Notes under the pieces: generated by a model
Seen by the model: the letters and a program-made list of their open reading frames with translations, nothing else
The model's database searches: none
What the model was told of the DNA's origin: nothing
Assembly: GCA_016931625.1 (NCBI GenBank)
Contig: JAFGEK010000020.1
Coordinates: forward strand, 39,110 to 103,109
Direction of reading: 5' to 3'
DNA from: Deltaproteobacteria bacterium
GTDB taxonomy: Bacteria > Myxococcota > XYA12-FULL-58-9 > JAFGEK01
Length of the DNA stretch: 64,000 nt
Made by a program: the position numbers and the translations under genes
Shown here: piece after piece, positions 1 to 64,000 of the stretch
Numbering within the stretch: the first letter of the stretch is position 1
Layout of the letters: each line of letters starts with the position of its first letter

Positions 1-1
1 A

Positions 2-526
2 GATTTTGGCGAAAATACTGCACAAGGTTTACAAGAAAAGGCGCAGGCTTTTGCTGAGCGTGGGTTATCAGCACGTTGGCACTTTATCGGTCGTTTGCAG
101 ACCAATAAGATTAATATAGTATTGCGATATGCCCATATGATTCATTCTGTTGATAGCATTGAATTGGCGCAAGCAATAGCAAAACGAGTTACATCGCAAA
201 CGGCGAAAATTTTAATACAAGTCAATATAGGTAAAGAAGCACAAAAAGGTGGGGTTGAACCTGAGCAAGCAGTGCAATTAGCTTTAAATGTTTCTCGCAT
301 CAATGGATTAGAGTTGGTTGGACTAATGGGTATCCCCCCATATAATGTGGACCCTAATCCCTATTTTGCTCACATGTCAGATTTAAAAAAAGCACTCATT
401 TCCACCCCCGATGGTATTAAGGCTATTGAACTATCAATGGGTATGACCAGTGATTTTACTGCGGCAATTCAACATGGCGCCACTATGGTTCGTGTTGGTA
501 CCGCTATTTTTGGTGAACGTACGTAA
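2..526 (+). CDS. yggS: YggS-family pyridoxal-phosphate homeostasis protein (alanine-racemase-fold PLP-binding protein). The 5' end is truncated by the window edge.
   Basis: Frame 2 is open from the window start and translates ...RWHFIGRLQTNKI..., the YggS hallmark HFIGxLQSNK. A Gly-rich C-terminal half (LVGLMGIPP) follows. The ORF-track Met at 95 is internal. Confidence 0.8.
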   Translation, partial: DFGENTAQGLQEKAQAFAERGLSARWHFIGRLQTNKINIVLRYAHMIHSVDSIELAQAIAKRVTSQTAKILIQVNIGKEAQKGGVEPEQAVQLALNVSRINGLELVGLMGIPPYNVDPNPYFAHMSDLKKALISTPDGIKAIELSMGMTSDFTAAIQHGATMVRVGTAIFGERT

Positions 527-541
527 ACCTGGAGTCTCCAC

Positions 542-1093
542 ATGAAATTAACTCCGTTAGATATTCAACAGCAACAATTTCGTAAGGTATTTAGGGGTTG
601 TGACCACCGCGAGGTACAGAGTTTTCTTGATGTGGTTTCACAACAAATGGGAGAACTTGTTCGTGAGAATATTGAGCTAAAAAGCGAAGCACGTCGTTTT
701 TTACACGAGCTTGAGGAACATCGTGACCGTGAGGCAACTTTGCGCGAAGCGATGATGACCGCCCAAAAAGCCATTGAAGATATTCGAGAACAAGCCCGCA
801 AAGAAGCTGAAGTAATTATTGGTGAAGCAGAAGGGCGCGCTGAAAAAATAGTGCATAGTGCGCATGCAAGAGTAACCAAGGTTATAGAAGAAATTAATGA
901 ACTGAAACGTCAACGAGTCCGAGCCATTGAAGAATTACGTGGTGTGCTGCAAACGCATGTACGCTTACTTGAACTTCATGATCATGAAAGCCATCAAGAG
1001 ACTCAACAAGCTACCGTAACAGTTTTAGATAGGGTTCGGGCTCCTACACCTCCTTCGCTTGAATCTTTGGCACAAGCTGACCTAATCGGATGA
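542..1093 (+). CDS. divIVA: DivIVA-domain cell-division/polarity protein
   Basis: The N-terminus MKLTPLDIQQQQFRKVFRGCDHREVQSFLDVV matches the DivIVA consensus (MPLTPxDIxNKxFxxxxRGYDxxEVDEFLDxV). The rest is a coiled-coil. The position right after yggS is the conserved neighbourhood. Confidence 0.8.
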   Translation: MKLTPLDIQQQQFRKVFRGCDHREVQSFLDVVSQQMGELVRENIELKSEARRFLHELEEHRDREATLREAMMTAQKAIEDIREQARKEAEVIIGEAEGRAEKIVHSAHARVTKVIEEINELKRQRVRAIEELRGVLQTHVRLLELHDHESHQETQQATVTVLDRVRAPTPPSLESLAQADLIG

Positions 1094-1103
1094 GATAGTA
1101 ATA

Positions 1104-1418
1104 GTGATCACTCGCTATCCTGAATGGTTATCGCCTAAGGCTGATGGTATTATGCTTGATGTCTTAATCGCACCACGTGCTTCACGAAATCGTATTATGG
1201 GTGTGCATGATAATCGATTAAAAATTCAGCTTACCGCACCTCCGGTAGATGGTAAGGCAAATGATGCTTTAATTCGATTTTTAGCTGAATCATTAGCTAT
1301 TTCACGTGCACAAATTGAAATTGTCGGGGGGGCGACTAATCGACGTAAAACAGTTAGATTATCTGGAATACCGTCTCATTTAGCGTTGCTTAAGTTGAGT
1401 CCACCAGCAGCAGAATGA
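1104..1418 (+). CDS. yggU: YggU/DUF167 family protein
   Basis: 104 aa with IKLTAPPVDGKANDALIRFLAE, typical of DUF167 (UPF0235). It lies in the conserved yggS neighbourhood. Confidence 0.7.
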   Translation: MITRYPEWLSPKADGIMLDVLIAPRASRNRIMGVHDNRLKIQLTAPPVDGKANDALIRFLAESLAISRAQIEIVGGATNRRKTVRLSGIPSHLALLKLSPPAAE

Positions 1419-1456
1419 AGGTTTTAATAGGGACACCCCACGAACTGCGGAATTTT

Positions 1457-2458
1457 TTAAAATATCTCTACATGACCTTGACCACGAGCTCTTGCTTTTG
1501 CAAGTGCGTCATCGGCTGCTGCAACCAAATCTGGGGCACTTTCTGCGCCTGTACCAGTAAACGAAATACCGCCTATAGAAGCGCTCATTTGCACCCCATG
1601 GTAATTTTTAGTAGCTATGGCGGCGCGGGCTCTTTCAGCGACATCGCGTAAACGTATAGCAATTGGTGCACTATCATCAGGCGGTAATAATACGGCAAAT
1701 TTATCAGAGCCATAACGAGCTATAAGACCGTCAGCACGCAAAACGTCTTGTAAGGTAATGCTTATATCAACCAAAGCACGATCACCCATTTCAGCGCCTG
1801 CAGAGAGATTAACACGCTTAAAAGCATCAACATCCAATAAAATGACTCCTGCTGGTTGATCTGGTGTCGCTTCACGCATGACTTTTGCTAATTGTAAAAG
1901 GAAATGGCTAGAATTTGGCAGGCCGGTAAGCGGATCATTTGTGGCACGCTCAAACATACGAGCATTTTCTATTGCTGCGGTAGCATGTTCGGCCAGCATT
2001 TCTATGGTTCTGCGGTTGGTATGAGTGAAGACTTTATCTAATGTTGATTTGCCATCAGCGTAAATTACCCCCAAAGGCTCATTTTCACTTGCCAATGGGA
2101 CGCAAACCATCATTTTTAAACGCAATTCGTGAATAGAACGTCTTGTAGCCAAATCATTTTGCGCGCTAGTATCAGTTGCAAAGACAGGCTTATTTTCTTT
2201 GAAAACGCGAGTGGCGACCGTTGAAATACGGGTTTCTTGTTCGCTAATATTGACGCCGTTTTTCATTCGTCCAACACGTTGTATTAAATTACCGCTATCT
2301 CGGTCTTTTAGTAATAAAAATCCACGTTCTGCTTCGGTTAACTCAATAAATGCATCGGTAATCAGCATAAGCAGTCGATCAAGGTCACGTGTTGCTAGCA
2401 TACTGCGACTTACCTGAAGCAACCAGACCAAGCGTTCGTCAAGAGATTCTTGCGTCAT
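1457..2458 (-). CDS. GAF-domain protein with a C-terminal GGDEF-fold domain whose signature motif is degenerate (RYGSDKF instead of RYGG[DE]EF)
   Basis: The N-terminal GAF-like region reads DLDRLL...ERGFLLL...CVPL..LGVIYAD. The C-terminal half carries LTGLPN...ILLDVDAFKRVN...RYGSDKFAV, which is the GGDEF-domain layout. The second Gly and the catalytic Glu of the motif are replaced. Confidence 0.75.
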   Translation of the reverse strand: MTQESLDERLVWLLQVSRSMLATRDLDRLLMLITDAFIELTEAERGFLLLKDRDSGNLIQRVGRMKNGVNISEQETRISTVATRVFKENKPVFATDTSAQNDLATRRSIHELRLKMMVCVPLASENEPLGVIYADGKSTLDKVFTHTNRRTIEMLAEHATAAIENARMFERATNDPLTGLPNSSHFLLQLAKVMREATPDQPAGVILLDVDAFKRVNLSAGAEMGDRALVDISITLQDVLRADGLIARYGSDKFAVLLPPDDSAPIAIRLRDVAERARAAIATKNYHGVQMSASIGGISFTGTGAESAPDLVAAADDALAKARARGQGHVEIF

Positions 2459-2570
2459 ATTTGCACCTAATAATCCTTAACTAAAACAAGCGAACCAATC
2501 GAAATCCACAATATGCACTTACTGCTGGTTATGCAGTGAGTATATATTTTTACACTATATTAATACCAAA

Positions 2571-2587
2571 TTAGGGGGTGTCCCTAA
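2571..2587. repeat. Copy 1 of the inverted-repeat motif TTAGGGGGTGTCCCTAA (TTAGGG-N5-CCCTAA). It sits in the divergent promoter region between the GAF-GGDEF gene and the small ORF/kinase gene.
   Basis: I read the motif directly in the sequence. The arms TTAGGG and CCCTAA are reverse complements. The identical 17-mer recurs at 2658. Confidence 0.6.
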
Positions 2588-2657
2588 CAATAAGCTGTTA
2601 TCAGAGTTTAGCATGATAATAATATTAATGTCAGAGTGATAATAATTTTCTCGTAAG

Positions 2658-2674
2658 TTAGGGGGTGTCCCTAA
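2658..2674. repeat. Copy 2 of TTAGGGGGTGTCCCTAA, 87 bp downstream of copy 1
   Basis: Exact 17/17 identity with 2571-2587. Confidence 0.6.
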
Positions 2675-2790
2675 TCAATTGAATACGGATATTTATAATT
2701 TTTTGCAGCGATTTGCCCTTTTTTAGCATAAGCAAAGTGCTATGATAATAAATAGCTTTACCATCAAAGATATAAGTAGGAGTTAGGGCT

Positions 2791-3111
2791 GTGGGTGAGT
2801 ATGATGATCGTCGTGTTGAACCACATACAGTTCTTGTTGGCAAGGGCATGGGTGTTACTCCGGAAAGTATTGCTCAACTTGAAGAAAGACAACGTTTATT
2901 AGAAAAAAGCTCAACGCCTAAACCTAATGATAGTTTTTTAACTGTATTAAGCAAAAAACAGAGTAATAACAAAAAAACAACATCTAGCATTAAAGAAAAA
3001 AAACGTGCGTCTCTACCTAGTCAGGGACCTCGTCCGGGGCTGGTACATCCACAGCAGCGAGAAACCTTTGGGCGTGATCAAAATGATGACACAGTAATTT
3101 TAAAAGGATAA
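2791..3111 (+). CDS. Hypothetical small basic protein (106 aa) immediately upstream of the Ser/Thr kinase
   Basis: GTG start preceded by AGGAG (2777-2781). Lys/Ser-rich with no recognisable domain. Called from coding potential and position only. Confidence 0.35.
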   Translation: MGEYDDRRVEPHTVLVGKGMGVTPESIAQLEERQRLLEKSSTPKPNDSFLTVLSKKQSNNKKTTSSIKEKKRASLPSQGPRPGLVHPQQRETFGRDQNDDTVILKG

Positions 3112-3174
3112 TAGCCAGTAGTTGTAGGTATCAATTATTGCTAGCTTAGTCTTTTTTTAAAGGAGTGTTCGCAA

Positions 3175-5043
3175 GTGAATGCGGACGAAGGAATCTTCGG
3201 CCAATATCGTCTGCTACGACGAATTGCTTTTGGCGGTATGGCTGAGATTTTTCTTGCTGTTATCGATCGCGATGCTGGTTTTAAAAAGCGCCTAGTAGTT
3301 AAAAGAATTCTGCCCCAATTTAGTTTAGACCCCAACTTTGTGCAGATGTTTATTGATGAAGCAGTAGTTATTGGCCGCCTTTCGCATCCGAATATTACGC
3401 AGATATATGATTTTGGGCAGGTCGATAGTGTTTATTTTATGGCAATGGAATATATCGACGGTGCTGATTTACGCCAAATATTAATTGATTGTGAAAAGCG
3501 AGATAGACCTTTAACTTTTGCTGAAACCGCAGCCATCGGAGAATCAATCGCGCGTGGTTTAGCATATGCACATTCATTTGCAGATGAACGTTTAGGGCCG
3601 TTACATATCGTTCATAGAGATATTAGTCCTCACAATATAATGATTAGTCGTGCTGGTGATGTAAAAATAATGGATTTTGGTATTGCCAAAGCCGCGGCAC
3701 GTGCGACTCATACTGCTGCAGGTACTATTAAAGGCAAGGTTGCTTATATGGCGCCAGAGCAAGCTGCTGGCGAAGAATTGGATAGTCGTTGCGATCAATT
3801 CAGTCTTGGGGTTGTATTATGGGAAATAATCGCTCGACAACGATTATTTCAAGGTAATTCAGATCTTGATATTATAAGACGAGTAATTGAATGTGACATT
3901 AAAAAGCTCAGTAGCATTCGTACAGATATTCCAACAGAACTTGAAAATATTATTTCACGTTGCTTGTTAGCCAAACCAAGCGAACGTTATGCAAGTTTAA
4001 GCAATGTTGAAAAAGAATTGTCTAGTTTTCGTTATTCTCTTGGCGTTGAAGGTGCAGTGCAGCTTGGCTCATTAGTGGATATTAAGAACTCTGAAACGAA
4101 TAAAAAACAACGTCAAACTATGACGTTGCCAGCGGATGAAGACGAAAATGATGAGCAAGCAGTTATATCGCAGACATTAGAAACTCCAAGTAATGCAATT
4201 GCAGCAAAGGCTAACGATTTTCAACCAACTGCTGCAACTGCGCCAACAGCAATTATGACCGATAGCATAGTACCAACAGCTGTTGTTAATTTAGATTTAA
4301 CTCAGAATAAAATAACAACACCAGAAGCTAATTTGGTTTCACCTACACCTAACCTTACAAATGATGATAAAGTTACTAATACTATTAGTACTGATAATGC
4401 TTCAAAATCAGCGTCACGAAGTATTTTCAACTACATATTTTTGATTTTATTAGTAGCTACTATAATAACAGCAGTTGGTGTTTTATTACACAATAACCAA
4501 TTTTTTAGCCAAGTTCGAAACAAGGTAAAAGCACTTAAAACGATTTTGCCTACTAAAGAATCTGATATTAAAAATACCACGGTTAAAGAAATTAAACTTA
4601 AAGAGTCTTCGCCAAAATCATCGGTAGTTTTTGAGCAACCGAAAATACCTAATATGGATATTGCTGATAGTGATACTGATAAAGAACCAATTACTACACC
4701 TTTTTTAACACTAGAAAAAGAAAGTGCGGCTACATCAGTTGACCCGCCGAAAATACCAGATAAGGTGAAAACCAGTTCAATTGCTGCCAAAGTCACTCCT
4801 AAACCAGTTAATAAAAAGAGCAAAGCTACTATGGGCTATTTATCGTTGCGCTCAGTTGGTACTTGGTTGGATGTTTACTTGGGTACTAAACGTTTAGGCA
4901 CCACACCAATTAGACGTTATCGTATACCATCAGGAAATGTACACCTGCACTTGGTGAATAAAGAAGCTAACATTAATCGTTATCTTGATTTGCGAGTGCC
5001 ACCAAATGGTGAAGTATCTCGCACGATCACTATACCAAAGTAA
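3175..5043 (+). CDS. Hanks-type Ser/Thr protein kinase with a transmembrane segment and a C-terminal PEGA domain
   Basis: GTG start with AGGAG 9 nt upstream. Kinase motifs GGMAEIFLA, VVKRI (the Lys), HRDISPHNIM, DFG, APE. A transmembrane helix (IFNYIFLILLVATIITAVGVLL) follows. The C-terminus GYLSLRSVGTWLDVYLGTKRLGTTPI matches the PEGA consensus. Confidence 0.85.
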   Translation: MNADEGIFGQYRLLRRIAFGGMAEIFLAVIDRDAGFKKRLVVKRILPQFSLDPNFVQMFIDEAVVIGRLSHPNITQIYDFGQVDSVYFMAMEYIDGADLRQILIDCEKRDRPLTFAETAAIGESIARGLAYAHSFADERLGPLHIVHRDISPHNIMISRAGDVKIMDFGIAKAAARATHTAAGTIKGKVAYMAPEQAAGEELDSRCDQFSLGVVLWEIIARQRLFQGNSDLDIIRRVIECDIKKLSSIRTDIPTELENIISRCLLAKPSERYASLSNVEKELSSFRYSLGVEGAVQLGSLVDIKNSETNKKQRQTMTLPADEDENDEQAVISQTLETPSNAIAAKANDFQPTAATAPTAIMTDSIVPTAVVNLDLTQNKITTPEANLVSPTPNLTNDDKVTNTISTDNASKSASRSIFNYIFLILLVATIITAVGVLLHNNQFFSQVRNKVKALKTILPTKESDIKNTTVKEIKLKESSPKSSVVFEQPKIPNMDIADSDTDKEPITTPFLTLEKESAATSVDPPKIPDKVKTSSIAAKVTPKPVNKKSKATMGYLSLRSVGTWLDVYLGTKRLGTTPIRRYRIPSGNVHLHLVNKEANINRYLDLRVPPNGEVSRTITIPK

Positions 5044-5050
5044 AAAATAT

Positions 5051-5506
5051 ATGCGTGCACTTATTCAAAGAGTTAAATGGGCAAAAGTGCTTGTTGAGCA
5101 CACTATTGTAGGAGAGATTAAACACGGTTTGCTGATTTTATTAGGCATCAAAAAAGGCGATAGCGAATCTGAAACTACGGCCTTGGCAAAAAAAATATCT
5201 GAAATACGCATATTTGCTGATGCTAATGATTTAATGAATTTATCGGTTTTTGATGTTGGAGGATCATGTTTAGTAGTAAGTCAATTTACGCTCTATGCTG
5301 ATACTAAACGTGGCAGGCGTCCATTTTTCAAAGAAGCAGAAATGCCAAATGTCGCGTCACAGCTATGTGAACAGTTTTGTGAAACGCTTCGCGCTCGTGG
5401 TATTTATGTGGCAACTGGTGTTTTTGGTGCGATGATGCAAGTTGAGTCTTGCAACGATGGCCCTGTTACTATTTGGTTAGACACTGCAGAAAATAAAAAA
5501 AAATAA
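5051..5506 (+). CDS. dtd: D-aminoacyl-tRNA deacylase
   Basis: MRALIQRVKWAKV...LLILLGI...SQFTLYADTKRGRRPFF matches the Dtd family (MIALIQRV...SQFTL...GxRPSF). The ORF-track start at 4985 overlaps the kinase. The ATG at 5051 lies just after the kinase stop. Confidence 0.85.
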   Translation: MRALIQRVKWAKVLVEHTIVGEIKHGLLILLGIKKGDSESETTALAKKISEIRIFADANDLMNLSVFDVGGSCLVVSQFTLYADTKRGRRPFFKEAEMPNVASQLCEQFCETLRARGIYVATGVFGAMMQVESCNDGPVTIWLDTAENKKK

Positions 5507-5618
5507 TAACATTAGAGAAAAAATTAATTTTTTTTCATTCATGTCACTTTTATTCTTCAATCGGTCGCATTTTCGGCTACACTAATATTTTCTTGTCGTT
5601 TTTAGGATAAATTGACCA

Positions 5619-6188
5619 ATGTATCAGTGGAAATCAGCTATAGTTTTTATTGTGCTTTTAACTTTAATCGGTTGCGGGAAAGAAGAAACAGAACAAATTA
5701 TATGCTACAGCCTGACACAATCTGATCTACCTGGTGTAAGTATTGAATTTCCCCATCAGTCTTGTGATTACACTATTGAACAAGCTCAGCTAGGCTTCTA
5801 TGTCGATTATATTGTAAAGATTAACGAAACAATTACAGATGTAATTCCGCGCGCACTTGATACTGGCGATTGTGAAAAACCAGGACCAAGCGGTCTCGTG
5901 ATTCATTATCAATTTGGCGATGACCCTTATGTCTATTGTCAATGCAATACCCAATTATGCACTAATGAACCTCTAGCAACAGTTACATTAGAACCTGGTG
6001 AATTTGCTTCACATGTATGGGTCCAAGCGCGACAATGGCAAGGACCTTCAGATACGAATGAAATGCCAGGTGACCCGTTTCCTGTTGGTGAATACGATGT
6101 AATTCTTGTTGCCGAAGGTGTTGAAGGTGTTGCTTTAAAAGCTTGGCCTTTTCATATCATTGGCCGATACCAAGTAAGATTGCATTAA
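5619..6188 (+). CDS. Hypothetical lipoprotein (signal peptide plus LIGCG lipobox), Cys-containing
   Basis: The N-terminus MYQWKSAIVFIVLLTLIGCG is a type II signal peptide. No recognisable domain. Confidence 0.5.
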   Translation: MYQWKSAIVFIVLLTLIGCGKEETEQIICYSLTQSDLPGVSIEFPHQSCDYTIEQAQLGFYVDYIVKINETITDVIPRALDTGDCEKPGPSGLVIHYQFGDDPYVYCQCNTQLCTNEPLATVTLEPGEFASHVWVQARQWQGPSDTNEMPGDPFPVGEYDVILVAEGVEGVALKAWPFHIIGRYQVRLH

Positions 6189-6190
6189 AG

Positions 6191-7465
6191 TTATGGCCAA
6201 ATATTTTGACGGATCAGATTAGCAGTCCTTTCTGGACTTACACTAACTAAAACCACTGGCACTTTTAAATAATCTTCAATACGGGCAATATAGGCAATGG
6301 CTTGTGAAGGTAATTCAGTAAAAGAACGCATGGCGCTTGTTGGTTTGCACCAACCTTTTAATGTCTTGTAGATAGGTTTAACTTGCGATATCGTTGACAA
6401 TTGTGAGGGATAATCATTGAATTCTTTTTCACCAATACAATAAGCAGTACAAAGTTTGATTTCTTCAAAAGAATCAAGCACATCAAGTTTGGTGATACAG
6501 AGGTGAGTAATACCATTAATACGCATGGCATAACGCAAGGCAACTAAGTCAAGCCAACCACAACGTCTGGCTCTGCCGGTGGTAGTGCCGAATTCATGAC
6601 CATATTTACCTAATAGTGCACCTGTTTCATCAAAAAGTTCTGTAGGAAACGGACCTGCACCAACTCTAGTTGTATAAGATTTTGCCACACCAACAATAGC
6701 ATTAATACGAGTGGGTCCTACACCAGAGCCAATGCAGGCACCACCGGCAGTAGGATTAGAACTAGTGACAAATGGATAGGTACCATGATCGATATCAAGC
6801 AGAGTACCTTGAGCTCCTTCAAGTAAAATATTGCCACCTTTTTCGAGGGTATCGTTGATTAAAGCGGGAGTATTACAAACATAGGGTTCTAATCTTTTAT
6901 AAGTGTGCAATAAATAATCGACCATCCTATCAATGGTCCAATCAACATCTATTAGCTCTTGAGCATGCTCTTCAAAGTGAGTCGCAACAAGTTGGCGCAG
7001 CAATACCGGATCACGAGGGTCACCTAATCGGATGCCTGAGCGATTAACTTTATCACGATACGCTGGTCCGATACCTCGGCCAGTTGTGCCAATCTTAGCT
7101 TCACCTTTTTTGTCTTCAGAGTGTTGGTCAAAAATTCGATGAGTCGGCAAAATAAAATGCGCTTGATCTGATATGCGCAAATTTTCGCTGCTTATACCTT
7201 GTGCGGTGATACCGTCTAATTCACCAATAAGTTTTTCAGGATCGATAACAACGCCGTTGCCAAGCACACAAATTTTATCTTTGTACAGGATCCCAGATGG
7301 GATGAGATGAAATTTATATGTTGTGTCACCAACCACAACCGTATGGCCTGCATTATTACCACCCTGATAGCGTACGATAATATCTGCTTTGGCTGCTAGA
7401 TAATCGGTGATCTTGCCTTTGCCTTCATCTCCCCATTGTGCACCTAAGATAACTACGACCGGCAT
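6191..7465 (-). CDS. purA: Adenylosuccinate synthetase
   Basis: MPVVVILGAQWGDEGKGKITDYLA...GNNAGHTV... are canonical PurA motifs. Length is 424 aa. Confidence 0.95.
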   Translation of the reverse strand: MPVVVILGAQWGDEGKGKITDYLAAKADIIVRYQGGNNAGHTVVVGDTTYKFHLIPSGILYKDKICVLGNGVVIDPEKLIGELDGITAQGISSENLRISDQAHFILPTHRIFDQHSEDKKGEAKIGTTGRGIGPAYRDKVNRSGIRLGDPRDPVLLRQLVATHFEEHAQELIDVDWTIDRMVDYLLHTYKRLEPYVCNTPALINDTLEKGGNILLEGAQGTLLDIDHGTYPFVTSSNPTAGGACIGSGVGPTRINAIVGVAKSYTTRVGAGPFPTELFDETGALLGKYGHEFGTTTGRARRCGWLDLVALRYAMRINGITHLCITKLDVLDSFEEIKLCTAYCIGEKEFNDYPSQLSTISQVKPIYKTLKGWCKPTSAMRSFTELPSQAIAYIARIEDYLKVPVVLVSVSPERTANLIRQNIWP

Positions 7466-7490
7466 AGATCATTTTCTCCTTTTTTTTACC

Positions 7491-8792
7491 TTATAAACCA
7501 GCTCTTGAAAAAATTGCATCAACATGACGATTATACGCACTAAGATCAAATGCCTGCGCCAGATCATTTTCGCATACAAGTTGCCGCACTTCAGGGGTAT
7601 TCCATAATGCGGCTTGTAAGGTAGGTGATTGTTTCTCCCATACGCGTAAAGCTGCGGTTTGTACTAGAGCATATGCAGCTTGGCGATCCATCCCTGCTCT
7701 TAGTAAAAGACCTAAAGCATTTTGGCTAAACACTAAACCACCGGTGAGATCGAGATTGTGTTGCATTTGCTCTTTATAAATTCGCAAATTCTGCACTAAC
7801 TTTGTCATGCGTTCAGTCATATATAAAGCTAAATGAAAAGCATCCGGGAAGGCGATACGCTCGACCGATGAATGCGAGATATCTCGCTCATGCCATAGAG
7901 CAATATCTTCAAAGGCAGCAAGCGCATATCCACGCATTAGACGTGACATACCGCATAGCCGTTCACTGGTAATAGGATTTTTTTTATGGGGCATAGCCGA
8001 AGAACCTGTTTGCCCTTTAGCAAAGGCTTCTTCAGCTTCGTGTACTTCTGTACGCTGTAAAGCGCGAATGTCAGTAGCAAATCTTTCTAAACCACCAGCG
8101 AGTAATGCCAGCTTGGCAATCACAGATGCATGACGATCACGTGGCACTACTTGAGTAGCAACCGGCTCAGCGGCTAACTTTAAACGTTCGAGAACAAAAC
8201 CTTCAAACTCAGGGTCACTTTGGCTGAAAGTACCCACAGCACCAGAAAGTTTACCAAAACCAATTTCACTTTTTGCATTGGTTAATCTTTCGATATTGCG
8301 CTGTATTTCAGTATACCAACCAGCTAGACGTATACCATAAGTAGTGGGCTCAGCATGTACTCCGTGAGTTCTGCCTACACAGGGGGTGAGTTTATGTTCT
8401 CGAGCTCGCGTTGCTACTGCCTGGCTTAAGGATTTTAATGCATCAAGAACAACGTCAAGACTTGCTAACATGGCAAGTGCAAGGCCGGTATCAACAACAT
8501 CACTACTAGTAAGGCCACGATGCAAATGACGATTGGCTGGTTCACCAACAATTTCTGCAAGAGCCCGTACAAATGCAACAACATCGTGATCAGTTATTTT
8601 TTCAAGCTCACGCACCCGCTGTGGATCAGGGGTAGATGCTCGTTCTTTTATTTGAGACATTTCGGTATTAGGAATTTCACCGCGGGCATGCCAAGCTTCA
8701 CATGCAGCAACTTCTACTTGAGTCCAGCGTGAAAAAATCCCTTCGTCACGCCAAATAGCATCAATAGCAGTTGTTTTATAACGACCTATCAC
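7491..8792 (-). CDS. purB: Adenylosuccinate lyase
   Basis: 433 aa of the fumarate-lyase fold with ...GSSAMPHKKNPI... (the PurB/fumarase signature SSxMPxKxN). Confidence 0.9.
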   Translation of the reverse strand: MIGRYKTTAIDAIWRDEGIFSRWTQVEVAACEAWHARGEIPNTEMSQIKERASTPDPQRVRELEKITDHDVVAFVRALAEIVGEPANRHLHRGLTSSDVVDTGLALAMLASLDVVLDALKSLSQAVATRAREHKLTPCVGRTHGVHAEPTTYGIRLAGWYTEIQRNIERLTNAKSEIGFGKLSGAVGTFSQSDPEFEGFVLERLKLAAEPVATQVVPRDRHASVIAKLALLAGGLERFATDIRALQRTEVHEAEEAFAKGQTGSSAMPHKKNPITSERLCGMSRLMRGYALAAFEDIALWHERDISHSSVERIAFPDAFHLALYMTERMTKLVQNLRIYKEQMQHNLDLTGGLVFSQNALGLLLRAGMDRQAAYALVQTAALRVWEKQSPTLQAALWNTPEVRQLVCENDLAQAFDLSAYNRHVDAIFSRAGL

Positions 8793-10051
8793 GATTGTTC
8801 TCTACCTATGTCACGTCGGTAATGCATACCTTCGAAAGCAATGTATTGCACACCTGCATATGCGGCACTACGCGCTGCAGTAGGGGTGGTACCACGTCCA
8901 ACAATAGCTAATACTCTGCCACCATTGGTAACTATGGTTTCATCACGTTGAGTAACACCTGCAAAATCAATCCAACGAAAAGTATTTTCGCATTGAGATT
9001 CGATTGTGATTGGATCACCAATTTGTGGTTTATCAGGATAACCTTTTGCCGATAGCACCAATGCACAAGTACACCAAGGCTCAATTTCAAAAGACAAGCC
9101 ACCGAGTTCACCAAAGGCTATTCCCTTGCAAAGAGATAAAAATGATCCTGCAGGTAATCGTGGCAAAATAGCTTGAGCTTCAGGATCACCTAGACGTACA
9201 TTAAATTCTATTAATTTTGGTCCAGTTTCGGTGATCATCACCCCGGTATATAGAAAACCAACAAAGGGGGTACCTCGTTTTTCTAATTCAGCCAAAATAG
9301 GTATGACTATTTCATCACGAACGCGTTCTTCAATCTCGATGGTTACCACAGGATTCGGACTAATAGCCCCCATACCACCCGTATTTGGTCCAGTATCTTT
9401 ATCACCAATACGTTTATGGTCTTTAGCATTAGGCAAGGGTAAAGCATGAACACCGTCACAAGCATAAAAGAAAGATGCTTCTATACCAGTAAGACGTTCT
9501 TCAAGAACAATTTCTCGACCGGCATCACCTAATTTGCCGTGTAATAATTCATTGCCGATACTGAGTGCTTCTGCTTTGGTATCAGGTAGAAAGACTCCCT
9601 TGCCACTAGCTAAGCCATCCGCTTTGACTACTGGCACACCCTCCCAAGCATCCATAGCCCATGCAAGCTCAGCTTCTCTACGTGTTACTACAAAGCTTGG
9701 AGAGGGTACATTAACGTCACGCGCTAAATTTCTAGTATAAATCTTCGAACCTTCTAATTGTGCAGCTTGTTGGCTAGGACCAGCGCAGGCAATACCGACT
9801 GCTTTTAGTCGATCGGTAATGCCCAAAACCAAAGAAGTTTCGCCACCGACAATGACAAAATCAACGTGCTCTTTTTGAGCAAGCGCCACTAAACCATCAA
9901 TGTCTTTTACAGCAATATTATGGTTTTTACCAAAATGCGCAGTACCAGCGTTGCCAGGAGCAATAATTAATTCTGGTGCTGGGTTAGCGGTCATCAAGGC
10001 ACGACAAATCGCACTTTCACGGCCACCTTCACCAATGATTAACATTTTCAT
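8789..10051 (-). CDS. purD: Phosphoribosylamine--glycine ligase
   Basis: MKMLIIGEGGRESAICRAL at the N-terminus and an ATP-grasp body. 420 aa. The start overlaps purB by 4 nt, so it is in an operon. Confidence 0.9.
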   Translation of the reverse strand: MKMLIIGEGGRESAICRALMTANPAPELIIAPGNAGTAHFGKNHNIAVKDIDGLVALAQKEHVDFVIVGGETSLVLGITDRLKAVGIACAGPSQQAAQLEGSKIYTRNLARDVNVPSPSFVVTRREAELAWAMDAWEGVPVVKADGLASGKGVFLPDTKAEALSIGNELLHGKLGDAGREIVLEERLTGIEASFFYACDGVHALPLPNAKDHKRIGDKDTGPNTGGMGAISPNPVVTIEIEERVRDEIVIPILAELEKRGTPFVGFLYTGVMITETGPKLIEFNVRLGDPEAQAILPRLPAGSFLSLCKGIAFGELGGLSFEIEPWCTCALVLSAKGYPDKPQIGDPITIESQCENTFRWIDFAGVTQRDETIVTNGGRVLAIVGRGTTPTAARSAAYAGVQYIAFEGMHYRRDIGREQS

Positions 10052-10094
10052 GGATCACTCTTCACGCGCCATGTGGCGCAAGGAAGCTTATAGG

Positions 10095-11507
10095 TCAAGT
10101 CTTACGACCAATGATATCGAGTACCATAGTTTTTCCTTCGCGCCATAGAAAAGGCACGGTCGTCAGTAGATATATAAGCGAAACAAGAATTGGTCGATGC
10201 CAAAAGTGAAGAAGACCTAAGCATAATGCTGCAAGAATAAATAGAATAAACATAATAATTGGTTTTTGACTAAAATGCAGATGCAATTTTTGCCTTGCTA
10301 TTATGATAGGTATCCCACCTTTAAAAACTGAATTTGTTAACATACCAAAAGCAATCGCCAGCATACCATAGCTTGGAATTAGAGATATCCATAATAGGAC
10401 GGTTATACCCAATGCAAACAATGCGGCATAGGCAGTAGTTTTTACATTACCTATTCCGGGCAATGCATTTACAGAAGGAGTGGCAATTACATCGATACAT
10501 GCTGCTGCAATTAGTAAACGAAAAACGAGTAATCTTTCAGCAGTAGGAGTACCTCCACATATTGCAATCAAAGGTTCAGATAATAATACTAATATTGAGC
10601 AAATCGGAACCGTAACTAATAGAAGCCAGTGATTTGCTAAACTAATACTTGAAGAAATTTGGTCGCGATATCCGCCGCCGTCAAGTACAGCCGTATGGGC
10701 GAAAAGAACAGTACGAAGCATACGTGGTAAAAATTGTAATGGCGCTAATAAAGATAGCGACAGAGCTAAATGCGCGGCAGCTCCCATATCTGCTGCGTTA
10801 GGAGTAATAAAAACGGCAAATTCTCTTACTGATAAGGAGGCAGCGGTACCTAAAAGTGCCAATATTGAAAAACTAGCCAATGATTGCCAAGCTACATGGT
10901 TATTTTTAGGGCAAGGTATTACTAGTTCTTTACGAGTAGAATATAGCGTTATTAAGATAAATGTAACATGACCGGTAATGAATGCGAAAAGTAAGAACTG
11001 AGATAAACCAAAGTAAGTTAACATCAACAAAACTATAAAGAAAATAATGCCAACTTTAATTTCACTTTTAGCATAAAAACTAACACGATCAAGTGCATAT
11101 AAAATATTACGAAAGAAGAGATATCCTGCATAGACGGCGCCAATAATCGCGGCTTGTTTAATTAAATCGACATTAATTTTTTGTTTTATCGCTAACGGTT
11201 GTTGATAAATAATCGCCAGTACTACCGATATTGCAGCCAATAGCACAGTACCAGTCAACATTTTGCGATATAACCAAGAGATTGTATCTTGCCGATTTTG
11301 GCCACGAGCTTGAGCGATAAAACGTAAAGCAGTGGGTCCGAATGCCGTTGAAGCAGGTATTGATAATAAAACACCTAACGATAAAGTAACGTTGAGTTCT
11401 CCGGTAATTTGCTCGCCAAAAAATCTTAAAGCAATAGTATTAAAACCAAGACGTGTCAGGCCGATAAGTATAAGGCCGATAGCTGTGAGTAAGGCGTTTT
11501 TTAACAC
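10095..11507 (-). CDS. MOP-superfamily polytopic membrane protein (MurJ/Wzx-like flippase)
   Basis: 470 aa with about 12-14 hydrophobic helices. The N-terminal pattern LGF..ALRFFG....TDAF-like resembles MurJ/polysaccharide-biosynthesis flippases. It sits upstream in the purDBA operon. Confidence 0.5.
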   Translation of the reverse strand: MLKNALLTAIGLILIGLTRLGFNTIALRFFGEQITGELNVTLSLGVLLSIPASTAFGPTALRFIAQARGQNRQDTISWLYRKMLTGTVLLAAISVVLAIIYQQPLAIKQKINVDLIKQAAIIGAVYAGYLFFRNILYALDRVSFYAKSEIKVGIIFFIVLLMLTYFGLSQFLLFAFITGHVTFILITLYSTRKELVIPCPKNNHVAWQSLASFSILALLGTAASLSVREFAVFITPNAADMGAAAHLALSLSLLAPLQFLPRMLRTVLFAHTAVLDGGGYRDQISSSISLANHWLLLVTVPICSILVLLSEPLIAICGGTPTAERLLVFRLLIAAACIDVIATPSVNALPGIGNVKTTAYAALFALGITVLLWISLIPSYGMLAIAFGMLTNSVFKGGIPIIIARQKLHLHFSQKPIIMFILFILAALCLGLLHFWHRPILVSLIYLLTTVPFLWREGKTMVLDIIGRKT

Positions 11508-11807
11508 GCTAATACCTCACGATATCTATCGCCAAGTAGCAGTTATTATGAAACATAAGTCTTAGCCTTACACTATCTTTATCATTTTGCGTGAAACAAA
11601 AAATCTTTATGAATATATTTAAGTAAAGATCGCTTCTGTCCTTTAATAAACTCAAGGTAGTCAAAGTTATGTGATTGTAGTTTTTGCTAGAGCTTTTTAA
11701 TATATCAGCTTTTGTTATGCTGGTTGCGATGAGATATTGGGCGGCCCATAGGTGCTGAATTTTTACCATAGGCAAATCGCTATATACCCAATTTTTTTAA
11801 GGATTGA

Positions 11808-11884
11808 TGGTGGCGATGCGGGGAATCGAACCCTGGACACAGCGGTTATGAGCCGCTTGCTCTAGCCAACTGAGCTACATCGCC
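11808..11884 (-). tRNA. tRNA with a CAU anticodon. Most likely elongator tRNA-Met, possibly lysidine-modified tRNA-Ile2. A 3' CCA is encoded.
   Basis: The reverse complement is GGCGATGTAGCTCAGTTGGCTAGAGCAAGCGGCTCATAACCGCTGTGTCCAGGGTTCGATTCCCCGCATCGCCACCA. It has a 7-bp acceptor stem (G1-C72 paired, so not an initiator tRNA), a D arm GCTC/GAGC, an anticodon loop CTCATAA, and a T loop TTCGATT. There is one A-C mismatch in the T stem. Confidence 0.85.
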
Positions 11885-12144
11885 AGCAAACTGCAATCGA
11901 GCGCTTGATTACGGTAGCTAAACAATTGTGTCAAGTGGGTAATAGTAATTGTAATAATCGCAAGACGCGGCGCGTTAACAAATAATGTTGATTTTTTGTG
12001 GCATAATCCGTCATGCTATATATCAAAGAGTGGTCAAACACTTTTTTAAAGCACGCAAGGAAAAAGGTGGACCTCTTAAGGCGGTAAGGAGGCGACGATC
12101 GCCCAGATTGGCGTTAGTTTCGTTATCGGGACGAGAGGTTCATT

Positions 12145-12181
12145 TGCAGCACTTGTTGTGCTGCAAAGGTGCTTTGCACCT
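12145..12181 (+). promoter_or_regulatory. Two adjacent stem-loops in the long 5' leader of the sigma-factor gene: TGCAGCAC-ttgtt-GTGCTGCA and AGGTGC-ttt-GCACCT
   Basis: Perfect 8-bp and 6-bp inverted repeats read directly from the sequence, with no T-run after them. They sit about 80 nt upstream of the ATG at 12253. Confidence 0.4.
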
Positions 12182-12252
12182 TGCCATGGGGGTGGAGGCG
12201 TGAGTCTTTCGCGCGATGACCGGACGCAGTCCGCGGAGTTGTCGACATAGCC

Positions 12253-13713
12253 ATGGCAAAAAATAATGCTCGTCAAAAAACTGTTGTACATAGACGACGC
12301 CCCAAACTTGCGACAGACACAATTCCAGTATCTAATAGCAGTCGCACTAAACGTTTGCTTGCTATTGAAATGCTTAAAAAAAAGGAAACGCCCGTGTCTC
12401 ATAATCACGAGCGCCGAGCAAAAGCGCCCGCGAAACCAGCTCCTATTTCTGATATTGAACCTACTGCTGAAGAATTAGCTGCTGAGCAGTCGATAATTGA
12501 CGAAGAACTAGAAGGGCGACGTGATCGCCAAACTATAGCAGCTGGCAAAGATCTGCTAGCTAGTTATATGGAACAGCTTAGCCACATTCCATTATTCTCT
12601 CCCGAACAAGAGATGAATAATGCACGAATGCTACAAGATTTAGAGTATAAGACTTGGAATCTAGTGCTTTCATCTCCACGAGCATTAGTGCATGTATGTA
12701 TTGAATCAGCTTCTCTTGAACCGCCGGTACAACAGAAACTTGATAAGTTGTTACAAAATGTTAGACGTGCAGCCTTACGTAGCAAACGTCGCGAACTTAA
12801 AAATTCACCTCTGCGCGATAAACTTGTCGAGTCAGCCATTCGCAGCATGCGTTTTGCTGATTACGATAAAGAAATGCTTGAACGTGTTATTAGGCGATGT
12901 CGTCGAGAGGTTTGGGGAAGACGAGTTCTTGATACAAATCCGGCGTTTCGTTTAACTCATGCGAAACTCGCAGAGATTGAACAAGCACACGGTGCATCTA
13001 TTCGAGCACGCAATAATTTTGTGCGAGCCAATTTACGCCTTGTTGTTAGTGTCGCGCGAAATTTTCATCACCATCGCATTCCTTTTATCGATCTTATTCA
13101 AGAAGGTAATGTTGGTTTGATGAAAGCAGTACATCGCTTTGATCATGAAAGAGGCTTTCGTTTTTCAACCTATGCTCATTGGTGGATTCGGCAATCGATT
13201 GAGCGTGCAATTATCAATAAAGGCTCGCAAGTACGTTTACCGGTACATGTAATTGATTCACGACGGCAGGTTGGTAGAGCCGCAACAAAATTGCAGCAGA
13301 AACTTGGGCGAGCTCCAACCGCCGGTGAACTTTCACGTTCGTTACGTATTCCACAAATAAAAGTTGAACAGATTTTAAATGGGGTACAACAAGATCCAGT
13401 CTCTCTTGATGAACCAGTTGGGGGTGATGATCCTCGAAAATATTTAGATCTAGTACGAGATGATACCAACCCTGGTTTAGATGAAGCAGTTATTCGTGAA
13501 AATACACATGAGCGTGTGCGTGAACTTTTACATATGCTTAATCCTATAGAAAAAGATATTATTCGCCGACGTTTTGGTCTTGGCGACGATAGCGATCAAA
13601 CACTTGATGAAATTGGCAAGATTTACAATCTGTCGCGCGAACGTGTACGACAGATCCAAGCCCAGGGATTAATGAAAATGCGTCGTATGTGTGAACGTCG
13701 CAAAATTAGTTAA
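12253..13713 (+). CDS. Sigma-70 family RNA polymerase sigma factor, RpoD-like (regions 1.2, 2, 3 and 4), with a basic N-terminal tail and a non-conserved insert
   Basis: Region 2: NLRLVVSVARNF...IDLIQEGNVGLMKAVHRFD...FSTYAHWWIRQSIERAI. Region 4.2: LDEIGKIYNLSRERVRQIQAQGLMKMR. These motifs are those of group 1/2 sigma factors. The first ~90 residues are Lys/Arg-rich rather than acidic like region 1.1. Confidence 0.85.
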   Translation: MAKNNARQKTVVHRRRPKLATDTIPVSNSSRTKRLLAIEMLKKKETPVSHNHERRAKAPAKPAPISDIEPTAEELAAEQSIIDEELEGRRDRQTIAAGKDLLASYMEQLSHIPLFSPEQEMNNARMLQDLEYKTWNLVLSSPRALVHVCIESASLEPPVQQKLDKLLQNVRRAALRSKRRELKNSPLRDKLVESAIRSMRFADYDKEMLERVIRRCRREVWGRRVLDTNPAFRLTHAKLAEIEQAHGASIRARNNFVRANLRLVVSVARNFHHHRIPFIDLIQEGNVGLMKAVHRFDHERGFRFSTYAHWWIRQSIERAIINKGSQVRLPVHVIDSRRQVGRAATKLQQKLGRAPTAGELSRSLRIPQIKVEQILNGVQQDPVSLDEPVGGDDPRKYLDLVRDDTNPGLDEAVIRENTHERVRELLHMLNPIEKDIIRRRFGLGDDSDQTLDEIGKIYNLSRERVRQIQAQGLMKMRRMCERRKIS

Positions 13714-13737
13714 ACATCTGTAAAAATCCCAATAAAT

Positions 13738-14799
13738 ATGCAGTATCTTGGCATGTCTAGCATCGTTAGGCAAAAGTATGTTACATGCTTTTTAACGATG
13801 CTAAATCAAGAAAACCTTATATTTATTATTGGTTCGCCGCGCTCAGGCTCTACTTTGTTGCAGCGTATGGTTGGTTCACATTCAAAAATTTTCACCCATC
13901 CAGAACCGCATTTAATTACACCGCTATTTTATTTGGGATATTACACCAATGTAGATAAAGCACCATATGATCATATTAATGCCGCACAAGCGTTACGTGA
14001 GTTTTGTGAAGAATTGCCTAATGGAGAAAATGATTATCTTGAGGCGCTGCGTGCCTATGCTAGTACGCTTTATGAAAAAGTACTTAATGCCAGTGGCAAA
14101 GAGTTCTTTCTTGATAAAACTCCCGCATATGCTTTGGTGTTGCCATTTTTAACGAAGTTATATCCGCAAGCAAAATATATAGTATTAACTAGACACCCTT
14201 TGGCAATTTTACATTCAGTAGCTCATTCATTTTTTGCTGGTGATTATAAAACCGCTGTTGAAACAAATCCGATTATACAACGATACATACCCGCGATTGG
14301 TGCATTTATTCATGAGCGTCCCGTACCATTTGTACACATACGTTACGAAGATTTAGTGAATGAGCCAGAAAAACAGATGCAACATATTTGCGAACACTTA
14401 AGGCTAAGCTATGAACCTGAAACCATAACTTATGGTCAGTATAAACATATTTCAAAGAGTTATGGTGATCCGATGTCAGTAGAAAAGCATCAAAGACCAG
14501 TAGGGGATTCAATAGAAAAGTGGGTGCCTGATTTGCTCGCGCGTCCTAAAGTTATGGCTATTGCCAGAAGGAGTATAGCATCACTTGATGAAGATCATTT
14601 AGCCGCATGGGGATATCCCAAAGAAGAAATTTTTGCTGCATTAAGTAGTGGTAGGGCAAGTCCTACACAAACACCGTTGAATATTTATCGCATTAAACGA
14701 CAAGTTTTATTACATTTGCGTAAAAATATTCACAAGAACCTATTCGGAAAATTAATTAAAAAGATACGCTATTATTGCGATGTTTTACTGCGTACATAG
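13738..14799 (+). CDS. Sulfotransferase-family protein
   Basis: IFIIGSPRSGSTLLQRMV matches the 5'-PSB PAPS-binding loop of sulfotransferases (PKSGTT-like). The start codon is uncertain (13738, 13753 or 13798). Confidence 0.6.
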   Translation: MQYLGMSSIVRQKYVTCFLTMLNQENLIFIIGSPRSGSTLLQRMVGSHSKIFTHPEPHLITPLFYLGYYTNVDKAPYDHINAAQALREFCEELPNGENDYLEALRAYASTLYEKVLNASGKEFFLDKTPAYALVLPFLTKLYPQAKYIVLTRHPLAILHSVAHSFFAGDYKTAVETNPIIQRYIPAIGAFIHERPVPFVHIRYEDLVNEPEKQMQHICEHLRLSYEPETITYGQYKHISKSYGDPMSVEKHQRPVGDSIEKWVPDLLARPKVMAIARRSIASLDEDHLAAWGYPKEEIFAALSSGRASPTQTPLNIYRIKRQVLLHLRKNIHKNLFGKLIKKIRYYCDVLLRT

Positions 14800-15151
14800 G
14801 TGCACCCCCTGATTTTACGAATATTATAATGCTTATGCCACACTGACAATTATTTCGCGCACATGATGTTAGTAATACGGTAGATGTTGCTACATTGCTA
14901 CAGAATAGATATTGCTACAAACAGTTATAATAAAAATATAACTACTCAGCCCTTCAACAGGTAACGGCGCCAGGAAATAACATCAAAGAAACAATCTTAA
15001 GACTGCTATTTATTAGTATCCAAAAGTCAGGATTCAGAATTAAATACAAAATCAACTAAAAATCGGTATTCTGTAACTTTCTAAGTTCTATTAAGCATGC
15101 CTTTAATCATGAAATCCTTTGTTAGGTACGTGCGCCGTCTTACCTAGGCGC

Positions 15152-15598
15152 TTATAATTTTGCTGACGTATCCGTAGTAGTCGTGTTTGTCGACACAGAA
15201 GCAGCGGTTATGGCGGTATTTTCAGCGAGTTTGTTGGGTTTTAGAATTTCGGTGACGGAGGTACGGGATAGAAAGATTAGAAAAAATAATAACATACCAA
15301 TTACTACTGGTTTTACATCCAGCCCATTGGGCACGAGCGTAGCTATAAATATGCCGACGACTAACAATGAATAAATGAAACGTCCCAATTTTTTGAGCAG
15401 CAATAAATTAACCCCTGCCGCAATGAAGGTGAGGCAAAGCAGCAATCTAGCGACGACTTCGATGTCAGTTTTAACACCACCTTTAGAAATAGCGTAGCCC
15501 AGTTGAGCGGTAGCATATCCGAACAATCCAATTATAATAACTGCGATAAAATAGACGTCGCGCTTAGCGCTTTTCTGTTTTTTTGTAAGCTCTGCCAT
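15152..15598 (-). CDS. Hypothetical small membrane protein (about 4 transmembrane helices)
   Basis: Hydrophobic helices throughout. No recognisable family. Confidence 0.4.
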   Translation of the reverse strand: MAELTKKQKSAKRDVYFIAVIIIGLFGYATAQLGYAISKGGVKTDIEVVARLLLCLTFIAAGVNLLLLKKLGRFIYSLLVVGIFIATLVPNGLDVKPVVIGMLLFFLIFLSRTSVTEILKPNKLAENTAITAASVSTNTTTTDTSAKL

Positions 15599-15826
15599 AA
15601 AAACACTTTTATTATGAAATGAGTAACCCTGCTTGCATACACACTGATTTTATAAGACGGTTATTTTTTTTTGCAAGCATCGGTTGAGAGCTTTTGGCGG
15701 CGGACTTCTGTCCCCGTAACTTTAGTGGCATGCACTTTTGAGCAAGAAGATATTGTGTTAGTACAGTAAACCGTGGCCACTGGTGACGGTAATGATTCCA
15801 ATAGAAAACTATTATGTTAAGGGTTA

Positions 15827-18544
15827 GTGTTTCTTAAGAGTACGTGGATGAAAATGACTGAATATGATGTCATAAATGGGCTTAATGAAGCCTATATTCG
15901 TATAGATGCCAAGGGTATTATTACTACTATCAATTACGTTTTTTATGAAATTCTTGGATATGACAATGCAAATGATTTGATAGGTCAATCAGGCGCAATA
16001 ATATGGAAATATCCAAAACAGCGTAGCAAAATGCTTGCAGCCGTTAAAAGAAATGGTTCGATAAAAGATTTTGAAGCAACAGCAATAACTAAAAGTGGCA
16101 CTACATTAGAAGTCTCAATAAGCGCACGCTTAATAAAAGACGCTAAAGGTCATGAAGTAGGGGTAGAAGGAATAGTTCACAATATTAGTAAGCTTAAGTA
16201 TCTTGAAGAACAGTTACGAGACTCTGAAGAGCGCTATCGTTGGCTTTTTGAAGCAGATGCTGATGCAATTTTATTAGTTGATTATGATAGCAATATGATT
16301 ATTGATGCTAATCCAGCCGCATTTCAATTGTATGGTTATACGCGCAAAGAATTATTTGAAAAAAAATATACTTCATTAGCAATCAAATCTGCGGATATCA
16401 AAAATGACCAGTTGATAGAAAAGAAACCAGTACAATTGTGCTGGCATTGCAAAAAGGATGGTACGGTTTTTCCAGTTGAAATTGCTGGCTCTTACCATAC
16501 ATACCTTGGCTGTAAAATTTTTATTGCATCAATTCGTGATGTTACTGAACAACATCGAGTAATTTCAGAAAAAAAGTTAAATGAAGAACGTTTGCAGTTA
16601 GTTGCAGAAGCAGCTGCAATGGGTACTTATAGCTATGATCATGTTTCAAACACGGGAGATTTTTCGCTCGGGTTATTGGCACTTCATGGGCTTGATCCAA
16701 ATGGAGTACTGCCGGTTGGTGAAAATTGGATGGCTGAAGCTGCGATTGCCGAAGATCAAGAAATAGTGCTTGGTGCTTTAGCACAAGCTCGTGATCCAAA
16801 TGGGAATGGTGTCCTACGAGCTGAATTTAGAGTTCGTAGAGCAGATAGCTCGATTCGTTGGTTAATGGCTCGCGGAAGGTCATCTTTTGCCGGACCACCA
16901 GGGCAACGATATCTTGAAACATCAGCTGGTGTGGTGATGGATATCACCGAACGTAAACTTGTAGAAGAAAGTAGAGATAGACTTAATCGCGAACTTCAAG
17001 AAGCAACATCTAGAGCTAGTGTTATGGCAGCTGAAGCCAATCGAGCAAATGCTGCTAAAAGTGAATTTTTAGCAACGATGAGTCATGAGATCCGTACACC
17101 GATGAATGGTGTTATTGGTATGCTTGGACTATTGCTTGACACTAATTTAAGTGACGAACAAAGACGCTATGCAGAAATGGTTCGTTCAAGTGCTGATTCA
17201 TTAATGGCACTGCTAAATGATTTATTAGACTTTTCTAAGATAGAAGCAGGCAAATTAGAGATCGAAAATGTAGATTTTAATATTGATATATTGATTAATG
17301 AAATTAGCCAGTCTTTAATTGTTCCTGCTCATGACAAAGGTTTAAAATATACCTGTTGTGTTGATCCCGCGATTCCTAAAATAATCCATGCAGACGCTGG
17401 TCGCTTACGACAGATTTTGTTAAATCTCGCCGGTAATGCAATAAAATTTACTTCAAATGGTAGCGTATCTATTCGTGCAAATTTTGTAGAAGCTGACGGA
17501 AATAAGGTAATACTTCGTTTTGTAATTAGTGATACAGGCATAGGAATTCCACAAAAAATGCAAAGACTCTTATTTAAGAGTTTTACGCAGCTTGATCCGT
17601 CTCATACGAGAAAATACGGTGGTACAGGGTTAGGTTTAGCTATTTGTAAAAGACTTGTGCAATTAATGGGTGGACAAATAGGTGTTGAAAGTGAAGCAGG
17701 TAAGGGTGCAACATTTTGGTTTACCATTAAAGTAGGCATAGGTTTACATCCTTCTGTATATGTACCTTCTTTAATTAATGAAAGTTTACCTAAAGTTGCA
17801 TCTAACGCGCGTGTTCTTATCGTAGAAGATAATTACACCAATCAGCAATTAGCTCTGGGTATTTTACGTAAGCTTGGTGTCAAAGCTGAAATTGCTAGCA
17901 ATGGCAATGAGGCATTGAAAATACTTGAAAGCAATCCGTTTGATTTAGTGCTAATGGATATCCAAATGCCTGATATTGATGGTTATACGGTAACACGACG
18001 TATTCGTAATGAATCATCATTGGTGCTGAATCATCAAATACCAGTTTTAGCTTTAACAGCAAGTGTGTTAGGTGGAGTAAAAGAAAAATGTCTAGCCGCT
18101 GGTATGAATGATTATATTGCCAAACCTATTACCCCAAGGATTGTTGCCGAGATGCTTGCAAAATGGTTACCAACAGAACCCCAAGCTGAACATGATGAAG
18201 TAATCGCATTTGATCGTGAAGCATTTATGAAAAGAGTATTAAACGACGAAGTTATGGCATATAAAATAATTACTGGTTTTATTGAGGATATGCCTCAATT
18301 AATGCAACACTTATATGATGCAATCAATGCACATGATACAGAGCAAACAGAATTTCGTGCCCACACTATTAAAGGAGCAGCAGCAACGGTTGGAGCAGAA
18401 GGTTTAAAAATAGCTGCTAGTAAAATCGAACAGGCAGCCCGTAATGATGCAATGGTATCGATTGATAAACTTTTTGAAAATCTTAAGCATCAATTACAAA
18501 GATTGAAAATAACCGTTGCCGAATCGTTTAATAACTCTATTTAA
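15827..18544 (+). CDS. Hybrid sensor histidine kinase/response regulator (PAS repeats, HisKA, HATPase, REC, Hpt)
   Basis: [18 protein letters not shown] (the H-box), N/G boxes ([25 protein letters not shown]), a REC domain ([11 protein letters not shown]...[13 protein letters not shown]...KPI) and a C-terminal Hpt ([15 protein letters not shown]). The start is uncertain (GTG 15827, ATG 15848 or 15854). Confidence 0.9.
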
Positions 18545-20228
18545 TTTTCATTTTTGTTGTTGAACCAATACGAATGTTGAATTTTCGTGTTATCAGTTTT
18601 TGGGTATCTTCTGTATTAATTCGTAAAATATGGTTACCTGGAGAAAGTTTTATTTTATTAATAGGCGTATTACCATAATACTTGCCATCAATAGCTACTT
18701 TGTTACCTGGTTTAGATGATAAAACAAAAAATCCAAATTGTGTTAGTTTGTCACTAGCTTCATCGAACGGATTTTCTTGATTTTCTAATTGTGCCAAGAG
18801 TGGATCAACTAATGGTGAAAGGGAAACATAGATGATTCTTGATTCTTTAGAAGATAACGTAACCGAAACGAAAGATTCTTGGTAGCCTTCTTTAGCAAGT
18901 TTAAATTCATAGGTAGTGTCAGTTTGAAGAGTGTTTATAGTTACCGGACTAATACCAATAATATGCTCGTCCTGAAATATTTGAGCACCAGCTGGTATTG
19001 TTGAAATTTTTAGTGATGCCAGAGGCGGTTGAGGTGGATTATATTCAACAATATGTACTGATGAAGGAGTCGTATATCTAAAATTTCGCCAGATTACTGC
19101 ACCAACAGTAATTAGTGCGATACTTATTATAGATATTAATATTAGTGTCAGTACTAAAATGTTTTTTTGCTTTTTATTTTGAAGTTTTATTTGCTGTTGC
19201 TGTATATTTACGCGTGTAGTTTCTTGAGTCGTAGCTTTCTTTTTATTTCGTGTCGCAAATGTAAATACTTCGTGTTCTTGCTCTAAGTGGTGTTCAAGTG
19301 GCGATTCAATAATGTTTTCTGGTAAGTGACGTTTGATATAATCAGCTAAGCAATCTTCTGATGCATCTTCTTCGTTTTCCTCAATATATTTTGCTAATGC
19401 TATAGCAACTTCTCTACAATTTGTATAACGCTGTTCACGGTCTCTTTTGAGCATTTTGCTAATTATAAAGTTAAGCTCATCTGGAACCGATGGATCTATA
19501 CTCTTAGGTGTTGATATATCACTTTGAGTCAGAATTTTAATAACTTCTGTATCTTCTTTATCTTTTAATAATCTTCTTCCGGTTACTAATTCCCATAGTA
19601 CAATCCCAAGTGAAAATTGGTCACTACGTCCATCAAGTTCTTTATTTAGAACTTGTTCTGGAGACATATACCTAAGTTTCCCTTTTACTAATTTTGAGCT
19701 TTTAATAGAGGTTTTATGAATTGCTTGAGCGATGCCGAAATCGACTACTTTGGTTACTCCATTGTGGTCGATCATAATATTTTGTAGACCTATATCACGG
19801 TGTACTACACCAAGTGGGTGTCCGTCTGTATCATGTGATTGATGTGCATGATGCAAAGCTAAAGCTGCTCCATGCACTATTTTTGCTGCTAAGTGGCGTG
19901 GCAAAGACTCATTATTACGAATAATTGCAGTCATTAGACGGGCTAAATTTTCGCCTCTAATAAATTCCATTGCAATTATATAGGTATCTTGCCAAGGGCC
20001 AACCTCATAAACTTCAACAATATTAGGGTGATGCAAAAAGGCAGCAACGCGTGCTTCGTCGAGAAACTGCTCAACATGACCAGATTCACGCGCTAAATTC
20101 GGAAGAAGGGTTTTAAGAATTATGAAACGTTCAGAATTATTGATGCCATTGGTTTGTCGAGCAAGAAAAATCTCACCCATTCCACCCACGGCTAGGCGTT
20201 TGATTACTTGGTATTTTCCGAATACCAA
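18537..20228 (-). CDS. Hanks-type Ser/Thr protein kinase with a transmembrane segment and two C-terminal PEGA-like domains. It is a paralog of the 3175 kinase.
   Basis: [33 protein letters not shown], a transmembrane helix ([24 protein letters not shown]), then PEGA-like segments ([13 protein letters not shown]..., [22 protein letters not shown]). Apparent TTG start. The 3' end overlaps the convergent hybrid-kinase gene by 8 nt. Confidence 0.85.
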
Positions 20229-20664
20229 ATTAGAGTCTTGTTTTAACGCTGCGGTAACAATAGCTATTACTCCAACCCTATTTTGCTCTATTCACCCTAT
20301 AACAATAATATTGCTAACCAAGATATCATGGAAAACATCGAATTGACAAATGAGTAATGCAACTACAGAAAATAATTTAGTTTTATGCGAGTTGCAAAAT
20401 TATATGAGTTAAAAAGTTATTTGCGCTAAATCATAAGATTTTTTATGCGGTTATAAATATGGGCGATCTTTCATTTTCATATAAATTTAATTCTGCTGGA
20501 TAATAGGCGTGATTTTTTTTCTGGTATTCATTTGGGGTATCTGACAAACTAGTAAGTCTTGGATATATATATGCGGTGGTCTAAGTAACGCGGTAATCTA
20601 TTTAATGTATATGGGGGAGTTGGTGTTTTTTATAATTTATTAACAGCAAACAGAATTTGAGGCT

Positions 20665-22779
20665 ATGCTTCATATTTTTAAGCCGCGAGCAGAGACAAAA
20701 GTCGCTCTCACTCCACATAAAGGTTCAATAAGACTATTTTCCTTTATGGCTATTAGAAATAAGCTACTTATCTTCAATTTAAGTATTATTATTATATTGG
20801 TAGGGTTATTTTCATTTATGGGGAGAGATTTTTATCGTATTGCTAATTTAACGGCTCAAGAACAAAGCATTCATGTAAAAATTAATAATGCAATACTTAG
20901 TTTGCGCGAAAATGCAGAAATCCCTTTAGCAGCCAAGGACAGTAAAACCCTTGAAGAATTATTACAGAGTTTTATAGGTGACCCTGATCTACTAGCAATA
21001 GGTCTTTTTGATAATGACGGCAAGTTAATGGCTAGCCTTGGCAATATTAATGCCTATGTCAAGTTTTTATCTTCAGCTAAATCTGGAACTAAGGTGTTCA
21101 TTGATGATGAAACATTAGGGGCTCGTCTCGATATAGGTGTTCAAGGTATAATTCTTGGCAGTACAATGGCAATATATACGCTTGAAAGAGTAAAAACCGC
21201 TCAACAGCATTTTGTGATGTTTTCTATTGTTATTGCAATAGCTGCTTTTATGACGATATTGCTATCGATTATTATAGGTCGAACAATAGTGCGACCTATT
21301 TATGAGCTAACTCGTATTACTAGTAATATTGTTGATCGTGGTGATTGGTCACAAGAAATTAATATTCGTGGTCATGACGAGATAGGGGTATTGGCGGCAA
21401 GTTTTGCAAAAATGGTAATGATGTTGCAACGTTTTCGTCAGACACTTAATGAATTGACATTGGGCATCACAAAAGTATCTGAACGTGTTTTAGCAATAGC
21501 TCGAAAAGTTGATGAAGGTTCAACATTGTTACAGTCTCGTGTTATCGAGACAGCAAATACAACTACTGAAATGTTAGATTCGTTGCATACTGTTGCTAAA
21601 AGTGTTGAAGTGCTGCAGGGAAATGCCGAGAATAGTGCAACTGCAAATTCACAGATGGTGACGGTAAATCAAAAAGTATCAACTCGTGTGCAAGAGATGG
21701 AGTCGTCAGTCAATTTAACTATGCGCGCTGTTGAACAATTGACCGAATCCATTGTTCAGATAGCGAATAGTATTGATCACCTTAACGTTTCGTTGGCTGA
21801 GACATCTTCTACTATTGTTGAGATGGATGCATCGATTGCTCAAGTTGGGGATAATGCTGGTGAAACTTCGTCATTAGCGCATGCAGTTTCAAATCATGCT
21901 CAAAACGGTGTAGTAGCTCTGGCTGCTACATTAGAGGGTGTTGACCGTGTGAAACTTTCATCTCAATCTGTTTCGGTTGCTTTTGAGAATTTAGATAAAC
22001 AGATTGGCAATGTTGGTGCTATGCTTGATGTCATTAATCAAATTGCTGACCAAACGAACTTGTTAGCGCTAAATGCTGCGATTATTGCTGCAAGTGCTGG
22101 TGAGCATGGTCGTGGTTTTGCTGTAGTCGCCGAAGAAATTAAAGTTTTAGCAATGAATACCCGTAATAAGACGCAAGATATTGCAACTGTAGTGCAAGAT
22201 ATAAAATCTAAATCTAGTGATGCTAAAAGCAGTATTGATATAAGTTTGCAAGAAGTCGACAATGCAGTAAGACTTGGCCTTCAAACTTCAGATGCCTTAG
22301 GTCTGATTTCATCTTCGGCAGATAAAGCCACTTCTATGGTGCGTCAGATAGCCGATGCTAGTTTAGAGCAGACAAAAAGTTCACGTCTTATTACGACAGC
22401 AACCCAACGTATAGTAAAATCGGTAGAAGAAATTTCATCTCGCTCTCGTGAACAATCGCAACGCTCAATTGAAATTCATGATATTGCCGAACGGATGCGC
22501 AACGTTGCATTGCAAGTACAAAAAGCCATTATTGAACAGATGCATGGCAGTGAGCAGATAGGTGATTCTGTTAATAGTATTACAGATATGGTTAAACATC
22601 TTAATGATAGTGAACGATTGCAAACTAGTGGTGCAGATCGTGTTTTACAATCAGTAAATGGTATTCGCCAAGTCGCTGATAGTCAACGCAGTGCAGCAAG
22701 CGAACTGCACCAAACAGTTGACTCACTAAATAAGCAGGCTGAAGTTCTTCACAAAGCGGTACGCGCTTTTCGTGCATAA
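20665..22779 (+). CDS. Methyl-accepting chemotaxis protein (two transmembrane helices, HAMP, MCP signalling domain)
   Basis: [33 protein letters not shown] is the highly conserved MCP signalling-domain core. Two N-terminal transmembrane helices flank a periplasmic region. The start is uncertain (20665 or 20746). Confidence 0.9.
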
Positions 22780-22878
22780 TATTTTTTAACGCTAAGATAA
22801 TTATTATTTACGGTGCAGTCAGAGGATGACTACGCTTAAGTAACGTTTTTTATAAACAGTATTTTTCAGGAGGACGCA

Positions 22879-23622
22879 GTGAACCACAAAATCTGTATGC
22901 CACGAATGCAACAGTATTGGGGGGTATCATTGCTGATACCTTTATTTGTATTGGCGGGGTGTGTTTATGATCCTGACGACCCTTGCGGTGAAGGTTTAGA
23001 ACTTAAAGATAGCGTCTGCGTTTGCCAACCAAACCACATTCCTGAAGAGGTTGGTCGTTGCATACCTTGCGGTGAATTTGAACAAGCCTTTAGCGATACC
23101 TGCGAATGTATTGAAGGCTATTTACGCAATAGTGAAGGCGTATGTGTTGTTAGTAAACAAGGCAAACCATGCAGTGCTACAGAACCATGTGATGATACAA
23201 TTTTTACTTATTGCCATTTGCTTGATGGTGGCAATGTTGGTTATTGCACCACACAAGGTTGTAGCAGCAATAATGACTGTTTAGGTAAATATACTTGTGA
23301 AACAAGAGTATCGCCTCAATACTGTATGAGACCAGCAACAGGATTAGGTAAGGCCTGCGATGGTCCTGATGGTTGTGCACAATATGAAGCTTGGAGTTGT
23401 GATTATTTTTTCGCCCATACCTGTCAAGTAGCTGCTTGTGATTTAGATGATATACTTGATTGTCCTCGCGGTTATGCCTGTTGTAGCTGGCCAAAACTTG
23501 TTGGAAATACTTATTTAAGTGCCGGTGGTACTAGAGGGATACCTACAAATTATTGTTACCCAGAATCGGCGATTAACGATAACGTTGACTTAGGCGCTGA
23601 ATGTGGCGCTGTAAATAAATGA
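22879..23622 (+). CDS. Secreted Cys-rich lipoprotein (about 30 Cys), family A
   Basis: Signal peptide with LAGC lipobox. Repeated NNDC...Y.C segments. It shares the [ND][ND]DC-x(4-8)-Y[TV]C motif with the 36105 ORF. Confidence 0.55.
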   Translation: MNHKICMPRMQQYWGVSLLIPLFVLAGCVYDPDDPCGEGLELKDSVCVCQPNHIPEEVGRCIPCGEFEQAFSDTCECIEGYLRNSEGVCVVSKQGKPCSATEPCDDTIFTYCHLLDGGNVGYCTTQGCSSNNDCLGKYTCETRVSPQYCMRPATGLGKACDGPDGCAQYEAWSCDYFFAHTCQVAACDLDDILDCPRGYACCSWPKLVGNTYLSAGGTRGIPTNYCYPESAINDNVDLGAECGAVNK

Positions 23623-23639
23623 AAGGTTGAAGTCACCCC

Positions 23640-25055
23640 ATGAAAACTACAAAGCTATTATCGTGCTTTGCATCTTTATTGGTGGCGGGCTTCGTTAATT
23701 TCGCCTTTAGCGATGGTGCAAATGCACAGGAAGACTCAGCTACTGGAAATGATGATGAAACGACATTATCAGAACCAGTTGATGAGCCAGTTGCAGAGCC
23801 AATTGCCACTGCTTCTGCTACAAAGAAAACCACAGATGCGGATGCCGCAGCAGCGGCTGCAGTTGCTACTGCAATGTTGGATACCTATCAGCCTATTACT
23901 GAAAAGCACTTAAGCATTTATGGCTTTGCTGATTTTACCTATCTTGATTGGTTTAAGATGCCGACGGATTTTAGGGGAAAGCAGTTAGCAGCATATCCAA
24001 CTTTTACGGTTGGTCATTTAAATGTTTATTTTGATGCAACTTTGGCACGACGCTGGCGTGCTCTTGCCGAAGTTCAATTTTTATATTTACCACACGGCAG
24101 TGATCGCGAAGATGTCGAAGAAGATGATTATCCGCGTTATAACAATGAAGTCTTTGATTATAATGAACCTGGCAAAGATGTTACCTGGAGCGGTATTTCC
24201 GTTGAACGTGTTTGGCTTGAATATCAAATAAGTGATTTGCTTAATATTAGAGCAGGGCAATTCCCCACACCAATTGGTATTTGGAACGTCGATCATAGTT
24301 CTTTGGTTATTATTAATGCATTTGCTCCGTATTTAATCCGTGCTGGTTTTTTTCCGCAAACCCAAACCGGCTTAGAATTATATGGCACCAAAGGCCTGGG
24401 CGATTTTTTGCTGGGCTATAACTTAACGGTTTCTAATGGTCGCGGGCCTATTGATACTTGGCGTGACCTTGATGAAAATAAAGCAGTTGGTGGTAGGTTA
24501 TATGGTCGAACTCGCCTTTTGGGTGAGCTAACATTAGGGGTATCGTTTTACAAAGGCCAATATACTGATCGCGATGCGCCAGAAACGCAAATGCAAGGTG
24601 ATAAAATAGTATCTTTAATTCCTATTCTTGAACAATACGACGAATTTACGATAGCTGCTGATCTTAAGTGGGAATATAAAGGAATACTTTTGCAAAGCGA
24701 AGCTATCTGGAATGAGCGCGCTTATACAAAACATGGCCGTCCTAACGGCAAAGGGTTTCAAGCTGGCATATTCCCACGAGATGGCCGTATGTTGAGTTAT
24801 TATGCTGTAGCTGGCTATCGCTTACCATGGCTACCACTTATGCCGTTTTATTCGTGGGAGCGTTATTTTGGTGGTTATGTATATGCTGGTTCAGGCTACA
24901 ATAGCATTATCATTCATAATCTAGGCTTAAATTATCGTATGCTACCTAACGCGGTTGCCAAAGTAGTATATGCAAACCATCATTTTGTTATGGATGATGG
25001 TAGCAATGAAGGTAGGCACGATGGCATTGAAATTCAACTTGCCTGGGGCTTCTAA
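23640..25055 (+). CDS. Outer-membrane beta-barrel protein (porin-like)
   Basis: Signal peptide, an acidic linker, alternating amphipathic beta-strand character, and the C-terminal ...IQLAWGF with a terminal Phe typical of OM barrels. Confidence 0.55.
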   Translation: MKTTKLLSCFASLLVAGFVNFAFSDGANAQEDSATGNDDETTLSEPVDEPVAEPIATASATKKTTDADAAAAAAVATAMLDTYQPITEKHLSIYGFADFTYLDWFKMPTDFRGKQLAAYPTFTVGHLNVYFDATLARRWRALAEVQFLYLPHGSDREDVEEDDYPRYNNEVFDYNEPGKDVTWSGISVERVWLEYQISDLLNIRAGQFPTPIGIWNVDHSSLVIINAFAPYLIRAGFFPQTQTGLELYGTKGLGDFLLGYNLTVSNGRGPIDTWRDLDENKAVGGRLYGRTRLLGELTLGVSFYKGQYTDRDAPETQMQGDKIVSLIPILEQYDEFTIAADLKWEYKGILLQSEAIWNERAYTKHGRPNGKGFQAGIFPRDGRMLSYYAVAGYRLPWLPLMPFYSWERYFGGYVYAGSGYNSIIIHNLGLNYRMLPNAVAKVVYANHHFVMDDGSNEGRHDGIEIQLAWGF

Positions 25056-25072
25056 GGAAAGGACAAGCACTA

Positions 25073-25558
25073 ATGAAAACGCGGAGTCACGCTATGATTG
25101 CGTTATTAAGTGCTCTGTTAGCAATTCTGCCGTTAGGTGTAGAAGCTAAGGCTGCCGAAAGTGCAAATGTGTTAGTAATAGTTGTTGGTAAAGATTCGCT
25201 ACTTACCAACATACCGTTTAACCAATTGCGCCGTTTATTCATGGCTGAAATTTCAGAAATTGATGGACAAAGGATGTTACCTTTTAATTACGAACCAGGT
25301 AATGATATTAGAGTCGTCTTCGATAAAATGGTTCTTAAGATGGACCCTGATGCAGTTGGGCGCTATTGGGTTGATCGGTTAATTCGTGGCCAAGGAAAAG
25401 CTCCACCGATTGTACGTTCTCCTGAACTTGCCTGTGCGGTTGTTGGTAAACTTAAAGGTGCAATTGTTTACCTACCAATAGATAAGGTAAATGATAGTGT
25501 GCGTGTTATTAGCGTTAATGGCAAAATGCCTAAGGATCAGGGGTATCCTTTACGTTAG
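25073..25558 (+). CDS. Small secreted protein with a PstS/PBP-like-2 type C-terminal pattern (..VNGKMP....GYPLR)
   Basis: Signal peptide. The end resembles the V-NG-V-P...YPL segment of phosphate-binding proteins. The resemblance is weak. Confidence 0.35.
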   Translation: MKTRSHAMIALLSALLAILPLGVEAKAAESANVLVIVVGKDSLLTNIPFNQLRRLFMAEISEIDGQRMLPFNYEPGNDIRVVFDKMVLKMDPDAVGRYWVDRLIRGQGKAPPIVRSPELACAVVGKLKGAIVYLPIDKVNDSVRVISVNGKMPKDQGYPLR

Positions 25559-25627
25559 CTAATAACTAAGCATCCTTACCCAGCAAGGGGTAGCGCTATT
25601 GTTGTTGGTACGCTACAAAGCAGAGGT

Positions 25628-26521
25628 ATGGCAATCATACCTCTTGCTTTAACACCTGGTGACGTTATCAGTGTTATCGCCCCTAGTGGCTGTTTTGACC
25701 ATGATGCTTTCACATCTGGAATAGAAATTCTCAGGCAAGCTGGTTTTCAAACACGTTATAATCAAGATATATTTGTATCACAGCAATATCTTGCTGGTAG
25801 TGATAGTAGACGTATTAATGAATTAAAAGCAGCATTAAATGAACCAGATATCAAAGCTATATGGGTTGCTAGAGGCGGTTATGGAGCTACACGAATAATA
25901 CCCCATATTTCAATAAATCAAATTGTAACTTCACCACGTTGGCTAATTGGTTTTTCTGACACGACTGCTTTACATTCTATATGGTCGCAAGCCAATATCG
26001 TATCTATACACGGTGCTAATATTACTACGTTAAAAACCTGGGATGAAAAAGCACGCCAAGAATTATTTCAATTGTTGAGTTGTCCCAAGCCCATAATCTA
26101 TCAGGGAGAAGTTATATCTGGTGGGCCAAGTTTTGTAAGAGGACGTTTATTAGGTGGTAATCTTACTGTTCTTGCAGCGATGAGTGGTACAGGCGTATAT
26201 GCAAATTTAGATGATTTTATTTTGATGATTGAAGATATTGGTGAACGACCCTATCGTCTTGATCGTAGTCTAACACAATTGCGATATTCTGGAGTGCTAA
26301 GTAAAGTTCGCGGTGTAGCTGTGGGGCAACTTACTAATTGTTGTGATCCAGGTAACGATAAAAATTCTGCATTACAAGCCATACTTAGTGCCTTAACAGA
26401 TATGCATTTACCTATTCTTGCGGGGCTGCCTTTTGGTCATGAACCGAGCGCGCGTGCGGTATTGCTTGGGGCACAAGCAGAATTAAATACACAAAACGCC
26501 ACGCTAACGGTGCAGCCATGA
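25628..26521 (+). CDS. ldcA: LD-carboxypeptidase (muramoyltetrapeptide carboxypeptidase, peptidase S66)
   Basis: GDVISVIAPSG..., GFSDTTAL (nucleophile Ser), ...PFGHEP (His). 297 aa, the typical size. Confidence 0.85.
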   Translation: MAIIPLALTPGDVISVIAPSGCFDHDAFTSGIEILRQAGFQTRYNQDIFVSQQYLAGSDSRRINELKAALNEPDIKAIWVARGGYGATRIIPHISINQIVTSPRWLIGFSDTTALHSIWSQANIVSIHGANITTLKTWDEKARQELFQLLSCPKPIIYQGEVISGGPSFVRGRLLGGNLTVLAAMSGTGVYANLDDFILMIEDIGERPYRLDRSLTQLRYSGVLSKVRGVAVGQLTNCCDPGNDKNSALQAILSALTDMHLPILAGLPFGHEPSARAVLLGAQAELNTQNATLTVQP

Positions 26522-27783
26522 ACGTAATGCAACAGCCTGAACCAACTGTTCCTGATATCGATCGTAGCATTCAAACAGGCATTTATAATAAAACTTTTTC
26601 TGCTGCAGCATGTATTGCTAGTGTGGGTAGCACAATTTTTCATCGTAGTGTGTACGGTTTAGTGTCACAACCACCACCTGTACGCCGTAGCGATTATAAT
26701 TTATTATTTGACCTTGGAGGATTAACTCAAGTTTTAGGCGCTGGATTAGCAGCACTATACCTTATTAGCAAAAACCGTTTAGATTTAGATATTCCACTTG
26801 ATCGTACCATACCTGAGTTTAAACATAGTCGTTTTAGCAAAATAACAGTTTCGATGCTGTTAGAACATTGTGCCGGATTTCCTTCGAGCAATGACCTATC
26901 AAATTATTTGCGCAAGCTCGATAATCGTCGTCCACCAGATAAACGTATTATTGGTACAAGTGCTGCTTTAGCGGAGCTTAAGCGGGTAGTCCCACAATTA
27001 AAATTATCATTTACACCTGGTAGTATGGTTACGGAGTCAGCGGTTAATAGCATGGTGCTTGGGTGGATCATTGAAGCGGTTACCGGAAAACCGCTTGATA
27101 TCTTTTTAGAACGTGAAATATTTAAACCTCTAGGGATTGCTGACCAAATATTTTTTGTGCGCCTATATGAAACTCATCATCCAATGCTTAGTGCTAAAAG
27201 GGTTTTTGCTGCGGGTGAGCAATGTCCATGGCGTAACAAATTGCTTCAAGGTGAAGTTAGTGATGCTACAGCATGGATAGCGGGTGGCGTTGCCGGTCAT
27301 GCTGGGCTTTTTGGCACAATTGATGCGGTATGGACTATTATCGATGCATTACAGCAAAGTTATCATGGTACGGGGCGCTTTTTTTTAGGTGGTGCAGTAA
27401 AACGTTTTTGGACTCGTTCAAAACGTTTAGCTTCTGCTACTCGCGCCTTAGCTTGGGATACCACAACTGTTAATAATCCCAAGGCAGGCAAACGGTTTTC
27501 TCAATCATCAGTTGGGCAAGTTGATCCATTAACTGGAGCGATTTGGATTGATCTAGCAAGTAAAATATCGGGAGTTTTCCTTGCTAATGGCAATCATCCT
27601 CGCGCAACTGACAAAATTGAAGCCATTGCTAAAATTCAATTAAGAGTATTTGAACTAATTGCCAAACACGGAGAGGCAATTTTACCACAGATCAATCAAG
27701 CAATGGGTTCAAAAGCTTTTTATGATTCATCAACTCAAGGCTCAGTGCAAACGTCTTCACCATATGGTGGCCGTCGTTATTAG
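26518..27783 (+). CDS. Beta-lactamase/transpeptidase-fold (class C beta-lactamase-related) protein with degenerate catalytic motifs, a probable pseudo-enzyme
   Basis: Fold motifs are present: FDLGGLTQVLGAGLAALYL (where FDLASLTKV is expected), LLEHCAGFP, AVNSMVLGWIIEAVTGKP, GHAGLFGT. The SxxK motif is GxxQ and the YxN motif is AxN. Translationally coupled to ldcA (ATGA overlap). Confidence 0.7.
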   Translation: MNVMQQPEPTVPDIDRSIQTGIYNKTFSAAACIASVGSTIFHRSVYGLVSQPPPVRRSDYNLLFDLGGLTQVLGAGLAALYLISKNRLDLDIPLDRTIPEFKHSRFSKITVSMLLEHCAGFPSSNDLSNYLRKLDNRRPPDKRIIGTSAALAELKRVVPQLKLSFTPGSMVTESAVNSMVLGWIIEAVTGKPLDIFLEREIFKPLGIADQIFFVRLYETHHPMLSAKRVFAAGEQCPWRNKLLQGEVSDATAWIAGGVAGHAGLFGTIDAVWTIIDALQQSYHGTGRFFLGGAVKRFWTRSKRLASATRALAWDTTTVNNPKAGKRFSQSSVGQVDPLTGAIWIDLASKISGVFLANGNHPRATDKIEAIAKIQLRVFELIAKHGEAILPQINQAMGSKAFYDSSTQGSVQTSSPYGGRRY

Positions 27784-27797
27784 GGGATGTCCCTGAA
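27780..27797. repeat. Variant copy of the TTAGGG-N5-CCCTAA motif (TTAGGGGATGTCCCTGAA), in the promoter region of mpl
   Basis: 14-15 of 17 positions match the 2571 copy. Intergenic, 40 nt upstream of the mpl start. Confidence 0.5.
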
Positions 27798-27834
27798 TTA
27801 GGTTTAAAAGGTTTTAAATTAGGAGATAGATGTT

Positions 27835-29250
27835 TTGAGTTATATTTATATGCTCGGCATTTGCGGCACTGGAGTGGGTGCCTTAGCAGGTTTACTTAAA
27901 CAATTAGGCCATGAAGTAGTTGGTAGCGATGAAAATGTTTATCCTCCCATGAGCGACAAACTAAGAGAATGGGGTATTCCCATTCTTAATGGTTATAACA
28001 TTGAGCATCTTAGCCGTCGTCCTGATTTGGTTGTTGTTGGTAATGTGATTAGGGCCAGCAATCCTGAGGCGATTTTTATACGCGAGCAAGGCATTAAACA
28101 AATGTCAATGCCTGCAGCTATTGCTGAGTTTGGTATTGGTGACCGTCATAGCATCGTCGTAGCCGGAACGCATGGTAAAACCACGGTAACGGCATTAATA
28201 GCTCATCTTTTACTAGCCGCTGGGCGTGATCCGTCTTATTTAATTGGTGGGGCATTAATTGGTTACCCAGAATCTTTTCGCATAACTAATAGTAAATTTT
28301 TTGTTATCGAAGGTGATGAATACGATACAGCATATTTTGATAAAGGACCGAAATTTGTTCATTATCGACCACGTACTGCAATAATCACCAGCCTTGAATT
28401 TGACCATGCTGATATCTTTGAAAATATTGCTGCAGTCGAAAAAGCTTTTGGCCGTCTTGTGCAAACCGTACCTGAAGATGGCCATTTAATAGTTTGGCAT
28501 GGCGCTACGCGTGCTCGCAAACAACTTGCATATGCTGGCAATAGGCATATTACGGTGTATGCTTTGCACCAACAAGATGGCGTAAATTTATATTTAAAAG
28601 AATATATTGATAGTCCAAATGGTCTTATTTTTACGCCAGTCTTTAATGGCGTTTCGCTTGGTTCTATGAATGCGCCATTGTGGGGTGAGGTTAGTGTGCA
28701 AAACGTTCTTGCGGCTATTGCCGCTACAATTGATGCTGGGCTTAATCGTGATGAGTTGGCGCATGGTTTTGCAACTTTTCGTGGGGTAAAGCGTCGCCTT
28801 GAGTTATTGGGTGAACCAAATGGTATAGCGGTAGTTGACGACTTTGGCCATCATCCAACTGCGGTTCGTATGACATTAAACGCTGCTAAGGTACGTTGGC
28901 CTAATCGTCGTTTATGGGCAGTATTTGAGCCGCGTTCAGCTACTGCTCGCAGAAATGTATTACAACACGAATATGTTGATGCTTTTCAAGATGCCGATAT
29001 GGTGGTGATTGCTAGTCATGAGCGTATGAATGAAATTCCTTACGCACAACGTTTTAATCCTCAGTTATTAGTACAGCAAATACAGAAAAAAGGGATAAAT
29101 GCGCGAGCTATCGCGCTAGTAGATGAAATTGCTAACACGATTTACAAAGAAGCAACTAGAGGCGATGTAATTATTTTGTTTTCAAATGGTTCTTTTGGGG
29201 GATTGCATATTAAAGTACTCAGTGATTTAGCGGCACGCCGGAATAAATAA
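27835..29250 (+). CDS. mpl: UDP-N-acetylmuramate:L-alanyl-gamma-D-glutamyl-meso-DAP ligase (murein peptide ligase)
   Basis: The N-terminus (M)SYIYMLGICGTGVGALAGLLKQLGHEVVGSDENVYPPMS matches Mpl (MRIHILGICGTFMGGLA...GSDANVYPPMS). Mur-ligase body. TTG start with AGGAG 9 nt upstream. Confidence 0.85.
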   Translation: MSYIYMLGICGTGVGALAGLLKQLGHEVVGSDENVYPPMSDKLREWGIPILNGYNIEHLSRRPDLVVVGNVIRASNPEAIFIREQGIKQMSMPAAIAEFGIGDRHSIVVAGTHGKTTVTALIAHLLLAAGRDPSYLIGGALIGYPESFRITNSKFFVIEGDEYDTAYFDKGPKFVHYRPRTAIITSLEFDHADIFENIAAVEKAFGRLVQTVPEDGHLIVWHGATRARKQLAYAGNRHITVYALHQQDGVNLYLKEYIDSPNGLIFTPVFNGVSLGSMNAPLWGEVSVQNVLAAIAATIDAGLNRDELAHGFATFRGVKRRLELLGEPNGIAVVDDFGHHPTAVRMTLNAAKVRWPNRRLWAVFEPRSATARRNVLQHEYVDAFQDADMVVIASHERMNEIPYAQRFNPQLLVQQIQKKGINARAIALVDEIANTIYKEATRGDVIILFSNGSFGGLHIKVLSDLAARRNK

Positions 29251-30084
29251 ATGACTACTAAAGACCAAATTTATAAAGATGCTGTTGTTATTGCAAAAGG
29301 CGCAGGCAATATTTTACGTGATGCATTTGGTAATACTCGCACCATTAAATATAAAGGTAGTATTGATTTAATAACCGATGCTGATCGTGCTTCTGAAAAA
29401 TATATATTAACCGAAATACATAAGCGCTATAAAGAGCATGCAATTTTTGCTGAAGAGAGTGGTGATAATCAAAAAGATGGCCCTTGGCGCTGGGTAATTG
29501 ACCCACTTGATGGCACAACTAATTTTGCCCATGGGGTACCATACTATGCTGTACTTATAACCGTACAAGAACGTATAGCCCCCAATAAATATGCAAGTAG
29601 CATTGCGATTACTTATGACCCATCACGCGATGAGTTGTTTGTTGCTAATAAGAACACAGGAGCAACACTAAATGGTAAACCTATATCGGTATCAGATGTA
29701 GGTAGACTCATTGAGTCATTACCTGCTACTGGTTTTGCTTATGACCGTATTGATAACCCTGATGATAATCATGCTGAATTTTGTCGTTTAAATTTACTAA
29801 CTCAAGGTGTGCGTCGTTGTGGCTCTGCAGGATTAGATCTTGCTTATGTCGCATGTGGTCGTTTCGATGCTTTTTGGGAATATCGACTCAATCTTTGGGA
29901 TATTGCAGGTGGCATTCTTTTAGTGTCTGAAGCTGGTGGTAAAATATCAACATTGCAAGGTAACCCACTTCAATCAGAGTCACTTGATATTGTAGTAAGC
30001 AATGGATATATTCATGAAGAGTTATTACAGGCCTTACGAAAATCTCGGCAGCTGCCGATTGGTTCTCGTGAAAATTTAACATAG
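29251..30084 (+). CDS. Inositol-monophosphatase family protein (SuhB-like)
   Basis: WVIDPLDGTTNFAHGVPYYAV and GSAGLDLAYVACGRFDAFWE are IMPase signatures. Confidence 0.85.
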   Translation: MTTKDQIYKDAVVIAKGAGNILRDAFGNTRTIKYKGSIDLITDADRASEKYILTEIHKRYKEHAIFAEESGDNQKDGPWRWVIDPLDGTTNFAHGVPYYAVLITVQERIAPNKYASSIAITYDPSRDELFVANKNTGATLNGKPISVSDVGRLIESLPATGFAYDRIDNPDDNHAEFCRLNLLTQGVRRCGSAGLDLAYVACGRFDAFWEYRLNLWDIAGGILLVSEAGGKISTLQGNPLQSESLDIVVSNGYIHEELLQALRKSRQLPIGSRENLT

Positions 30085-30128
30085 CAAAAAGATAGTGATT
30101 TAAAGAAAAATTATTAAGGAAAGTAGTT

Positions 30129-31343
30129 ATGCAATTACGCGATTTTAAAGCTCGTAAAGTTACTGATGATGTTATGTGGGTTGGGGCAATTGATTGGGAC
30201 CGTCGGATATTTGACGAACTAATACCACTTCCTGATGGCACCAGTTATAATTCTTATTTAATTCGTGGTTCTAAGCACACAGCGCTTATCGATACAGTTG
30301 ATCCAGCAAAAACCGAAGTTATGCTTAGTCGCATAAAGAGTACTGGTATTGAGAAAATTGACTATATTATTGCTAATCATGCCGAGCAGGACCATTCTGG
30401 CTCAATACCTATAGTGATTGAGCAACATAAAGAAGCCAAGGTGGTAGTTACTGAGAAGTGTAAAGGGATGCTTTGTGATCTATTGCATATAGATGCTGAG
30501 CGTATGTTAGTTGTTAAAGATGGTGATACTATCGATCTTGGTGGCCTCACTCTTCAATTCATTCATTTCCCATGGGTGCATTGGCCCGAGACCATGTTAA
30601 CGTGGTTGCCTGAGCGCGCAGTACTTTTTTCTTGCGATTTGTTTGGATCACATCTCGCCACAGGTGATTTATTTGCCGACAGCCAAGCTGATGTTTTATT
30701 GGGTGCCAAGCGTTATTATGCTGAAATAATGATGCCTTTTCGCAGCAATATTAATAAGCAACTTGCAAAAATAAATGATTTAGAAATTAGTTACATTGCA
30801 CCAAGCCATGGACCAATTTTTAATATACCCAATTTTATTACTGATGCTTATCTTGATTGGGTAAGTTCGCCGCCACGTAATTTAGTTGTAGTGCCGTACA
30901 TTTCAATGCATGACAGTACTCGTCAGATGGTTGAGTATTTTGTTGATGGCATGGCTCGACGCGGTATTTGTACTGAGCAAATTAATTTAGGCGACGGTGA
31001 TATTGGTAAGCTAGCAATGCTTTTAGTAGATGCAGCTACAGTCGTAGTTGGTTCGCCTATGGTTCTTATGGGGGCGCATCCAAAAGTAGTATATGCGGCA
31101 TATCTATTGAATATATTGAGACCTAAATTGCTGCATTTATCTATTCTTGGGTCATTTGGTTGGGGTGGTAAACTCGTCGAGCAACTTCTAGGAGTTATGC
31201 CAAATATCAAAGCCGAAGTGTTACCACCGGTATTATGCAAAGGCGCACCCAAAGCCGATGATTTCGCAGCGATAGATGCATTAGTGGCAGCTATTAGCGA
31301 ACGTCATGCTGCATTATCAAATAAGCTAACACGAAAATCTTAA
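30129..31343 (+). CDS. Flavodiiron protein (FprA family: metallo-beta-lactamase-like domain plus flavodoxin-like domain)
   Basis: N-terminal MBL-like domain with HAEQDHSG (the H-x-E-x-D-H di-iron motif), then a flavodoxin-like C-terminus. 404 aa. Confidence 0.8.
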   Translation: MQLRDFKARKVTDDVMWVGAIDWDRRIFDELIPLPDGTSYNSYLIRGSKHTALIDTVDPAKTEVMLSRIKSTGIEKIDYIIANHAEQDHSGSIPIVIEQHKEAKVVVTEKCKGMLCDLLHIDAERMLVVKDGDTIDLGGLTLQFIHFPWVHWPETMLTWLPERAVLFSCDLFGSHLATGDLFADSQADVLLGAKRYYAEIMMPFRSNINKQLAKINDLEISYIAPSHGPIFNIPNFITDAYLDWVSSPPRNLVVVPYISMHDSTRQMVEYFVDGMARRGICTEQINLGDGDIGKLAMLLVDAATVVVGSPMVLMGAHPKVVYAAYLLNILRPKLLHLSILGSFGWGGKLVEQLLGVMPNIKAEVLPPVLCKGAPKADDFAAIDALVAAISERHAALSNKLTRKS

Positions 31344-31423
31344 AAATTTACAAGAAATTGTTACTGATCGAATTTACTTTAGTGACTACTACAGCGGTTT
31401 CTTTACTTTTTTCATGATACTTA

Positions 31424-31440
31424 TTAAGGGGTGTCCCTAA
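31424..31440. repeat. Copy of the TTAGGG-N5-CCCTAA motif (TTAAGGGGTGTCCCTAA), in the promoter region of the dapA-like gene
   Basis: 16 of 17 positions match the 2571 copy. Intergenic. Confidence 0.5.
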
Positions 31441-31549
31441 TTAAATGCTGTTTTTTTAGTGCTACATGTTTGTATTTCTTGTTATATGTGTTGTTGTGTT
31501 AAGGTTAGACAACGCTGTAAATTTTGCAAGAAAGTAAAAGAGAAACGTT

Positions 31550-32467
31550 ATGACAATGCGTGAATTAAAAGGGATGATTGTTCCAAATATTACGCCATTT
31601 AAAAATGATGCTGCGCGTAGTCTCGATCTCGAAAGAATAGATAAATTAGTAGACTTCATCATTGATAAACAAAACGCTGATGCAATAATCGCTGTTGGAA
31701 CCACCGGCGAATCAACGTCATTGTCACATGATGAAAAAGAAGTGGTAATTTTACGCACATTGAAAGCTGTTAAGGAGCGAGTACCGGTACTGGCTGCAAC
31801 TGGTAGCGCTAATACACAAGAAGCTATTGCAATGACGCAGTTTTGCGAGCGTTCAGGTATTGCTGGTGTGCTTTTAGTATCGCCATATTATATCCGCCCT
31901 AATCAAGATGGTTTGTATCAACATTTTTCGGCAGTGGCACAAAATACTAAGTTACCGATAATACTGTATAACCATCCTGGTAGAACCGGCGTTTCAATTC
32001 AAGTTGATACCCTTATTCGTCTAGCGCAACGTTATGAAAATATAATCGGTATTAAAGATTGTCCAAATAATTTAGCTCTTTCTACTGATGTAGCCCGACG
32101 TTGTCGCTCTGAATTAGGCCGTTCATTTTCATTTTTAACCGGTGAAGATGAGTTTATTTATATGAATATTTGTCTTGGGGGCGATGGGGCGATTGCGGCT
32201 TCTGGACACTTATTAGGCAATGAAATTAAGCAAATGATAGACCTTTTTAACAAAGGTCAAGTTGAACAAGCGCGTAAATTGCAATTTATGATTACTGATT
32301 TAATACGTATGCTTTTTGTAATGCCTAGTCCAGCCCCACTTAAAGCTGCACTCGATATTTTGACAGAAGGCGAGGAGCTTGGTGGTCCAGTACGTTTGCC
32401 ATTAGTAGATGCACCTGAAGATCTGAAACAAAAACTTAAAATTGAATTAGCTCGCGTTAAAGGCTAA
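31550..32467 (+). CDS. Dihydrodipicolinate synthase family class I aldolase (DapA-like)
   Basis: AIIAVGTTGESTSLSHDEK, VLLVSPYY, GIKDC (the Schiff-base Lys context). About 305 aa. Confidence 0.75.
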   Translation: MTMRELKGMIVPNITPFKNDAARSLDLERIDKLVDFIIDKQNADAIIAVGTTGESTSLSHDEKEVVILRTLKAVKERVPVLAATGSANTQEAIAMTQFCERSGIAGVLLVSPYYIRPNQDGLYQHFSAVAQNTKLPIILYNHPGRTGVSIQVDTLIRLAQRYENIIGIKDCPNNLALSTDVARRCRSELGRSFSFLTGEDEFIYMNICLGGDGAIAASGHLLGNEIKQMIDLFNKGQVEQARKLQFMITDLIRMLFVMPSPAPLKAALDILTEGEELGGPVRLPLVDAPEDLKQKLKIELARVKG

Positions 32468-32582
32468 TTGCATTATTATAACGATTTTTCTTATTGTCAG
32501 TCGTTTTTTACTAGTACTGCACTGCGTCGTTAAGTTTTGTTGCAGTTGACACCAATACTGCGGCTCAGATACAGCCTGTAGA

Positions 32583-33473
32583 GTGAATCTTTTTGATTTA
32601 GCTGTTAGAGCAATAGATATTGCTAGTAAGGTTAAAGCAACCTTTAATACGGTGATGGCGCCTAGTGCCGAGTTAGAACAGCGCATTGATCGCATTCCTG
32701 CACAGTTAGGTCAATCAGGTGTAGATGCTTTTGGTTTTGACCCTCAGTACCTTAAGAAAGTTTTTGGCCTAGCTGTTTGGTTTTATCGTAGTTATTTCCG
32801 TGCTCAAGCTTTTGGTATTGAAAATATTCCTGATGGACGTTGTTTTATTGTAGCTAATCATTCTGGCCAATTGCCGTTTGATGCTGCAATGCTTACTGTT
32901 GCGGCTTTTGTAGAACGAGAGCCACCACGCTATTTGCGTGCAATGTTAGATCGATTCATACCATCAACACCTTTTGTGTCAGTATTTTTAGCCAGATGTG
33001 GACAAATTTTGGGTACTCAAGAGAACTGTAAACGATTGCTAGAAGCCCAAGAAGCAATATTAGTTTTTCCAGAAGGTGTTAAAGGACTTAACAAAACATG
33101 GGATGCACGCTATCAACTACAACGTTTTGGCAGTGGATTTATACGACTGGCGCTTGAGACAAATACTCCGATAATACCAACGATTGTAATTGGTGCTGAA
33201 GAGCAAGCGCCTGCTTTTGCTAATCTTGAATGGGTTGGAAAATTATTAGGTATTCCTGCATTACCCGTAACACCTTTCCACCCCTTAATCCCAGGTCTTG
33301 GTTTATTCCCAATGCCAACGCGCTATCGTATTTATTTTGGTAAACCACTTAATTTTTCAGGTGATGCAAATGATGATGATACGATTATTAGCGAAAAAGT
33401 TGAGCAAGTAAAACAAACCATGCAACAAATGATTACGGCTGGTTTATCCCAACGCGAGCATGTCTTTTGGTGA
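32583..33473 (+). CDS. Lysophospholipid/glycerolipid acyltransferase (PlsC-like, HX4D)
   Basis: VANHSGQLPFD (HX4D) and VFPEGV (the EGTR-like block). GTG start. Confidence 0.65.
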   Translation: MNLFDLAVRAIDIASKVKATFNTVMAPSAELEQRIDRIPAQLGQSGVDAFGFDPQYLKKVFGLAVWFYRSYFRAQAFGIENIPDGRCFIVANHSGQLPFDAAMLTVAAFVEREPPRYLRAMLDRFIPSTPFVSVFLARCGQILGTQENCKRLLEAQEAILVFPEGVKGLNKTWDARYQLQRFGSGFIRLALETNTPIIPTIVIGAEEQAPAFANLEWVGKLLGIPALPVTPFHPLIPGLGLFPMPTRYRIYFGKPLNFSGDANDDDTIISEKVEQVKQTMQQMITAGLSQREHVFW

Positions 33474-33497
33474 GGTTTAAAAAAAAGGTAGGTATAA

Positions 33498-34436
33498 ATG
33501 CGTATTTTACTCACCGGCAGCTCGGGTCGCTTGGGGCGGCGGGTGGCATTAAAGTTACACCGCAATCATTACGTAGTGGGTATTGATTCACGACCTCCTA
33601 ATTGTTTCCCGATTGAAATCGAGAATCATCAAATTGATTTACGTAGACGAACTGCTGAAAATATTTTGAAAGAAGGAAAATTTGATGCAGTAATGCATAT
33701 GGGGGTTACGCACAATTTTCGTTTCTCTAACGAAGAGCATTATACACGCAATATTTTTAGTACTGAGAAATTGCTACAGTTGATAGTAAAATACCACATC
33801 AAAAAATTAGTACTGCTTTCTTCTGGTGATGTTTATGGGCCAATAGCGACTAATAGTCATTTTATTGATGAAGACGCACCATTAATGGCAAGCCAATCGT
33901 CAACTGGCATGCGCACTTTAGTTGCTGTAGATCGAGCTGTGCAATCATTTTTTTGGCGTCATAATGAAATCGAAACCGTTATTTTAAGGCCTTGTCATAT
34001 AGTTGGTCCACATGTACGAAATGCTGCTTCAAAATATTTAAGGCTCAATATTGTACCCACTTTAATGGGATACGATCCCATGCTGCAGCTTATTAGCGAA
34101 GAAGATTTGTTGCCTTTAGTCGAAAATGCTCTAATGCCAGGTGTTCGTGGAGTGTTTAATTTGGCAGGCACTGAACCGGTTCCGCTGCATTATATATTAA
34201 AAATATTAAATAAGCCGACTTTGCCTCTCCCTTATGTGGTTTTGAAAACTTTTTTAGAACATGCTTTTAAATCACGTATGGTGTCTTTTGCACCACCCGA
34301 GCTTGATCATATACGCTTTAATGCCGTACTAGACACTCGTCGTTCTCAAGAAGTGCTTGGCGCAAAAATTACGCGTTTTCTTGAAAAAATACTCAAACCT
34401 TTTAAAGCTGGAAGTTTATATCCAGGTAGTAGTTAA
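33498..34436 (+). CDS. NAD-dependent epimerase/dehydratase (SDR-fold)
   Basis: MRILLTGSSGRLGRRVA is a Rossmann GxxGxxG motif. About 310 aa. Confidence 0.7.
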   Translation: MRILLTGSSGRLGRRVALKLHRNHYVVGIDSRPPNCFPIEIENHQIDLRRRTAENILKEGKFDAVMHMGVTHNFRFSNEEHYTRNIFSTEKLLQLIVKYHIKKLVLLSSGDVYGPIATNSHFIDEDAPLMASQSSTGMRTLVAVDRAVQSFFWRHNEIETVILRPCHIVGPHVRNAASKYLRLNIVPTLMGYDPMLQLISEEDLLPLVENALMPGVRGVFNLAGTEPVPLHYILKILNKPTLPLPYVVLKTFLEHAFKSRMVSFAPPELDHIRFNAVLDTRRSQEVLGAKITRFLEKILKPFKAGSLYPGSS

Positions 34437-34462
34437 TTTTAGTACTAGCTTACGGCTAACCA

Positions 34463-35596
34463 CTAAACAAGCAATGATAGCTGCTGTATTTTATCGATTA
34501 ATGCACCATGGGCAGTTGGACCGATTAAATGCTTGGTTTGCACCCATGATGTAGCAGGTTGATAGAACCGTTGTTTCCAGGTTTGTAAGCGTTTTCCTGT
34601 ATATAATAAAGTCTCATGAGAAATTTTTTTATTTTCAACAGCTAGCACTAATGCACGATACAATTCTAATACAATAGCTGGTTCATGGCAGGCCAAGAAA
34701 ACATTTATGCCTGCATTGACTCCAAGAGTAGCAATTTCGTCAATGCTAAAGTGATCAGCGAGCGCTTTCATCTCGATATCATCGCTAAGAATCACACCAT
34801 TAAAATTTAGTTCGTTTCGCAAATATTTTAATACTTGAGTTGAAATTGTGGCCGGGTGTTTTTCATCAAGTGATACAACAATCAGATGCGCAGTCATAAT
34901 TGCTCCAACGCCAACTTTAATAGCTTCATGAAATGGTGGCCATTCCAGTTCACGCAGTCGAGTTAAATTATGATCAACAAATGGCAATTCAAGGTGACTA
35001 TCTTTATCGGTGTCGCCATGGCCAGGAAAATGTTTACCACAACCGCCAATACCACCATTTTGTAGGCCAGCAATGAATGCAGAAGCTAGTTTACCAACTA
35101 ACTGTGGATTATTTGAAAATGATCGATCGCCAATTATTGGGTTTTGGGGATTGCTATCTACATCTAACACTGGGGCATAATTAATATCAAAATTTAAAGC
35201 CCTTAACTCTTGTGCGATTGCTTTAGCCACTGATGCTACGAGTTTAGGATCATTTAACTTACCCAGCTGACGCATTGAAGGCCAGATTGTTGCAGGCTCA
35301 CGAATGCGAGCTACGCGGCCACCTTCTTGATCTACAGAACATAATAATGGTTCATCTTTGCGGAAATGTTTTAACTCGCGATTAAACTCACAGATTTGTT
35401 CTAATGATTCAATATTTCGTGAAAACTGAATTATCCCTAGTGGTTGCACTTCTCGTAATAATTCACGCAATTCTGCGGTAATGCTAGTTCCATCAAAACC
35501 ACAGATAATCATATTGCCAATAGCACGACGTACTTCAGAACGAGGTAATAATATTTTTGTCATAGGTGCATATATCTCATTTCTACAAAGAAACAC
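34463..35596 (-). CDS. nagZ: Beta-N-acetylhexosaminidase (GH3, NagZ-like)
   Basis: KHFPGHGDTDKDSHLELP is the GH3 NagZ signature (KHFPGHG). The start is 35596 or an internal Met at about 35563. Confidence 0.8.
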   Translation of the reverse strand: MFLCRNEIYAPMTKILLPRSEVRRAIGNMIICGFDGTSITAELRELLREVQPLGIIQFSRNIESLEQICEFNRELKHFRKDEPLLCSVDQEGGRVARIREPATIWPSMRQLGKLNDPKLVASVAKAIAQELRALNFDINYAPVLDVDSNPQNPIIGDRSFSNNPQLVGKLASAFIAGLQNGGIGGCGKHFPGHGDTDKDSHLELPFVDHNLTRLRELEWPPFHEAIKVGVGAIMTAHLIVVSLDEKHPATISTQVLKYLRNELNFNGVILSDDIEMKALADHFSIDEIATLGVNAGINVFLACHEPAIVLELYRALVLAVENKKISHETLLYTGKRLQTWKQRFYQPATSWVQTKHLIGPTAHGALIDKIQQLSLLV

Positions 35597-36104
35597 ACAA
35601 CCCTAAATAGTAATTTGAGGTTGTATGTTTGTGGTTTTTTTAATCAGTAGACGATGAATTATCCATCGGCTCTGATACTGTAAATGGCTGATACGGAGCT
35701 GAAGGCGCATAGTTAGAATATGGGCTGTAATGACTGTATTAGGCTGTTTGAGTCATCTGTCTATGACTTTGGCTTTTAGCTGTAGTTGACGAATTATTGT
35801 TGTTCGTGTCTGCAGAGACACTATGTATCGCTAAATTATAAAAATATTATTCCTGAGTAGCCACAAATGTTACGATAATGTTGCATGTCAGGTTGCCTGT
35901 ATTTGGCAAATATCAAGCAATATTTTGCATTTAGCTATACAAACTTAGCCTTGTATTGTCACATAAATGATACACTTTAGCAGATAGACATTTGTAGAAA
36001 TAGGCATAATATTGCTTGAACGATATTACATTAAATAGCTTTTTTAAGGTTGTTCGCGGTTGGTACACTAAACCGCAAACGATACGTGAGTTTAAACTGG
36101 TGGT

Positions 36105-36710
36105 ATGTGCTTTGGCCATAATTATTATGAGGTTATTATAAGGTTTTCGTTTGTCTTTCGCATTACTGCAATTTCGCTCCTGATGTTTTCTATAGTGGCT
36201 TGTTCCAATAGTAAACAAGAAGAACGTAACCGTCCATGTGACGCTAATGATTTATGTGCTCCTAATTATACCTGCCAAGAATTTACTGATGAAGTAGCCG
36301 GTGTTACTAATAAACTATGTGTTACTTTACATTCTCTGGATTGTAGTTTAAGCGCAACTAATAGCGCACTTTGTATAAAAAATATCGCAACCACTGAAGA
36401 TACTACCGAAAGCTGTGACGTGCGCTGGGATATTTTGTCGTGTTTCGAAGGTGGTCAAGGTTGTGATGGCGGTTGTCGTATATGTAATTGCAAATCAGAC
36501 GACCCCGATTGCACTGAATATGTATGGAGTAAATGTGAAACTAGTATTGCAACTTTAGGTCAAAAACATAGTTGTAGCAATACTAATGATGACTGCACTA
36601 AAAAAGGATTAGGTGCTGAAGCTACTTGCGTTAATATTGGTGCTGTCTCTCCTAATTATGTTTGTTCAGCGGTTAAATCTTCACAATGCTCCACAGGCTT
36701 TATTACATAA
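36105..36710 (+). CDS. Secreted Cys-rich lipoprotein, family A (paralog of 22879)
   Basis: LLMFSIVACSNS lipobox. Repeats DANDLCAPNYTCQE and TNDDCTKK...YVCS. About 28 Cys. Sits in a low-GC region. Confidence 0.5.
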   Translation: MCFGHNYYEVIIRFSFVFRITAISLLMFSIVACSNSKQEERNRPCDANDLCAPNYTCQEFTDEVAGVTNKLCVTLHSLDCSLSATNSALCIKNIATTEDTTESCDVRWDILSCFEGGQGCDGGCRICNCKSDDPDCTEYVWSKCETSIATLGQKHSCSNTNDDCTKKGLGAEATCVNIGAVSPNYVCSAVKSSQCSTGFIT

Positions 36711-37191
36711 TTCTCCAACATTAGCCGCTGGTGTTATTTGATTACTATTTATAGTCAACATTATTTGCTCCTTTTTTTAAAATGCCGTTAATATTAGCAA
36801 AAAGTTATATTAAATATTGTTGTAAAACACTTTTAGGTGTTGCCGGAAAATATGTAAAGTAGTTGCTTTGAAAATAGTCTTTAACGAAAATGTTACAAAC
36901 TAACCGCGTTACATAATTTATGTCACAGTTATGTTGCATGCGGTTAAGAGTGAAACGTGCGATAGCATTACTATGCTTATATTATTAAAATAAAATGGGT
37001 TAAGTCTTTTTGTTTGTCGCGAAAATGATTCAAACTTGTTGCTATGATTTTACGCCATCGTAATCTCTTTGTGTGAATATAACTTTGTATGAATTATTTA
37101 AATTTGGCTTCATATCAATACAGTAATCTTTCAGATCTAAACATTGGTTATTTGTTATTACCGGTTGTGGTATAAAAAGGAGAGCAGTATA

Positions 37192-39468
37192 ATGATTGAA
37201 ACAGCCAAACAATTATTGGCTTATAATTTGCCTGAAAATATTTCATTTTCTTCAAACGAAGACCAAACTAAAATTATTAATGATAATAAAAAGAAATTAA
37301 CTCTTCCTAAAAAAAGAATTGGTTTTACTTTTGATTCATCTGTAGCTGTAGCACCAGAAGCTACTAAATCATTAGTAAAATTTTATCAAGGTATCGATAG
37401 TAATCGCGCGCATAGCGATAAAGTAACACCGGCTATTTCAGATAAAAATAAAAAGTTATACCTACCATCAAAAAGTACTTGTTTGTTTTCTGATTCATCA
37501 TTAACTATGCCATCTTCATTAAGTGTATCTTCAACACAACTGGGATTTAATCTTGTTAGTAAAAATGGCATCATCGGGAACAACATTTATTATAAAAATA
37601 TTGAGGATGTTATTGATGCGTTAAATAAAGCGAAAATGGTTCAGGATGCGAGTGCAGAAAAAATAATAAGGCAACAATTTAATGAACTTAAAAAACAATT
37701 GCCACAGTTTCAAAGAATTTTTAATGAATTACAAATCACAGAATCACATTTGTTGAAATGGTTAGCAACAGGAAGCATTCCGAACAATGTGATAGAGGTT
37801 TATATAAGGCATCAGCAGGCTGACAATAAATCAAAATATCTAGAAAAGAAAATAGCAAACAGTATTTACTTGTTACTTAAATATGGTGAGTATGTTGCCC
37901 ATTTTCGCGGCGAGATAGAAGCTGAAACAGGAGAAAATCCGCTGCTGCTTACTATGCAGGCTATGCAAACCAAATTTTGGCAAAAAGAACAAAATATTGT
38001 TGTAAGTAATGCTACAAATATTTTTTATAATCTTAAGGATAATAGATTTAAATTAGCGATGGCCGAGCATAGTCTTGATAGTTTAAACGTAAAGTTAAAC
38101 TATCAAGTCTTAAATCTATCCCCAAATGATGAAGAAATCATCAAGACACAAAAAATGGTCGAGCGTGCTAAAATAGCAATTAATAATTATAGCGATCTTA
38201 TTGCCAATCAAGAGAAAGCCGCACGTTCAGTTTTAACAAGTTTGTATCAGCGGCATGCCAAACGAGTTACCCAAAAAACACATAATAATGATCCTGAGCG
38301 CCTTAATGCTGGTCGTTATGCAGCAGCGAATGCTGTAGTGGAAGCAGATGTTAAACATAAAATTGATGCAACTGATATTGGCAATGAAATCAAAAGCGCT
38401 AAACAAATTGAGTTATTACTAATAAATATAAGAACCACACTACATTGGGTCCAAGAGACAATTTCAATCAACACATATTGGACAGAAGACAGCATTACTC
38501 GTGCTGATATAATAGAAGCTTTAGAAAAGATTAGACCACAACTGCAATCAATTCATGAGATACTGCGCAATGAAAAAGTAAATGAAATAAATGATAATAC
38601 CATCGTCGAAATAGCAAAATACTATGCAACGGCAGTTTTTTGTTTAAGTGATGCCTATGAAGCAGAGGCCGATGATCTTGAACAACAATGTCAAGTATCT
38701 GCAACCCCACAAGTGGGAGTAAGATTAGCTCTTCTCTGCCACAATGCTGCGATGTTATCACTCGAGATTGCTGAAATAGAACTTTTGGCGGCAGATGCGC
38801 GCGTCTCTATGGAAGTTGGCAAGAAAACCTTTGATGAGCAAGACGAGCAAAAACTAAATCTCCATGATTTTGTTAATTACCTCGAAGAACGAGCAGCAGA
38901 TAAGGATACCCAACTAAAAGCTTATCAAGAAACCTTAAAAAAACTTAACTCTTTACCAATATCTACCTTAGGAGCAACCTATCCAACTCAAATTTATAGT
39001 ATCGTTGGTCGTAATGAGTTGCAAATACTCTATACTACTTGGAGGTTACATAACTCCCAAAAAGAATACGACGCAATAATTAGTCAACGAGATGAGTTTG
39101 CTGCACGTCTTACCGCAGGAGCTTGGCCTGAATATCAAAAACAAAAGCTAAAACTGCAACTCTCCAAAACAGAAAAACAAAAGACTAAAGAAAATTTACA
39201 AATCAAAATTAAAATACTGGATAAAAAACGTAAGGTAGAAATTGCTCAAGAACAAAGCAACAAAGAGACGCAAAACTTTCTTGATTCTCGTATGACTGAC
39301 GTTATCATTGGCGAAGAATTTTTGATTCCGTTTAATAAAGCAAATCCGTTAATAAATCTTCAAAGTGCTGGTGTCGGCGATATCTACATAAAAGCATTTG
39401 ACGCATCTAAAAGAAATTCCATTATATGGCATCAACGTGAAATAAATGCGTTGTTAATATATTGGTAA
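37192..39468 (+). CDS. Large hypothetical protein (758 aa). Lys/Glu/Gln/Asn-rich, predicted helical or coiled-coil, no signal peptide, no recognisable domain.
   Basis: A long ORF in a low-GC island. ATG at 37192 with AGGAG 9 nt upstream (the ORF-track start at 37144 is probably too early). No catalytic motifs found by eye (no HExxH, GxSxG or CxxC). Confidence 0.6.
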   Translation: MIETAKQLLAYNLPENISFSSNEDQTKIINDNKKKLTLPKKRIGFTFDSSVAVAPEATKSLVKFYQGIDSNRAHSDKVTPAISDKNKKLYLPSKSTCLFSDSSLTMPSSLSVSSTQLGFNLVSKNGIIGNNIYYKNIEDVIDALNKAKMVQDASAEKIIRQQFNELKKQLPQFQRIFNELQITESHLLKWLATGSIPNNVIEVYIRHQQADNKSKYLEKKIANSIYLLLKYGEYVAHFRGEIEAETGENPLLLTMQAMQTKFWQKEQNIVVSNATNIFYNLKDNRFKLAMAEHSLDSLNVKLNYQVLNLSPNDEEIIKTQKMVERAKIAINNYSDLIANQEKAARSVLTSLYQRHAKRVTQKTHNNDPERLNAGRYAAANAVVEADVKHKIDATDIGNEIKSAKQIELLLINIRTTLHWVQETISINTYWTEDSITRADIIEALEKIRPQLQSIHEILRNEKVNEINDNTIVEIAKYYATAVFCLSDAYEAEADDLEQQCQVSATPQVGVRLALLCHNAAMLSLEIAEIELLAADARVSMEVGKKTFDEQDEQKLNLHDFVNYLEERAADKDTQLKAYQETLKKLNSLPISTLGATYPTQIYSIVGRNELQILYTTWRLHNSQKEYDAIISQRDEFAARLTAGAWPEYQKQKLKLQLSKTEKQKTKENLQIKIKILDKKRKVEIAQEQSNKETQNFLDSRMTDVIIGEEFLIPFNKANPLINLQSAGVGDIYIKAFDASKRNSIIWHQREINALLIYW

Positions 39469-41399
39469 AAGATGATAAGGCTAAAATATCAGAAATGTTT
39501 ACCCAGACTGCGTTGGCTTGTCTGCGACAAATATTTTTTGGTACTAATTTTGCATACAGTGAAAGCACAGGTTTCTATAAGCTGCTTGATGAAATTAAAG
39601 ACATCGTTACCATCTCGTCTCAAAATGCCGTTAGCTCTTATTATAATACAATTATGTCTGATTTGAGTTATGGGATTGAACAGATAAAAAGACAAATGTT
39701 TGATGAGCTAACAGAACAACAAACCTTTGCGACGGTTAAAGGTATAGACTGTATCAGTGATAAATATGATGCATTTCGTGATCATGGTGGTTTAGTTGTT
39801 GGTACTATTTTTGGGCGTATCAATAGAGGAATATCGCAAGATAAAAATCAACAAAAACTGTCTGATGAAATCAGTGCGCTAACAAATATTGCAAAACAAG
39901 ATTTACAAATGGCTATAGATATCTATTGTCGACTTACAAAAGAAGAGGAGCGCTTAGCTTATATAACTGCATTACGCAGCAATAACGCTGAAATGTTGTC
40001 TCAATTTTGTAATAACAATTTTTTACAAGCCCAAGCCATAATAAACGCATGGAATACTACTAATACCGGTCAATTGTTTGTTGGTACGAATGAAACTGAG
40101 GGCATATTTTTAAATGAAGCAATTACTCAAAGCCTGGATCTTACTCAAGTAGTATTTGCGCCAAATCTACCTGATGTAAATTCTCGCCTTGAAAATTTAC
40201 AGATTAGTACGGAGAAAACAACTAAAAACCTACAAGATAATTGGGTTGCTCTCCAAGTACTCGATGTTGCAACCTTGATGCTACTAGGTGGAGCCGTAGA
40301 AGCAGCTGGTGTGGCTACTCTTGCTCAAGCCAGCAATCTAGTTAAAATATCTACTACCGCCAACAACTTAAGTAAAGGGACACAAGTACTTATATTCGCT
40401 AGTCGTGGTGTTTTGGCGGTTAAAAAAGGATTCCAAACCTTTCAAAAAGCAAAAACCATACTAATTAGCCCAATACGTAACCAAGTAATTAATCTACCAG
40501 GTGTAGTAGGTACTTCTGGGCGCTTTCTTTATGATCTCGCTTATTACCGCACCATTGGGATGACACTCGATGTTATTAATACCAGTGCTCATAAAGCTTT
40601 TGGTAATGACAGTAATAGAGCCGCTTTTGTACAACTATTAGTAATGATGACCAAGCTTGGTCCCAGTTTTAATCCATATCGAATTGGCATTTCTGCAGGT
40701 TTTGAAGTTGGGATTGAAAAACTTTATCAAGAAATCGAGAAAATGCCAGAGCAGGCATTAAATCAGGCGGTCAACGGACATTTAACTCCTGCACAAGAAA
40801 AGGCACTAAAACAAAAAATGATTATGTGGCATTACATAGGTCGCGCTACAGTTGATGTTACTAAAATTTTAGTAAGACGCTGGCAACGTTATAATTCTGG
40901 TACAGAGGCAACGACCCAACAACAAGTTACTGAACTTTCAAAAGTTTTACGTAATAATGGGGCAGTTATAACCTCTGGTACGACATTAGCTCTTACCAGT
41001 TTATTGCGTGGCTATTCATTATCTCTCTGTGAAGTCGGCCATTTTCGTCAGCCACCATCAGTTTTTGAAAATTATCGTAGCTCAATAATTAAAGCATTAG
41101 GAAGTAATGCTTGCCCACGCGCACAAGTAGCATTGCGCGAGTATCTTGATGATCAATTACTGGTCCTTGCAGCAGAACGCTCAGGATTAGATAAACTTCA
41201 ACCAAATAACGATGTTGTTAACACAGAGGTACTAAATAAAAGTATTGAAAGCGTCAAAAATGATTTAATGGCGTTTGGTGTAGCGAAAACAGACGAAGAA
41301 GCCGAAAAATTAGCGCGTGAGCATATTACTAACTGTGTTTTACTTAGTGCTTTGTGTGATACTTCCAACGAAAGAACTAGTAATAAAGTCATAAAATAG
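39462..41399 (+). CDS. Large hypothetical protein (about 645 aa) with a central Gly/Ala-rich hydrophobic segment, translationally coupled to 37192..39468
   Basis: A 7-nt overlap with the upstream gene. TTG at 39462 or ATG at 39495. Central segment VLDVATLMLLGGAVEAAGVATLAQA. No recognisable domain. Confidence 0.55.
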   Translation: MVKDDKAKISEMFTQTALACLRQIFFGTNFAYSESTGFYKLLDEIKDIVTISSQNAVSSYYNTIMSDLSYGIEQIKRQMFDELTEQQTFATVKGIDCISDKYDAFRDHGGLVVGTIFGRINRGISQDKNQQKLSDEISALTNIAKQDLQMAIDIYCRLTKEEERLAYITALRSNNAEMLSQFCNNNFLQAQAIINAWNTTNTGQLFVGTNETEGIFLNEAITQSLDLTQVVFAPNLPDVNSRLENLQISTEKTTKNLQDNWVALQVLDVATLMLLGGAVEAAGVATLAQASNLVKISTTANNLSKGTQVLIFASRGVLAVKKGFQTFQKAKTILISPIRNQVINLPGVVGTSGRFLYDLAYYRTIGMTLDVINTSAHKAFGNDSNRAAFVQLLVMMTKLGPSFNPYRIGISAGFEVGIEKLYQEIEKMPEQALNQAVNGHLTPAQEKALKQKMIMWHYIGRATVDVTKILVRRWQRYNSGTEATTQQQVTELSKVLRNNGAVITSGTTLALTSLLRGYSLSLCEVGHFRQPPSVFENYRSSIIKALGSNACPRAQVALREYLDDQLLVLAAERSGLDKLQPNNDVVNTEVLNKSIESVKNDLMAFGVAKTDEEAEKLAREHITNCVLLSALCDTSNERTSNKVIK

Positions 41400-41552
41400 T
41401 ATAAGCTATGTAGCACTTATTGTTTATATGGGGATTGCTAAAAAATTAACAATACCTAATTTTATAAGTAGAAGGATTTTTTCTGTAATGGGAGCATAAT
41501 GCGTTCAGCTATTTAAAATGATATCTTTATTTATGTGTGAGTGAGGTATTAT

Positions 41553-44234
41553 ATGACGAATAGCACTTACACTGCGCAACTTCCAGAGTTCGATGTTAAA
41601 GAAACCGATGAATGGGTTGAAGCCCTAGATGATGTTGTTGAATATCAAGGTGCTTTACGCGCACGTTTTTTACTTGAGAAAATTTTGGCACGTGCTCGTG
41701 AATTAAAAATTGGTTTGCCCAATTTAACTCAAACTCCTTATATTAATAGTATCCCTCCACATGAAGAGCCACCTTACCCGGGTGACGAAGCACTTGAAAA
41801 AAGAATTCGTCGCATAATTCGTTGGAATGCTATGGCTATGGTCTATCGAGCCAATAAACATTTCCCGGGTATCGGCGGACATGTTGCAACATATGCGAGC
41901 TCTGCAAGTTTATATGAGATTGGTTTTAATCATTTTTTTAAAGGTAAACAACATCCTGATGGTGGTGACCAAGTATATTTTCAGGGTCATGCAGCCCCTG
42001 GTATTTATTCGCGTGCATATTTGTATGGTAGTTTAAATGAAAATCAGCTTGAACACTTTCGCCGTGAAACACTCGGAGAGGGTTTGTCTTCTTATCCACA
42101 TCCTTGGCTAATGCCACAATTTTGGGAATTTCCCACAGTCTCAATGGGCTTAGGACCGATTGCCGCGATTTATCAGGCCCGTTTTAATCGTTATCTTCAT
42201 GCTCGAGGTTTAAAAGACACAAGTAAACAACGAGTTTGGGCTTTTATCGGCGACGGGGAGTGTGATGAACCTGAAGCGCTGGGAGCAATAGATCTAGCGG
42301 CCCGTGAAAGACTTGAGAATTTAACCTTTGTGATTAATGCCAATCTACAACGATTAGATGGGCCGGTACGCGGCAATAGTAAAATTATTCAAGAGTTAGA
42401 AGGCACATTTCGTGGTGCAGGCTGGGAAGTAATTAAAGTTATTTGGGGAACACAATGGGATGAGTTAATTAAGCGTGATTATGACGGAGTGCTAATAAAG
42501 CGACTTAATGAAGTAGTAGATGGGCAATTTCAAAAATATATTACTGAATCTGGTGATTATATTCGTAAAGATTTTTTTGGCGTTGACCCCAGATTGCTTG
42601 AGTTAGTTAAAGACTTTGATGATAACTACCTGCAAAAAATGCGAAGAGGTGGTCATTCGTTAACTAAAGTTTATGCTGCCTATAACAAAGCTATCGACCA
42701 TCAACGTCGACCAACGGTGATTATCGCGCAAACAGTAAAAGGTTGGACGTTGGGCTATGGTTTTGCTGCAGCAAATGTTGCACATCAATTAAAGAAGCTT
42801 GATCTCGATCAATTAAAACGTTTTCGTGATACGCTGCAATTACCGATACCTGACAGTAAAATCGAAGAAGCACCATATTATCATCCAGGTGCTGACAGCC
42901 CAGAAGTTAAATATATGCATGAACGTCGTCAAAATTTAGGTGGCTTTTCGCCATCACGAATTTCACACAAAGTTTCTATACCCAAACCAGCTACTGATAT
43001 TTATCAAGAATTTTATCATGGTTCTAAAGATGAAATGGAAGTATCTACCACAATGGCGTTTGTACGACTATTACGTCAACTCATGCGTGATAAAAATTTT
43101 GGCAAATTAATAGTTCCAATCATACCTGATGAAGCACGTACTTTTGGTATGGATGCATTCTTTCGAGAGTTCGGTATTTATTCCGCAAATGGGCAAAAAT
43201 ACGAGCCTGTTGATGCTCACATGTTGCTTAATTATCATGAAGCTAAAGATGGGCAATTAATTGAAGAGGGCATTACTGAAGCTGGTAGTATGGCCACTTT
43301 TACCGCTGCTGGTACTGCATATGCTACCCATAATGTGCCCATAATACCGTTTTATATGTTCTATTCAATGTTTGGTTTGCAGCGTATTGGTGATCAAGCT
43401 TGGGCTTTTGGTGATAGTCGTGGTCGTGGATTCTTGATGGGAGGTACTGCTGGTCGAACTACTATGCTTGGTGAAGGCTTACAGCATCAAGATGGTAATA
43501 GCCATATTTACGCTTTAGCTTATCCAACGATGCAAGCATATGACCCTGCCTATGCTTACGAAGTCGCAGTAATAATCAAAGATGGCTTACGCCGTATGTT
43601 TAGTGATAATGAAGATATATTTTATTATATCACTTTATATAACGAAAATTACAAAATGCCGCCTAAACCTGAAGGTGTTGATGAAGGTATCGTAAAAGGT
43701 ATGTATCTTGATCGAGCCGCCCTCAGTGATATCAAGGGTCCGAGAGTGCAATTGTTTGGTAGTGGGGCTCTGCTGCGAAGTGCAATAGCGGCACAAGAAA
43801 TATTGGCTACTAAATATAATGTCGCCGCAGATGTATGGTCGGTTACAAGTTATCAGCAATTATATCGTGAGGCACGTAGTTGTGAGCGTCATAATCGCTT
43901 ACATCCTAGCAATACACCTAAACTCCCATATGTTACGCAATTGCTTGAAGGCCATCAAGGCCCAATAATTGCCACTAGTGATTATGTTAGTGAGTTACCC
44001 AGCATTGTCTCACGATATTTGTCACGACGTTTTACCGCACTTGGTACTAACGGATTTGGTAGATCTGACACGCGTGAGGCTTTGCGCTACTTTTTTGAAG
44101 TTGATGCAGCCTACATTGCACAAGCCGCACTTGCTTCGTTGGCGCAAGATGGTACGATTGAAACAAAAGTTGTTGAGCAGGCGATTAAAGACCTTGATAT
44201 TGACCCTGAAAAACTAGATGCTGCCATCGCGTGA
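41553..44234 (+). CDS. aceE: Pyruvate dehydrogenase E1 component (homodimeric type)
   Basis: 893 aa. The N-terminus ...ETDEWVEALDDVVEYQGALRARFLLEKILARAREL and the TPP motif GDGECDEPEALGAI...NLQRLDGPVRGN are AceE hallmarks. ATG at 41553 with GAGG upstream (the ORF-track GTG at 41541 is less likely). Confidence 0.9.
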   Translation: MTNSTYTAQLPEFDVKETDEWVEALDDVVEYQGALRARFLLEKILARARELKIGLPNLTQTPYINSIPPHEEPPYPGDEALEKRIRRIIRWNAMAMVYRANKHFPGIGGHVATYASSASLYEIGFNHFFKGKQHPDGGDQVYFQGHAAPGIYSRAYLYGSLNENQLEHFRRETLGEGLSSYPHPWLMPQFWEFPTVSMGLGPIAAIYQARFNRYLHARGLKDTSKQRVWAFIGDGECDEPEALGAIDLAARERLENLTFVINANLQRLDGPVRGNSKIIQELEGTFRGAGWEVIKVIWGTQWDELIKRDYDGVLIKRLNEVVDGQFQKYITESGDYIRKDFFGVDPRLLELVKDFDDNYLQKMRRGGHSLTKVYAAYNKAIDHQRRPTVIIAQTVKGWTLGYGFAAANVAHQLKKLDLDQLKRFRDTLQLPIPDSKIEEAPYYHPGADSPEVKYMHERRQNLGGFSPSRISHKVSIPKPATDIYQEFYHGSKDEMEVSTTMAFVRLLRQLMRDKNFGKLIVPIIPDEARTFGMDAFFREFGIYSANGQKYEPVDAHMLLNYHEAKDGQLIEEGITEAGSMATFTAAGTAYATHNVPIIPFYMFYSMFGLQRIGDQAWAFGDSRGRGFLMGGTAGRTTMLGEGLQHQDGNSHIYALAYPTMQAYDPAYAYEVAVIIKDGLRRMFSDNEDIFYYITLYNENYKMPPKPEGVDEGIVKGMYLDRAALSDIKGPRVQLFGSGALLRSAIAAQEILATKYNVAADVWSVTSYQQLYREARSCERHNRLHPSNTPKLPYVTQLLEGHQGPIIATSDYVSELPSIVSRYLSRRFTALGTNGFGRSDTREALRYFFEVDAAYIAQAALASLAQDGTIETKVVEQAIKDLDIDPEKLDAAIA

Positions 44235-44240
44235 ATATAT

Positions 44241-45254
44241 TTATATGATTTTAATGTTTTTAAAAATACGCATGAGTAAATAAATTGAAGGGACTAGAAT
44301 AATTGAGCCTAGTCCGAGCGCCCATAACACCATTGTTTGAGTTACCGTTGTGTAACTAGCTGCAGTTAAAGTGATATCTGGCATAATCAGGTAAGGGGCC
44401 TGTGCCGCACCCCAACTAATGACTAGTAATGCTATTTGCAGTACTGCAGCTAATCGGGCCAAATAAAATTTGTTTCGCAACAGTGCACTAAACGCAAATA
44501 TGGCTGCAGCTAATATTCCAAGTAGCAAAGGTATTGACCATGCTTGTGTCACTAGTTGGATGAAAAAAATAGGGGCTTCGGCCCATGCCAAAATAATTGC
44601 AAAAAGTGCGAGTACAAAAACCGCAATGCTGCACAACAAGGCTACGCGACGAAAAACAACGATTAAATGTTTTTGTTCATCAAGTGATTGTGCTTCAATA
44701 ATAAGATATACAGCGGCGATATATGCAAATAAAGCAACTGTATGCAACCCAGTTATAATTGGAAAAAGACCCAGCCAAGGTTGCCAATAACTACCCGTGA
44801 ACGTTCCATTAACAAAACGCAAACGACCGGAACTAACTGTACCAATAATTATGCCAAGCATTAGTGGGGCGATAATACTGGCTAGCGCAAAAACCAATTG
44901 CCAATATTTTTGTATAGTCGGTGAAGCATAATCAGAGGTGTAAAACGCAAATGCAGCACCACGTAACACTACACTAACTAAAAATATAAGTATGGGTATA
45001 AAAAGACTTATTGATAAGGCAGCAAACGCCGGCGGAAAACAAGTAAACAAGAGCACTACTATTAATATAAGCCAAACATGATTAGCTTCCCAAACCGGAC
45101 CGATCGCTTGTCTAATTAGCAAACGTTGCTCATTTTTATTTTGCCCAAAAGCTAGGGCACTAAGTACTCCACCACCAAAATCAGCACCGCCAAGTAAACT
45201 GTAAATTAATATGGCTGCTAATAATACCCAACCTAAAACATCAGCAGTGGACAT
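44241..45254 (-). CDS. cydB: Cytochrome bd ubiquinol oxidase subunit II
   Basis: 337 aa polytopic membrane protein starting MSTADVLGWVLLAAILIYSLLGGADFGGG (CydB N-terminus). Overlaps the cydA stop. Confidence 0.85.
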   Translation of the reverse strand: MSTADVLGWVLLAAILIYSLLGGADFGGGVLSALAFGQNKNEQRLLIRQAIGPVWEANHVWLILIVVLLFTCFPPAFAALSISLFIPILIFLVSVVLRGAAFAFYTSDYASPTIQKYWQLVFALASIIAPLMLGIIIGTVSSGRLRFVNGTFTGSYWQPWLGLFPIITGLHTVALFAYIAAVYLIIEAQSLDEQKHLIVVFRRVALLCSIAVFVLALFAIILAWAEAPIFFIQLVTQAWSIPLLLGILAAAIFAFSALLRNKFYLARLAAVLQIALLVISWGAAQAPYLIMPDITLTAASYTTVTQTMVLWALGLGSIILVPSIYLLMRIFKNIKII

Positions 45255-46608
45255 TGGATTGCTCCGAAGTTATTGCTGATGATGTCATTGTTGCCATGGT
45301 TGGTTGTGAACCCTTATGAATCATACGGCTAAGTAAAATAGTAACTGACACCCCAAGCAAAGCAAACAAACTAATTATAACCCAAAATGGCGTGGCTAAG
45401 TTTGGCATAGGGGTTACGGCAGCACTAGTTAGCATCGTATTCATAATCGTATAAGGTTGACGTCCCCACTCAGTTACTAACCAACCGGTTTCAAGAGCTA
45501 TATAACCTATTGGGGTGCACAGCATGATGATAGCTAACAAGGTGTGATTAAAAACAAATTCTTGTTTGCGCCAGCGTGTGCGTAACATGGCTGCGTATAT
45601 TAAAAGCACGACAAATGCCATTAAAAATCCCAAGCCCACCATAATTTGAAAAGCTAAATGTACGAGTAAAGTATTTGGCCAGGTGTGGCGGGGAAACTCT
45701 TCAAGACCAAGCACTTTTGCATGAGGGTCATGAAAAGCTAAAAGTGACAAGCCATAAGGTATTTTAAGTGCATACGGTGTTGTCATAGTGTCATCGTCGG
45801 GTATGCCACCAATATGCAAGGGGGCAGCGTTGGTAGTAAGATAGTGACCTTCGATAGCTGCAAGCTTGCGTGGTTGGTTAGTTGCAACATGCCGTGCAGA
45901 AAAATCTCCAGAAATTGGTTGCAACAGTGCAGCAATACCACCAACGCCAATTGCAATTAAAAGTGCGGTTCGATGAAAAGTACTGCTAGGCTGTCGCCAT
46001 AAATAAAAGGCGTGAATGCCAGCCACGGCAAAACCAACAGCGGCATAACATGAAAGCAGTACATGTATTACTTCTTCAGCAAAACCAGGTGGAAACATGG
46101 CAACGATAGGGGAGATATTATGCGGCTTACCGTCAATCAGTGCAAAACCAACCGGGTTGTTCATCCAGGCGTTAGTAAGGGTTACCAAAAATCCAGATAA
46201 GGCGCTGCTTAAAGCAATGATGATTCCAGAGAAAAAATGTAACTGGCGGCTGACACGCTCCCAACCGTAAAGATAGATGCCTAAAAATATAGCTTCGATA
46301 AAAAATGCAAAACCTTCAAGAGAAAAAGGAAAGCCAATTAATGGTCCGGCAAAATCCATAAAGCGCGGCCAAAGCAAGCCAAGCTCAAATGAAATGACCG
46401 TGCCGGTAACTGCGCCGACGGCAAATAGTATCGCAACACCCTTAGACCATTTTTGCGCCAACTCGCGATACACCGCTTTGCCGCTACGCAACCAACGCCA
46501 TTCGGCGATAGTCATCATTAAGGGTAGGGCGACACCAATAGCCGCAAAAGTAATATGAAAGGCTAAAGTTAAGCCCATTAGCCAGCGGGCATACATGAGA
46601 TCAGTCAC
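45241..46608 (-). CDS. cydA: Cytochrome bd ubiquinol oxidase subunit I
   Basis: 455 aa. ...MGLTLAFHITFAAIGVALPL...EWRWLRSG... and the Q-loop region ...GWLVTEWGRQPY... are CydA signatures. Confidence 0.9.
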   Translation of the reverse strand: MTDLMYARWLMGLTLAFHITFAAIGVALPLMMTIAEWRWLRSGKAVYRELAQKWSKGVAILFAVGAVTGTVISFELGLLWPRFMDFAGPLIGFPFSLEGFAFFIEAIFLGIYLYGWERVSRQLHFFSGIIIALSSALSGFLVTLTNAWMNNPVGFALIDGKPHNISPIVAMFPPGFAEEVIHVLLSCYAAVGFAVAGIHAFYLWRQPSSTFHRTALLIAIGVGGIAALLQPISGDFSARHVATNQPRKLAAIEGHYLTTNAAPLHIGGIPDDDTMTTPYALKIPYGLSLLAFHDPHAKVLGLEEFPRHTWPNTLLVHLAFQIMVGLGFLMAFVVLLIYAAMLRTRWRKQEFVFNHTLLAIIMLCTPIGYIALETGWLVTEWGRQPYTIMNTMLTSAAVTPMPNLATPFWVIISLFALLGVSVTILLSRMIHKGSQPTMATMTSSAITSEQSNVHC

Positions 46609-46702
46609 GCCTTATGTCTATCGTTGCTTGCAGATGATGACAAGTTTAGTTTTCTGACTCCGAAAAATAATTAGTCTGGCCATTGTTTTTTTACCATATT
46701 CA

Positions 46703-49700
46703 TTAATTAACTTCATCCGGTCCAATATCAAAAATACCATCACTTGACGGCCGAGTCTGCTGTTCAATATCTTGGCTAATATTAGAGGTACTATTATCTA
46801 ATGACGCACCATTATTTCGTGCTGGCGACACTGCCGATAAACGCGTTTGAGAATAATCCCAATTTGCACTAGGCTCGACTAAAAATGGGTCTACAATAAG
46901 ATTGCTTGTGATATTTGGTGTGCCAGCAATTTGATTAATAGTTGCGGCAGAGTAGGTGACCATACTCGTCTCTGGGCCAATAGCCACATAGACGGGTACA
47001 TCACTAGTCGCTAAGTCGTCTTTAGCAATGTACATCAAGTTATGACTAAATCTCGCCATATTGCTCTCTTGTGTGCTAGTTATTTCAAGCACCGCTAATC
47101 GCCGCGACTCATCGATGCTATTGCCTATATTAAATATATTATTAACCAAGCTTATGCCGTCATTGTTGATTTGGTTGAGGTAAATCGCAGTCTGGAGTTG
47201 CCCTGGCGCTGCTAATGCAGTTTCTGGGCTAACCGCAAATAGATTATGATAGGCAGCAACACCAGTTCCGCCATTTTGCCACAAAGCTATCAAATGCTGC
47301 CCCCGATTTGATAAGAATACATTATTAGTAAGTAGTGGGGCGCTGATAGTAGTTGGCGTATCAATCATCGCTGCAGCGCAATTAGTTTGTATTTTGGTTG
47401 TTGAAGCTGTCAGTGTAGGCAAAACACACGAAACTCCGTTAGCATCAAAAAGAGTGCCGACTTGATTGCCAGAGCTAGTACTTAACTCAGTGGTATCGCG
47501 AAAAGCAATAGCGACAATATCGGCGCTAGTATCACTGCCTGAGGTTATGTAGTACCCAGCTCGTATTTCGTTATTGTTAACCACTGCACCGCTGTTGTTT
47601 ATTAACCATAAGCCGGTGGCATGAAGTGGATCAGAAGTAATGTTAGAATTTAATGCGGTTGTTGGTCCACCAGTAATAGCTCCAAAGCCGTAACTGCTGG
47701 CGGATTTACCATTATTTACAATAGAAGCTGTGTTTGTGCCATATAGCAGTAATCCAACAGCGACTAACGGTCCGCCACTGCTTGGCATGTTAAACGCCAT
47801 GTCGGCAATTAAATGATTATTGATAATTTGCAAGTTATAGGAGTTGCCAGCAGTAACAGCTAGACGACTAACATTATCATAACTTGCGTCAATGATGCCG
47901 GCACATAAAAGCCGGCCGGCTTCTTGGTTGGTGATAATAGCATCATTGTCTGCAATTATAGTATTGTCTGAGTGGTCAATACGAATAGCTGCCGAGACGT
48001 CTGCACTCCCGCTAGCGGATATTTCATCATTAGCAAGTATGCTGGCGCTAGGTCTCCCGCCATTAACGGTAGTCATATTAATACCAATTGCTTGAGTAGT
48101 AGTATTACTTGTGCTGCTACCTGAGGCCGAAATCTTTTTAATATGTTGAATGGTAGCACTTGCATTATCTACAATTGCTACCGCTAAACATTCATTAGTA
48201 CAATTTTGTGCTGAAATTGATTCAAGACCATCTAAAACTAAATTCGCTCCATTAGTCTCAGTCGCCTCTACGCGAGCAGCGTTTAATAATGCTCCACCGG
48301 TGACAGTAATTGTGCCGCCGCGCATTTGCAGTTGTGCGGGGATGGCCGTAGTACCGGTCACATAAAGGCCACGGACTGTTGCTGCGTCTGCTGCTATGCT
48401 TTGCAAAGTACAATTAGACAGTAAAACAGTGCTGCCGCTATTATATACTGCTCCTGCAGAGGCATTTTGCGATACTATATTAAGACCAGAAATAGTGCCA
48501 TTATACCCAGAAGAAAAAGTCAATGTCGGTTCAGTATTTGTTACTATGTTGCTACTTTGTAATGTTGCCAAAGGTGTAGTAGCCGGTGTGGTGGCATTAA
48601 CGAAACCAAAAATGCTCGGATGATGGGGTGGGTTAGAATGTTGCTGTGGATTTAATACAAACGGCCCGCGAAAATCATCGCTACCTAATATGCAGATATT
48701 CGTGCCATCATTCCAGGCTTTATTTAAAGCGTTAATAAGTGGCCCCATAGTATTGGAAGCATCGCTACCACTACCATTACCACTGCCGCCATTAGTAGCC
48801 CAAACGCAATTTTCACTGATGATATAAATATTAGCAGTGTCAATTTTTGCACCGTCACTAACGCTAACCGTAATGAGATGAGGAGTAGGGTTTGCCGCTG
48901 GTATAACTGCAGTTACACTGCGCTCCAAGGTAGTGTCAGTGGTATTGCAGGTTCCACTACCAGTGCAAATTAATAAGTTATCGTTATCGGTCCAGCTAAA
49001 ATCCCAACTATTGCCATCTATATCAGCCGCAGTGACAGCGAGTGTAATTTGGCTATCAGCTATTGCCAGCACATACCAATCTTGACCAACAAGACGAGCA
49101 TTGCTGACCTGAATTATTTCTGGGGCATCGTTATTGATAATCAATGACAAACTAGCATCAACGCCATTGCCATCAGCGCCGAGTGTAACGCTATATGTAC
49201 AACTATCGACCGTATCATTAGCAACGATAATAGTAATGTCATAATTATCACCGTTGTTACTAAGAGCCGTATTAATGTCGCTACTATTACATCCACTGGT
49301 TGCTGCAACACTAAGAGCAGCATTAGTTACCGGAACACTATGTTGAATAAGCGCACTAAAGTGGCGCGTTTCATTTGGATGCAAGCTAATCGTTGATCCC
49401 GAAGTAGTTAAACTTACAGTATAAGGAGGGCATAACTCGTCAATCGTTTCATCACAATTATTATCGATACTATCATAGCAAATCTCAGTATTTAACGGTG
49501 AACGGCGATAATCAGTATCGTCACAGTCTTGAGTATGTAATATATATTGGTCGCAATTAGCGAAAGCACCATCAGCGTCAAGATCACGGCAGATAGCACA
49601 GCGCCCCCAAACGTCAGGATCATTATCATTGCAATCATCGCCTAGACCGGCTGGGCTCTGTGGACAAATATTCGGACTGCCAATAATTATTTTTTGGGCA

Positions 49701-50074
49701 TCGCAATGCTCATCCAAATCACTGTCGCAACCGTTATCTATAACTCCATCGCAATCGTTATCTAAATTATCGCAAAGTTCATTTGTGGGTAAATAATTGT
49801 CATAAGCCTCAATGCATTGATTGTCTTGGTTACATAACAATTGATTATTACTGCATAAACCGTTCAAATTAGTAGCTGGTTGGCTGGTACAACCTTCATC
49901 AATGACTCCATCACAATTATTATCGATACCATCGCAAATTTCATTTGTGGGTATACAAGTGTTTTGCTCTGTCTCGATTGGGATGTTAATGATTTCAGTT
50001 TTAGGAGTACGGCTCGTACAATTTGCTAATAAAATCGTTAAAATTGTAAAACTCAACAACCAATTGCACTGCAT
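46703..50074 (-). CDS. Giant surface lipoprotein (about 1123 aa). It has N-terminal MopE-type Cys/Asp repeats (CDGxDNxCDGxIDxGC) and a Thr/Ser/Asn/Gly-rich right-handed beta-helix-like body.
   Basis: ATG at 50072-50074 with AAGGAGG 5 nt upstream. Lipobox LLANC. Three or more copies of E[IL]CDx[IL]DN[ND]CDG[VT]IDxGC plus CNDNDPDVWGRCAICRDLDADG. The remainder is low complexity with ...NxxxN.../beta-helix periodicity. The ORF-track start at 50218 has no signal peptide. Confidence 0.7.
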   Translation of the reverse strand: MQCNWLLSFTILTILLANCTSRTPKTEIINIPIETEQNTCIPTNEICDGIDNNCDGVIDEGCTSQPATNLNGLCSNNQLLCNQDNQCIEAYDNYLPTNELCDNLDNDCDGVIDNGCDSDLDEHCDAQKIIIGSPNICPQSPAGLGDDCNDNDPDVWGRCAICRDLDADGAFANCDQYILHTQDCDDTDYRRSPLNTEICYDSIDNNCDETIDELCPPYTVSLTTSGSTISLHPNETRHFSALIQHSVPVTNAALSVAATSGCNSSDINTALSNNGDNYDITIIVANDTVDSCTYSVTLGADGNGVDASLSLIINNDAPEIIQVSNARLVGQDWYVLAIADSQITLAVTAADIDGNSWDFSWTDNDNLLICTGSGTCNTTDTTLERSVTAVIPAANPTPHLITVSVSDGAKIDTANIYIISENCVWATNGGSGNGSGSDASNTMGPLINALNKAWNDGTNICILGSDDFRGPFVLNPQQHSNPPHHPSIFGFVNATTPATTPLATLQSSNIVTNTEPTLTFSSGYNGTISGLNIVSQNASAGAVYNSGSTVLLSNCTLQSIAADAATVRGLYVTGTTAIPAQLQMRGGTITVTGGALLNAARVEATETNGANLVLDGLESISAQNCTNECLAVAIVDNASATIQHIKKISASGSSTSNTTTQAIGINMTTVNGGRPSASILANDEISASGSADVSAAIRIDHSDNTIIADNDAIITNQEAGRLLCAGIIDASYDNVSRLAVTAGNSYNLQIINNHLIADMAFNMPSSGGPLVAVGLLLYGTNTASIVNNGKSASSYGFGAITGGPTTALNSNITSDPLHATGLWLINNSGAVVNNNEIRAGYYITSGSDTSADIVAIAFRDTTELSTSSGNQVGTLFDANGVSCVLPTLTASTTKIQTNCAAAMIDTPTTISAPLLTNNVFLSNRGQHLIALWQNGGTGVAAYHNLFAVSPETALAAPGQLQTAIYLNQINNDGISLVNNIFNIGNSIDESRRLAVLEITSTQESNMARFSHNLMYIAKDDLATSDVPVYVAIGPETSMVTYSAATINQIAGTPNITSNLIVDPFLVEPSANWDYSQTRLSAVSPARNNGASLDNSTSNISQDIEQQTRPSSDGIFDIGPDEVN

Positions 50075-50325
50075 ACCCGCCTCCTTAAGACAGCGGTCGT
50101 GCTTCTTTTTCCTTGCGCGAAGTGTCGCTATACTTATTTTTATGGCAACACTTTGCATATACTTATAGATCGTAGCCGAAATCCGCGCAGATGCAATTAT
50201 CAAAACTATCATGCTCATTTTGAATAATTTCGAATCTATTCAATAGGAAACTGCTCTAAGCGGTTGCGTCGCGGGTCATCGGTGTGGTACAGCGCCCGCT
50301 TTGTTGGTGATGGAGGTTTTTGGTA

Positions 50326-50688
50326 ATGACGCTCGTAAATTTAATAAATTTCGTAACGTTAGCGCAAGCTGCCGGTAATAGTGCTACAAAAGGTGGTCCA
50401 TTTGATGGTCTTGTAACCATTGGTGGCCCCATTTTAATGTTTGTGGTTATTTACCTGCTTTTAATACGTCCTGCTGGCAAACAACGCCGTGAGCATCAAG
50501 CAATGTTAAATAAGCTTGAAGCAGGCATTGAAGTCATTACCACTGGTGGTCTTATTGGCAAAATTGTGCGCATCGAAGATCGTATTGTTACTTTAGAAGT
50601 TGCCGATAAGGTTAAAATTAGGCTGCTAAGAGACCGTATTGCCGGTCGTTTTGCCTCACCAACTGCGGCTGCAGCTCAAAAGAGTTAA
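50326..50688 (+). CDS. yajC: Preprotein translocase subunit YajC
   Basis: A single transmembrane helix then ...LLIRPAGKQRREHQAMLNKLEAGIEVITTGGLIGKIVRI..., the YajC consensus. GGAGG 9 nt upstream of ATG 50326. Confidence 0.85.
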   Translation: MTLVNLINFVTLAQAAGNSATKGGPFDGLVTIGGPILMFVVIYLLLIRPAGKQRREHQAMLNKLEAGIEVITTGGLIGKIVRIEDRIVTLEVADKVKIRLLRDRIAGRFASPTAAAAQKS

Positions 50689-50713
50689 GGATATCAGCGA
50701 GGAACAAAAAAGC

Positions 50714-52525
50714 ATGAATCGCTCATGGTATTTTAAGTTTGTTCTGACGTTAATTTTTTTATTAGGGTCATTATATCTCTTATACCCATCTTACGTTTAC
50801 TACTATAAGGCTTCCGCAGCTGAACGTGAAGACAACGATGCTTTTTGCAAATCAATGCCAAAAGGCATGCATTGTAAAAAGTTCAATCTCGGCCTAGATC
50901 TTTATGGTGGCGTTCATCTGGTCATGGGTGTTGAGGTTGAAAAAGCAGTGCAACAAAGAGCTGATCGTCTCGCAGATGCCCTGCGTCAAGAGTTGAAAGA
51001 GCAAAAAATTAATTTTTCAAATATTATTAGACCAAGAGACAATAGCGATATCATTGTTACTTTAACCGCTAATGATTCTGATGAAAGTTTTAAAAAAATA
51101 ATTCGTAAAGAATTTAAAGTATTACACATAGTTCAACATGAAGATCGTACCTATACCCTTGCGGTAACCGGGGAATATGCAGAGCACATTCGCGAATCTG
51201 CCGTTGAGCAGGCAATTAAGACCATTCGTAACCGTGCTGATAAACTAGGTGTTACCGAACCTACGATTGCAAAGCGCGGTACTGATAACATTTTAATTCA
51301 ATTGCCAGGCGTTCGCGACCCTGACCGAGCTATTGCAGTTATTGGCCGCACGGCACAACTCGAATTTAAAATAGTTGACGCTGAAGCAACTGCGGTTTTT
51401 GACGAAATTACTAATGAGCAATTGCCGCAAGGTGTTACAAAAGAAGAGCACACCTTTACAGGTCATGGTGGTAAATCAACTCGCGAAGTTTATTTTGAAA
51501 CGCCATATGAGCAAAAAGAAGCCTTAGAAAAATTACTTACCGCAAAAATACCTTCTGACCGAGAGATTTTATTTGGTGATATCGATAGAAAAGGCAGTGC
51601 GGCTCAAGCGACACAAGTAAAAACACCACAACGTTTGCGCACCTATTTAGTTACTACCCGTCCTGGGATTACCGGTGATTATTTAACTGACGCTAATGTC
51701 GAGCAAGACCCAAAAATGCCGGGTGACTATTATGTCTCTATGACTTTCGATCAAAAGGGCGCTCAAATTTTTGCAAAGTTAACTGAAGAAAACGAACAGC
51801 GTATGATGGCTATTGTGCTTGACGAAAAAGTTAATAGCGCCCCAGTTATTCAAGAAAAAATTGGTGGAGGCTCAGCCCGTATCACTCTTGGTGGCAATTA
51901 CGGCTCAACAAATTCTCGCTTTGAAGAAGCAAAAGATCTTGCAACCGTGCTAAAAGCTGGTGCTTTACCAGCACCAGTTGATGTTCGTGAAAAACGCCAA
52001 GTTGGCAAAACTATGGGAGAGGATACTGCTCGCAAGGGCCAAATAGCCTTGGTTGTTGGTGTTTTTGCTGTATTAATTTTTATGGTTTTCTATTATCGGG
52101 TAAGTGGTTTAATTGCCAATTTCGGCTTAATTCTCAACTTTGTTTTATTGTTGGCAATTATGGTCGTTTTTGAAGCAACTCTTACCCTACCAGGTATGGC
52201 TGGCATCGCTTTAACTCTAGGTATGGCAGTAGATGCCAACGTACTTATTTGTGAGCGTATTCGTGAAGAACTTCGTTTGGGTAAAACACCGCGAGCTGCC
52301 ATTGATACTGGGTACAGCAAAGCTTTTTCAGCAATTTTTGACTCTAATGTGACAACATTAATTGCTGCAGTAGTGCTTATGCAGTATGGCACGGGGCCGG
52401 TGCGCGGTTTTGCCGTGACGCTTATAATTGGTCTGCTTTGTTCGTTATATACATCAGTAATTGTATCGCGGTTGATATATGACTTTATTACTTCTAGCTG
52501 GCGTATTCAGCGTTTAAGTATTTAA
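50714..52525 (+). CDS. secD: Protein translocase subunit SecD
   Basis: A large periplasmic domain, then the SecD membrane core with GLDLYGGVHLV near the N-terminus and ...MAGIALTLGMAVDANVLICERIREE.... ATG at 50714 after GAGG (the ORF-track start at 50639 overlaps yajC). Confidence 0.9.
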   Translation: MNRSWYFKFVLTLIFLLGSLYLLYPSYVYYYKASAAEREDNDAFCKSMPKGMHCKKFNLGLDLYGGVHLVMGVEVEKAVQQRADRLADALRQELKEQKINFSNIIRPRDNSDIIVTLTANDSDESFKKIIRKEFKVLHIVQHEDRTYTLAVTGEYAEHIRESAVEQAIKTIRNRADKLGVTEPTIAKRGTDNILIQLPGVRDPDRAIAVIGRTAQLEFKIVDAEATAVFDEITNEQLPQGVTKEEHTFTGHGGKSTREVYFETPYEQKEALEKLLTAKIPSDREILFGDIDRKGSAAQATQVKTPQRLRTYLVTTRPGITGDYLTDANVEQDPKMPGDYYVSMTFDQKGAQIFAKLTEENEQRMMAIVLDEKVNSAPVIQEKIGGGSARITLGGNYGSTNSRFEEAKDLATVLKAGALPAPVDVREKRQVGKTMGEDTARKGQIALVVGVFAVLIFMVFYYRVSGLIANFGLILNFVLLLAIMVVFEATLTLPGMAGIALTLGMAVDANVLICERIREELRLGKTPRAAIDTGYSKAFSAIFDSNVTTLIAAVVLMQYGTGPVRGFAVTLIIGLLCSLYTSVIVSRLIYDFITSSWRIQRLSI

Positions 52526-52538
52526 GGAACCAAATATT

Positions 52539-53687
52539 ATGCGAGAGTTCTTCAAACCAGGTTTATATATAAATTTTATGGGTAAGTTCCGAGTTTTCGG
52601 GACATTTTCAGCATTGCTGATTATCGGTAGCATAGTATCGATAGCAGTACGTGGTTTTAATTTTGGTCTCGATTTTGCTGGTGGTTATGAAATTCAGGTT
52701 AAATTGCCAAAAGCTGTCAACGAAGACGAGATTAATTCAGTAATTAGTCCATTAGGTATTACCGATGCTCGAGTGCAACAACTTGGTAATCAAGATGGCC
52801 TTGAATACTTAATTCTCGTTCGCCAACAGGGTACTCTTGGTGAAAAAGAAAAAGACGCACTTAAGAATGAATTTGAAACACTTGCTGGTGGTATTAATAA
52901 AATTGCTAATTGGACAATAGCCGAAAGTGGTGAAGTTATAAGTGTGGGTTTTGATCAACCGATAATCGAAGATCAAGTACAAGCTCTGCTATCTAAGCAT
53001 AATTTAAAAGTGCTCAAGATTACCGCTGGCGAACGTGCAGATAAGTCAGAATATACAATTGAACTTGCATCTATCGGCCAGCAAATAACTGAAGTTTTAA
53101 ATAAAAAAATGAATGTAGATGCAGGCAATGTATCGATAGAATTTGTTGGCCCTCAAGTTGGTGAGCAACTTCGTAATCAGGGGATTATGGCCGTAGCAAT
53201 ATCGCTACTATTTTTGATGTTATATATAGCCATTCGTTTTGATTTTTATTTTTCTCCTGGTGCCATCATCGCTATTCTTCATGATGTTACAATAGTTCTA
53301 GGAGTGTTTTCGTTTTTTCAAATTGATTTCACTTTATCAACGGTTGCCGGTATTCTTACTCTTATTGGTTACTCATTAAACGATACGGTTGTTGTCTATG
53401 ATCGCATTCGAGAAAATATTGCTCGGTTACGTGGTCGTGAGTTGCGTTTTTTAGTTAGTTCTTCGATTAGTGAAACGCTTTCCCGTACTATGCTTACAGG
53501 TCTAACAACAATGTTCGTAGTAATTTCGTTATTTATTTGGGGCGGTCGCGCGTTAATGGATTTTTCCGCGTGTTTATTGGTAGGAATTATCATTGGTACT
53601 TATTCATCAATTGCTATTGCTGCTCCATCTTATGTGTTGTTGCGTGAGCAATACGACCGTCGGGTCAAAACAAAAGCAAGCGCTTAA
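52539..53687 (+). CDS. secF: Protein translocase subunit SecF (with an extended periplasmic insert)
   Basis: ...GLDFAGGYEIQVK... and the C-terminal ...LNDTVVVYDRIRENI...ETLSRTMLTGLTTM... are SecF motifs. 382 aa. Confidence 0.85.
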   Translation: MREFFKPGLYINFMGKFRVFGTFSALLIIGSIVSIAVRGFNFGLDFAGGYEIQVKLPKAVNEDEINSVISPLGITDARVQQLGNQDGLEYLILVRQQGTLGEKEKDALKNEFETLAGGINKIANWTIAESGEVISVGFDQPIIEDQVQALLSKHNLKVLKITAGERADKSEYTIELASIGQQITEVLNKKMNVDAGNVSIEFVGPQVGEQLRNQGIMAVAISLLFLMLYIAIRFDFYFSPGAIIAILHDVTIVLGVFSFFQIDFTLSTVAGILTLIGYSLNDTVVVYDRIRENIARLRGRELRFLVSSSISETLSRTMLTGLTTMFVVISLFIWGGRALMDFSACLLVGIIIGTYSSIAIAAPSYVLLREQYDRRVKTKASA

Positions 53688-54187
53688 ATTTCTTTAGACG
53701 ATACACCGCACTTACTAGTAAACTAAAATATAACAAGACGATTTTATGTCTTGAACGTTAATTAAATACAGTTAGTTCTGTTAAAAGTTTTGGTGGAGTG
53801 ATGGTGCGATGATCGGGCCCCCTTTGGCGGTTGGCAATTTCGCGAAAAAAGAATAACCCAATCATCACACCACCGCTCAACCAAAATATAAGATAGAGCA
53901 AGGTAGAAAAGTCTTATACTCGATTTGATCAGTGGCTGAAAAGTACACAAAAGGTTTTTTAAGAGCAGCAGAATTGTAAATTTATTGTTAAAATTATAAA
54001 AAACCAATAAAATCAACGAATAAGCTAGGCGATCAAGGACTTAAAACGTACAAAAACCTGTATAAAAACTTAAATCGCGATTTGATGCGTAAATGGTAGG
54101 TTTTTTCGTAAAAATGCCATGTTGTAAGCAAAAAAGCGGACTATACCTAATAACAATGGTAGGGTGTTTGAATAATAAGGAGTCTCT

Positions 54188-55987
54188 ATGGAGCGAGTTG
54201 AGGGTGAAGCTAAAACCAGACGATACCCACGTGTACCATTTCACACTCATGTCGATGTAAGCGGTAATTCATTAAACATTGCTGGGTTTACTAGCAATAT
54301 TAGCCGTGATGGTTTGGCTTTTAGTCTACCGCTTAAAGATTTGGGCGAAAAAGCTGGTAGATTGCCGGTAGGTACTGAATTAGCTCTGCGTTTGCATCTT
54401 CCAACTCTTCAGGCTCCATTGATCATTAAATGTCAAGTAGCTTGGACTGGCCAGCCTGCCAGAGATTCTGCAGGACGACTTGCGGTTCGTATGGGAGTAC
54501 ATTTTTGTTCCGAACAACCCAGTGTCGACCAAGCTGTTGTCGAGCTTATGGCCAGTTTTCGTCATCGTATAGCTATTATTGATTTTCCTGTAATTGAAAA
54601 AATTAAAGAGACATTAGATGATTTATATCCAATCGAAGAGATAAAGGACCTTGAGACATTAAATACTTCGATGTCTCGCAGTGAAGTCGGATTAATTGTT
54701 ATTGGCAACGGTAAAGGAGATGATGTTTTAATTAAAACGGTTATTGAAATTTTACGGTACACGCAAGTAGAAATTCAACCACCATTATTAGTATGTGTGC
54801 CCGAAGATTCGAAAGCTTTTTCTCAGCTTCCCCCTGATAAATTTAATGTTTTATTTGCCCGCTGGCCAATTAGTGCCTTAGAACTGCGTGCTTTGGCAGT
54901 CAGAAGTGTTGAAAGCCATGCTGTAGCTTTAGAAAATGCCAGATTAAGGTTTGAACTAGAAGGTATGGTTGAACGGCTACAACGTGAAAACCAATTTTTC
55001 AGAGGTAAATTTGTCACCGGCTCTCGTTTTGAAGGAATAATTGGTGATAGTGCACCAATGCGACGCTTATATGAAACTGTTGAACGGGTAGCAGCTTCGG
55101 ACGCGAATGCTATTATTTTAGGTGAAACAGGGACAGGCAAAGAGCTAATCGCTCGTGCTTTATTTTTGCATAGTCGTCGTGCAGATAAACCATTTCTTGC
55201 GCAAAACTGTGCTGCACTTTCAGAATCTTTGCTGGATAGCGAATTATTTGGTCATTGTCGTGGCGCTTTTACCGGCGCGGTTTTGGATCACGCTGGTTTA
55301 TTTGAAGCTGCTGATGGCGGTACCATTTTTTTAGATGAAGTTGCTGAGATGAGTCAGACTATGCAAGCAAAGCTTTTGCGCGTATTACAAAATAAGGAGC
55401 TTCGTCGCATAGGTGAAACTAAAATTCGTCAAATTGATGTACGGGTAATATGTGCAACTCATCGTAATCTTGAGACGATGATTGCCGATGGCAGATTTCG
55501 GGCTGATTTATATTATCGCATTGCGGTTATTTCATTACACATACCACCATTACGTGAACGTCGTGATGATATTCTTGCCTTAGCTACACACTTTTTGGCG
55601 CATTTTGCGGCAGAAAATGGTACCGAGCCCGTAATGGTATCGGCTGAAGCAATGAGATTGTTAGAAGCATATTCATGGAAAGGTAATGTGCGTGAATTGC
55701 AGCACTCTATGGAAAAGCTTGCCATGTTGACTCCGAAAGGAGCACGAATTACTGCTGAAAGTGTTGCTGATATTTTAGGGCGCGAAAAATTAAGCTCGCA
55801 ACAGATAGAAGATCTACAAGAAACCATGCCTTTAGACGCAGCACTTGAAGATTGTGAAAAAAGACTTATCGAAAGAGCCCTGCGTATCAACCAAGGGGTT
55901 ATTGCTAAAGCAGCACGTACTCTTGGAGTAAATCGCAGTACCTTATCAAAGCGTTGCCGACGTTTAGGAATTCAAGCAACTGAATGA
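54188..55987 (+). CDS. Sigma-54-dependent transcriptional activator with an N-terminal PilZ domain (PilZ / linker / AAA+ sigma54-interaction domain / Fis-type HTH)
   Basis: PilZ motifs RRYPR (RxxxR) and NISRDGLAF ([DN]xSxxG). AAA+ motifs GETGTGKELIARALF (Walker A), GAFTGA (the sigma54-contact loop), FLDEV (Walker B). C-terminal HTH VIAKAARTLGVNRSTLSKRCRRLGI. Confidence 0.85.
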   Translation: MERVEGEAKTRRYPRVPFHTHVDVSGNSLNIAGFTSNISRDGLAFSLPLKDLGEKAGRLPVGTELALRLHLPTLQAPLIIKCQVAWTGQPARDSAGRLAVRMGVHFCSEQPSVDQAVVELMASFRHRIAIIDFPVIEKIKETLDDLYPIEEIKDLETLNTSMSRSEVGLIVIGNGKGDDVLIKTVIEILRYTQVEIQPPLLVCVPEDSKAFSQLPPDKFNVLFARWPISALELRALAVRSVESHAVALENARLRFELEGMVERLQRENQFFRGKFVTGSRFEGIIGDSAPMRRLYETVERVAASDANAIILGETGTGKELIARALFLHSRRADKPFLAQNCAALSESLLDSELFGHCRGAFTGAVLDHAGLFEAADGGTIFLDEVAEMSQTMQAKLLRVLQNKELRRIGETKIRQIDVRVICATHRNLETMIADGRFRADLYYRIAVISLHIPPLRERRDDILALATHFLAHFAAENGTEPVMVSAEAMRLLEAYSWKGNVRELQHSMEKLAMLTPKGARITAESVADILGREKLSSQQIEDLQETMPLDAALEDCEKRLIERALRINQGVIAKAARTLGVNRSTLSKRCRRLGIQATE

Positions 55988-55999
55988 ACGTAAAGTAAA

Positions 56000-56027
56000 G
56001 TAGGGGCTAATAATTATTAGCCCCTAC
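56000..56027. terminator. Perfect 28-nt palindrome GTAGGGGCTAATAATTATTAGCCCCTAC, a bidirectional intrinsic terminator between convergent genes
   Basis: A 12-bp GC-containing stem around an AATT centre, with A/T-rich flanks on both sides. It sits between the activator stop (55987) and the SCPU gene stop (56027). Confidence 0.6.
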
Positions 56028-56563
56028 TACCATTGTACAGTTGCTACAATAGTATCGAGATAGTTACCAGCCGGTATGTCTTGGCCTGGTGGTATTCGCC
56101 CATAAATAGTTACAGTTACATTTGAGTTTTTTGGCGGTATAGTTTGGTAATAAGTAGTACCTTCTGTACCATCTCCCCATATATTACTATGTGCTGCGTC
56201 TAAATAGAGATTGTATTGTTGCACATAAGCACCACTTTGCATTTGGCGCGGATTATAGCTGGTAGCACTACCACGGCTAAGGGTTATTAATACGGGATCT
56301 CCATTTACTTGACGACAACGATAAGTGATGCTGCCGGTTGAATCAGTTGGAGTGGCGTTAAAAACATCGTAGGTGCCAAAATTAATGCCTACAGTACCTC
56401 GAATATTACATTTTATCGCCAAGGCAGTATTAGATGCTGCAAACAAAAGAAATACACCAAAAACAAATGCAATAAGTGGTGTTCTTCTTTTAAACCAACC
56501 ATTTGTTTTTTGCCTTGCCTGTTTAAAAATGAGGCGCGGTTGAAAACGGTGGCATATATGCAT
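56027..56563 (-). CDS. Spore-coat-protein-U (SCPU) domain pilus subunit (Csu-type, distal or tip-associated)
   Basis: A signal-peptide-like segment, then the SCPU pattern ...YNLYLDAAHSNIWGDG...GRIPPGQDIPAGNYLDTIVATVQW. Confidence 0.7.
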   Translation of the reverse strand: MHICHRFQPRLIFKQARQKTNGWFKRRTPLIAFVFGVFLLFAASNTALAIKCNIRGTVGINFGTYDVFNATPTDSTGSITYRCRQVNGDPVLITLSRGSATSYNPRQMQSGAYVQQYNLYLDAAHSNIWGDGTEGTTYYQTIPPKNSNVTVTIYGRIPPGQDIPAGNYLDTIVATVQW

Positions 56564-56743
56564 ACATATACTCCAAAAACGATGTCTCGCAATGTTCGTT
56601 TTTACTTAGTTAGTAAAATCAAACAACCGCAATCACATAATTATATTGTATCGTGTTATTTAACATAAGGCATGTTATATACGCAAAAATAGATAACTAA
56701 ATGTTTTAAATAGGAAAGCTAAAATTATATTATTTGTACAGTG

Positions 56744-57283
56744 TTACCATTGTAATGTTGCAACGATGGTATCGTGGTAATTACCTGCTGGTATATCTTG
56801 CCCTGGGGGTATACGTCCATAAATAGTAACAGTTTCGGTTCTGAAATTAGGCGGGACAGTTTGAAAATACGAACTACCTCCTGAACCATCACCCCATATG
56901 ATGGTGCGGGATGCATCGAGATAAAGATTATATTGTAAGGTGAATCCACCATTTTGCATTCGTCTAGGAGTATAACTTGCGGCACCACCACGACTGAGGG
57001 ATAATCTTACTGAAGCGCCTCCGACAAAAAAGCAGAAATAGCTGAAACTGCCAGTCGAATCAGTGGGAGTACTATTAAATACATCATAAGCCCCAAAATT
57101 TATTCCCGTCGATTGGGTAATAAAACAATAAATCGCATGTGCATTGGTAGGGGCAAATAGTAAAAAAAGTAAGATAAACACTGATAGAATATTAAATCTA
57201 CTTAATGTCTTTTTATCATTATAGCTGATAGGTCGGGGTTTAACGACCTTATCAAATTTTTTTATTCCGAAATGGCAATACAT
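56744..57283 (-). CDS. SCPU-domain pilus subunit (paralog of 56027)
   Basis: ...YNLYLDASRTIIWGDG...GRIPPGQDIPAGNYHDTIVATLQW, the same C-terminal pattern. Overlaps the usher gene by 22 nt. Confidence 0.7.
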   Translation of the reverse strand: MYCHFGIKKFDKVVKPRPISYNDKKTLSRFNILSVFILLFLLFAPTNAHAIYCFITQSTGINFGAYDVFNSTPTDSTGSFSYFCFFVGGASVRLSLSRGGAASYTPRRMQNGGFTLQYNLYLDASRTIIWGDGSGGSSYFQTVPPNFRTETVTIYGRIPPGQDIPAGNYHDTIVATLQW

Positions 57284-59646
57284 TTAACTACTCCCAAGTC
57301 GATAAATTGTTCGTCTTTTTGTGGTACAACTAAAGCAAAAATGCAGTTTGTACCGCTATAATATATTGTAGCCTGATAAGTTCCTGAGCGCAGGTTTTCA
57401 AAATAAAATTCAGCATTCGCGCCAAGAGGTGATGTCATAATGCCATTGTTGGTCGCGATGGTTAAATCTCCATAATTTGGTTGAAGTATTTCGTCATCCT
57501 TGATGAGAATGATTTTGCCGATAATAGCTTGCATTTTACGCATCTTTGGCTCTACTAATGCTCCACCTCTATATGGTGGAGCAACTATTACTTCCGATTG
57601 CTCAATTTCATAATTAAAAGGAACATCAGCATCACTTATACTTATGCGATTGCCATAATATGGTAATAAATTGGGCACTAAAAATTCTCCACTAGCATCA
57701 GTTTGACCAATAATTTGATTGTCTAGTAATACGGAGACATCGGGTGTTTTTGGTAAACGTACTAATGCAAAACTATTACTTATTGGTCTGCTGGCTTTAA
57801 GCGACCCGTCAAGCCAAACTAAAGAACCAGTTGCACTTACACTGCCGGTGTTCTGTGCACCATACTCATTATGGATACCATCATAGCTAGCTTCATAGCG
57901 TCCATAATCCCATTGATACTGCATTAACGCCCGTGCGGCACCACCACCAGCGTTAAATGTTTGTAATTCAGAGCGGTAACCGATGCCTTCATTAGGAGGT
58001 AAGGGTTTTTGCATTTGAAAAGTTGTAGTGGCATTTGCACCAGTTTGATGTGATACCGCGGCGCTAGTCGATTGCGGCATTGTGTAAGTCAAGCCTATAA
58101 AAGCAGAGGTAGTAGTTGAATTATCTTCAATTGTTAAATCTGTTGTTAAAAAGAAACTTAACGCACCAAGCTGCCAATTAGTATTAACCGAAAATTGATG
58201 TGTGGCGGTATGGTTCTGATGCACACCTAAATCATAATGTAGTGACAAACCTACACCAAAAGGTAATGGTAATGAAATAAAAGCTGCAGCATCGATAGGT
58301 AATTTTTCAATTTCAGTCGATGAATTAAGGCTGGTGTAAGCATTGTTTTGCACTTGTAGCGAGCCGCCAAAACTAAGATATCGACTAGAGTTAGTATAGA
58401 TTAACGCTCCGGCAGAACCAGTGCGGTTTTCACTAAAACTCATGGCGCCTGCAAGCTCTAATTCACCAATAGGTAAACCCAAGCTAATGGTAGGACCAAA
58501 ATTAGTTTGCCATGGTGTGGCATCAGTGCGACCACCAACCGTCAACCAATCATTAACACCTGTGCGGTAATATCCAAGAACTACAGCTTTACCATAGTCA
58601 AAACTTTTTTGGGTGTTTTCGCGTAGGACCCCTAGATTGACCGAAAATTCCGTAATATCTGGCGATAATAAAGATGCTGCAAAATAATAAGGCGAAATTA
58701 TTTCACGACTTTCGCCAAAAGCATCACGCATAATTACTTCTACCGAACCTCGACCTACTGGTGTTGGAATATTTTCAATATTAAAAGGTCCTGGCGGCAA
58801 TTGTTCACGCCGCAGAAATATCCCATTACGATAAATTTCAATAGTTGCTGGGGTTAATACTGAACCTGAAATACCATGTCCTGGTTGCCGTAAAAAATAG
58901 GGGTCAAGAGCAAAATTACGTGCAACGCTAATACCCGCAAATTGTGCGCTACTACCTAAAAGTCCGGTACTAGCTTGCGCGTCACCAAGAGTCCAGCGCG
59001 TTAGATTTTCTGTGTCATCATAAACAAAATAACTTGGTCCGCGAACAAATTCACCTAAAGTAGTACGTCTGACGCTGTTATAAAGTAGTCCCCAAGGTGA
59101 ATTAAATGCCAACTCAGAAAACCCACTAAAATCGGTACTATTGCTCCAATCAATAGCATAATTTAATAATAGACTGTTATCACGTGGATATTGGATATCC
59201 TTGGGTCGATTAGACCTCATGCTAATAGTCGTCGGTGCAAAAAAATCAGGGGCAGCAGTTAAGCTTAAACTAAGTGTTTGCTCGTCAAAGGTATAAGTTA
59301 TTTTTGGCGCTAACGATTTTAACAACACCATGTCTTCGCCATAAAAAATATTATAAGTACCTTTGGTTTCTTTAATGCCTGCAGCAAGTAAGTCATTAAC
59401 TCGCAAATAAATATCCTTATTAAGTAAATAGATTAACACTTCACCCTTGGGTACTGAATTTACCGACATTGGTACTACTATGGGTAAGGGTAACATAGTG
59501 GGATCTTCAGGTAGATCAGAGATGGCTAATGCTGGCAGACTAATAAAGAAGATAAATATAAATACAGTTCGTTGATGCCGCGCCAAGAGTCGGAATATAA
59601 AATAAAAATAACGTGCTAAAGCACCTATTTTAAGGCCCACATACAT
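57262..59646 (-). CDS. Fimbrial outer-membrane usher protein
   Basis: About 790 aa, signal peptide, large beta-barrel. Positioned between the chaperone and subunit genes as in csuD/fimD-type systems. Confidence 0.75.
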   Translation of the reverse strand: MYVGLKIGALARYFYFIFRLLARHQRTVFIFIFFISLPALAISDLPEDPTMLPLPIVVPMSVNSVPKGEVLIYLLNKDIYLRVNDLLAAGIKETKGTYNIFYGEDMVLLKSLAPKITYTFDEQTLSLSLTAAPDFFAPTTISMRSNRPKDIQYPRDNSLLLNYAIDWSNSTDFSGFSELAFNSPWGLLYNSVRRTTLGEFVRGPSYFVYDDTENLTRWTLGDAQASTGLLGSSAQFAGISVARNFALDPYFLRQPGHGISGSVLTPATIEIYRNGIFLRREQLPPGPFNIENIPTPVGRGSVEVIMRDAFGESREIISPYYFAASLLSPDITEFSVNLGVLRENTQKSFDYGKAVVLGYYRTGVNDWLTVGGRTDATPWQTNFGPTISLGLPIGELELAGAMSFSENRTGSAGALIYTNSSRYLSFGGSLQVQNNAYTSLNSSTEIEKLPIDAAAFISLPLPFGVGLSLHYDLGVHQNHTATHQFSVNTNWQLGALSFFLTTDLTIEDNSTTTSAFIGLTYTMPQSTSAAVSHQTGANATTTFQMQKPLPPNEGIGYRSELQTFNAGGGAARALMQYQWDYGRYEASYDGIHNEYGAQNTGSVSATGSLVWLDGSLKASRPISNSFALVRLPKTPDVSVLLDNQIIGQTDASGEFLVPNLLPYYGNRISISDADVPFNYEIEQSEVIVAPPYRGGALVEPKMRKMQAIIGKIILIKDDEILQPNYGDLTIATNNGIMTSPLGANAEFYFENLRSGTYQATIYYSGTNCIFALVVPQKDEQFIDLGVVKCIAISE

Positions 59647-60400
59647 TTACTGGGAGATCCATGCTCTTGGTCACTGTAGTAAAATCGGTTTCAATGTTTA
59701 AATTTAATGCTTTGCTATTTTTACATTCATCTGCAGTTAATTCCACATTGTAGATTCTTTGGCCGCCTGAAAGGACATACCAACCATCAAAGCTTTGCTC
59801 CTTTATTATGGAGCCTTTGGTATTAGTGATCGAGTAATTAATTTTACGTAAAGAAAAATGCACATTACCTGTATTTAATATGGCAAAACTCACCTGGTGT
59901 TTAGCTAGCACTATTTTTTCGATACTGACACTATGTTTAGCGGTGCCCTGATGAATAAAAATTGGGATACCCAGCTCGGTTAATATTCTTAACTGATTAC
60001 CTTCAGCAGTATTTTTGTCTTTATTATCTGGCGGTAGTTCAGTGACAAATATGCGATATGATTTTTCTATATCACTAGCTTTCACTCTTGTACCCACACG
60101 GATATTTCTTTTCTCTTTAGGTTGAAGCATTAATAAGGTTGGAAAGAAAACAATATCCTGTGTAGGTTTTAATACCATTTCACCATTGTTTTTCTGATCC
60201 CAAGAAAACCCACGTACCTGCAAACGCAGGGTTTCAGCACTATCATTAGTTATCATTAATAAAGTGCTTGAGGTATCTGACGATAGTGTGACTTGCACCG
60301 GTTTGACACTAAATGTGCTTGCAAGTGCAGGGTTAGTTATAAGGAGTAAGTAAGCGGTCAGGATGGGGTAGAGGCAGCGCATGCATAGATTGTAAAGCAA
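59630..60400 (-). CDS. Periplasmic pilus chaperone (PapD/CsuC-like)
   Basis: About 250 aa with a signal peptide. The N-terminal domain FSVKPVQVTLSSD...LLMITNDSAETLRLQVRGFSW is a CsuC/PapD-like beta-sandwich pattern. Overlaps the usher start. Confidence 0.7.
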   Translation of the reverse strand: MLYNLCMRCLYPILTAYLLLITNPALASTFSVKPVQVTLSSDTSSTLLMITNDSAETLRLQVRGFSWDQKNNGEMVLKPTQDIVFFPTLLMLQPKEKRNIRVGTRVKASDIEKSYRIFVTELPPDNKDKNTAEGNQLRILTELGIPIFIHQGTAKHSVSIEKIVLAKHQVSFAILNTGNVHFSLRKINYSITNTKGSIIKEQSFDGWYVLSGGQRIYNVELTADECKNSKALNLNIETDFTTVTKSMDLPVNVCGP

Positions 60401-60427
60401 GGTGCCTTGAGGGTCTAATTATTGTTC

Positions 60428-60931
60428 TTAGAAGTTTACAGTAGCTACTACGGTATCATTGTATGAGCCGGCTGGTACATCTTGACCGGCGCTAACGCGA
60501 CCGTAAACCGTAAAGGGGCGAGGGGCGCTACTGGGTGCTGGAGCTGGAGTTAGCAAATCAGGAGCCGCATCACCCCATGAAGTCGTTCTGCCTGCATCTT
60601 GGTAAAGGTCATATTCTAAATAACCAGTGCCACCGTCATTCATCCGTCGTTGGGTACCAGAAGCATTGACGCCAAGACCAAGACCTATTGTTGTCGTTGC
60701 TCCTTGGGTACAGGTCACAGTCACAGTGCCAGTTGCATCTAGGTCGACGGCCGCGTTAGCGACGATAGGATCGTAGGTGCCAAATGCCAGCGCTGCGGTG
60801 GTGATACTGCAATTATTAACTACTACAGCGCTAACATCGAGGTTGGCAGTAGCAGTAGCAGCCAAAGCTGACGAAGAAATCGCAGTTAAAAAAGCGATGG
60901 TTACTAAACTAATTTTGAATGATTTTGCCAT
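60428..60931 (-). CDS. SCPU-domain major pilin (CsuA/B-like)
   Basis: ATG at 60929-60931 with GGAG upstream, and signal peptide MAKSFKISLVTIAFLTAISSSALA. ...YDLYQDAGRTTSWGDA...GRVSAGQDVPAGSYNDTVVATVNF. The ORF-track start at 61027 would swallow the predicted sigma-54 promoter. Confidence 0.75.
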   Translation of the reverse strand: MAKSFKISLVTIAFLTAISSSALAATATANLDVSAVVVNNCSITTAALAFGTYDPIVANAAVDLDATGTVTVTCTQGATTTIGLGLGVNASGTQRRMNDGGTGYLEYDLYQDAGRTTSWGDAAPDLLTPAPAPSSAPRPFTVYGRVSAGQDVPAGSYNDTVVATVNF

Positions 60932-60989
60932 TTCCGTGCTCCAGTCTAACGCATCCGCAATGCGTGTGTTTTCTTGGATAAATAGTAGA

Positions 60990-61004
60990 GCATTTTTGGT
61001 GCCA
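60990..61004 (-). promoter_or_regulatory. Candidate sigma-54 (-24/-12) promoter. The minus strand reads TGGCACcaaaaATGCT, driving the pilin-chaperone-usher operon.
   Basis: GG-N10-GC spacing is exact. The -24 TGGCAC is perfect and the -12 ATGC has one mismatch to TTGC. It lies about 58 nt upstream of the pilin ATG. Confidence 0.55.
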
Positions 61005-61264
61005 ACTATTAAAATGGTGTTTGGCACTTTTTACATACGAAAAAGTATAATAAAAACAAGGTATTATAATATTGCAGGTGGTAGCTATGGTTACATTAAC
61101 TATGCATATTTTACATAGTTGCGTGTCGATATTCACGCATTTTTAAGGTATTTAAGCAAAATATTCATGCTGATATTATACACCGACATACATGACATGC
61201 TTAATAATTATTCTAAATGTGTTGAATGCACGGAGATGTTTAATAATTTTAGAGAATGGATGGA

Positions 61265-61681
61265 TTAGAAATTCAAAGTAGTGATTACTGTCGAAGCTGG
61301 GGTATTCGAAGCTAGAAGATAATCAGTATCGGTTGAAGTACTAGCTAACATAACGCGTGAGACGTGGATTGCATTTTGGTCAGGCGATGTATTGGAATTG
61401 AGTTTAATGTGCGATGACGTAACTTTGTTTATATCCGTACGTGCGCTAGTAAGCGGATGTATGGTTCCTCTAGTGCATCTGACGGTAATGTTACCTTCGA
61501 GTGTGTCGTTAATGGCTGACGCAGAATTTGCAATTGCACAAGTTGGCATCACTTTAACGCTGACAGTAAGTCTATCACTCTTAGCGGCAAAAACCGTCTG
61601 GCTGCTGAAAAAAACTGAAAATGTAACAAGTAACCAACGCATACTTATTGTTATAAGCAAGGGCAATGCCAAGTTAGGCAA
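61265..61681 (-). CDS. Divergent SCPU-like pilus subunit (minor pilin)
   Basis: Signal peptide (MRWLLVTFSVFFSSQTVFAA), two Cys, and the C-terminal beta-strand ...TVITTLNF, which resembles the SCPU ending. First gene of the cluster. Confidence 0.5.
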   Translation of the reverse strand: MPNLALPLLITISMRWLLVTFSVFFSSQTVFAAKSDRLTVSVKVMPTCAIANSASAINDTLEGNITVRCTRGTIHPLTSARTDINKVTSSHIKLNSNTSPDQNAIHVSRVMLASTSTDTDYLLASNTPASTVITTLNF

Positions 61682-61989
61682 TATCTATAACTAGTTAATA
61701 ATAATAGACTATTAACACAGCATAGGTTATTGCTATGGCTTATCTATGGGGATGCCCTAGGACTCTGGGTCTTTTCTACTTGTAGGTAAATATCTTACTC
61801 TTTACAATGCAGTATTTGTCTATCCAGTATAACTCCTTGATTTGCTAATAATTACCCAAAGTTATAAACAATACTCGATCGCCTTTAAAAAAACTGTTTT
61901 AGAACTTTTGCAGAATGATTTGACGCCTGACTGTGATTATGAAATACAGTTTGCTCTTTTTGGACCAACAAAAACCCAAAGGAGAAGGT

Positions 61990-62547
61990 ATGAGGTATAT
62001 AGATCTTTCGCGTTGTCTGCTCGTAGCGTTTTTTGGTTTAGCGATCGCTGTGGGTCAGCCCGGTTGCGCAACTACCAAAGCTGGTGGTGATGCTCAAGCT
62101 AGTGCTGAAGGTGGCGATGCTGAAGAACCAAACCCCCTCGGTGAAAATCTGGCACTTAACAAGCCAGCAGTCAGTTCTTCTGACGAAAAAGCCGAAATGG
62201 CACCAAAATATGCGGTTGATGGTGATCTCAGCACTCGTTGGGGTTCAAACTTCTTTACTGATCCTGACCCAACAGTTGGCTGGATTTATATAGATTTAGG
62301 CGAAGTCAAGACTATCGGTACCGTAGTTATTACCTGGGAAGCCGCTTATGGTCTTGAGTATCAAATTCTCGTTTCTGACGATGCCAAAGAATGGAAAGTC
62401 GCTTATCACGAGAAAGATGGTCACGTAGGCCGTTCAGTACACAAAATCGACCCTCCAGTTCAGGGTCATTATGTTAAACTCCTTGGTATCAAACGTGGTA
62501 CTGCCTATGGCTATTCACCATGGGAAATCGAAGTATACGAGAAATAA
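61990..62547 (+). CDS. Lipoprotein with an F5/8 type C (discoidin) domain
   Basis: ATG at 61990 after GGAGAAGG. Lipobox AVGQPGC. ...AVDGDLSTRWGS...WIYIDLGEVKTIGTVVITWEAAYGLEYQILVSDD..W is the discoidin/F5-8C consensus. Confidence 0.7.
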   Translation: MRYIDLSRCLLVAFFGLAIAVGQPGCATTKAGGDAQASAEGGDAEEPNPLGENLALNKPAVSSSDEKAEMAPKYAVDGDLSTRWGSNFFTDPDPTVGWIYIDLGEVKTIGTVVITWEAAYGLEYQILVSDDAKEWKVAYHEKDGHVGRSVHKIDPPVQGHYVKLLGIKRGTAYGYSPWEIEVYEK

Positions 62548-62613
62548 AAATAAGCCGTTATTAATATAAACAGTGGCGGCGTTATTTATTCCGTCACGTT
62601 CACTTTAGTCAAA

Positions 62614-62660
62614 CAGCGTTGGTACTACCTAAAAAGTAGCGCCAACGCTGTAGTGTTTTT
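62614..62660 (+). terminator. Stem-loop CAGCGTTGG...CCAACGCTG followed by TAGTGTTTTT. Either an intrinsic terminator or a leader attenuator immediately upstream of ribE.
   Basis: 9-bp arms with an internal CTAC/GTAG sub-stem and a downstream T5 run. Confidence 0.5.
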
Positions 62661-62672
62661 AAATTATCATCA

Positions 62673-63317
62673 ATGTTTACCGGTCTTGTTGAAACTGTGG
62701 GTACCGTACAAAGAATTACGGGTAACTCACCAAGTCTTATTTGTATTGAATCGACAATTCCTGTTGAAGGTGTTGCTATTGGTGATTCAGTTGCCATTAA
62801 TGGGTGTTGTCTTACAGCGATTTTAAAAGAATCTCATAGTATAGTTTATGAAGCTGCAGCCGAAACTCTTGCCCGCACCAATTTAGGTGAATTGCGAATT
62901 GGTGACCAAGTGAATCTTGAACGCGCATTGCGTTTAGGTGATCACCTTGCTGGCCATCTAGTAAGCGGTCATGTTGATGGTATCGGATTTATCCGAGAAC
63001 GTAATTTCAAAGAGAATACTCTTTATTTGGGTATCGAAGCCCCTAAAACGATTTTGCCATTAATTGCGGATCAAGGTGCAATTGCGGTATCTGGTGTTTC
63101 ACTTACAGTAACACAAATTCGTGGTGCATTATTTTGGGTGGCTTTAATTTCACACACGCGACAAGTGACGATTTTAAATAATTTACCTTATGGATCTACA
63201 GTAAATTTAGAGGTAGATACCATTGCTCGCTATGTACAGCGCTTATTAAATTACAACAAAGAGCAATCATCAGGTTGCTTGACTCAAGAATTCCTCGAAG
63301 CTAAGGGGTTTTTATGA
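62673..63317 (+). CDS. ribE: Riboflavin synthase alpha subunit
   Basis: [12 protein letters not shown]... and the second repeat ...[12 protein letters not shown]... are RibE/RibC signatures. 214 aa. Confidence 0.9.
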
Positions 63318-64000
63318 CATTTGAGCCCGTACAGCGGGCGATTCAGGAAATCCGCGATGGGCGATTGATTATCCTGGTCGACGACGAAGATCGTGAAAAT
63401 GAAGGAGATCTTTGTATCGCTGCAGAAAAAATTACTCCTGAAACCATCAATTTTATGGCTAAATTTGGTCGTGGCTTAATTTGCCTAACATTAACCAGTG
63501 CTCGTATTAACCAGCTTGAGCTGCCGATGATGGTCGATGAGAATACCAGCGCTTATGGTACTGCTTTCACTGTACCGATTGAAGCACGCCGAGGAGTGAC
63601 CACCGGTATTAGCGCTCATGATCGTTCTACAACGGTGTTAACAGCCATCGACCCTAAAACTCGTCCTGAAGACCTAGTGAGACCAGGCCATATTTTTCCT
63701 CTACGCGCATGTGATGGTGGTGTGCTTGTACGCACCGGGCAAACCGAAGGTTCGGTTGATCTCGCACGCTTAGCAGGACTTTATCCTGCCGGGGTTATTT
63801 GTGAGATAATGAATGACGATGGATCGATGGCGCGTATGTCTGACCTTACTCGTTTTGCTCAAGAGCATGATCTAACAATTTTAAGTATTGCTGAGCTGAT
63901 TAATTATCGTTTAGCTCATGAAACTTTAGTTCGGCGTTTGGTCGCACGACAGGTAATGCACCCACGTTGGGGAGAAGTAGTACTATATGCTTACGGAACT
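63314..64000 (+). CDS. ribBA: Bifunctional 3,4-dihydroxy-2-butanone-4-phosphate synthase / GTP cyclohydrolase II. The 3' end runs off the window.
   Basis: The ATGA overlap with the ribE stop is open to the window end. ...[16 protein letters not shown]...[16 protein letters not shown]... are DHBP-synthase motifs. Confidence 0.85.

What the first reader, a model, noticed from the sequence alone, without database searches (positions are those of the whole stretch)
26518..27783. Catalytically degenerate beta-lactamase/PBP-fold protein translationally coupled to ldcA, inside a peptidoglycan-recycling gene set
The protein keeps the fold landmarks of class-C-beta-lactamase-related serine hydrolases: FDLxxLTxV...L, LLxHxxGxP, ...N.....G.IIE.V.G.P, GHxG.FGT. 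But the nucleophile motif SxxK reads G-L-T-Q, and the YxN motif reads A-V-N. Ser, Lys and Tyr are all absent.

Its start codon overlaps the ldcA stop (ATGA), and mpl follows 50 nt downstream.

This looks like a pseudo-hydrolase retained as a binding or regulatory partner in murein-peptide recycling (ldcA, this gene, mpl, with nagZ 7 kb away). Alternatively it could be a muropeptide sensor.
Basis: partly seen in the sequence, partly recalled or inferred. Interest (0 to 1): 0.5.

Follow-up and report, generated by a model that had tools for sequence, protein, structure and literature searches.

The report
Dead PBP4B-like protein in murein-recycling operon
A cytoplasmic penicillin-binding-protein-like gene wedged between two cell-wall-recycling enzymes has lost every catalytic residue yet is still kept by selection, so it probably now works by binding rather than by cutting.

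Summary
The ORF at 26518..27783 is real. It is a class-C/S12 beta-lactamase-fold protein whose closest named relative is E. coli PBP4B (YfeW).

All three canonical motifs are gone. The true H-x-G box reads Q-V-D. The kept 'GHAGLFGT' is a family turn, not motif 3.

The gene sits in an ldcA-X-mpl triplet. That triplet is conserved across several phyla, and there X keeps S, K, Y and H.

Degeneration is confined to one Myxococcota/'Deltaproteobacteria' MAG lineage, where 28 of 83 close relatives are degenerate. It arose at least four or five times independently, always at the same operon position.

Degenerate orthologue pairs give dN/dS of about 0.09, as low as mpl and lower than ldcA. About 70% of the family-conserved sites are retained, and the lost ones cluster on the active-site motifs.

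So this is a selected pseudoenzyme, not decay or a sequencing error. A binding or adaptor role towards muropeptides or LdcA/Mpl is inferred, not shown.

The ancestral activity is also inferred: an AmiE-like MurNAc-L-Ala amidase or a PBP4B-like DD-carboxypeptidase.

The parts
26518..27783 (+). X: cytoplasmic PBP4B/AmiE-related beta-lactamase-fold pseudoenzyme (421 aa). Former catalytic positions read G68, Q71, E173, A175, S248, Q334, D336.
   Evidence: Pfam PF00144, 103 bits. NCBIfam PBP4B, 96 bits, far below the 385 cut-off. hhalign of the family against YfeW, E 3.9e-46. BLASTP against YfeW, 28% over 320 aa. AF2 pLDDT 91.5. Foldseek finds the class C/S12 fold. Motif tables.
26719..26730 (+). 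Former motif 1 (S-x-x-K), now G68-L-T-Q71.
   Evidence: Aligned to EstB S75..K78, YfeW S-N-T-K and family A-S-L-T-K.
27034..27042 (+). Former motif 2 (Y-S-D, equivalent to Y-x-N), now E173-S-A175.
27517..27525 (+). Former motif 3 (H-L-G, equivalent to K-T-G), now Q334-V-D336.
   Evidence: hhalign against AmpC (K-T-G) and YfeW (H-T-G). BLASTP. Table.
27283..27318 (+). Retained, nearly invariant family signature G-G-V-A-G-H-A-G-L-F-G-T (256-267). By the AmpC alignment it is an Omega-loop-like wall of the pocket.
   Evidence: Four of its residues (G257, G260, G263, F265) are invariant across all 120 homologues and the rest are at least 90% conserved. Kept in degenerate forms. Aligns to AmpC '..AEAYGVKST'.
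25628..26521 (+). ldcA-like LD-carboxypeptidase. Catalytic Ser/Glu/His are intact. Its stop codon overlaps the X start (ATGA).
   Evidence: Peptidase_S66 N and C domains. NF008424, 160 bits. Alignment to 6uuk keeps GxSDxT, EDIxE and PFGH.
27835..29250 (+). mpl-like UDP-MurNAc:tripeptide ligase, with GTHGKTT P-loop.
   Evidence: TIGR01081, 372.5 bits against a 388.7 cut-off, and three Mur ligase Pfam domains. Sequence.
34463..35596 (-). nagZ-like GH3 beta-N-acetylglucosaminidase, part of the syntenic neighbourhood.
   Evidence: PF00933, 269.5 bits. GH3 lies at the same relative place in L082 and L086.

Best explanation
X is the positional orthologue of a widespread cytoplasmic PBP4B/AmiE-related serine hydrolase encoded between ldcA and mpl.

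In the window's Myxococcota-type lineage this protein has lost the nucleophile Ser, the general-base Lys, the Tyr, the H-x-G box and a family-specific His. It therefore cannot carry out acyl-enzyme hydrolysis.

The rest of the fold, and the Omega-loop-like pocket wall (GGVAGHAGLFGT, D249, R239, W313/D314, W343/D345, N357), are kept under strong purifying selection.

The most likely mode of action is non-catalytic. It would be co-expressed with LdcA and Mpl and would bind the murein peptide or MurNAc-peptide, or LdcA/Mpl themselves. In that way it would escort, sequester or gate the flow of recycled stem peptide into UDP-MurNAc-tripeptide.

This second, binding role probably already existed in the active ancestor. 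That would explain why catalysis could be lost repeatedly once another enzyme made it redundant.

Shown: homology, complete loss of the catalytic motifs, orthologous position, recurrence, and purifying selection in sister degenerate lineages.

Inferred: cytoplasmic location (no signal peptide), ligand or partner binding, and the ancestral activity (MurNAc-L-Ala amidase as in AmiE, or DD-carboxypeptidase as reported for PBP4B).
For: Catalytic loss:
-.
- The former catalytic positions vary freely inside the degenerate clades. In the query's own clade position 71 is Q/R/C/G and position 334 is Q/H/E.

Orthology and context:
- The ldcA-X-mpl-suhB-acyltransferase-epimerase(-nagZ) order is shared by degenerate and active close relatives.
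- 35 of 80 distant loci from Desulfobacterota, Binatia, Nitrospinota, Entotheonella and others have ldcA, mpl or both adjacent to X: 25 have both (one in the reverse order, mpl-X-ldcA), 8 ldcA only and 2 mpl only. All 80 keep S, K, Y, D and H-x-G.

Recurrence:
- Monophyly of all degenerate sequences: 0 of 200 bootstraps.
- Degenerate P0005 is sister to active P0006 (100%).
- Degenerate P0045 is sister to active P0048 (97.5%).
- Degenerate clade C is sister to active P0075 (94%).

Selection:
- dN/dS is 0.092, 0.092 and 0.088 for three degenerate-degenerate pairs. In the same genome pairs ldcA gives 0.14-0.16 and mpl 0.09-0.13.
- 85 of 119 conserved sites are retained. The lost sites are concentrated on and around the active-site motifs and H248; some scattered sites are lost too.

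Other:
- Confident fold model, pLDDT 91.5.
- No signal peptide, whereas YfeW has one.
- LdcA and Mpl next door are catalytically intact.
Against: - No direct evidence of ligand or partner binding.
- dN/dS was measured in three other degenerate clades, not on the query's own branch. Its nearest relative is only 57% identical.
- Glu at the former Tyr position recurs in several independent clades, which could hint at new chemistry.
- The phylogeny backbone is weakly supported, so the number of independent losses is a lower-bound estimate from a few well-supported nodes.
- I could not check whether these genomes carry an AmpD-type amidase or a second, active copy.
Confidence: 0.6

Rival explanations
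1. X is still an enzyme. The pocket has been rebuilt around new residues, for example Glu173 activating water or another nucleophile, and it acts on a murein-derived substrate by a mechanism without an acyl-enzyme intermediate.
For: - Glu replaces Tyr173 in at least four separately placed groups (A1, A2, P0036, P0005, P0054).
- A67G and K71Q also recur.
- The pocket wall GGVAGHAGLFGT and D249 stay invariant.
- Purifying selection is strong.
Against: - No replacement residue is shared by all degenerate clades. Position 173 is E/V/P/Q/I/A, position 71 is Q/R/C/M/L/G/A/V and position 334 is Q/H/E/F/L/A/M/T.
- These positions vary even within a clade, which is not how catalytic residues behave.
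- All three motifs are hit at once.
Confidence: 0.12
2. X is a muropeptide sensor or regulator. Its output goes to something other than LdcA/Mpl, for example control of cell-wall synthesis or a stress response through a protein partner, in the manner of inactive hydrolase homologues used as regulators.
For: - Same data as for the binding model: a retained pocket wall and purifying selection.
- Neighbouring loci of relatives carry FHA-GGDEF signalling genes directly upstream of ldcA.
Against: - X is a single-domain protein with no signalling or DNA-binding module.
- The conserved linkage is to ldcA and mpl, not to regulators. The FHA-GGDEF neighbour is absent from the window.
Confidence: 0.15
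3. X is a functionless relic on its way to loss. It survives only because it lies inside an operon, for example to preserve translational coupling or spacing for mpl.
For: - Catalysis is lost repeatedly.
- Degenerate sequences are somewhat more divergent: mean pairwise identity is 0.52 against 0.57 among active ones.
- In L083/L090 mpl has been separated from X by a 4.5-kb insertion.
- L084/L092 lack ldcA upstream.
Against: - dN/dS of about 0.09 over dS of 0.85-1.2 in three degenerate pairs, equal to or lower than the flanking enzymes.
- Intact ORFs of about 400-440 codons in all 28 degenerate sequences.
- By my reading of the per-site lists printed, 97 of the 119 family-conserved residues are still present in the query.
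Confidence: 0.06
4. Sequencing or assembly artefact, or a mis-alignment that hides a displaced S-x-x-K elsewhere.
For: The sequence comes from a MAG.
Against: - The identical protein is in two independent sources.
- Seven separate motif positions are changed.
- Four independent alignments (EstB, S12 peptidase, YfeW, AmpC) agree on the register.
- 'ASVGS' upstream is conserved in active members too and lacks Lys.
Confidence: 0.01

Closest known systems
E. coli PBP4B (YfeW), NCBIfam NF002968
   Same: - Closest named relative: hhalign of the family against YfeW gives E 3.9e-46 over 334 columns, and BLASTP gives 28% over 320 aa.
- Same family-specific signatures besides the three canonical motifs: G-x-V-H-D-x-x-A and G-G-V-[AS]-G-H-A-G-L-F.
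- Also encoded in a murein-sugar recycling operon, murQ-murP-yfeW (PMC5061867).
   Different: - YfeW has a signal peptide and intact S-N-T-K, Y-S-D and H-T-G.
- It is reported as a low-affinity PBP with DD-carboxypeptidase activity (PMC5061867, citing Vega and Ayala 2006).
- X has no signal peptide, lies between ldcA and mpl, scores 96 bits against a cut-off of 385, and lacks all catalytic residues.
[quoted passage not shown]
   Same: - A PF00144 beta-lactamase-fold protein (PMC10653849, Table 1).
- It works in muropeptide recycling next to NagZ, freeing the stem peptide from MurNAc (PMC8054146, PMC5061867).
- That is the step needed to feed LdcA and Mpl. It is the best functional precedent for the active ancestors of X.
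   Different: - AmiE is secreted and catalytically active, and is encoded in murQ-murR-murP-amiE-nagZ-namZ.
- X is cytoplasmic, dead and linked to ldcA/mpl.
AmpD (Amidase_2, anhMurNAc-L-Ala amidase) of the classical AmpG-NagZ-AmpD-LdcA-Mpl pathway
   Same: It occupies the pathway step between NagZ and LdcA/Mpl that the active X family could plausibly fill. This is inference from gene order and from the established E. coli pathway.
   Different: - Unrelated zinc-amidase fold.
- No Amidase_2 gene was found among the 41 window proteins scanned.
- Its presence elsewhere in the genome could not be checked.
Catalytically inactive cell-wall hydrolase homologues used as regulators: degenerate LytM factors EnvC/NlpD, which activate amidases, and mycobacterial CwlM, a cytoplasmic inactive amidase homologue that regulates MurA (from my own knowledge, not tested here)
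   Same: The same evolutionary logic: a peptidoglycan hydrolase fold that has lost its catalytic residues but is conserved and acts through binding.
   Different: - Different folds (LytM, Amidase_3) and different partners.
- For X, neither a partner nor an effect has been shown.

Membership tests
Pfam PF00144 Beta-lactamase / MEROPS S12 class-C-like fold | Significant full-length profile match | tested here: met
   103 bits against a gathering score of 27, residues 26-372 on profile positions 14-326 of 329.
Pfam PF00144 Beta-lactamase / MEROPS S12 class-C-like fold | Three-dimensional fold | tested here: met
   AF2 model pLDDT 91.5, pTM 0.89. Foldseek hits the macrolactin acyltransferase, EstB, R61 DD-peptidase, ClbP and AmpC at E 1e-16 to 1e-18, target-normalised TM-score 0.56-0.76, 16-20% identity.
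Pfam PF00144 Beta-lactamase / MEROPS S12 class-C-like fold | Motif 1, S-x-x-K (nucleophile and general base) | tested here: not met
   G68-L-T-Q71.
Pfam PF00144 Beta-lactamase / MEROPS S12 class-C-like fold | Motif 2, Y-x-N (Y-S-D in this subfamily) | tested here: not met
   E173-S-A175.
Pfam PF00144 Beta-lactamase / MEROPS S12 class-C-like fold | Motif 3, K/H-T/S-G on strand beta3 | tested here: not met
   Q334-V-D336, aligned to AmpC K-T-G and YfeW H-T-G.
PBP4B (YfeW) equivalog NF002968 | Score at or above the curated cut-off | tested here: not met
   96.1 bits against 385.
PBP4B (YfeW) equivalog NF002968 | Shared subfamily signatures (V-H-D and GGV[AS]GHAGLF) | tested here: met
   hhalign E 3.9e-46. 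The query keeps GGVAGHAGLF and D249 but has V-S-D in place of V-H-D.
PBP4B (YfeW) equivalog NF002968 | Exported protein (signal peptide) | tested here: not met
   YfeW begins MKRTMLYLSLLAVSCSVSAA. X begins MNVMQQPEPTVPDIDRS and has no hydrophobic leader. No dedicated signal-peptide predictor was run.
PBP4B (YfeW) equivalog NF002968 | Penicillin binding / DD-carboxypeptidase activity | not testable with these tools
   Needs biochemistry. The absence of Ser68 makes acylation impossible in principle.
AmiE (YbbE) MurNAc-L-Ala amidase | PF00144 domain protein in a muropeptide-recycling gene set with nagZ | tested here: inconclusive
   PF00144 is present. nagZ is 6.7 kb away on the other strand, not adjacent. 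AmiE is listed under PF00144 in PMC10653849.
AmiE (YbbE) MurNAc-L-Ala amidase | Direct sequence orthology to B. subtilis AmiE | not tested
AmiE (YbbE) MurNAc-L-Ala amidase | Amidase activity on MurNAc-peptides | not testable with these tools
   Biochemistry is required. The catalytic residues are missing in X.
Unnamed 'ldcA-X-mpl' cytoplasmic hydrolase family | Gene located between ldcA and mpl, with a tight junction to ldcA | tested here: met
   Window. Close relatives. 25 distant loci have both neighbours (one in the reverse order) and 10 more have one. Junctions of -4, -1 or under 40 nt.
Unnamed 'ldcA-X-mpl' cytoplasmic hydrolase family | Intact S, K, Y, D and H-x-G | tested here: not met
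   Every full-length X in the 80 distant loci is intact (the one other exception is a truncated ORF), while the query is not.
Pseudoenzyme (operational definition) | Homologue of active enzymes that lacks essential catalytic residues | tested here: met
Pseudoenzyme (operational definition) | Maintained by purifying selection after the loss | tested here: met
   dN/dS 0.088-0.092 in three degenerate pairs. 85 of 119 conserved sites are kept. Not measurable on the query's own branch.
Pseudoenzyme (operational definition) | Demonstrated non-catalytic function | not testable with these tools
   Needs binding, interaction and genetic experiments.

The most novel reading that the evidence does not exclude
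ldcA-X-mpl defines a widespread, so far undescribed cytoplasmic recycling module. In it a PBP4B/AmiE-type serine hydrolase takes the place of AmpD by freeing the stem peptide from MurNAc.

In one Myxococcota lineage this enzyme has repeatedly turned into a pseudoenzyme. The dead form acts as a peptide-binding escort or gatekeeper for LdcA/Mpl. That would make it a beta-lactamase-fold counterpart of EnvC/NlpD/CwlM-type dead hydrolase regulators.
Probability: 0.3. Interest if true: 0.7.

Novelty: new variant of a known kind. Interest (0 to 1): 0.55.

Why it matters
Peptidoglycan recycling is well mapped only in a few Proteobacteria and Firmicutes.

The data point to a conserved third partner of LdcA and Mpl in many other phyla, a cytoplasmic PBP4B/AmiE-like protein. 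I found no published description of it.

The data also show that one lineage has repeatedly dispensed with its chemistry while keeping the protein. That gives a natural set of matched active and dead orthologues. They could be used to ask two questions: what PBP4B-type proteins really do, which is still unclear even in E. coli, and what non-catalytic job a penicillin-binding fold can have inside the cytoplasm.

There is also a practical point. These genes are annotated as 'serine hydrolase' or 'D-Ala-D-Ala carboxypeptidase', and for the degenerate forms that is wrong.

Tried and rejected
It was useful for context, but it could not show whether genomes with a dead X also carry an active paralogue or an AmpD.
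- Model coordinates were not exposed, so retained and lost sites could not be mapped in 3D.
- The Litzinger 2010 AmiE paper (PMC2901692) is not held. The AmiE sequence could not be obtained, so AmiE orthology is untested.
- The promoter/terminator scan of 20000..36500 gave counts no better than shuffles and defines no operon boundary.
- Literature searches for a described ldcA-X-mpl protein or a pseudo-PBP4B found nothing relevant.
- Rejected: 'GHAGLFGT' as motif 3.
- Rejected: A-V-N as motif 2.
- Rejected: 'SVGSTIF' as an alternative nucleophile site. The segment is conserved in active members too and has no Lys.
- Rejected: the ATGA overlap as a special feature of the dead form. Active relatives have it too.
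- Rejected: a single ancestral loss (0 of 200 bootstraps).
- The 50%-cluster representative search added about 15 more degenerate representatives, but no context is available for them.
Full report
**Observation**

The 421-codon ORF at 26518..27783 (+) is present. Its ATG overlaps the TGA of the preceding gene as ATGA.

- The upstream gene has both LD-carboxypeptidase (Peptidase_S66) domains. It keeps the Ser, Glu and His of solved LdcA structures.
- The downstream gene is an Mpl-type Mur ligase. It scores 372 bits on TIGR01081, just below the 388.7 cut-off, has three Mur ligase domains and a GTHGKTT P-loop.
- A GH3 NagZ-type gene lies 6.7 kb further on, on the minus strand.

X itself matches Pfam PF00144 over almost its whole length at 103 bits. 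An AlphaFold model built on 120 homologues is confident (pLDDT 91.5). The model matches class C beta-lactamases, R61 DD-peptidase, EstB, ClbP and related S12-fold proteins at only 16-20% identity. No close relative has a solved structure.

**Catalytic motifs**

Independent alignments to EstB, an S12 peptidase, E. coli YfeW and E. coli AmpC agree on the register.

| Motif | Active family | Query |
|---|---|---|
| 1 (S-x-x-K) | A-S-L-T-K | G68-L-T-Q71 |
| 2 (Y-x-N) | Y-S-D | E173-S-A175 |
| 3 (K/H-T/S-G) | V-G-H-L-G-F-T-G | V-G-Q334-V-D-P-L-T-G |
| Family-specific His | G-E-V-H-D | Ser248 |

- Motif 2 is not A-V-N. That reading is two residues out of register.
- 'GHAGLFGT' (260-267), taken as the third box, is a different element. 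It is nearly invariant and shared with YfeW as GGVSGHAGLF. Against AmpC it aligns with the Omega-loop segment around Tyr221.

The protein is therefore more thoroughly disarmed than the finding stated.

This is not an error. The identical protein occurs in an NCBI MAG and in an independent Logan assembly.

**What family it belongs to**

The best named relative is PBP4B (YfeW).
- The NCBIfam score is 96 bits, far below the equivalog cut-off of 385.
- A profile of the family aligns to YfeW with E 3.9e-46 over 334 columns, and all subfamily signatures are shared.

X differs from YfeW in location and context.
- YfeW has a signal peptide. X and its relatives do not, so X is most likely cytoplasmic, like LdcA and Mpl.
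- In E. coli, yfeW closes the murQ-murP operon (PMC5061867).
- In B. subtilis, the PF00144 protein AmiE (YbbE) sits in the equivalent murQ-murR-murP-amiE-nagZ-namZ operon. [quoted passage not shown]
- I could not obtain the AmiE sequence, so its orthology to X is a lead, not a test.

**Context across genomes**

A scan of GTDB species genomes returned 80 distant relatives at 27-36% identity.
- In 25 of them X is flanked by both ldcA and mpl (in one, L050, in the reverse order mpl-X-ldcA). In 10 more it is flanked by one of the two.
- These come from Desulfobacterota, Myxococcota, Binatia, Nitrospinota, Entotheonella and a spirochaete MAG.
- ldcA-X junctions of -4, -1 or a few tens of bases are common.
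- In all 80 loci X keeps S, K, Y, D and H-x-G (one truncated ORF apart). Only the extra His varies.

So there is a conserved ldcA-X-mpl module with a catalytically competent X. I found no paper describing it.

Gene order and the AmiE precedent suggest the active X frees the stem peptide from MurNAc, which is the AmpD step. That would let LdcA trim the peptide and Mpl re-ligate it. A DD-carboxypeptidase role, turning pentapeptide into tetrapeptide ahead of LdcA, is the alternative, as reported for PBP4B. Both are inferences.

**The degenerate lineage**

Among the 83 full-length close relatives (38-57% identity, all Myxococcota or 'Deltaproteobacteria bacterium' MAGs):
- 55 carry the full S/K/Y/H set.
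- 28 lack at least two of these residues.

The dead forms are positional orthologues, not stray paralogues. The order ldcA-X-mpl-suhB-acyltransferase-epimerase, often with nagZ nearby, holds for dead X in L001, L082, L086 and L091; in active L085 mpl and suhB lie 7 kb downstream of X.

There are variants:
- L083/L090 have a 4.5-kb insertion before mpl.
- L084/L092 lack ldcA upstream.

I built a neighbour-joining tree with the active-site columns removed and ran 200 bootstraps.
- The dead forms were never monophyletic.
- Dead P0005 is sister to active P0006 (100%).
- Dead P0045 is sister to active P0048 (97.5%).
- P0030 lies outside that pair (86%).
- Dead clade C is sister to active P0075 (94%).

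This implies at least four or five independent losses. The backbone of the tree is weak, so the exact number is open.

The 50%-cluster library added about 15 further degenerate representatives.

**Selection**

Three pairs of dead orthologues, each pair sharing the dead state, give dN/dS of 0.092, 0.092 and 0.088 at dS 0.85-1.2. In the same genome pairs ldcA gives 0.14-0.16 and mpl 0.09-0.13.

Of 119 sites at least 90% conserved in active relatives, 85 stay conserved in dead ones. The lost sites are chiefly:
- A67, S68, K71
- Y173, D175, G177, F178
- T233, E234, C236
- H248
- H334, L335, G336, T338, S341

By my reading of the per-site lists printed, the query itself keeps 97 of the 119.

The former catalytic positions vary even within clades. 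That argues against a rebuilt active site at the same place. However, Glu at position 173, Gln at 71 and Gly at 67 recur.

**Interpretation**

X here is a bona fide pseudoenzyme of the PBP4B/AmiE-related S12 fold. It is kept in a murein-peptide recycling operon.

Recurrent loss with continued constraint is most simply explained in two steps:
- The protein has a second, non-catalytic job, binding the peptide or MurNAc-peptide or docking to LdcA/Mpl.
- Catalysis became redundant in this lineage.

The retained Omega-loop-like wall and several invariant Arg, Trp and Asp residues fit ligand binding. Without coordinates or experiments this remains inference.

Rivals are listed separately: new chemistry, a sensor with another output, a relic, or an artefact. 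The relic and artefact explanations are essentially excluded and 6/10.

The 41 window proteins I scanned against Pfam contain no AmpD-type amidase, no AmpG and no second PF00144 gene. The rest of the genome could not be examined.

**Verdict**

The finding is real and somewhat stronger than stated. Two motif assignments are corrected.

It is a new variant of a known kind: a dead member of a hydrolase family acting in peptidoglycan metabolism. It sits inside a conserved module that itself appears uncharacterised.

Interest is moderate. The mechanism is unproven, but matched active and dead orthologues make it directly testable.

Noticed in passing
window 22879..25558 (+): Three tightly spaced genes with no Pfam match lie directly upstream of ldcA on the same strand.
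- A Cys-rich lipoprotein with an L-A-G-C lipobox (247 aa).
- A 471-aa secreted protein ending in ...AWGF, which looks like an outer-membrane beta-barrel.
- A 161-aa secreted protein.

They may be co-transcribed with ldcA-X-mpl. They are not conserved upstream of ldcA in relatives, where FHA-GGDEF or other genes sit instead.
   Followed up: partly
L083 11228..15555 and L090 6827..11178: In degenerate clade C a 4.5-kb minus-strand block has been inserted between X and mpl. It carries a U-box protein, a caspase-like Peptidase_C14 and an ECF sigma factor, and it splits the otherwise conserved triplet.
   Followed up: no
L082 8182..9087, L083 8161..9087, L090 3735..4667: An FHA-GGDEF (diguanylate cyclase) gene lies immediately upstream of ldcA in two degenerate clades, ending at the base where ldcA begins. 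It is absent from the window.
   Followed up: no
window 30129..31343 (+): An ODP/metallo-beta-lactamase-fold gene (404 aa) and a DHDPS-family gene (31550..32467) sit between the suhB-like gene and the acyltransferase in the window. In relatives (L082, L086) suhB is followed directly by the acyltransferase.
   Followed up: no
window 56027..61027 (-): A chaperone-usher cluster: three SCPU (spore coat protein U) domain proteins, an usher (794 aa) and a PapD-like chaperone.
   Followed up: no
window 54188..55987 (+) and 46703..50218 (-): Two unusual proteins: a PilZ domain fused to a sigma-54 activator (599 aa), and a 1171-aa protein with MopE-type metal-binding motifs.
   Followed up: no
L002-L081 and P0186-P0257: - In distant, otherwise intact relatives the family-specific His of G-E-V-H-D is often D/E/S/Q/N, so it is not strictly required for an intact motif set.
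- The representative search also shows the X-like domain at the C-terminal end of 700-1600-aa multidomain proteins.
   Followed up: no
window 37144..41399 (+): Two large adjacent ORFs (774 and 645 aa) have no Pfam match at E <= 0.001.
   Followed up: no

Follow-up and report, generated by a model that had tools for sequence, protein, structure and literature searches.

Solo copies of an intergenic palindrome in an uncultured Myxococcota-type genome match the ends of IS5-family insertion sequences and MITEs

A palindromic motif, TTAGGG-N5-CCCTAA, recurs between the genes of an uncultured Myxococcota-type bacterium, and its operator-like appearance raises the question of whether it marks the sites of a transcriptional regulator or has a different origin. 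In the original prediction, four copies were counted in a 64,000-nucleotide stretch of the genome (hereafter, the window), and a small regulon, a global regulator or a small mobile REP-like palindrome was proposed to account for them. The sequences and coordinates given for the copies at mpl and the dapA-like gene agree with the window. The count of four was too low, as it missed a diverged copy at 1427-1443 and a possible one at 14796-14812; a further perfect copy lies just outside the left edge. The organism's Logan contigs match the window at 100% identity and thus show no strain variation; they lengthened the census by 17 kb (~81 kb in total). The copies are as follows.

1427..1443, minus strand: diverged solo copy TCGTGGGGTGTCCCTAT, 13/17 positions matching, in a 38-nt spacer between convergent genes
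2571..2587, plus strand: perfect solo copy TTAGGGGGTGTCCCTAA, in a 332-nt divergent spacer between a GGDEF gene (minus) and ORF 2791/kinase (plus)
2658..2674, plus strand: perfect solo copy TTAGGGGGTGTCCCTAA, in the same spacer and orientation as the 2571 copy, 87 nt downstream
14796..14812, minus strand: possible degenerate copy TCAGGGGGTGCACCTAT, 13/17, tentative as its matrix score is barely above background
27780..27796, plus strand: solo copy TTAGGGGATGTCCCTGA, 15/17, in a 51-nt spacer between a PBP4B-like gene and mpl
31424..31440, plus strand: solo copy TTAAGGGGTGTCCCTAA, 16/17, in a 206-nt spacer between a flavodiiron gene and the dapA-like gene
L047 8670..8686, antisense to both neighbouring genes: perfect copy in an 80-nt spacer, 0.8 kb beyond the window's left edge

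The motif is clearly over-represented. At two or fewer mismatches, the window holds six matches to the 17-mer against 1.31 expected, a number reached in none of 100 shuffles, and the core GGGNTGTCCC occurs 10 times against 3.5 expected. Half of the six clear copies are perfect (3/6), and both orientations are present. All five clear copies in the window lie outside ORFs, which leave only 9.7% of it uncovered (P = 8.5e-6), so that the earlier statement that no copy falls within coding sequence holds, overlaps with stop codons excepted; these are the sole overlaps with ORFs. The further claim that the copies are intergenic and precede plus-strand genes survives in its first half, except that the 27780 copy, 38 nt before the TTG start of mpl (27835), is not purely intergenic: it carries the TAG stop of the PBP4B-like gene (27781-27783). 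The second half fails for the 1427 copy, which is flanked by the stops of a DUF167 gene (1416-1418) and a GGDEF gene (1457-1459) and is upstream of no gene. The 31424 copy lies 80 nt beyond the flavodiiron gene stop and 109 nt before the ATG of the dapA-like gene (31550). The sequences flanking the window copies are unrelated to one another, and the repeated unit is therefore only ~17 nt long. Outside ORFs it occurs about once every 1.2 kb, a density that implies hundreds of copies per genome.

The identity of the 17-mer emerged from scans of public collections. We searched metagenomes and genomes for the exact pattern and checked the returned loci for inverted motif pairs, of which ~13 were spaced at 149-178 bp and ~8 at 654-887 bp; the partner of each lay on the inner side, with few matches among wrong-side controls. 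MITE-like elements of 150-170 bp carry TA followed by GGGGGTGTCCCT(A/G)AAT at each of their two ends, and the CCCTGAAT variant seen in the 27780 copy also occurs at MITE ends. The former sequence also bounds elements of 776-880 bp with a two-ORF IS5-family transposase of the IS427-group type, those in Myxococcota, the window's own phylum, included:

L099, 97..972: element with orfA and orfB
L103, 2848..3727: element with orfA and orfB
L062 and L072: elements with orfA and orfB
L014 (Polyangiales) and L015 (Corallococcus): elements with orfA and orfB

The products of orfA (DUF4096) and orfB (DDE_Tnp_1) scored 126 and 139 bits, respectively, against NCBIfam NF033580, 'IS5 family transposase', both above the cut-off of 110, and the 17-mer was present at both ends of the elements in L099, L103 and L062. 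IS427-group elements have two overlapping ORFs, a 2-bp duplication and a comparable size (PMC3281130), and the 776-880 bp elements match the group in all three respects. Among 11 partner ends lying outside the query selection, TAGGGGGTGTCCCT was invariant and the sequence near-invariant up to position 19, with position 1 and all positions beyond 19 variable. The element flanks read xTA/GGGGG...CCCCC/TAy, which fits a YTAR target with TA duplication. Five solo copies among the six clear ones read T-TA-core-T(A/G)-A, where the TA may be either the duplication or part of the repeat, the two being inseparable here.

Judged by sequence identity, the 17-mer comprises the conserved outer end of a terminal inverted repeat (TIR), that of an IS5-family, IS427-group-type IS, plus the TA duplication, T-TA-GGGGGTGTCCC-TA-A, and the identical TIR also ends the 150-170 bp elements, which are non-autonomous MITE derivatives. 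A solo copy was also found in L110, an unrelated contig from a MITE-holding sample. The motif scan of the genome collection, the representatives of which exclude the source MAG, returned scattered single matches and no many-copy genome. A query of the plasmid collection with the 880-bp IS gave distant partial IS5-family matches only and no named IS, and a literature search for the motif sequence string retrieved unrelated primers only.

What sets the window copies apart from these elements is that they are 17 nt long, precisely bounded, and consist of one repeat with no internal sequence. We found no inverted partner for any window copy in the window or its extensions, no IS5 transposase gene in the window plus the 17 kb of extensions, and no transposase or RAYT domain in any window ORF. 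None of the window copies belongs to a unit bounded by two inverted ends, as in an intact IS or MITE. Without an inverted partner and with unrelated flanks, the copies are remnants or solo repeats rather than elements, and they are probably immobile.

Three copies provide a TAG stop codon, including that of the PBP4B-like gene and, in the case of the tentative 14796 copy, that of a sulfotransferase gene (plus-strand TAG at 14797-14799). Restoring the sequence that preceded insertion gives an in-frame TAA in every case. Among the stop codons here, TAG is the least used (8/49). As the element begins with G, insertion into the TA of a TAA stop would regenerate a stop as TAG and would thus be harmless to the protein. 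Insertions into the TA of TAA stops appear to be tolerated for this reason.

We consider it reasonably probable that the copies are solo TIR remnants of former IS or MITE insertions, most likely left behind by slipped-strand deletion. An IS or MITE would have inserted at TA in TTAA-like intergenic sites, including the TA of TAA stops, and the body of the element would later have been deleted by host-mediated slipped-strand events. As the tip of the TIR forms a palindrome of its own (TTAGGG..CCCTAA), CCCTAA would be found both at positions 12-17 of the left TIR and at the right terminus plus the duplication, and TTAGGG would be repeated symmetrically on the other side of the inserted element. 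Deletion between these 6-bp direct repeats is predicted to leave exactly TTAGGGGGTGTCCCTAA, so the palindromic tip would predetermine a precise 17-nt scar. This mechanism is the probable one for the solo copies, and the scars themselves are probably neutral rather than regulatory. It resembles the 'nearly precise excision' of Tn10 and the solo inverted repeats of other IS and transposons, in which a small, precise piece is left by deletion between short direct repeats inside inverted ends, and the product predicted here equals the observed 17-mer. It differs in that the remnant is 17 nt instead of 50 bp, that many loci in one genome are affected, and that the mechanism is one we infer here. 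The established work behind the deletion model is reportedly that of Ross, Swan and Kleckner in 1979 and Foster et al. in 1981.

Several observations weigh against such scars. Over ~81 kb, the six or seven copies are all solo and neither an intact MITE nor an intact IS is present, whereas nearly all motif copies on the MITE-bearing metagenome contigs come in pairs; deletion would therefore require a lineage-specific and complete purge. We observed no site polymorphic for the full element versus the solo copy. Slippage would have a shorter direct repeat to act on in the 27780 variant (CCCTGA), and the high density together with the 3/6 perfect copies would fit active amplification of, or selection on, the 17-mer as well. 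Two other routes to the 17-mer were rejected. A transposase-excision footprint (TA, a few terminal bases per end and TA) does not fit as the right end does not finish in TGTCCC, and a 13-nt two-ended mini-element does not fit as its far end agrees with the TIR at only 6/11 core positions.

It is worth considering that the 17-mer is a unit in its own right, an alternative that we regard as unlikely. It could be active, i.e., an ultra-short hairpin repeat that an IS5-type transposase, or some other enzyme, continues to mobilise in trans in the way that RAYT mobilises REPs. Alternatively, it could be exapted, i.e., a TIR-derived site kept as a hairpin at mRNA 3' ends or between cistrons, or as a site for the DNA-binding domain of a domesticated transposase. 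The density, the exclusively solo state and the perfect copies speak for such a unit; a sense-strand RNA hairpin would agree with the conserved asymmetric loop and with the 27780 copy's change, which is U-G-compatible, and 4/6 clear copies are in sense orientation relative to the gene downstream, several directly after stop codons. The predicted hairpins of six pairs are nevertheless weak (-5 to -8 kcal/mol) and their z-scores unremarkable (-0.2 to -2.8), no consistent T-tract follows them, and no Rfam family matches. The copies also occur in both orientations relative to genes, the 6/11 match at the far end would make a poor two-ended transposase substrate, and the 81 kb contain no transposase or RAYT gene. 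Intrinsic terminators were likewise rejected, since the 6-pair stem is weak and no T-run adjoins it; the 27780 copy alone passes a lax scan.

It is attractive to speculate further that a 17-nt piece of an IS5-type TIR has been multiplied or kept in this lineage as an intergenic hairpin throughout the genome, in what would be hundreds of copies, and that it is trans-mobilised or exapted (bound by a domesticated transposase domain or acting at mRNA 3' ends) and parked preferentially on TAA stops. We would give this only a small chance. If it is the case, the fragment would be the shortest known trans-mobilised repeat or an exapted TIR-derived site, and its preferential placement on TAA stops would convert them to TAG.

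The regulon, in which a dimeric transcription factor would bind the 6-5-6 palindrome to control the GGDEF/kinase genes, mpl and the dapA-like gene, is very improbable. The outer arms are palindromic, the copies are strictly intergenic, four of them precede plus-strand genes, and two share a single divergent promoter region, all of which counts in favour of operators. Nevertheless, the genes around the 1427 copy converge, so that no promoter is expected there, the L047 copy runs antisense to each of its neighbours, and the 27780 copy sits inside the conserved ldcA-PBP4B-mpl cluster. In very short spacers of 38, 51 and 80 nt, two or three of the copies share bases with stop codons. The distances from motif to start are inconsistent (38, 109, 116 and 203 nt), as are those to -10-like boxes, and a promoter scan revealed no consistent -10/-35 relation at the copies. 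Unlike a set of operators, the copies are near-identical even in the non-palindromic centre GGTGT, the ends of IS and MITEs in unrelated phyla have the same sequence, and no regulator or HTH gene was found near any copy. In the nearest relatives (L042 and L043), the syntenic PBP4B-mpl spacers also lack the motif; at 65% mpl identity and 62-68% GC, these genomes are too distant to inform. No close relative of the window was found in the collections, nor any among the motif-bearing contigs when all fetched loci were compared with the window by tblastx. Given the convergent and antisense copies, the stop overlaps, the erratic start distances and the lack of an adjacent regulator, neither the small regulon nor the global regulator of the original prediction is supported. 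We see the main value of the analysis in this correction: an operator-like intergenic palindrome is a transposon end, and no regulon should thus be inferred from it.

The proposal of a small mobile REP-like palindrome comes close, in that the motif is the TIR tip of IS5-family DDE IS and MITEs; what fails is the link to REP/RAYT, and the window copies are solo and probably immobile. REP/REPIN elements mobilised by RAYT (a HUH Y1 transposase) do share with the window copies high apparent copy number and the form of short, hairpin-capable extragenic palindromes, often at gene 3' ends just past stop codons, and the inverted doublets of 150-170 bp in metagenomes are superficially REPIN-like, but such an identity is extremely unlikely: the window unit is much shorter and occurs as singlets, the same ends bound 776-880 bp elements with a DDE IS5-family transposase instead of a Y1 enzyme, no window ORF matches the Y1_Tnp domain, the xTAG has a variable first base (T/C/G) with no conserved 5' GTAG, and the flanks carry a TA duplication, to our knowledge not a feature of REP elements.

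The neisserial dRS3 and Correia repeats, too, are short, abundant and intergenic, and have inverted arms of 6 bp. Correia MITEs, 100-150 bp long and with both TIRs, insert at TA and may overlap gene ends, and the recombinase linked to dRS3 is a different one. The 17-mer is similar to them as a short intergenic repeat with 6-bp inverted arms and has no sequence relation to either. In the present low-GC genome only solo copies are seen, at high density; were the whole genome in this state, it would lend itself as a useful natural system to studies of how IS and MITEs are purged or of how their ends may be exapted. As for structured RNAs, the only Rfam match in the window was one tRNA gene.

The palindrome TTAGGG-N5-CCCTAA was found in six clear copies and a tentative one within ~81 kb, in both orientations. 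This census covers the window and Logan contigs from SRR13394437 that are 100% identical to it and extend 9.5 kb further left and 7.7 kb further right. The genes around the copies, identified by NCBIfam and Pfam scans, are given in the following list.

1427-1443, minus strand: copy TCGTGGGGTGTCCCTAT, in the 38-nt spacer of the convergent DUF167 and GGDEF genes (core search and position-weight scan).
2571 and 2658 (start positions): two perfect copies, TTAGGGGGTGTCCCTAA, in the spacer from which the GGDEF gene and a small ORF diverge, the small ORF being followed by a Ser/Thr kinase gene.
14796-14812, minus strand: tentative degenerate copy TCAGGGGGTGCACCTAT, a weaker candidate from the position-weight scan.
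27780-27796: copy TTAGGGGATGTCCCTGA, between the PBP4B-like beta-lactamase-fold gene and mpl.
31424-31440: copy TTAAGGGGTGTCCCTAA, between the flavodiiron gene and the dapA-like gene.
8670-8686 of L047 (the contig overlapping the left side of the window), ~0.8 kb before the start of the window, minus strand: perfect copy, flanked by an M23 peptidase gene and maf and antisense to both.

The sequences at 27780 and 31424 are as the original prediction had them, but its count of four copies was too low, the minus-strand copy at 1427-1443 having been overlooked. With up to two mismatches, the pattern matched six times in the window against 1.31 expected, a number reached in none of 100 shuffles, and the core GGGNTGTCCC was found 10 times against 3.5 expected. 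When five copies were aligned as 97-nt stretches, conservation was confined to the motif, suggesting that the repeat unit is ~17 nt. Apart from overlaps with stop codons, all copies lie in non-ORF DNA (P = 8.5e-6 for 5/5), which makes up 9.7% of the window when ORFs of at least 100 aa are counted. We also noticed a short direct repeat, TCAGAGT...GATAATAAT, with -10-like hexamers at 2588-2657, separating the two perfect copies.

The identity of the repeat emerged from searches outside this genome. When 185,579 species-representative genomes were scanned with TTANGGGGTGTCCCTAA, 40 scattered single matches came up, and 109 stretches were recovered from a scan of JGI metagenomes for the motif. Many matches were paired with an inverted copy on the inner side (~13 pairs spaced 149-178 bp apart and ~8 pairs spaced 654-887 bp apart), and wrong-side control positions were seldom matched. 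Pairs of the shorter class form long elements, imperfectly palindromic and resembling miniature derivatives (MITEs) of insertion sequences. Units of 776-880 bp, present at four loci (L099, L103, L062 and L072) and as fragments in a Polyangiales MAG and Corallococcus, carry DUF4096 and DDE_Tnp_1 as two overlapping ORFs, each of which exceeds the cut-off of NCBIfam NF033580 ‘IS5 family transposase’. Their size, two-ORF layout and 2-bp duplication match those tabulated for the IS427 group of the IS5 family (PMC3281130). In 11 partner ends not chosen by the query, TAGGGGGTGTCCCT was invariant and the sequence near-invariant up to position 19, with position 1 and all positions beyond 19 differing between subfamilies. 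The elements are flanked as xTA-element-TAy, indicating insertion at TA in YTAR-like targets. The 17-mer in the window thus corresponds to the conserved tip of the terminal inverted repeat (TIR) of this IS/MITE family plus the TA duplication. A match of 16-17 specified bases to an IS end that recurs and is present in the same phylum would be very unlikely to arise by chance. We consider it likely that the 17-mer is a repeat derived from an IS5/IS427-type TIR, and not a set of operators.

Several MITE-like subfamilies of 150-170 bp, near-palindromic throughout, share the TIR TAGGGGGTGTCCCT(A/G)AAT with TA at the flanks; they occur on metagenome contigs (L055, L069, L076, L081, L096, L106, L114, L116, L122 and L123) and in Myxococcales and Polyangia MAGs (L012 and L039), and no description of them was found in the literature searched. 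Close variants of the core, TTATGGGGTGTCCCTAA and TTAAGGGGTGTCCCTAA, were also seen in other repeat families, which have both flanks conserved and no partner within 3 kb and lie on low-GC Bacteroidetes-type contigs (L006, L021, L065, L074, L082, L090 and L101) and Clostridium-type contigs (L036, L071, L078 and L085).

The copies in the window are solo, with precise boundaries on either side; neither an inverted partner nor internal MITE sequence nor, by tblastn, an IS5 transposase was found for them. A solo copy is also present in L110, an unrelated contig of 55% GC from a sample that likewise contains these MITEs, showing that solo copies exist outside this genome. Three copies share one geometry with respect to stop codons, in which a codon is followed by TA and the first G of the element, forming TAG. 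This TAG terminates (i) the PBP4B-like gene upstream of the 27780 copy, (ii) on the plus strand, the peptidase gene at the L047 copy, and (iii) on the plus strand, the sulfotransferase gene (13738-14799) at the tentative 14796 copy. In all three, an in-frame TAA reappears at the same codon once the 11-nt core is taken out together with one TA. Among 49 stops, TAA is the most frequent (30) and TAG the least frequent (8). Such a geometry is expected if an element beginning with G entered T-TA-A stop contexts at their TA.

The TIR tip (TTAGGG GGTGT CCCTAA) is a palindrome in its own right, so that an element inserted into TTAA would contain CCCTAA twice, at left-end positions 12-17 and at the right terminus with the duplication; in the mirror case, TTAGGG would stand at the left terminus and again within the right end. 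Slipped-strand deletion across either pair would leave exactly the 17-mer, in one or the other orientation, and would be stimulated by the large inverted repeat that an IS or MITE forms. The proposed origin parallels ‘nearly precise excision’ of Tn10, which is reportedly host-mediated (Ross et al. 1979; Foster et al. 1981), and the window copies behave like solo inverted repeats or remnants of such excision. Direct reading of the sequences ruled out both a transposase footprint, since the right end does not finish in TGTCCC, and a two-ended 13-nt mini-element, because the far end agrees at only 6/11 core positions. The copies are descendants of an IS/MITE lineage of the IS5 family (IS427 group) and, being one-ended, are not elements themselves. 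The full reading, in which these TIR-derived repeats are deletion scars and neutral, seems to us somewhat better supported than not.

The alternative that survives best is that the 17-mer is actively spreading or is itself under selection, which would also fit the solo-only state, the high density (about one copy for every 1.2 kb of non-ORF DNA) and the fact that half of the copies are perfect. Metagenome contigs bearing MITEs show pairs rather than solo copies, whereas the window has only the latter. Long palindromes are unstable and bacteria are biased toward deletion, making a complete purge through deletion plausible; a 17-nt TIR fragment that has been amplified or exapted is a residual possibility. 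The regulon of operators originally proposed fares worse. One copy lies in a convergent spacer and another is antisense to both neighbours, an operator would have no evident reason to show the stop-codon geometry, and the NCBIfam and Pfam scans detected no small HTH regulator, transposase or RAYT beside any copy or elsewhere in the window. Promoter and terminator scans gave no consistent signal. The copies resemble REPs in location only, with no RAYT found in the window; by RNA folding their hairpins are weak (-5 to -8 kcal/mol), and an Rfam search of the window returned one tRNA and nothing else.

The 27780 copy occupies a 51-nt spacer within a peptidoglycan-recycling cluster (ldcA, PBP4B-like, mpl) whose synteny is kept in relatives. 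The closest non-identical mpl homologues, labelled Myxococcota or Deltaproteobacteria, are distant (65-66% identity), and their PBP4B-mpl spacers lack the motif; GC content is 40% in the window versus 62-68% at their loci. The source lineage seems to be deep-branching and shifted in composition, and the collections searched contain no close relative. In the syntenic loci L042, L043 and L044 of the nearest relatives, the cluster comprises ldcA, PBP4B-like, mpl, inositol-monophosphatase-like, acyltransferase, epimerase and nagZ genes, and the flavodiiron and dapA-like genes (30129-32467) are missing. This pair looks like a lineage-specific insertion, with a motif copy between its two genes. Elsewhere in the window, a gene for a sigma-54-dependent activator whose N-terminal domain is PilZ (c-di-GMP-binding) (54188-55987) lies near a chaperone-usher cluster including three SCPU-domain genes (56027-61027). 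As for mpl, translation most likely begins at the TTG at 27835 (MSYIYMLGICG, as in the N-termini of homologues), versus the ATG at 27850 in the Logan record, and the NCBI label of the identical protein, ‘UDP-N-acetylmuramate dehydrogenase’, is at odds with its matches to the Mur-ligase/mpl family.

What the first reader, a model, noticed from the sequence alone, without database searches (positions are those of the whole stretch)
35597..41552. Lower-GC island with two translationally coupled large orphan proteins (758 aa and 645 aa), a candidate novel two-component effector/toxin-like module
The segment between nagZ (35596) and aceE (41553) has long A/T-rich non-coding stretches (about 500, 480 and 150 bp).

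GC content appears visibly lower here. I counted about 28-37% G+C on three 60-nt lines, against about 40% on lines within purA and purB.

It encodes a Cys-rich lipoprotein (36105-36710) and an operon of two large ORFs overlapping by 7 nt (37192-39468 and 39462-41399).

Neither large protein has a signal peptide, a catalytic motif I can recognise, or resemblance to any family I know.
- Protein 1 is Lys/Glu/Gln/Asn-rich and reads as helical or coiled-coil.
- Protein 2 has a Gly/Ala-rich hydrophobic stretch (LLGGAVEAAGVATLAQA) reminiscent of membrane-inserting helices.

Size, coupling, composition and the housekeeping flanks are all consistent with a horizontally acquired cargo module of unknown function, which would be either a secreted effector pair or a toxin with its partner. 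However, no integrase, tRNA or direct repeats bound the segment.
Basis: partly seen in the sequence, partly recalled or inferred. Interest (0 to 1): 0.75.

Follow-up and report, generated by a model that had tools for sequence, protein, structure and literature searches.

The report
Orphan two-gene operon beside nagZ
Two large adjacent genes in an uncultured bacterium's genome encode proteins with no detectable relatives in any searched database; their low GC looks native rather than imported, and nothing supports the toxin or effector idea.

Summary
Between nagZ and aceE lie a Cys-rich lipoprotein gene and two tightly linked ORFs, P1 (758 aa) and P2 (634/645 aa). The segment is the lowest-GC stretch of its length in the window: 35.1% against 40.2%.

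The "acquired island" reading is not supported.
- GC3 (0.24-0.25) and synonymous codon usage (z -1.0 to +1.5) are typical of the window.
- The GC deficit comes from P1's K/N/I-rich composition and from 19% AT-rich non-coding DNA.
- There is no integrase, tRNA or convincing flanking repeat, and no plasmid, phage or viral homologue.

P2 has no relative among 1.84 billion representative proteins. P1 has none in a word-indexed search of 5.8 billion. The host is a 40%-GC offshoot of a 60-70%-GC Myxococcota-like clade, with no close sequenced relative. Eight of the window's 43 large ORFs lack any Pfam domain.

In 7 of 9 relatives, nagZ faces a conserved ~240-aa gene, never aceE. The segment therefore marks a synteny break, not a simple insertion.

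Both large proteins look soluble and helical. P2's "membrane helix" scores like a soluble protein's buried helix.

A tandem-heptamer motif found upstream of both the lipoprotein gene and P1 suggests co-regulation.

Function remains unknown. Interest is low to moderate.

The parts
34463..35596 (-). nagZ (beta-N-acetylhexosaminidase), the left flank. Its probable start is ATG 35563. It is the last gene of a conserved block that continues with an epimerase, an acyltransferase, an inositol monophosphatase-family gene, Mpl, an AmpH-like gene and LdcA.
   Evidence: Pfam GH3 E=5.6e-80 and NCBIfam NF003740 at 252.6 bits against a 207-bit cutoff. The block is syntenic in relatives at 45-70% aa identity.
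35597..36104 (.). A 508-nt AT-rich intergenic region upstream of the lipoprotein gene. It carries two tandem-heptamer sites (35867-35887 and 35957-35973) and a 107-nt imperfect palindrome (35913-36019).
   Evidence: GC is 0.356. Motif evidence is, and the palindrome is I1. There is no Rfam hit and no credible small ORF.
36105..36710 (+). A predicted Cys-rich lipoprotein of 201 aa. The signal peptide is followed by the lipobox IVA-C33, and the mature part has 20 Cys in 169 aa. It matches no family and has no internal repeat.
   Evidence: (h-region dG +0.94). No Pfam, NCBIfam, PADLOC or viral hits. Codon usage z is +1.5.
36711..37191 (.). A 481-nt very AT-rich intergenic region upstream of P1. 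It carries two tandem-heptamer sites (36920-36940 and 37037-37053) and the P1 ribosome-binding site AAAGGAG (37177-37183).
   Evidence: GC is 0.297. The RNA fold z-score is -0.12, so there is no structure signal.
37192..39468 (+). P1 (758 aa; NCBI MBN1959603.1, JW841_01545, hypothetical protein). It has no signal peptide and no TM segment. The N-terminal ~135 residues are predicted unstructured and the rest mostly helical. It has the highest FYMINK content of the 43 ORFs.
   Evidence: Codon usage z is -1.0.
39462..41399 (+). P2 (645 aa from TTG 39462, or 634 aa from ATG 39495; NCBI MBN1959604.1, JW841_01550, hypothetical protein). It has helical N- and C-terminal regions. The central part (about residues 250-400 of the 634-aa form) is basic, Gly-rich and moderately hydrophobic, and no TM helix is predicted.
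   Evidence: Codon usage z is +0.08.
41400..41552 (.). A 153-nt intergenic region before aceE. It contains the right arm (41507-41528) of a weak inverted repeat whose left arm is at 36019-36040.
   Evidence: The repeat matches 18 of 22 bases and is marginal.
41553..44234 (+). aceE (pyruvate dehydrogenase E1), the right flank.
   Evidence: TIGR00759 at 1336.7 bits against an 859.9-bit cutoff. The best identity among GTDB species representatives is 63%.

Best explanation
The segment holds three lineage-restricted but native-looking genes, not a recently imported island.

The host is an uncultured Myxococcota-like bacterium. Its lineage has fallen from about 60-70% GC, as seen in its relatives, to 40%.

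The GC dip has three sources:
- P1's extreme K/N/I/E/Q-rich composition.
- Twice the usual share of AT-rich non-coding DNA.
- A slight contribution from P2.

Synonymous sites look like the rest of the genome.

The genes sit exactly where this lineage's gene order departs from its relatives. The conserved ~240-aa neighbour of nagZ is missing, and lipoprotein-P1-P2-aceE stand in its place.

The proteins are either young or weakly constrained, and have diverged past recognition under AT pressure.

How it most likely works (inferred):
- P1 and P2 are made from one mRNA, with starts at most 26 nt apart, as soluble and mainly alpha-helical non-enzymatic proteins.
- They act together as a heteromeric structural or adaptor complex in the cytoplasm, perhaps peripherally at the membrane through P2's basic, moderately hydrophobic centre.
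- The operon and the separately transcribed Cys-rich lipoprotein gene are switched on together by an OmpR/PhoB-type response regulator that binds tandem TGTYRC heptamers upstream of both.

What is shown:
- Gene structure.
- Native codon usage.
- Orphan status.
- The synteny break.
- The shared motif.
- The absence of TM or signal features in P1 and P2.

What is inferred:
- Complex formation.
- Cellular location.
- The regulator.
- Any physiological role.
For: - Real genes: uninterrupted ORFs of 758 and 645 codons in 35%-GC DNA, a gene-like GC1>GC2>GC3 pattern, a strong RBS for P1, and an independent Logan assembly that is 100% identical over 13,086 nt from mid-P1 through P2 and aceE.
- Native composition: GC3 is 0.243, 0.250 and 0.254 against a window range of 0.21-0.39. 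Leave-one-out synonymous-codon z-scores are +1.50, -1.02 and +0.08, inside the spread of the other 40 ORFs.
- Source of the GC dip: P1 has the lowest GC2 (0.310) and the highest FYMINK (0.334, +2.1 sd). P2 ranks 10th and the lipoprotein 30th. Non-coding DNA is 19% of the segment. The intergenic GC values (0.30-0.36) match other intergenic regions in the window.
- Lineage-wide AT shift: seven orthologue pairs have FYMINK 0.23-0.27 here against 0.09-0.22 in a 68%-GC relative. The relatives are 60-70% GC.
- Under-sampled lineage: best AceE identity is 63% among 185,579 species genomes, and best NagZ identity is 70% in 5.8 billion proteins.
- Unannotatable ORFs are common here: 8 of 43 ORFs of at least 150 aa have no Pfam domain.
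- Orphan status.
- Synteny break.
- Soluble and helical.
- Shared motif: the 17-base pattern occurs only at 35867 and 36920, with 0.01 matches expected. Four of the 11 looser tandem-heptamer matches lie in the two intergenic regions, which make up 1.5% of the window.
Against: - Absence from all relatives at this locus, together with a local synteny break, is also what an old, fully ameliorated insertion would leave. Native codon usage excludes only recent transfer.
- P1 was searched only through a word index plus tblastn of plasmids, phages and viral contigs, not exhaustively.
- There is no direct evidence that P1 and P2 interact, stay in the cell, or are expressed.
- The structure models are unreliable (pLDDT 35-38), so even 'helical' rests on weak prediction.
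- The resemblance of the motif to a response-regulator site comes from memory of pho-box architecture, and no regulator was identified.
- Pore-forming toxins and translocators can have only moderately hydrophobic insertion segments, so the dG test does not exclude membrane activity.
Confidence: 0.5

Rival explanations
1. This is an old, compositionally ameliorated horizontally acquired module that encodes a secreted effector pair or a two-component membrane-active toxin. P1 and P2 would leave the cell by a non-Sec route, and P2's Gly/Ala-rich segment would insert into a target membrane.
For: - The genes are absent from all 9 relatives' nagZ neighbourhoods, and the locus is a synteny break.
- The segment has the lowest GC in the window.
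- The two large linked proteins have no signal peptide and no enzymatic motif.
- P2's most hydrophobic segment is rich in small residues.
- A weak inverted repeat of 18/22 brackets exactly the three genes, and only 8 of 1000 Markov simulations reach that score.
Against: - Synonymous codon usage and GC3 are native.
- There is no integrase, transposase, tRNA or target-site duplication.
- 3 of 78 real intergenic pairs give an equally good inverted repeat.
- No homologue was found in plasmids, phages, IMG/VR, or for P2 anywhere in 1.84 billion representatives, whereas transferred cargo usually has relatives elsewhere.
- No toxin, effector or defence family matches.
- The 64-kb window has no T3SS, T4SS or T6SS. 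It has only yajC-secDF and an SCPU chaperone-usher cluster 15 kb away.
- There is no small immunity or chaperone ORF.
- P2's best segment has dG +3.3, like soluble NagZ.
Confidence: 0.15
2. P1 and/or P2 are extremely diverged members of an already known helical protein family, for example a cytoskeletal or scaffold, membrane-remodelling or regulatory family. Their sequence signal would have been erased by the lineage's AT drift. They would then be orphans only at sequence level, and a structure comparison would place them.
For: - There is a strong lineage-wide amino-acid shift, with P1 at its extreme.
- Even housekeeping proteins are only 45-70% identical to those of the nearest relatives.
- All-helical, low-complexity-prone proteins lose detectable homology quickly (established knowledge).
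Against: - No sub-threshold hit recurs across libraries. The best are Rep_fac_C E=0.035, FliX E=0.019, a PHROG of unknown function E=0.0033 and IS608 TnpA E=0.063, which are unrelated to each other.
- The profile of the relatives' conserved ~240-aa nagZ neighbour does not match P1 or anything else in the window.
- The idea could not be tested structurally because the models failed.
Confidence: 0.25
3. The segment is an artefact: a chimeric assembly or binning contaminant, or non-coding or pseudogenised DNA with spurious long ORFs.
For: - It comes from a MAG.
- Each protein is a singleton found in one sample only.
- The Logan contig ends inside P1.
Against: - An independent Logan assembly of SRR13394437 is 100% identical across 13,086 nt, including the C-terminal half of P1, P2, aceE, cydAB and beyond.
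- Codon usage matches the flanking genes on both sides.
- ORFs of 758 and 645 codons are wildly improbable by chance at 35% GC.
- P1 has a good RBS.
Confidence: 0.03

Closest known systems
Taxonomically restricted (ORFan) genes in poorly sampled bacterial lineages
   Same: - There are no detectable homologues.
- Codon usage is native.
- The amino-acid composition is more AT-shifted than that of conserved genes.
- The location is at a synteny break.
- The host genome has many other ORFs without domains, 8 of 43.
   Different: - The proteins are unusually large for ORFans (758 and 634/645 aa).
- They are arranged as a linked pair.
- A motif is shared with a neighbouring lipoprotein gene, which suggests an integrated, regulated function rather than drifting junk.
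Binary alpha-helical pore-forming toxins of the ClyA superfamily (XaxAB / YaxAB type); comparison from my own knowledge
   Same: Two adjacent co-oriented genes encode proteins that have no Sec signal and are predicted mostly helical. One partner carries the more hydrophobic segment.
   Different: - No Pfam match was found at E<=0.1.
- The proteins are about twice the size of XaxA/XaxB-type subunits.
- The hydrophobic segment is no more hydrophobic than that of a soluble enzyme.
- The genomic context has no pathogenicity or phage-lysis features.
Type III secretion translocator pairs (IpaB/IpaC, YopB/YopD, SipB/SipC); comparison from my own knowledge
   Same: Each is a pair of helical proteins in one operon with a central hydrophobic region in one member and no Sec signal.
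   Different: - The 64-kb window has no T3SS genes and no TPR class-II chaperone gene upstream.
- No translocator Pfam family matches.
- No pair of TM-grade helices is present.
Pho-box-type operators of OmpR/PhoB-family response regulators (E. coli consensus CTGTCAT-A(A/T)A(T/A)-CTGTCA(C/T), from memory)
   Same: Tandem heptamers with a TGTCAC/TGTTAC/TGTTGC core repeat at an 11-bp period. There are two sites in each of the two upstream regions, all on the coding strand.
   Different: - The sites lie about 130-250 nt from the start codons rather than next to an identified -10 element.
- No cognate regulator or pst/pho genes are in the window.
- Binding has not been tested.

Membership tests
Horizontally acquired genomic island | Composition that is atypical at selectively near-neutral sites (GC3, synonymous codon usage). 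| tested here: not met
   GC3 is 0.24-0.25 against the window's 0.21-0.39. Codon z-scores are +1.50, -1.02 and +0.08.
Horizontally acquired genomic island | Mobility genes (integrase, transposase, conjugation or phage genes) inside or beside the segment. | tested here: not met
   No Pfam, NCBIfam or PHROG hits for the three ORFs. There are no further ORFs of note in the intergenic regions.
Horizontally acquired genomic island | Boundaries at a tRNA/tmRNA gene or flanking direct repeats. | tested here: not met
   The only tRNA is at 11808-11884. The direct repeats are short and at chance level. A bracketing inverted repeat of 18/22 is marginal.
Horizontally acquired genomic island | The segment interrupts a gene adjacency that is intact in relatives. 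| tested here: not met
   None of 9 relatives has aceE next to nagZ. Seven have a conserved ~240-aa gene there. The segment is absent from the relatives, but the locus is a rearrangement point rather than a clean insertion.
Horizontally acquired genomic island | Homologues in unrelated taxa or on mobile elements. | tested here: not met
   The only hits are the queries themselves. Plasmids, phages and IMG/VR give none.
Two-component alpha-helical pore-forming toxin (ClyA/XaxAB superfamily) | A sequence or profile match to the family. | tested here: not met
   Nothing relevant in all of Pfam-A at E<=0.1, and no PDB sequence match.
Two-component alpha-helical pore-forming toxin (ClyA/XaxAB superfamily) | A hydrophobic membrane-inserting head or hairpin. 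| tested here: inconclusive
   P2's best 19-mer has dG +3.26 kcal/mol, like soluble NagZ (+3.70), while TM controls score -1.3 to -5.0. Toxin hairpins can be only moderately hydrophobic.
Two-component alpha-helical pore-forming toxin (ClyA/XaxAB superfamily) | An elongated helical-bundle fold. | not testable with these tools
   The single-sequence AF2 models have pLDDT 37.7 and 35.0, and no homologues exist to build an alignment.
Type III secretion translocator pair | Encoded in a T3SS locus with a dedicated TPR chaperone. | tested here: not met
   No such genes occur among the 43 ORFs of the window or as small ORFs. The rest of the MAG was not available.
Known anti-phage defence systems | A match to a PADLOC model. 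| tested here: not met
   0 families for all three proteins at E<=0.1.
Bacterial lipoprotein (ORF 36105-36710 only) | An N-terminal signal with a basic n-region, a hydrophobic h-region and the lipobox [LVI][ASTVI][GAS]C. | tested here: met
   R14 and R20 form the n-region. The h-region FSFVFRITAISLLMFSIVA has dG +0.94. The lipobox is I-V-A-C33. No dedicated predictor was available, and the start codon is not verified because this exact product is not in the protein collection.
OmpR/PhoB-type response-regulator operator | Tandem direct heptamer repeats at a 10-11-bp period upstream of the regulated genes. | tested here: met
   TGTYRC-N5-TGTYRC occurs at 35868, 35957, 36921 and 37037. The strict 17-base pattern matches 2 sites against 0.01 expected.
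OmpR/PhoB-type response-regulator operator | Binding by a cognate regulator, and regulated expression. | not testable with these tools
   No regulator was identified in the window, and no expression data exist.

The most novel reading that the evidence does not exclude
P1 and P2 found a new family of two-component, membrane-active helical proteins. This would be a binary toxin, translocator or envelope-remodelling complex. It would be deployed together with a Cys-rich surface lipoprotein under a PhoB-like stress or starvation regulon, in a low-GC offshoot of the Myxococcota.
Probability: 0.1. Interest if true: 0.6.

Novelty: new member of a known kind. Interest (0 to 1): 0.25.

Why it matters
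As it stands, this matters little beyond the organism. It shows how a "low-GC island of orphan genes" in a MAG can be produced by amino-acid composition, intergenic DNA and sparse sampling of the lineage, rather than by horizontal transfer. That is a useful caution for island calling from raw GC.

Two proteins of about 650-760 aa, one of which (P2) has no relative among 1.84 billion representative sequences, are real dark matter. If either turned out to have a new fold or a membrane-active function, it would define a new family. Nothing found here makes that likely enough to give it priority.

The side observation may be of more general interest. The lineage has dropped from about 65% to 40% GC, with a proteome-wide FYMINK shift, inside a Myxococcota-like clade.

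Tried and rejected
1. Family assignment. Pfam, NCBIfam, PADLOC, PHROGs and PDB sequences gave only isolated, mutually unrelated sub-threshold hits.

2. Homologue discovery.
- Two word-indexed searches of 5.8 billion proteins returned only the queries.
- One exhaustive phmmer of P2 against 1.84 billion representatives returned only the query.
- tblastn against plasmids and phages, and IMG/VR scans, gave nothing.
- tblastn against 80 AceE loci and 34 NagZ loci gave nothing.

3. Structure. The AF2 single-sequence models have pLDDT 37.7 and 35.0. I did not run fold search, because matches to such models are meaningless.

4. My by-eye idea that P1's N-terminus is homologous to the relatives' conserved ~240-aa nagZ neighbour. 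I rejected it because a 4-sequence profile, run with all filters off, found nothing in the six-frame window (best E=1.4, at an unrelated ORF).

5. P1 and P2 as paralogues, or as internally repetitive proteins. Rejected.

6. The lipoprotein as a relative of the window's 1171-aa MopE-motif protein. Rejected.

7. Terminal inverted repeats of a mobile element (36019/41507). They are nominally unusual, reached in 8 of 1000 simulations, but are matched by 3 of 78 real intergenic pairs. There is no target-site duplication and no transposase, so I treat them as chance.

8. Sigma-54 promoter reading of the shared motif. Rejected on reading the sequence: the GG-to-GC spacing is 2 nt too long.

9. Structured RNA, riboswitch or small ORFs in the long intergenic regions. 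None found.

10. Classic coiled coil. Heptad periodicity is barely above shuffles.

11. TM helix in P2. Not supported by the Hessa scale with in-window controls.

12. Source-sample literature. SRR13394437 was not found.

13. Synteny from GTDB AceE loci. These were uninformative because the best identity is 63% and the hits are spread over many phyla.

Full report
**What is in the sequence.**

The segment 35597-41552 lies between nagZ and aceE.
- nagZ is 34463-35596 on the - strand. Its likely start is ATG 35563, as in the 366-aa NCBI product. It matches Pfam GH3 and the NCBIfam NagZ equivalog above cutoff.
- aceE is 41553-44234 and matches TIGR00759 above cutoff.

The segment contains three + strand ORFs.
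- ORF 36105-36710 encodes 201 aa. It has 21 Cys, a hydrophobic signal region, and the lipobox I-V-A-C33.
- P1 is 37192-39468 and encodes 758 aa. The sequence AAAGGAG lies 6 nt upstream of its ATG.
- P2 is 39462-41399 and encodes 645 aa.

The non-coding stretches are 508, 481 and 153 nt, which is 19% of the segment.

The P2 start is ambiguous.
- TTG 39462 has no Shine-Dalgarno sequence, overlaps P1 by 7 nt, and was the choice of PGAP.
- ATG 39495 lies 26 nt after the P1 stop and was chosen in the Logan assembly.

The two genes are certainly linked. Translational coupling is plausible but not shown.

An independent Logan assembly of run SRR13394437 is 100% identical over 13,086 nt, from mid-P1 through P2, aceE, cydAB and beyond. 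The region is therefore not an assembly chimera.

**Is it a compositional island?**

The numbers say yes.
- The segment has 35.1% GC, against 40.2% for the rest of the window.
- It is the lowest of all 5956-nt windows.

The cause is not a foreign mutational background.
- GC3 of the three ORFs is 0.243, 0.250 and 0.254, inside the window's range of 0.21-0.39.
- I scored each ORF's synonymous-codon likelihood against a model built from the other ORFs, leaving that ORF out. The z-scores are +1.50, -1.02 and +0.08, well inside the spread of the other 40 ORFs.
- The codon outliers in the window are elsewhere, at cydA/MopE and the chaperone-usher cluster.

The GC deficit has three sources.
- P1 has the lowest GC2 of the 43 ORFs (0.310) and the highest FYMINK fraction (0.334, +2.1 sd).
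- The two intergenic regions have 30-36% GC, which is normal for intergenic DNA here.
- There is twice the usual share of non-coding DNA.

P2 (37.3% GC, FYMINK rank 10) and the lipoprotein gene (rank 30) are unremarkable.

**The host lineage.**

NCBI names the source a "Deltaproteobacteria bacterium" MAG. P1 is MBN1959603.1 (JW841_01545) and P2 is MBN1959604.1. Both are annotated as hypothetical proteins.

Several window features are typical of Myxococcota, by my own knowledge:
- Ser/Thr kinases with PEGA domains.
- A 1171-aa protein with MopE motifs.
- SCPU chaperone-usher genes.
- Sigma-54 activators.

The nearest named NagZ relatives are Myxococcota and Deltaproteobacteria MAGs.

The lineage is poorly sampled.
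- The best AceE identity among 185,579 species genomes is 63%.
- The best NagZ identity among 5.8 billion proteins is 70%.

All nine relatives' loci that I retrieved are 60-70% GC. Seven orthologue pairs have FYMINK 0.23-0.27 here against 0.09-0.22 in a 68%-GC relative. This lineage has therefore undergone a large AT shift across its whole proteome, and P1 sits at the extreme of that continuum.

Eight of the 43 ORFs of at least 150 aa have no Pfam domain. They include a run of three at 22879-25558 with ordinary GC. Unannotatable genes are thus common in this genome.

**Orphan status.**
- P1 and P2 hit only themselves in the word-indexed 5.8-billion-protein search.
- P2 hits only itself in an exhaustive phmmer against 1.84 billion cluster representatives.
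- Pfam, NCBIfam, PADLOC, PHROGs and PDB sequences give nothing significant.
- Plasmids and phages (tblastn) give nothing.
- IMG/VR gives nothing.
- P1 and P2 are not paralogues and have no internal repeats.

**Synteny.**

The nagZ-epimerase-acyltransferase-(inositol monophosphatase)-Mpl-AmpH-like-LdcA block is conserved in relatives at 45-70% identity.

On the other side of nagZ, 7 of 9 relatives carry a conserved, divergently transcribed ~240-aa protein (MGRDLLYKPPVP...). Profile E-values for three further relatives (L113-L115) run from 1e-16 to 8e-98. Beyond that gene the order varies.

None of the relatives has aceE, P1, P2 or the Cys-rich lipoprotein there. The window has no copy of the ~240-aa family.

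The segment therefore lies exactly at a lineage-specific break in gene order. It is not an insertion into an ancestral nagZ|aceE junction. This fits either local rearrangement with gene birth or rapid divergence, or an old and fully ameliorated acquisition. The data cannot separate the two.

**Mobile-element and toxin hallmarks.**
- The only tRNA is 24 kb away.
- There is no integrase or transposase.
- Direct repeats are at chance level.
- An inverted repeat of 18/22 (36019-36040 / 41507-41528) brackets the three genes. Only 8 of 1000 Markov simulations reach that score. However, 3 of 78 real intergenic pairs do as well, and there is no target-site duplication. I treat it as chance.
- The window has no T3SS, T4SS or T6SS.
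- There is no small chaperone or immunity ORF.
- No Rfam family or RNA-structure signal is present in the intergenic regions.

**What the proteins look like.**

Neither large protein has a signal peptide, a Walker A motif, HExxH, or any other simple motif.

The AF2 single-sequence models are unreliable, with pLDDT 37.7 and 35.0.
- P1: they suggest only an unstructured N-terminal ~135 residues, followed by long helices.
- P2: they suggest only helical ends around a less regular, basic, Gly-rich centre.

I did not run fold searches on such models.

Heptad periodicity barely exceeds shuffles, so the proteins read as helical rather than as classic coiled coils.

Controls from the same window give these values:

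| Protein | Type | Best 19-mer dG (kcal/mol) |
|---|---|---|
| P2 | candidate | +3.26 |
| NagZ | soluble control | +3.70 |
| CydA, CydB, SecF, MCP | TM controls | -1.3 to -5.0 |

P2 is not predicted to be an integral membrane protein. Conditional insertion, as in toxins, cannot be excluded.

**A regulatory clue.**

A 21-nt motif occurs at 35867 and at 36920.
- ATGTTACGATAATGTTGCATG lies 218 nt before the lipoprotein ATG.
- ATGTCACAGTTATGTTGCATG lies 252 nt before the P1 ATG.

Its 17 fixed bases match only these two places in 64 kb, against 0.01 expected.

The motif is a tandem heptamer with an 11-bp period. The looser pattern TGTYRC-N5-TGTYRC finds 11 sites in the window, against 4.1 expected. 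Four of the 11 lie in these two intergenic regions, all on the + strand.

This is the architecture of OmpR/PhoB-type operators. That comparison, including the pho-box consensus, is from my memory and was not tested here. The motif suggests that the lipoprotein gene and the P1-P2 operon are co-regulated and functionally connected.

**Conclusion.**

- The overlap between P1 and P2 is uncertain.
- The coiled-coil signal is weak.
- The hydrophobic stretch in P2 is not of TM grade.

The proteins are real, linked orphans at a non-conserved locus. The evidence offered for horizontal acquisition is explained by amino-acid composition and intergenic DNA, and nothing points positively to an effector or toxin.

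My best reading has confidence of about 0.5. The three genes are native, lineage-restricted and co-regulated. P1 and P2 form a soluble helical, non-enzymatic complex.

The rivals are:
- Extremely diverged members of a known helical family (0.25).
- An old, ameliorated acquired toxin or effector module (0.15).
- An artefact (0.03).

Interest is low to moderate. Orphan genes in under-sampled MAG lineages are expected, and no mechanism or new system emerges from the evidence.

Noticed in passing
window 35867-35887, 35957-35973, 36920-36940, 37037-37053: Tandem-heptamer sites (TGTYRC-N5-TGTYRC, 11-bp period) occur twice upstream of the lipoprotein gene and twice upstream of P1. The strict 21-nt form is unique to these two intergenic regions (2 matches against 0.01 expected). 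The architecture resembles a pho box or an OmpR-family operator.
   Followed up: partly
whole window compared with L082, L107-L115: This MAG is about 40% GC, while every retrievable relative (NagZ 58-70% identical, syntenic block conserved) is 60-70% GC. Orthologues show a strong FYMINK-up, GARP-down shift. This is a marked GC collapse within a Myxococcota-like clade.
   Followed up: partly
L107 9182-9934, L109 9160-9885, L111 1458-2168, L082 39-788, L114 1322-2008, L115 3808-4575 (all - strand in locus orientation): A conserved ~240-aa protein with no Pfam domain (MGRDLLYKPPVP...AEGMHRRIAKxLGIK) is divergently transcribed from nagZ in 7 of 9 relatives. It is absent from the 64-kb window.
   Followed up: partly
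window 36019-36040 and 41507-41528: An inverted repeat of 18/22 brackets exactly the lipoprotein-P1-P2 block. Only 8 of 1000 Markov simulations reach that score, but 3 of 78 real intergenic pairs match it. There is no target-site duplication and no transposase.
   Followed up: yes
window 35913-36019: A 107-nt imperfect palindrome (25-nt arms, 80% complementary, 57-nt loop) lies in the nagZ-lipoprotein intergenic region. Its function is unknown and it has no Rfam match.
   Followed up: no
window 22879-25558 and 10095-11507, 5619-6188: Five further ORFs of 161-471 aa have no Pfam domain, including three consecutive ones with ordinary GC (0.41-0.42). I did not search them for homologues.
   Followed up: no
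window 45241-50218 and 56744-61027: The real synonymous-codon outliers of the window are cydA plus the 1171-aa MopE-motif protein (z -2.6 and -4.1) and the SCPU/chaperone-usher pilus cluster (z -2.3 to -2.8). The flagged segment is not among them. These regions also have higher GC3.
   Followed up: no
window 25628-35596: nagZ closes a conserved cluster that looks like peptidoglycan recycling: LD-carboxypeptidase LdcA, an AmpH-like beta-lactamase-fold protein, an Mpl-type Mur ligase and NagZ, interleaved with an inositol monophosphatase-family gene, an acyltransferase and an epimerase. The same order is kept in distant relatives.
   Followed up: partly

Follow-up and report, generated by a model that had tools for sequence, protein, structure and literature searches.

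A gene for a large protein with Cys/Asp repeats, of the kind that Pfam names after the copper protein MopE, is located immediately upstream of cydAB in the 64-kb stretch of DNA analyzed in this study (hereafter the window). The locus raises the question of whether a copper-binding surface protein is connected with a terminal oxidase and, if not, what the gene product may do. The features on which the answer is based are listed in Table 1.

Table 1. Positions of the putative lipoprotein gene, the modules of its product, and the neighboring elements in the window
Feature	Residues	Position	Strand	Basis or remark
Weak sigma-70-like promoter candidate, TTCAAA-17-GATAAT		50196..50224	-	Consensus match only (9/12)
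Shine-Dalgarno sequence, AAGGAGG		50080..50086	-	5-nt spacer to ATG; same start in the NCBI annotation
Signal peptide with lipobox-like L-A-N-C, Cys19	1-19	50018..50074	-	Sequence read
Cys/Asp/Asn-rich region, 20 Cys	40-215	49430..49957	-	PF11617 match, regular expression, Cys positions
PF11617 copy 1	45-62	49889-49942	-	
PF11617 copy 2	99-116	49727-49780	-	
Degenerate PF11617 copy	148-169	49568-49633	-	
PF11617 copy 3	197-215	49430-49486	-	
Two tandem Ig-like beta-sandwich domains (predicted)	217-421	48812..49426	-	Structure prediction
Right-handed parallel beta-helix body (predicted)	~422-1050	46925..48811	-	
C-terminal cap motif, RL..S.A...G....DI..Q.RP....DIGPDE	1078-1123	46706..46843	-	Family conservation
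Stop codon of the putative lipoprotein gene		46703-46705	-	
Intergenic gap, stop codon to cydA		46609..46702	-	No terminator-like hairpin, no sigma-70-like promoter
cydA, cytochrome bd subunit I		45241-46608	-	PF01654, E 1.1e-133
cydB, cytochrome bd subunit II		44241-45254	-	PF02322, E 7.5e-58

The gene product and its export signal

The protein comprises 1123 aa translated from the ATG at 50074-50072 on the reverse strand and is identical to NCBI MBN1959608.1. The initial annotation had placed the start at this ATG, behind AAGGAGG, and regarded the open reading frame (46703..50218, reverse strand; 1171 aa) as 48 codons too long; both points agree with the NCBI entry. The 1171-aa start and an internal ATG at around 50158 were rejected, as neither is accompanied by a Shine-Dalgarno sequence and the signals of the homologues are 17-20 residues in length. 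The promoter candidate sits in the divergent intergenic region common to this gene and yajC-secDF, in a region where sigma-70-like sites were no more frequent than expected by chance (22, against 18.3 +/- 4.6 in shuffled sequences).

The hydrophobic signal ends in L-L-A-N-C (residues 15-19), and Cys19 aligns with the Cys of canonical lipoboxes in the homologues, which had Gly or Ala at position -1 in every homologue read (LLAGC, NGC, SGC, VGC, and others). The window protein has Asn at this position, outside the consensus [LVI][ASTVI][GAS]C, a deviation that had gone unremarked in the initial annotation, and its n-region, MQCNW, contains neither Lys nor Arg. As the Asn is combined with an n-region lacking basic residues, signal peptidase I may cleave after LLA, in which case the protein would be soluble and either periplasmic or secreted. 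The mature protein carries 32 Cys beyond Cys19, and the number is even in each module (20, then 4, then 8), which fits an oxidizing extracytoplasmic location. Altogether, the protein is exported and most likely lipid-anchored, as the first reading of the gene as one for a lipoprotein had it, and it is presumably exposed on the cell surface.

The Cys/Asp repeats and the name MopE

The N-terminal 215 residues are rich in Asp (15%) and Asn (12%). A search with a regular expression recovered three canonical repeats, namely CDGIDNNCDGVID (residues 47-59), CDNLDNDCDGVID (101-113), and CYDSIDNNCDETID (199-212), as well as a variant, CNDNDPD...CRDLDAD, at residues 148-168. At least three canonical repeats plus this variant had been recognized by the initial annotation, and the Pfam scan that it called for agrees: PF11617 matched the whole protein in three stretches with 46.4 bits (E 4.7e-12) and residues 20-215 alone with 54.7 bits, both above the gathering cutoff of 27 bits. 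No PF11617-type repeat was found elsewhere in the 64-kb window. The pLDDT of the AlphaFold model was below 50 for residues 1-216, and thus the model provides no structural information on this part; the family name of PF11617 itself calls the metal binding putative.

We found 402 proteins matching the window protein at E <= 0.001, and PF11617 was present in all of the 120 matches listed, many of which were named as MopE-related or MYXO-CTERM proteins. These PF11617-bearing multidomain surface proteins of Myxococcota and their relatives resemble the window protein in the 30-residue Cys/Asp repeat, the N-terminal signal/lipobox, and the large size. On the other hand, most of the matches listed have only the repeat in common with it (5-19% query coverage), while the body made of Ig-like domains, beta-helix, and cap is limited to about 33 cluster representatives. 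Furthermore, the window protein ends at the cap motif and thus lacks C-terminal sorting signals such as MYXO-CTERM.

The repeats had been labeled as MopE-type, and a rival explanation would be that the protein acquires copper at the cell surface as a genuine relative of MopE/CorA. The PF11617 model, however, takes in only a minor portion of MopE/CorA and is not specific (PMC6189053). In MopE, Cu(I) is bound with high affinity by His132, His203, and kynurenine-130, and the EPR data give no support for coordination by Cys (PMC3423442). In the window protein, there are only about two His (0.9%) in the N-terminal region, the Cys are probably all engaged in disulfides, and the nosFY, nosZ, and cop genes are not adjacent. 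No homology to the Cu(I)-site domain of MopE* was detected, and a sequence search of the PDB found nothing at E <= 1. A 24-residue peptide from the Asp-rich N-terminus of MopE* (PMC3423442) in turn gave no match against Pfam, probably because it is too short. The likeness to the methanotroph MopE/CorA is confined to the short Asp-rich, Cys-containing motif behind the Pfam name, and the architecture, size, and genomic context are all different. We therefore abandon the MopE-type label; judging from the sequences, the PF11617 motif does not make the window protein a homologue of MopE, and its participation in copper acquisition is highly improbable.

From the Ig-like pair to the C-terminal cap

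The initial annotation had assigned the remaining 850 residues to a beta-helix. The AlphaFold model agrees for residues ~422-1050, but residues 217-421 were predicted as two Ig-like domains, a pair between the repeats and the helix that had been overlooked. The body begins with an N-terminal cap (CVWA, a helix at residues 444-456, and ICILG) containing Cys423 and Cys461, both invariant in the family. The body was rightly described as rich in Thr, Ser, Asn, and Gly (residues 422-1123: A 11.4, S 10.8, N 10.4, T 10.1, and G 8.4%).

In the model (pTM 0.81), the body takes on a three-stranded right-handed parallel beta-helix fold; the underlying alignment comprised 7 sequences, and confidence was low for the first 216 and the last ~70 residues. 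Of the checks proposed earlier, the structure prediction returned the expected fold, but the Pfam beta-helix models gave no match to the window protein beyond PF18889 at E 0.99. Among 12 homologues, PF13229 was detected in two (E 2.5e-7), and NosD and TIGR03804 in one each. Foldseek gave weak matches for the body (best E 1.9e-4; TM 0.2-0.3), and sequence and profile searches against the PDB yielded no informative match. The periodicity that had been read in the sequence was not recovered, as the autocorrelation of hydrophobicity at lags 2-44 remained at z <= 2.4 at every lag with no detectable period. Nevertheless, the coil lengths vary in a beta-helix, and the missing period is no argument against the fold. 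Altogether, the structure prediction and the homologues, not periodicity, support the body being a right-handed parallel beta-helix as predicted.

In the cap, R1078, L1079, A1085, D1102, R1108, D1116, G1118, and E1121 were the same in all 19 family members, and the pLDDT was below 50. The NCBIfam model NF041518 (choice-of-anchor Q; 58 positions) matched the last ~40 residues of 8 of the 12 homologues (best E 1.4e-9), one of which (P0006) scored 26.3 bits against the cutoff of 25, albeit no match to the window protein itself was detected at E <= 1. The residues of that segment that do not vary (R, D, R, D, G, and E) are retained in the window protein, and its cap appears to correspond to the motif in the homologues. 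It differs from the choice-of-anchor Q proteins in bearing no C-terminal anchor after the motif.

We compared the window protein with known right-handed parallel beta-helix (pectin-lyase-like) proteins, namely the autotransporter passengers Vag8, pertactin, and UpaB, the adhesin PfbA, phage tailspikes/depolymerases, AlgE/AlgG epimerases, and NosD, and the sequence identity was 15% or lower in all cases. Unlike the autotransporter passengers and PfbA, it has neither a beta-barrel translocator nor LPXTG, and it differs from the phage tailspikes and NosD in lacking a phage context and a nosFY partner, respectively; the combination of adjacent nosF/nosY and nosZ, by which NosD is recognized, is absent from the locus. 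The proposed anchoring through an N-terminal lipid and a stalk sets it apart from all the proteins compared, and it contains no recognized catalytic motif.

Across the 19 family members, near-invariant polar residues of the helix that could take part in catalysis are limited to D729 and D860. W823 is the sole other notable conserved residue, and the other conserved positions are scaffold Asn, Gly, Ile, and Leu. As the remaining conservation is that of a scaffold, we favor a binding or adhesive role over a catalytic one, and the adhesin- or fiber-like role suggested in the initial annotation is plausible for a body predicted as a beta-helix. What counts against a non-catalytic helix is that D729 and D860, together with an NE[IL]R motif often conserved in the family, could make up a site for catalysis or for Ca2+. 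The helix might be an enzyme anchored at the surface (a polysaccharide lyase, a glycoside hydrolase, or a C5-epimerase) and act in the remodeling or breakdown of exopolysaccharide, capsule, or the prey cell wall, with the stalk and the Ig-like domains as a tether; we regard such an enzyme as a possible but rather unlikely candidate.

The family, the cydAB neighborhood, and the proposed role

An exhaustive phmmer search of 1.84 billion proteins recovered 33 representatives of the body family. Word-indexed searches with the body alone or with a 12-sequence body profile returned almost nothing, as low-complexity words swamp the candidates, and thus the exhaustive search was needed. The same architecture was found in all of the members whose sequences were read. 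The closest orthologue showed 41-44% identity, and a tRNA-like sequence comes next after its gene. Metagenome contigs yielded no relative when scanned with the window protein and six loci when scanned with a subclade alignment. No conserved neighbor gene was found across the family loci; the one recurring neighbor, a trypsin-like protease present in two loci, was rejected as a partner. A literature search on MopE, beta-helix, and lipoprotein found nothing relevant.

The cydA and cydB genes, which we judged to be neighbors outside the feature, lie downstream and in the same direction, as had been described. The gap is 94 nt with GTG at 46608 as the cydA start, or 106 nt with ATG at 46596, the start given by another gene caller. 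The initial annotation saw no obvious terminator in the gap, and both a scan for terminator-like hairpins, which found none, and the RNA fold (z = +0.96 versus shuffles) agree. No sigma-70-like promoter was found in the gap even in a relaxed scan, and Rfam searched over 44000-51000 gave only a chance-level sRNA match (E 0.4) and no family in the gap. With neither terminator nor promoter detectable, read-through into cydAB is possible, but the absence of a terminator says little, since terminator-like sites occur in the region at the chance level (10 versus 6.7 +/- 2.9).

The short distance on one strand and the gap without terminator and promoter, as co-transcription predicts, would suit a functional partner of cytochrome bd, i.e., a co-transcribed surface accessory related to metal or oxygen, with expression coupled to that of the oxidase. 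The same gene order was found in a second public assembly as well, but its DNA is 100% identical and the assembly is not independent. Against such a partner, neither cydA nor cydB was found near the homologue genes in five homologue contexts and six metagenome loci (about 10 distinct), and no homologue of the window protein was found at 37 cydA loci. These comparisons tested synteny only at a long evolutionary distance, because the species-representative collection contained no close relative of the source genome (best CydA identity, 59%). Cytochrome bd contains three haems and no copper, which counts against both the partnership and a copper link, and no known Cyd accessory, CydX and CydDC included, resembles the window protein. 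The significance that the initial annotation had attached to the adjacency was thus not upheld: a functional partnership with the oxidase is very unlikely, and the adjacency, as far as gene order in the sequences compared can tell, looks like a local accident.

Our preferred reading, which we hold to be probable but by no means secure, is that of an exported four-module protein encoded by a stand-alone gene unit, in which a beta-helix mainly serves binding or adhesion. The start codon, the motifs, the order of the domains, the predicted fold, the rarity of the family, and the lack of conserved synteny are established here, while lipidation, surface exposure, metal binding, the class of ligand, and the non-catalytic role are the conjectural parts. 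A signal peptide ending in the lipobox-like LLAN-C would be followed by an acidic, disulfide-rich stalk of ~175 residues with three PF11617 'CxDxxDNDCDGxxDE' repeats and degenerate copies, which would be locked by 10 disulfides and most probably bind Ca2+ or a different divalent cation. Two Ig-like spacer domains would come next, and then a right-handed parallel beta-helix of ~630 residues closed by the conserved C-terminal cap. The stalk and the Ig-like domains would keep the helix away from the membrane, and its long flat faces may serve to bind a polymer, most probably a polysaccharide, which could belong to the cell's own surface, to prey or other cells, or to the matrix. Transcription of the gene may read through into cydAB.

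Altogether, we regard the window protein as a rare but otherwise unremarkable beta-helix protein of the cell surface, and the tempting idea that connects a 'copper-binding' surface protein with a terminal oxidase is dropped as unsupported. It is very unlikely that the family of ~33 clusters represents a hitherto unrecognized class of outer-membrane-tethered enzymes acting on polysaccharides, in effect a new lyase or hydrolase family, possibly captured into the cydAB unit in this low-GC lineage; if captured, remodeling of surface glycans would be induced under micro-oxia along with the high-affinity oxidase. The finding matters little beyond annotation, where the vague 'putative metal-binding motif-containing protein' gives way to a four-module architecture and a small family is defined for which neither Pfam nor NCBIfam has a dedicated model. 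If the family is enzymatic, a new carbohydrate-active family is possible. Binding of Ca2+ by the stalk, if it occurs, would contribute to correcting the misleading name 'Cu-binding_MopE' on many surface proteins of the Myxococcota type.

Gene start and Cys/Asp repeats

The ORF listed on the minus strand immediately upstream of cydAB (46703..50218) encodes 1171 aa, which the initial annotation considered 48 codons too long, placing the start at ATG 50074. The start codon, the remark on the length and the coordinates all proved right, as AAGGAGG lies five bases ahead of this ATG, no comparable ribosome-binding site was read at the 5' end upstream of the ATG at 50218, and the 1123 residues translated from 50074 match exactly MBN1959608.1 of NCBI ('MAG: putative metal-binding motif-containing protein [Deltaproteobacteria bacterium]'). 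The 1171-aa call was found in a Logan assembly, in which contig SRR13394437_315911 is 100% identical to window positions 40703-53956 (13,254 nt) and bears, by its gene caller, the long 1171-aa ORF and a 451-aa cydA from ATG 46596.

The three MopE-type repeats and one variant anticipated from the sequence were recovered as three canonical copies and a degenerate one, and no Cys/Asp repeat was found elsewhere in the window. The expected Pfam match to PF11617 was obtained with 46.4 bits for the whole protein and 54.7 bits for the N-terminal region alone (cutoff, 27 bits). The model name 'Cu-binding_MopE' should not be over-read, since MopE* binds Cu(I) with high affinity through His132, His203 and kynurenine-130, Cys ligation being unsupported by EPR (PMC3423442), and no solved structure has detectable sequence similarity to this protein. 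The Cys/Asp repeats of two homologues, P0003 (residues 360-376) and P0006 (residues 123-144), gave sub-threshold matches to NF033662 of NCBIfam, 'acidic double-disulfide repeat' (15-18 bits, where the cutoff is 41), a hint that the PF11617 motif is one of a larger set of acidic repeats locked by disulfides. The D-x-D-N-D-C-D-G-x-x-D-E pattern resembles DxDxDG-type Ca2+ loops, which we take as a lead.

Features located in the gene, its flank and its product
Feature	Position	Strand	Remark
Shine-Dalgarno AAGGAGG	50086-50080	minus	ahead of ATG 50074-50072
Terminator-like hairpin	50281-50296	+	inside the 245-nt divergent region
Canonical Cys/Asp repeat	residues 47-59		CDGIDNNCDGVID
Canonical Cys/Asp repeat	residues 101-113		CDNLDNDCDGVID
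Canonical Cys/Asp repeat	residues 199-212		CYDSIDNNCDETID
Degenerate repeat	residues 148-168		CNDNDPD...CRDLDAD

Export and the beta-helix body

The protein begins with MQCNWLLSFTILTILLAN-C (residues 1-19), and Cys19 aligned with the lipobox Cys of the homologues (LLAGC, NGC, SGC, VGC, AGC and others). In the proposed lipobox, LLANC, position -1 is Asn, against Gly or Ala in all homologues aligned, and the n-region has no basic residue; lipidation is thus probable from the family context rather than established. Export is well supported, because 32 more cysteines lie beyond Cys19 (20 in residues 40-215, four in 216-421 and eight in 422-1123), an even number in every module of the mature protein.

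A body of 850 residues with pectate-lyase-like periodicity had been proposed. Although a crude periodicity test on the protein was negative, the beta-helix fold is supported by structure modeling and homologue matches, its extent being ~630 residues. AlphaFold, with an input of seven sequences, gave a pLDDT of 62.9 for the full-length protein and of 73.6 (pTM 0.81) for the body alone, with which every Foldseek match was a beta-helix protein at a weak score. Among 12 homologues, PF13229 matched two (E 2.5e-7), NosD one and NF041518 'choice-of-anchor Q' eight, the last at the final ~40 residues. Residues 216-1123 of the protein itself matched no Pfam or NCBIfam model.

Exhaustive phmmer with residues 215-1123 against 1.84 billion proteins yielded a family of 33 cluster representatives, 26 of them below 1e-10. 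In the full-length members inspected, the modules follow one order: signal or lipobox, Cys/Asp repeats in varying number, a ~200-residue region, the motif 'CVWA', an extended body rich in Asn/Gly/Ser/Thr/Ala and, at the terminus, the motif '...DIDGxxRPxxxxVDIGHDE'. The homologue P0133 (3646 aa) carries the Ig, beta-helix and cap module in its N-terminal third (residues ~437-1312), followed by long repetitive Ig-like and Ala-rich regions.

In the 19-member family alignment, most near-invariant helix positions belong to the Asn, Gly, Ile and Leu scaffold of the helix; the remainder comprise W823, D729, D860 and, in the N-terminal cap, the Cys423/Cys461 pair. Conservation is strongest in the C-terminal cap (R1078, L1079, A1085, D1102, R1108, D1116, G1118 and E1121, each 19/19). 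The alignment contains no conserved Lys/His/Glu constellation typical of lyases or hydrolases, and on this ground we favour binding or adhesion as the role of the protein. The two Asp residues and the NE[IL]R/RDG motifs, one coil apart, speak for an enzyme as the less likely reading.

Relationship to cydAB

The adjoining cydA and cydB are genuine. The gap to cydA is 94 nt, as initially annotated, if cydA starts at GTG 46608, and 106 nt from ATG 46596. No terminator had been obvious by eye, and the gap indeed contains no terminator-like hairpin and no excess of RNA folding (z +0.96), nor any sigma-70-like promoter, even at 8/12 matches, or Rfam family, so that transcription may read through from the gene into cydA. 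The absence of a terminator is weak evidence, as terminator-like sites occur at chance frequency in this region. The ends of cydB and the convergent aceE (pyruvate dehydrogenase E1, 41541-44234) are only 6 nt apart (window 44234-44241), with no detectable terminator between them. On the other side, 245 nt (window 50075-50319) separate the gene from the divergent yajC-secD-secF (50320-53687), presumably containing the promoters for both; only weak promoter consensus matches were found there.

The suggested coupling of the surface protein to the terminal oxidase is unsupported by conservation over the long evolutionary distances compared. Both cydA and cydB were absent from the contexts of the homologues P0003, P0006, P0013 and P0004, from the locus of the closest orthologue (P0002+P0121, split by a frameshift and with 41-44% identity) and from six more metagenome loci of the family. 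Reciprocally, no homologue was found at 37 cydA loci from species-representative genomes of Gemmatimonadota, Nitrospirota, Acidobacteriota, Anaeromyxobacter and others, which are distant relatives of the window genome (~40% GC), with CydA identity of <=59%. The only other assembly with the same gene order is of the same organism, as its DNA is 100% identical over 13.3 kb. Copper is absent from cytochrome bd, which has haems b558, b595 and d, so a 'Cu-binding' neighbor of cydAB has no obvious role.

No recurring gene adjoined the members across the family loci compared. The closest orthologue (L007:2608-5936) comprises ORFs of 672 aa and 428 aa divided by a frameshift near L007:4479-4494, so that it is a pseudogene unless the assembly is in error here, and the tRNA-like sequence downstream of it lies at the end of the contig. 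Two unrelated loci have a trypsin-like protease directly upstream of the family gene (the protease with 44% identity between the loci), and on one metagenome contig the family gene is accompanied, ~8 kb away, by a second gene with MopE + Beta_helix (L004:19892-20083, L004:6874-7632 and L049:1278-2642 for these observations).

The feature as a whole is real and was well described initially. Its possible coupling to the terminal oxidase, the sole element that made the protein look unusual, would be only a local possibility. The protein is an ordinary member of the bacterial surface beta-helix proteins with Myxococcota-style Cys/Asp repeats, in a rare sub-family without a dedicated model.
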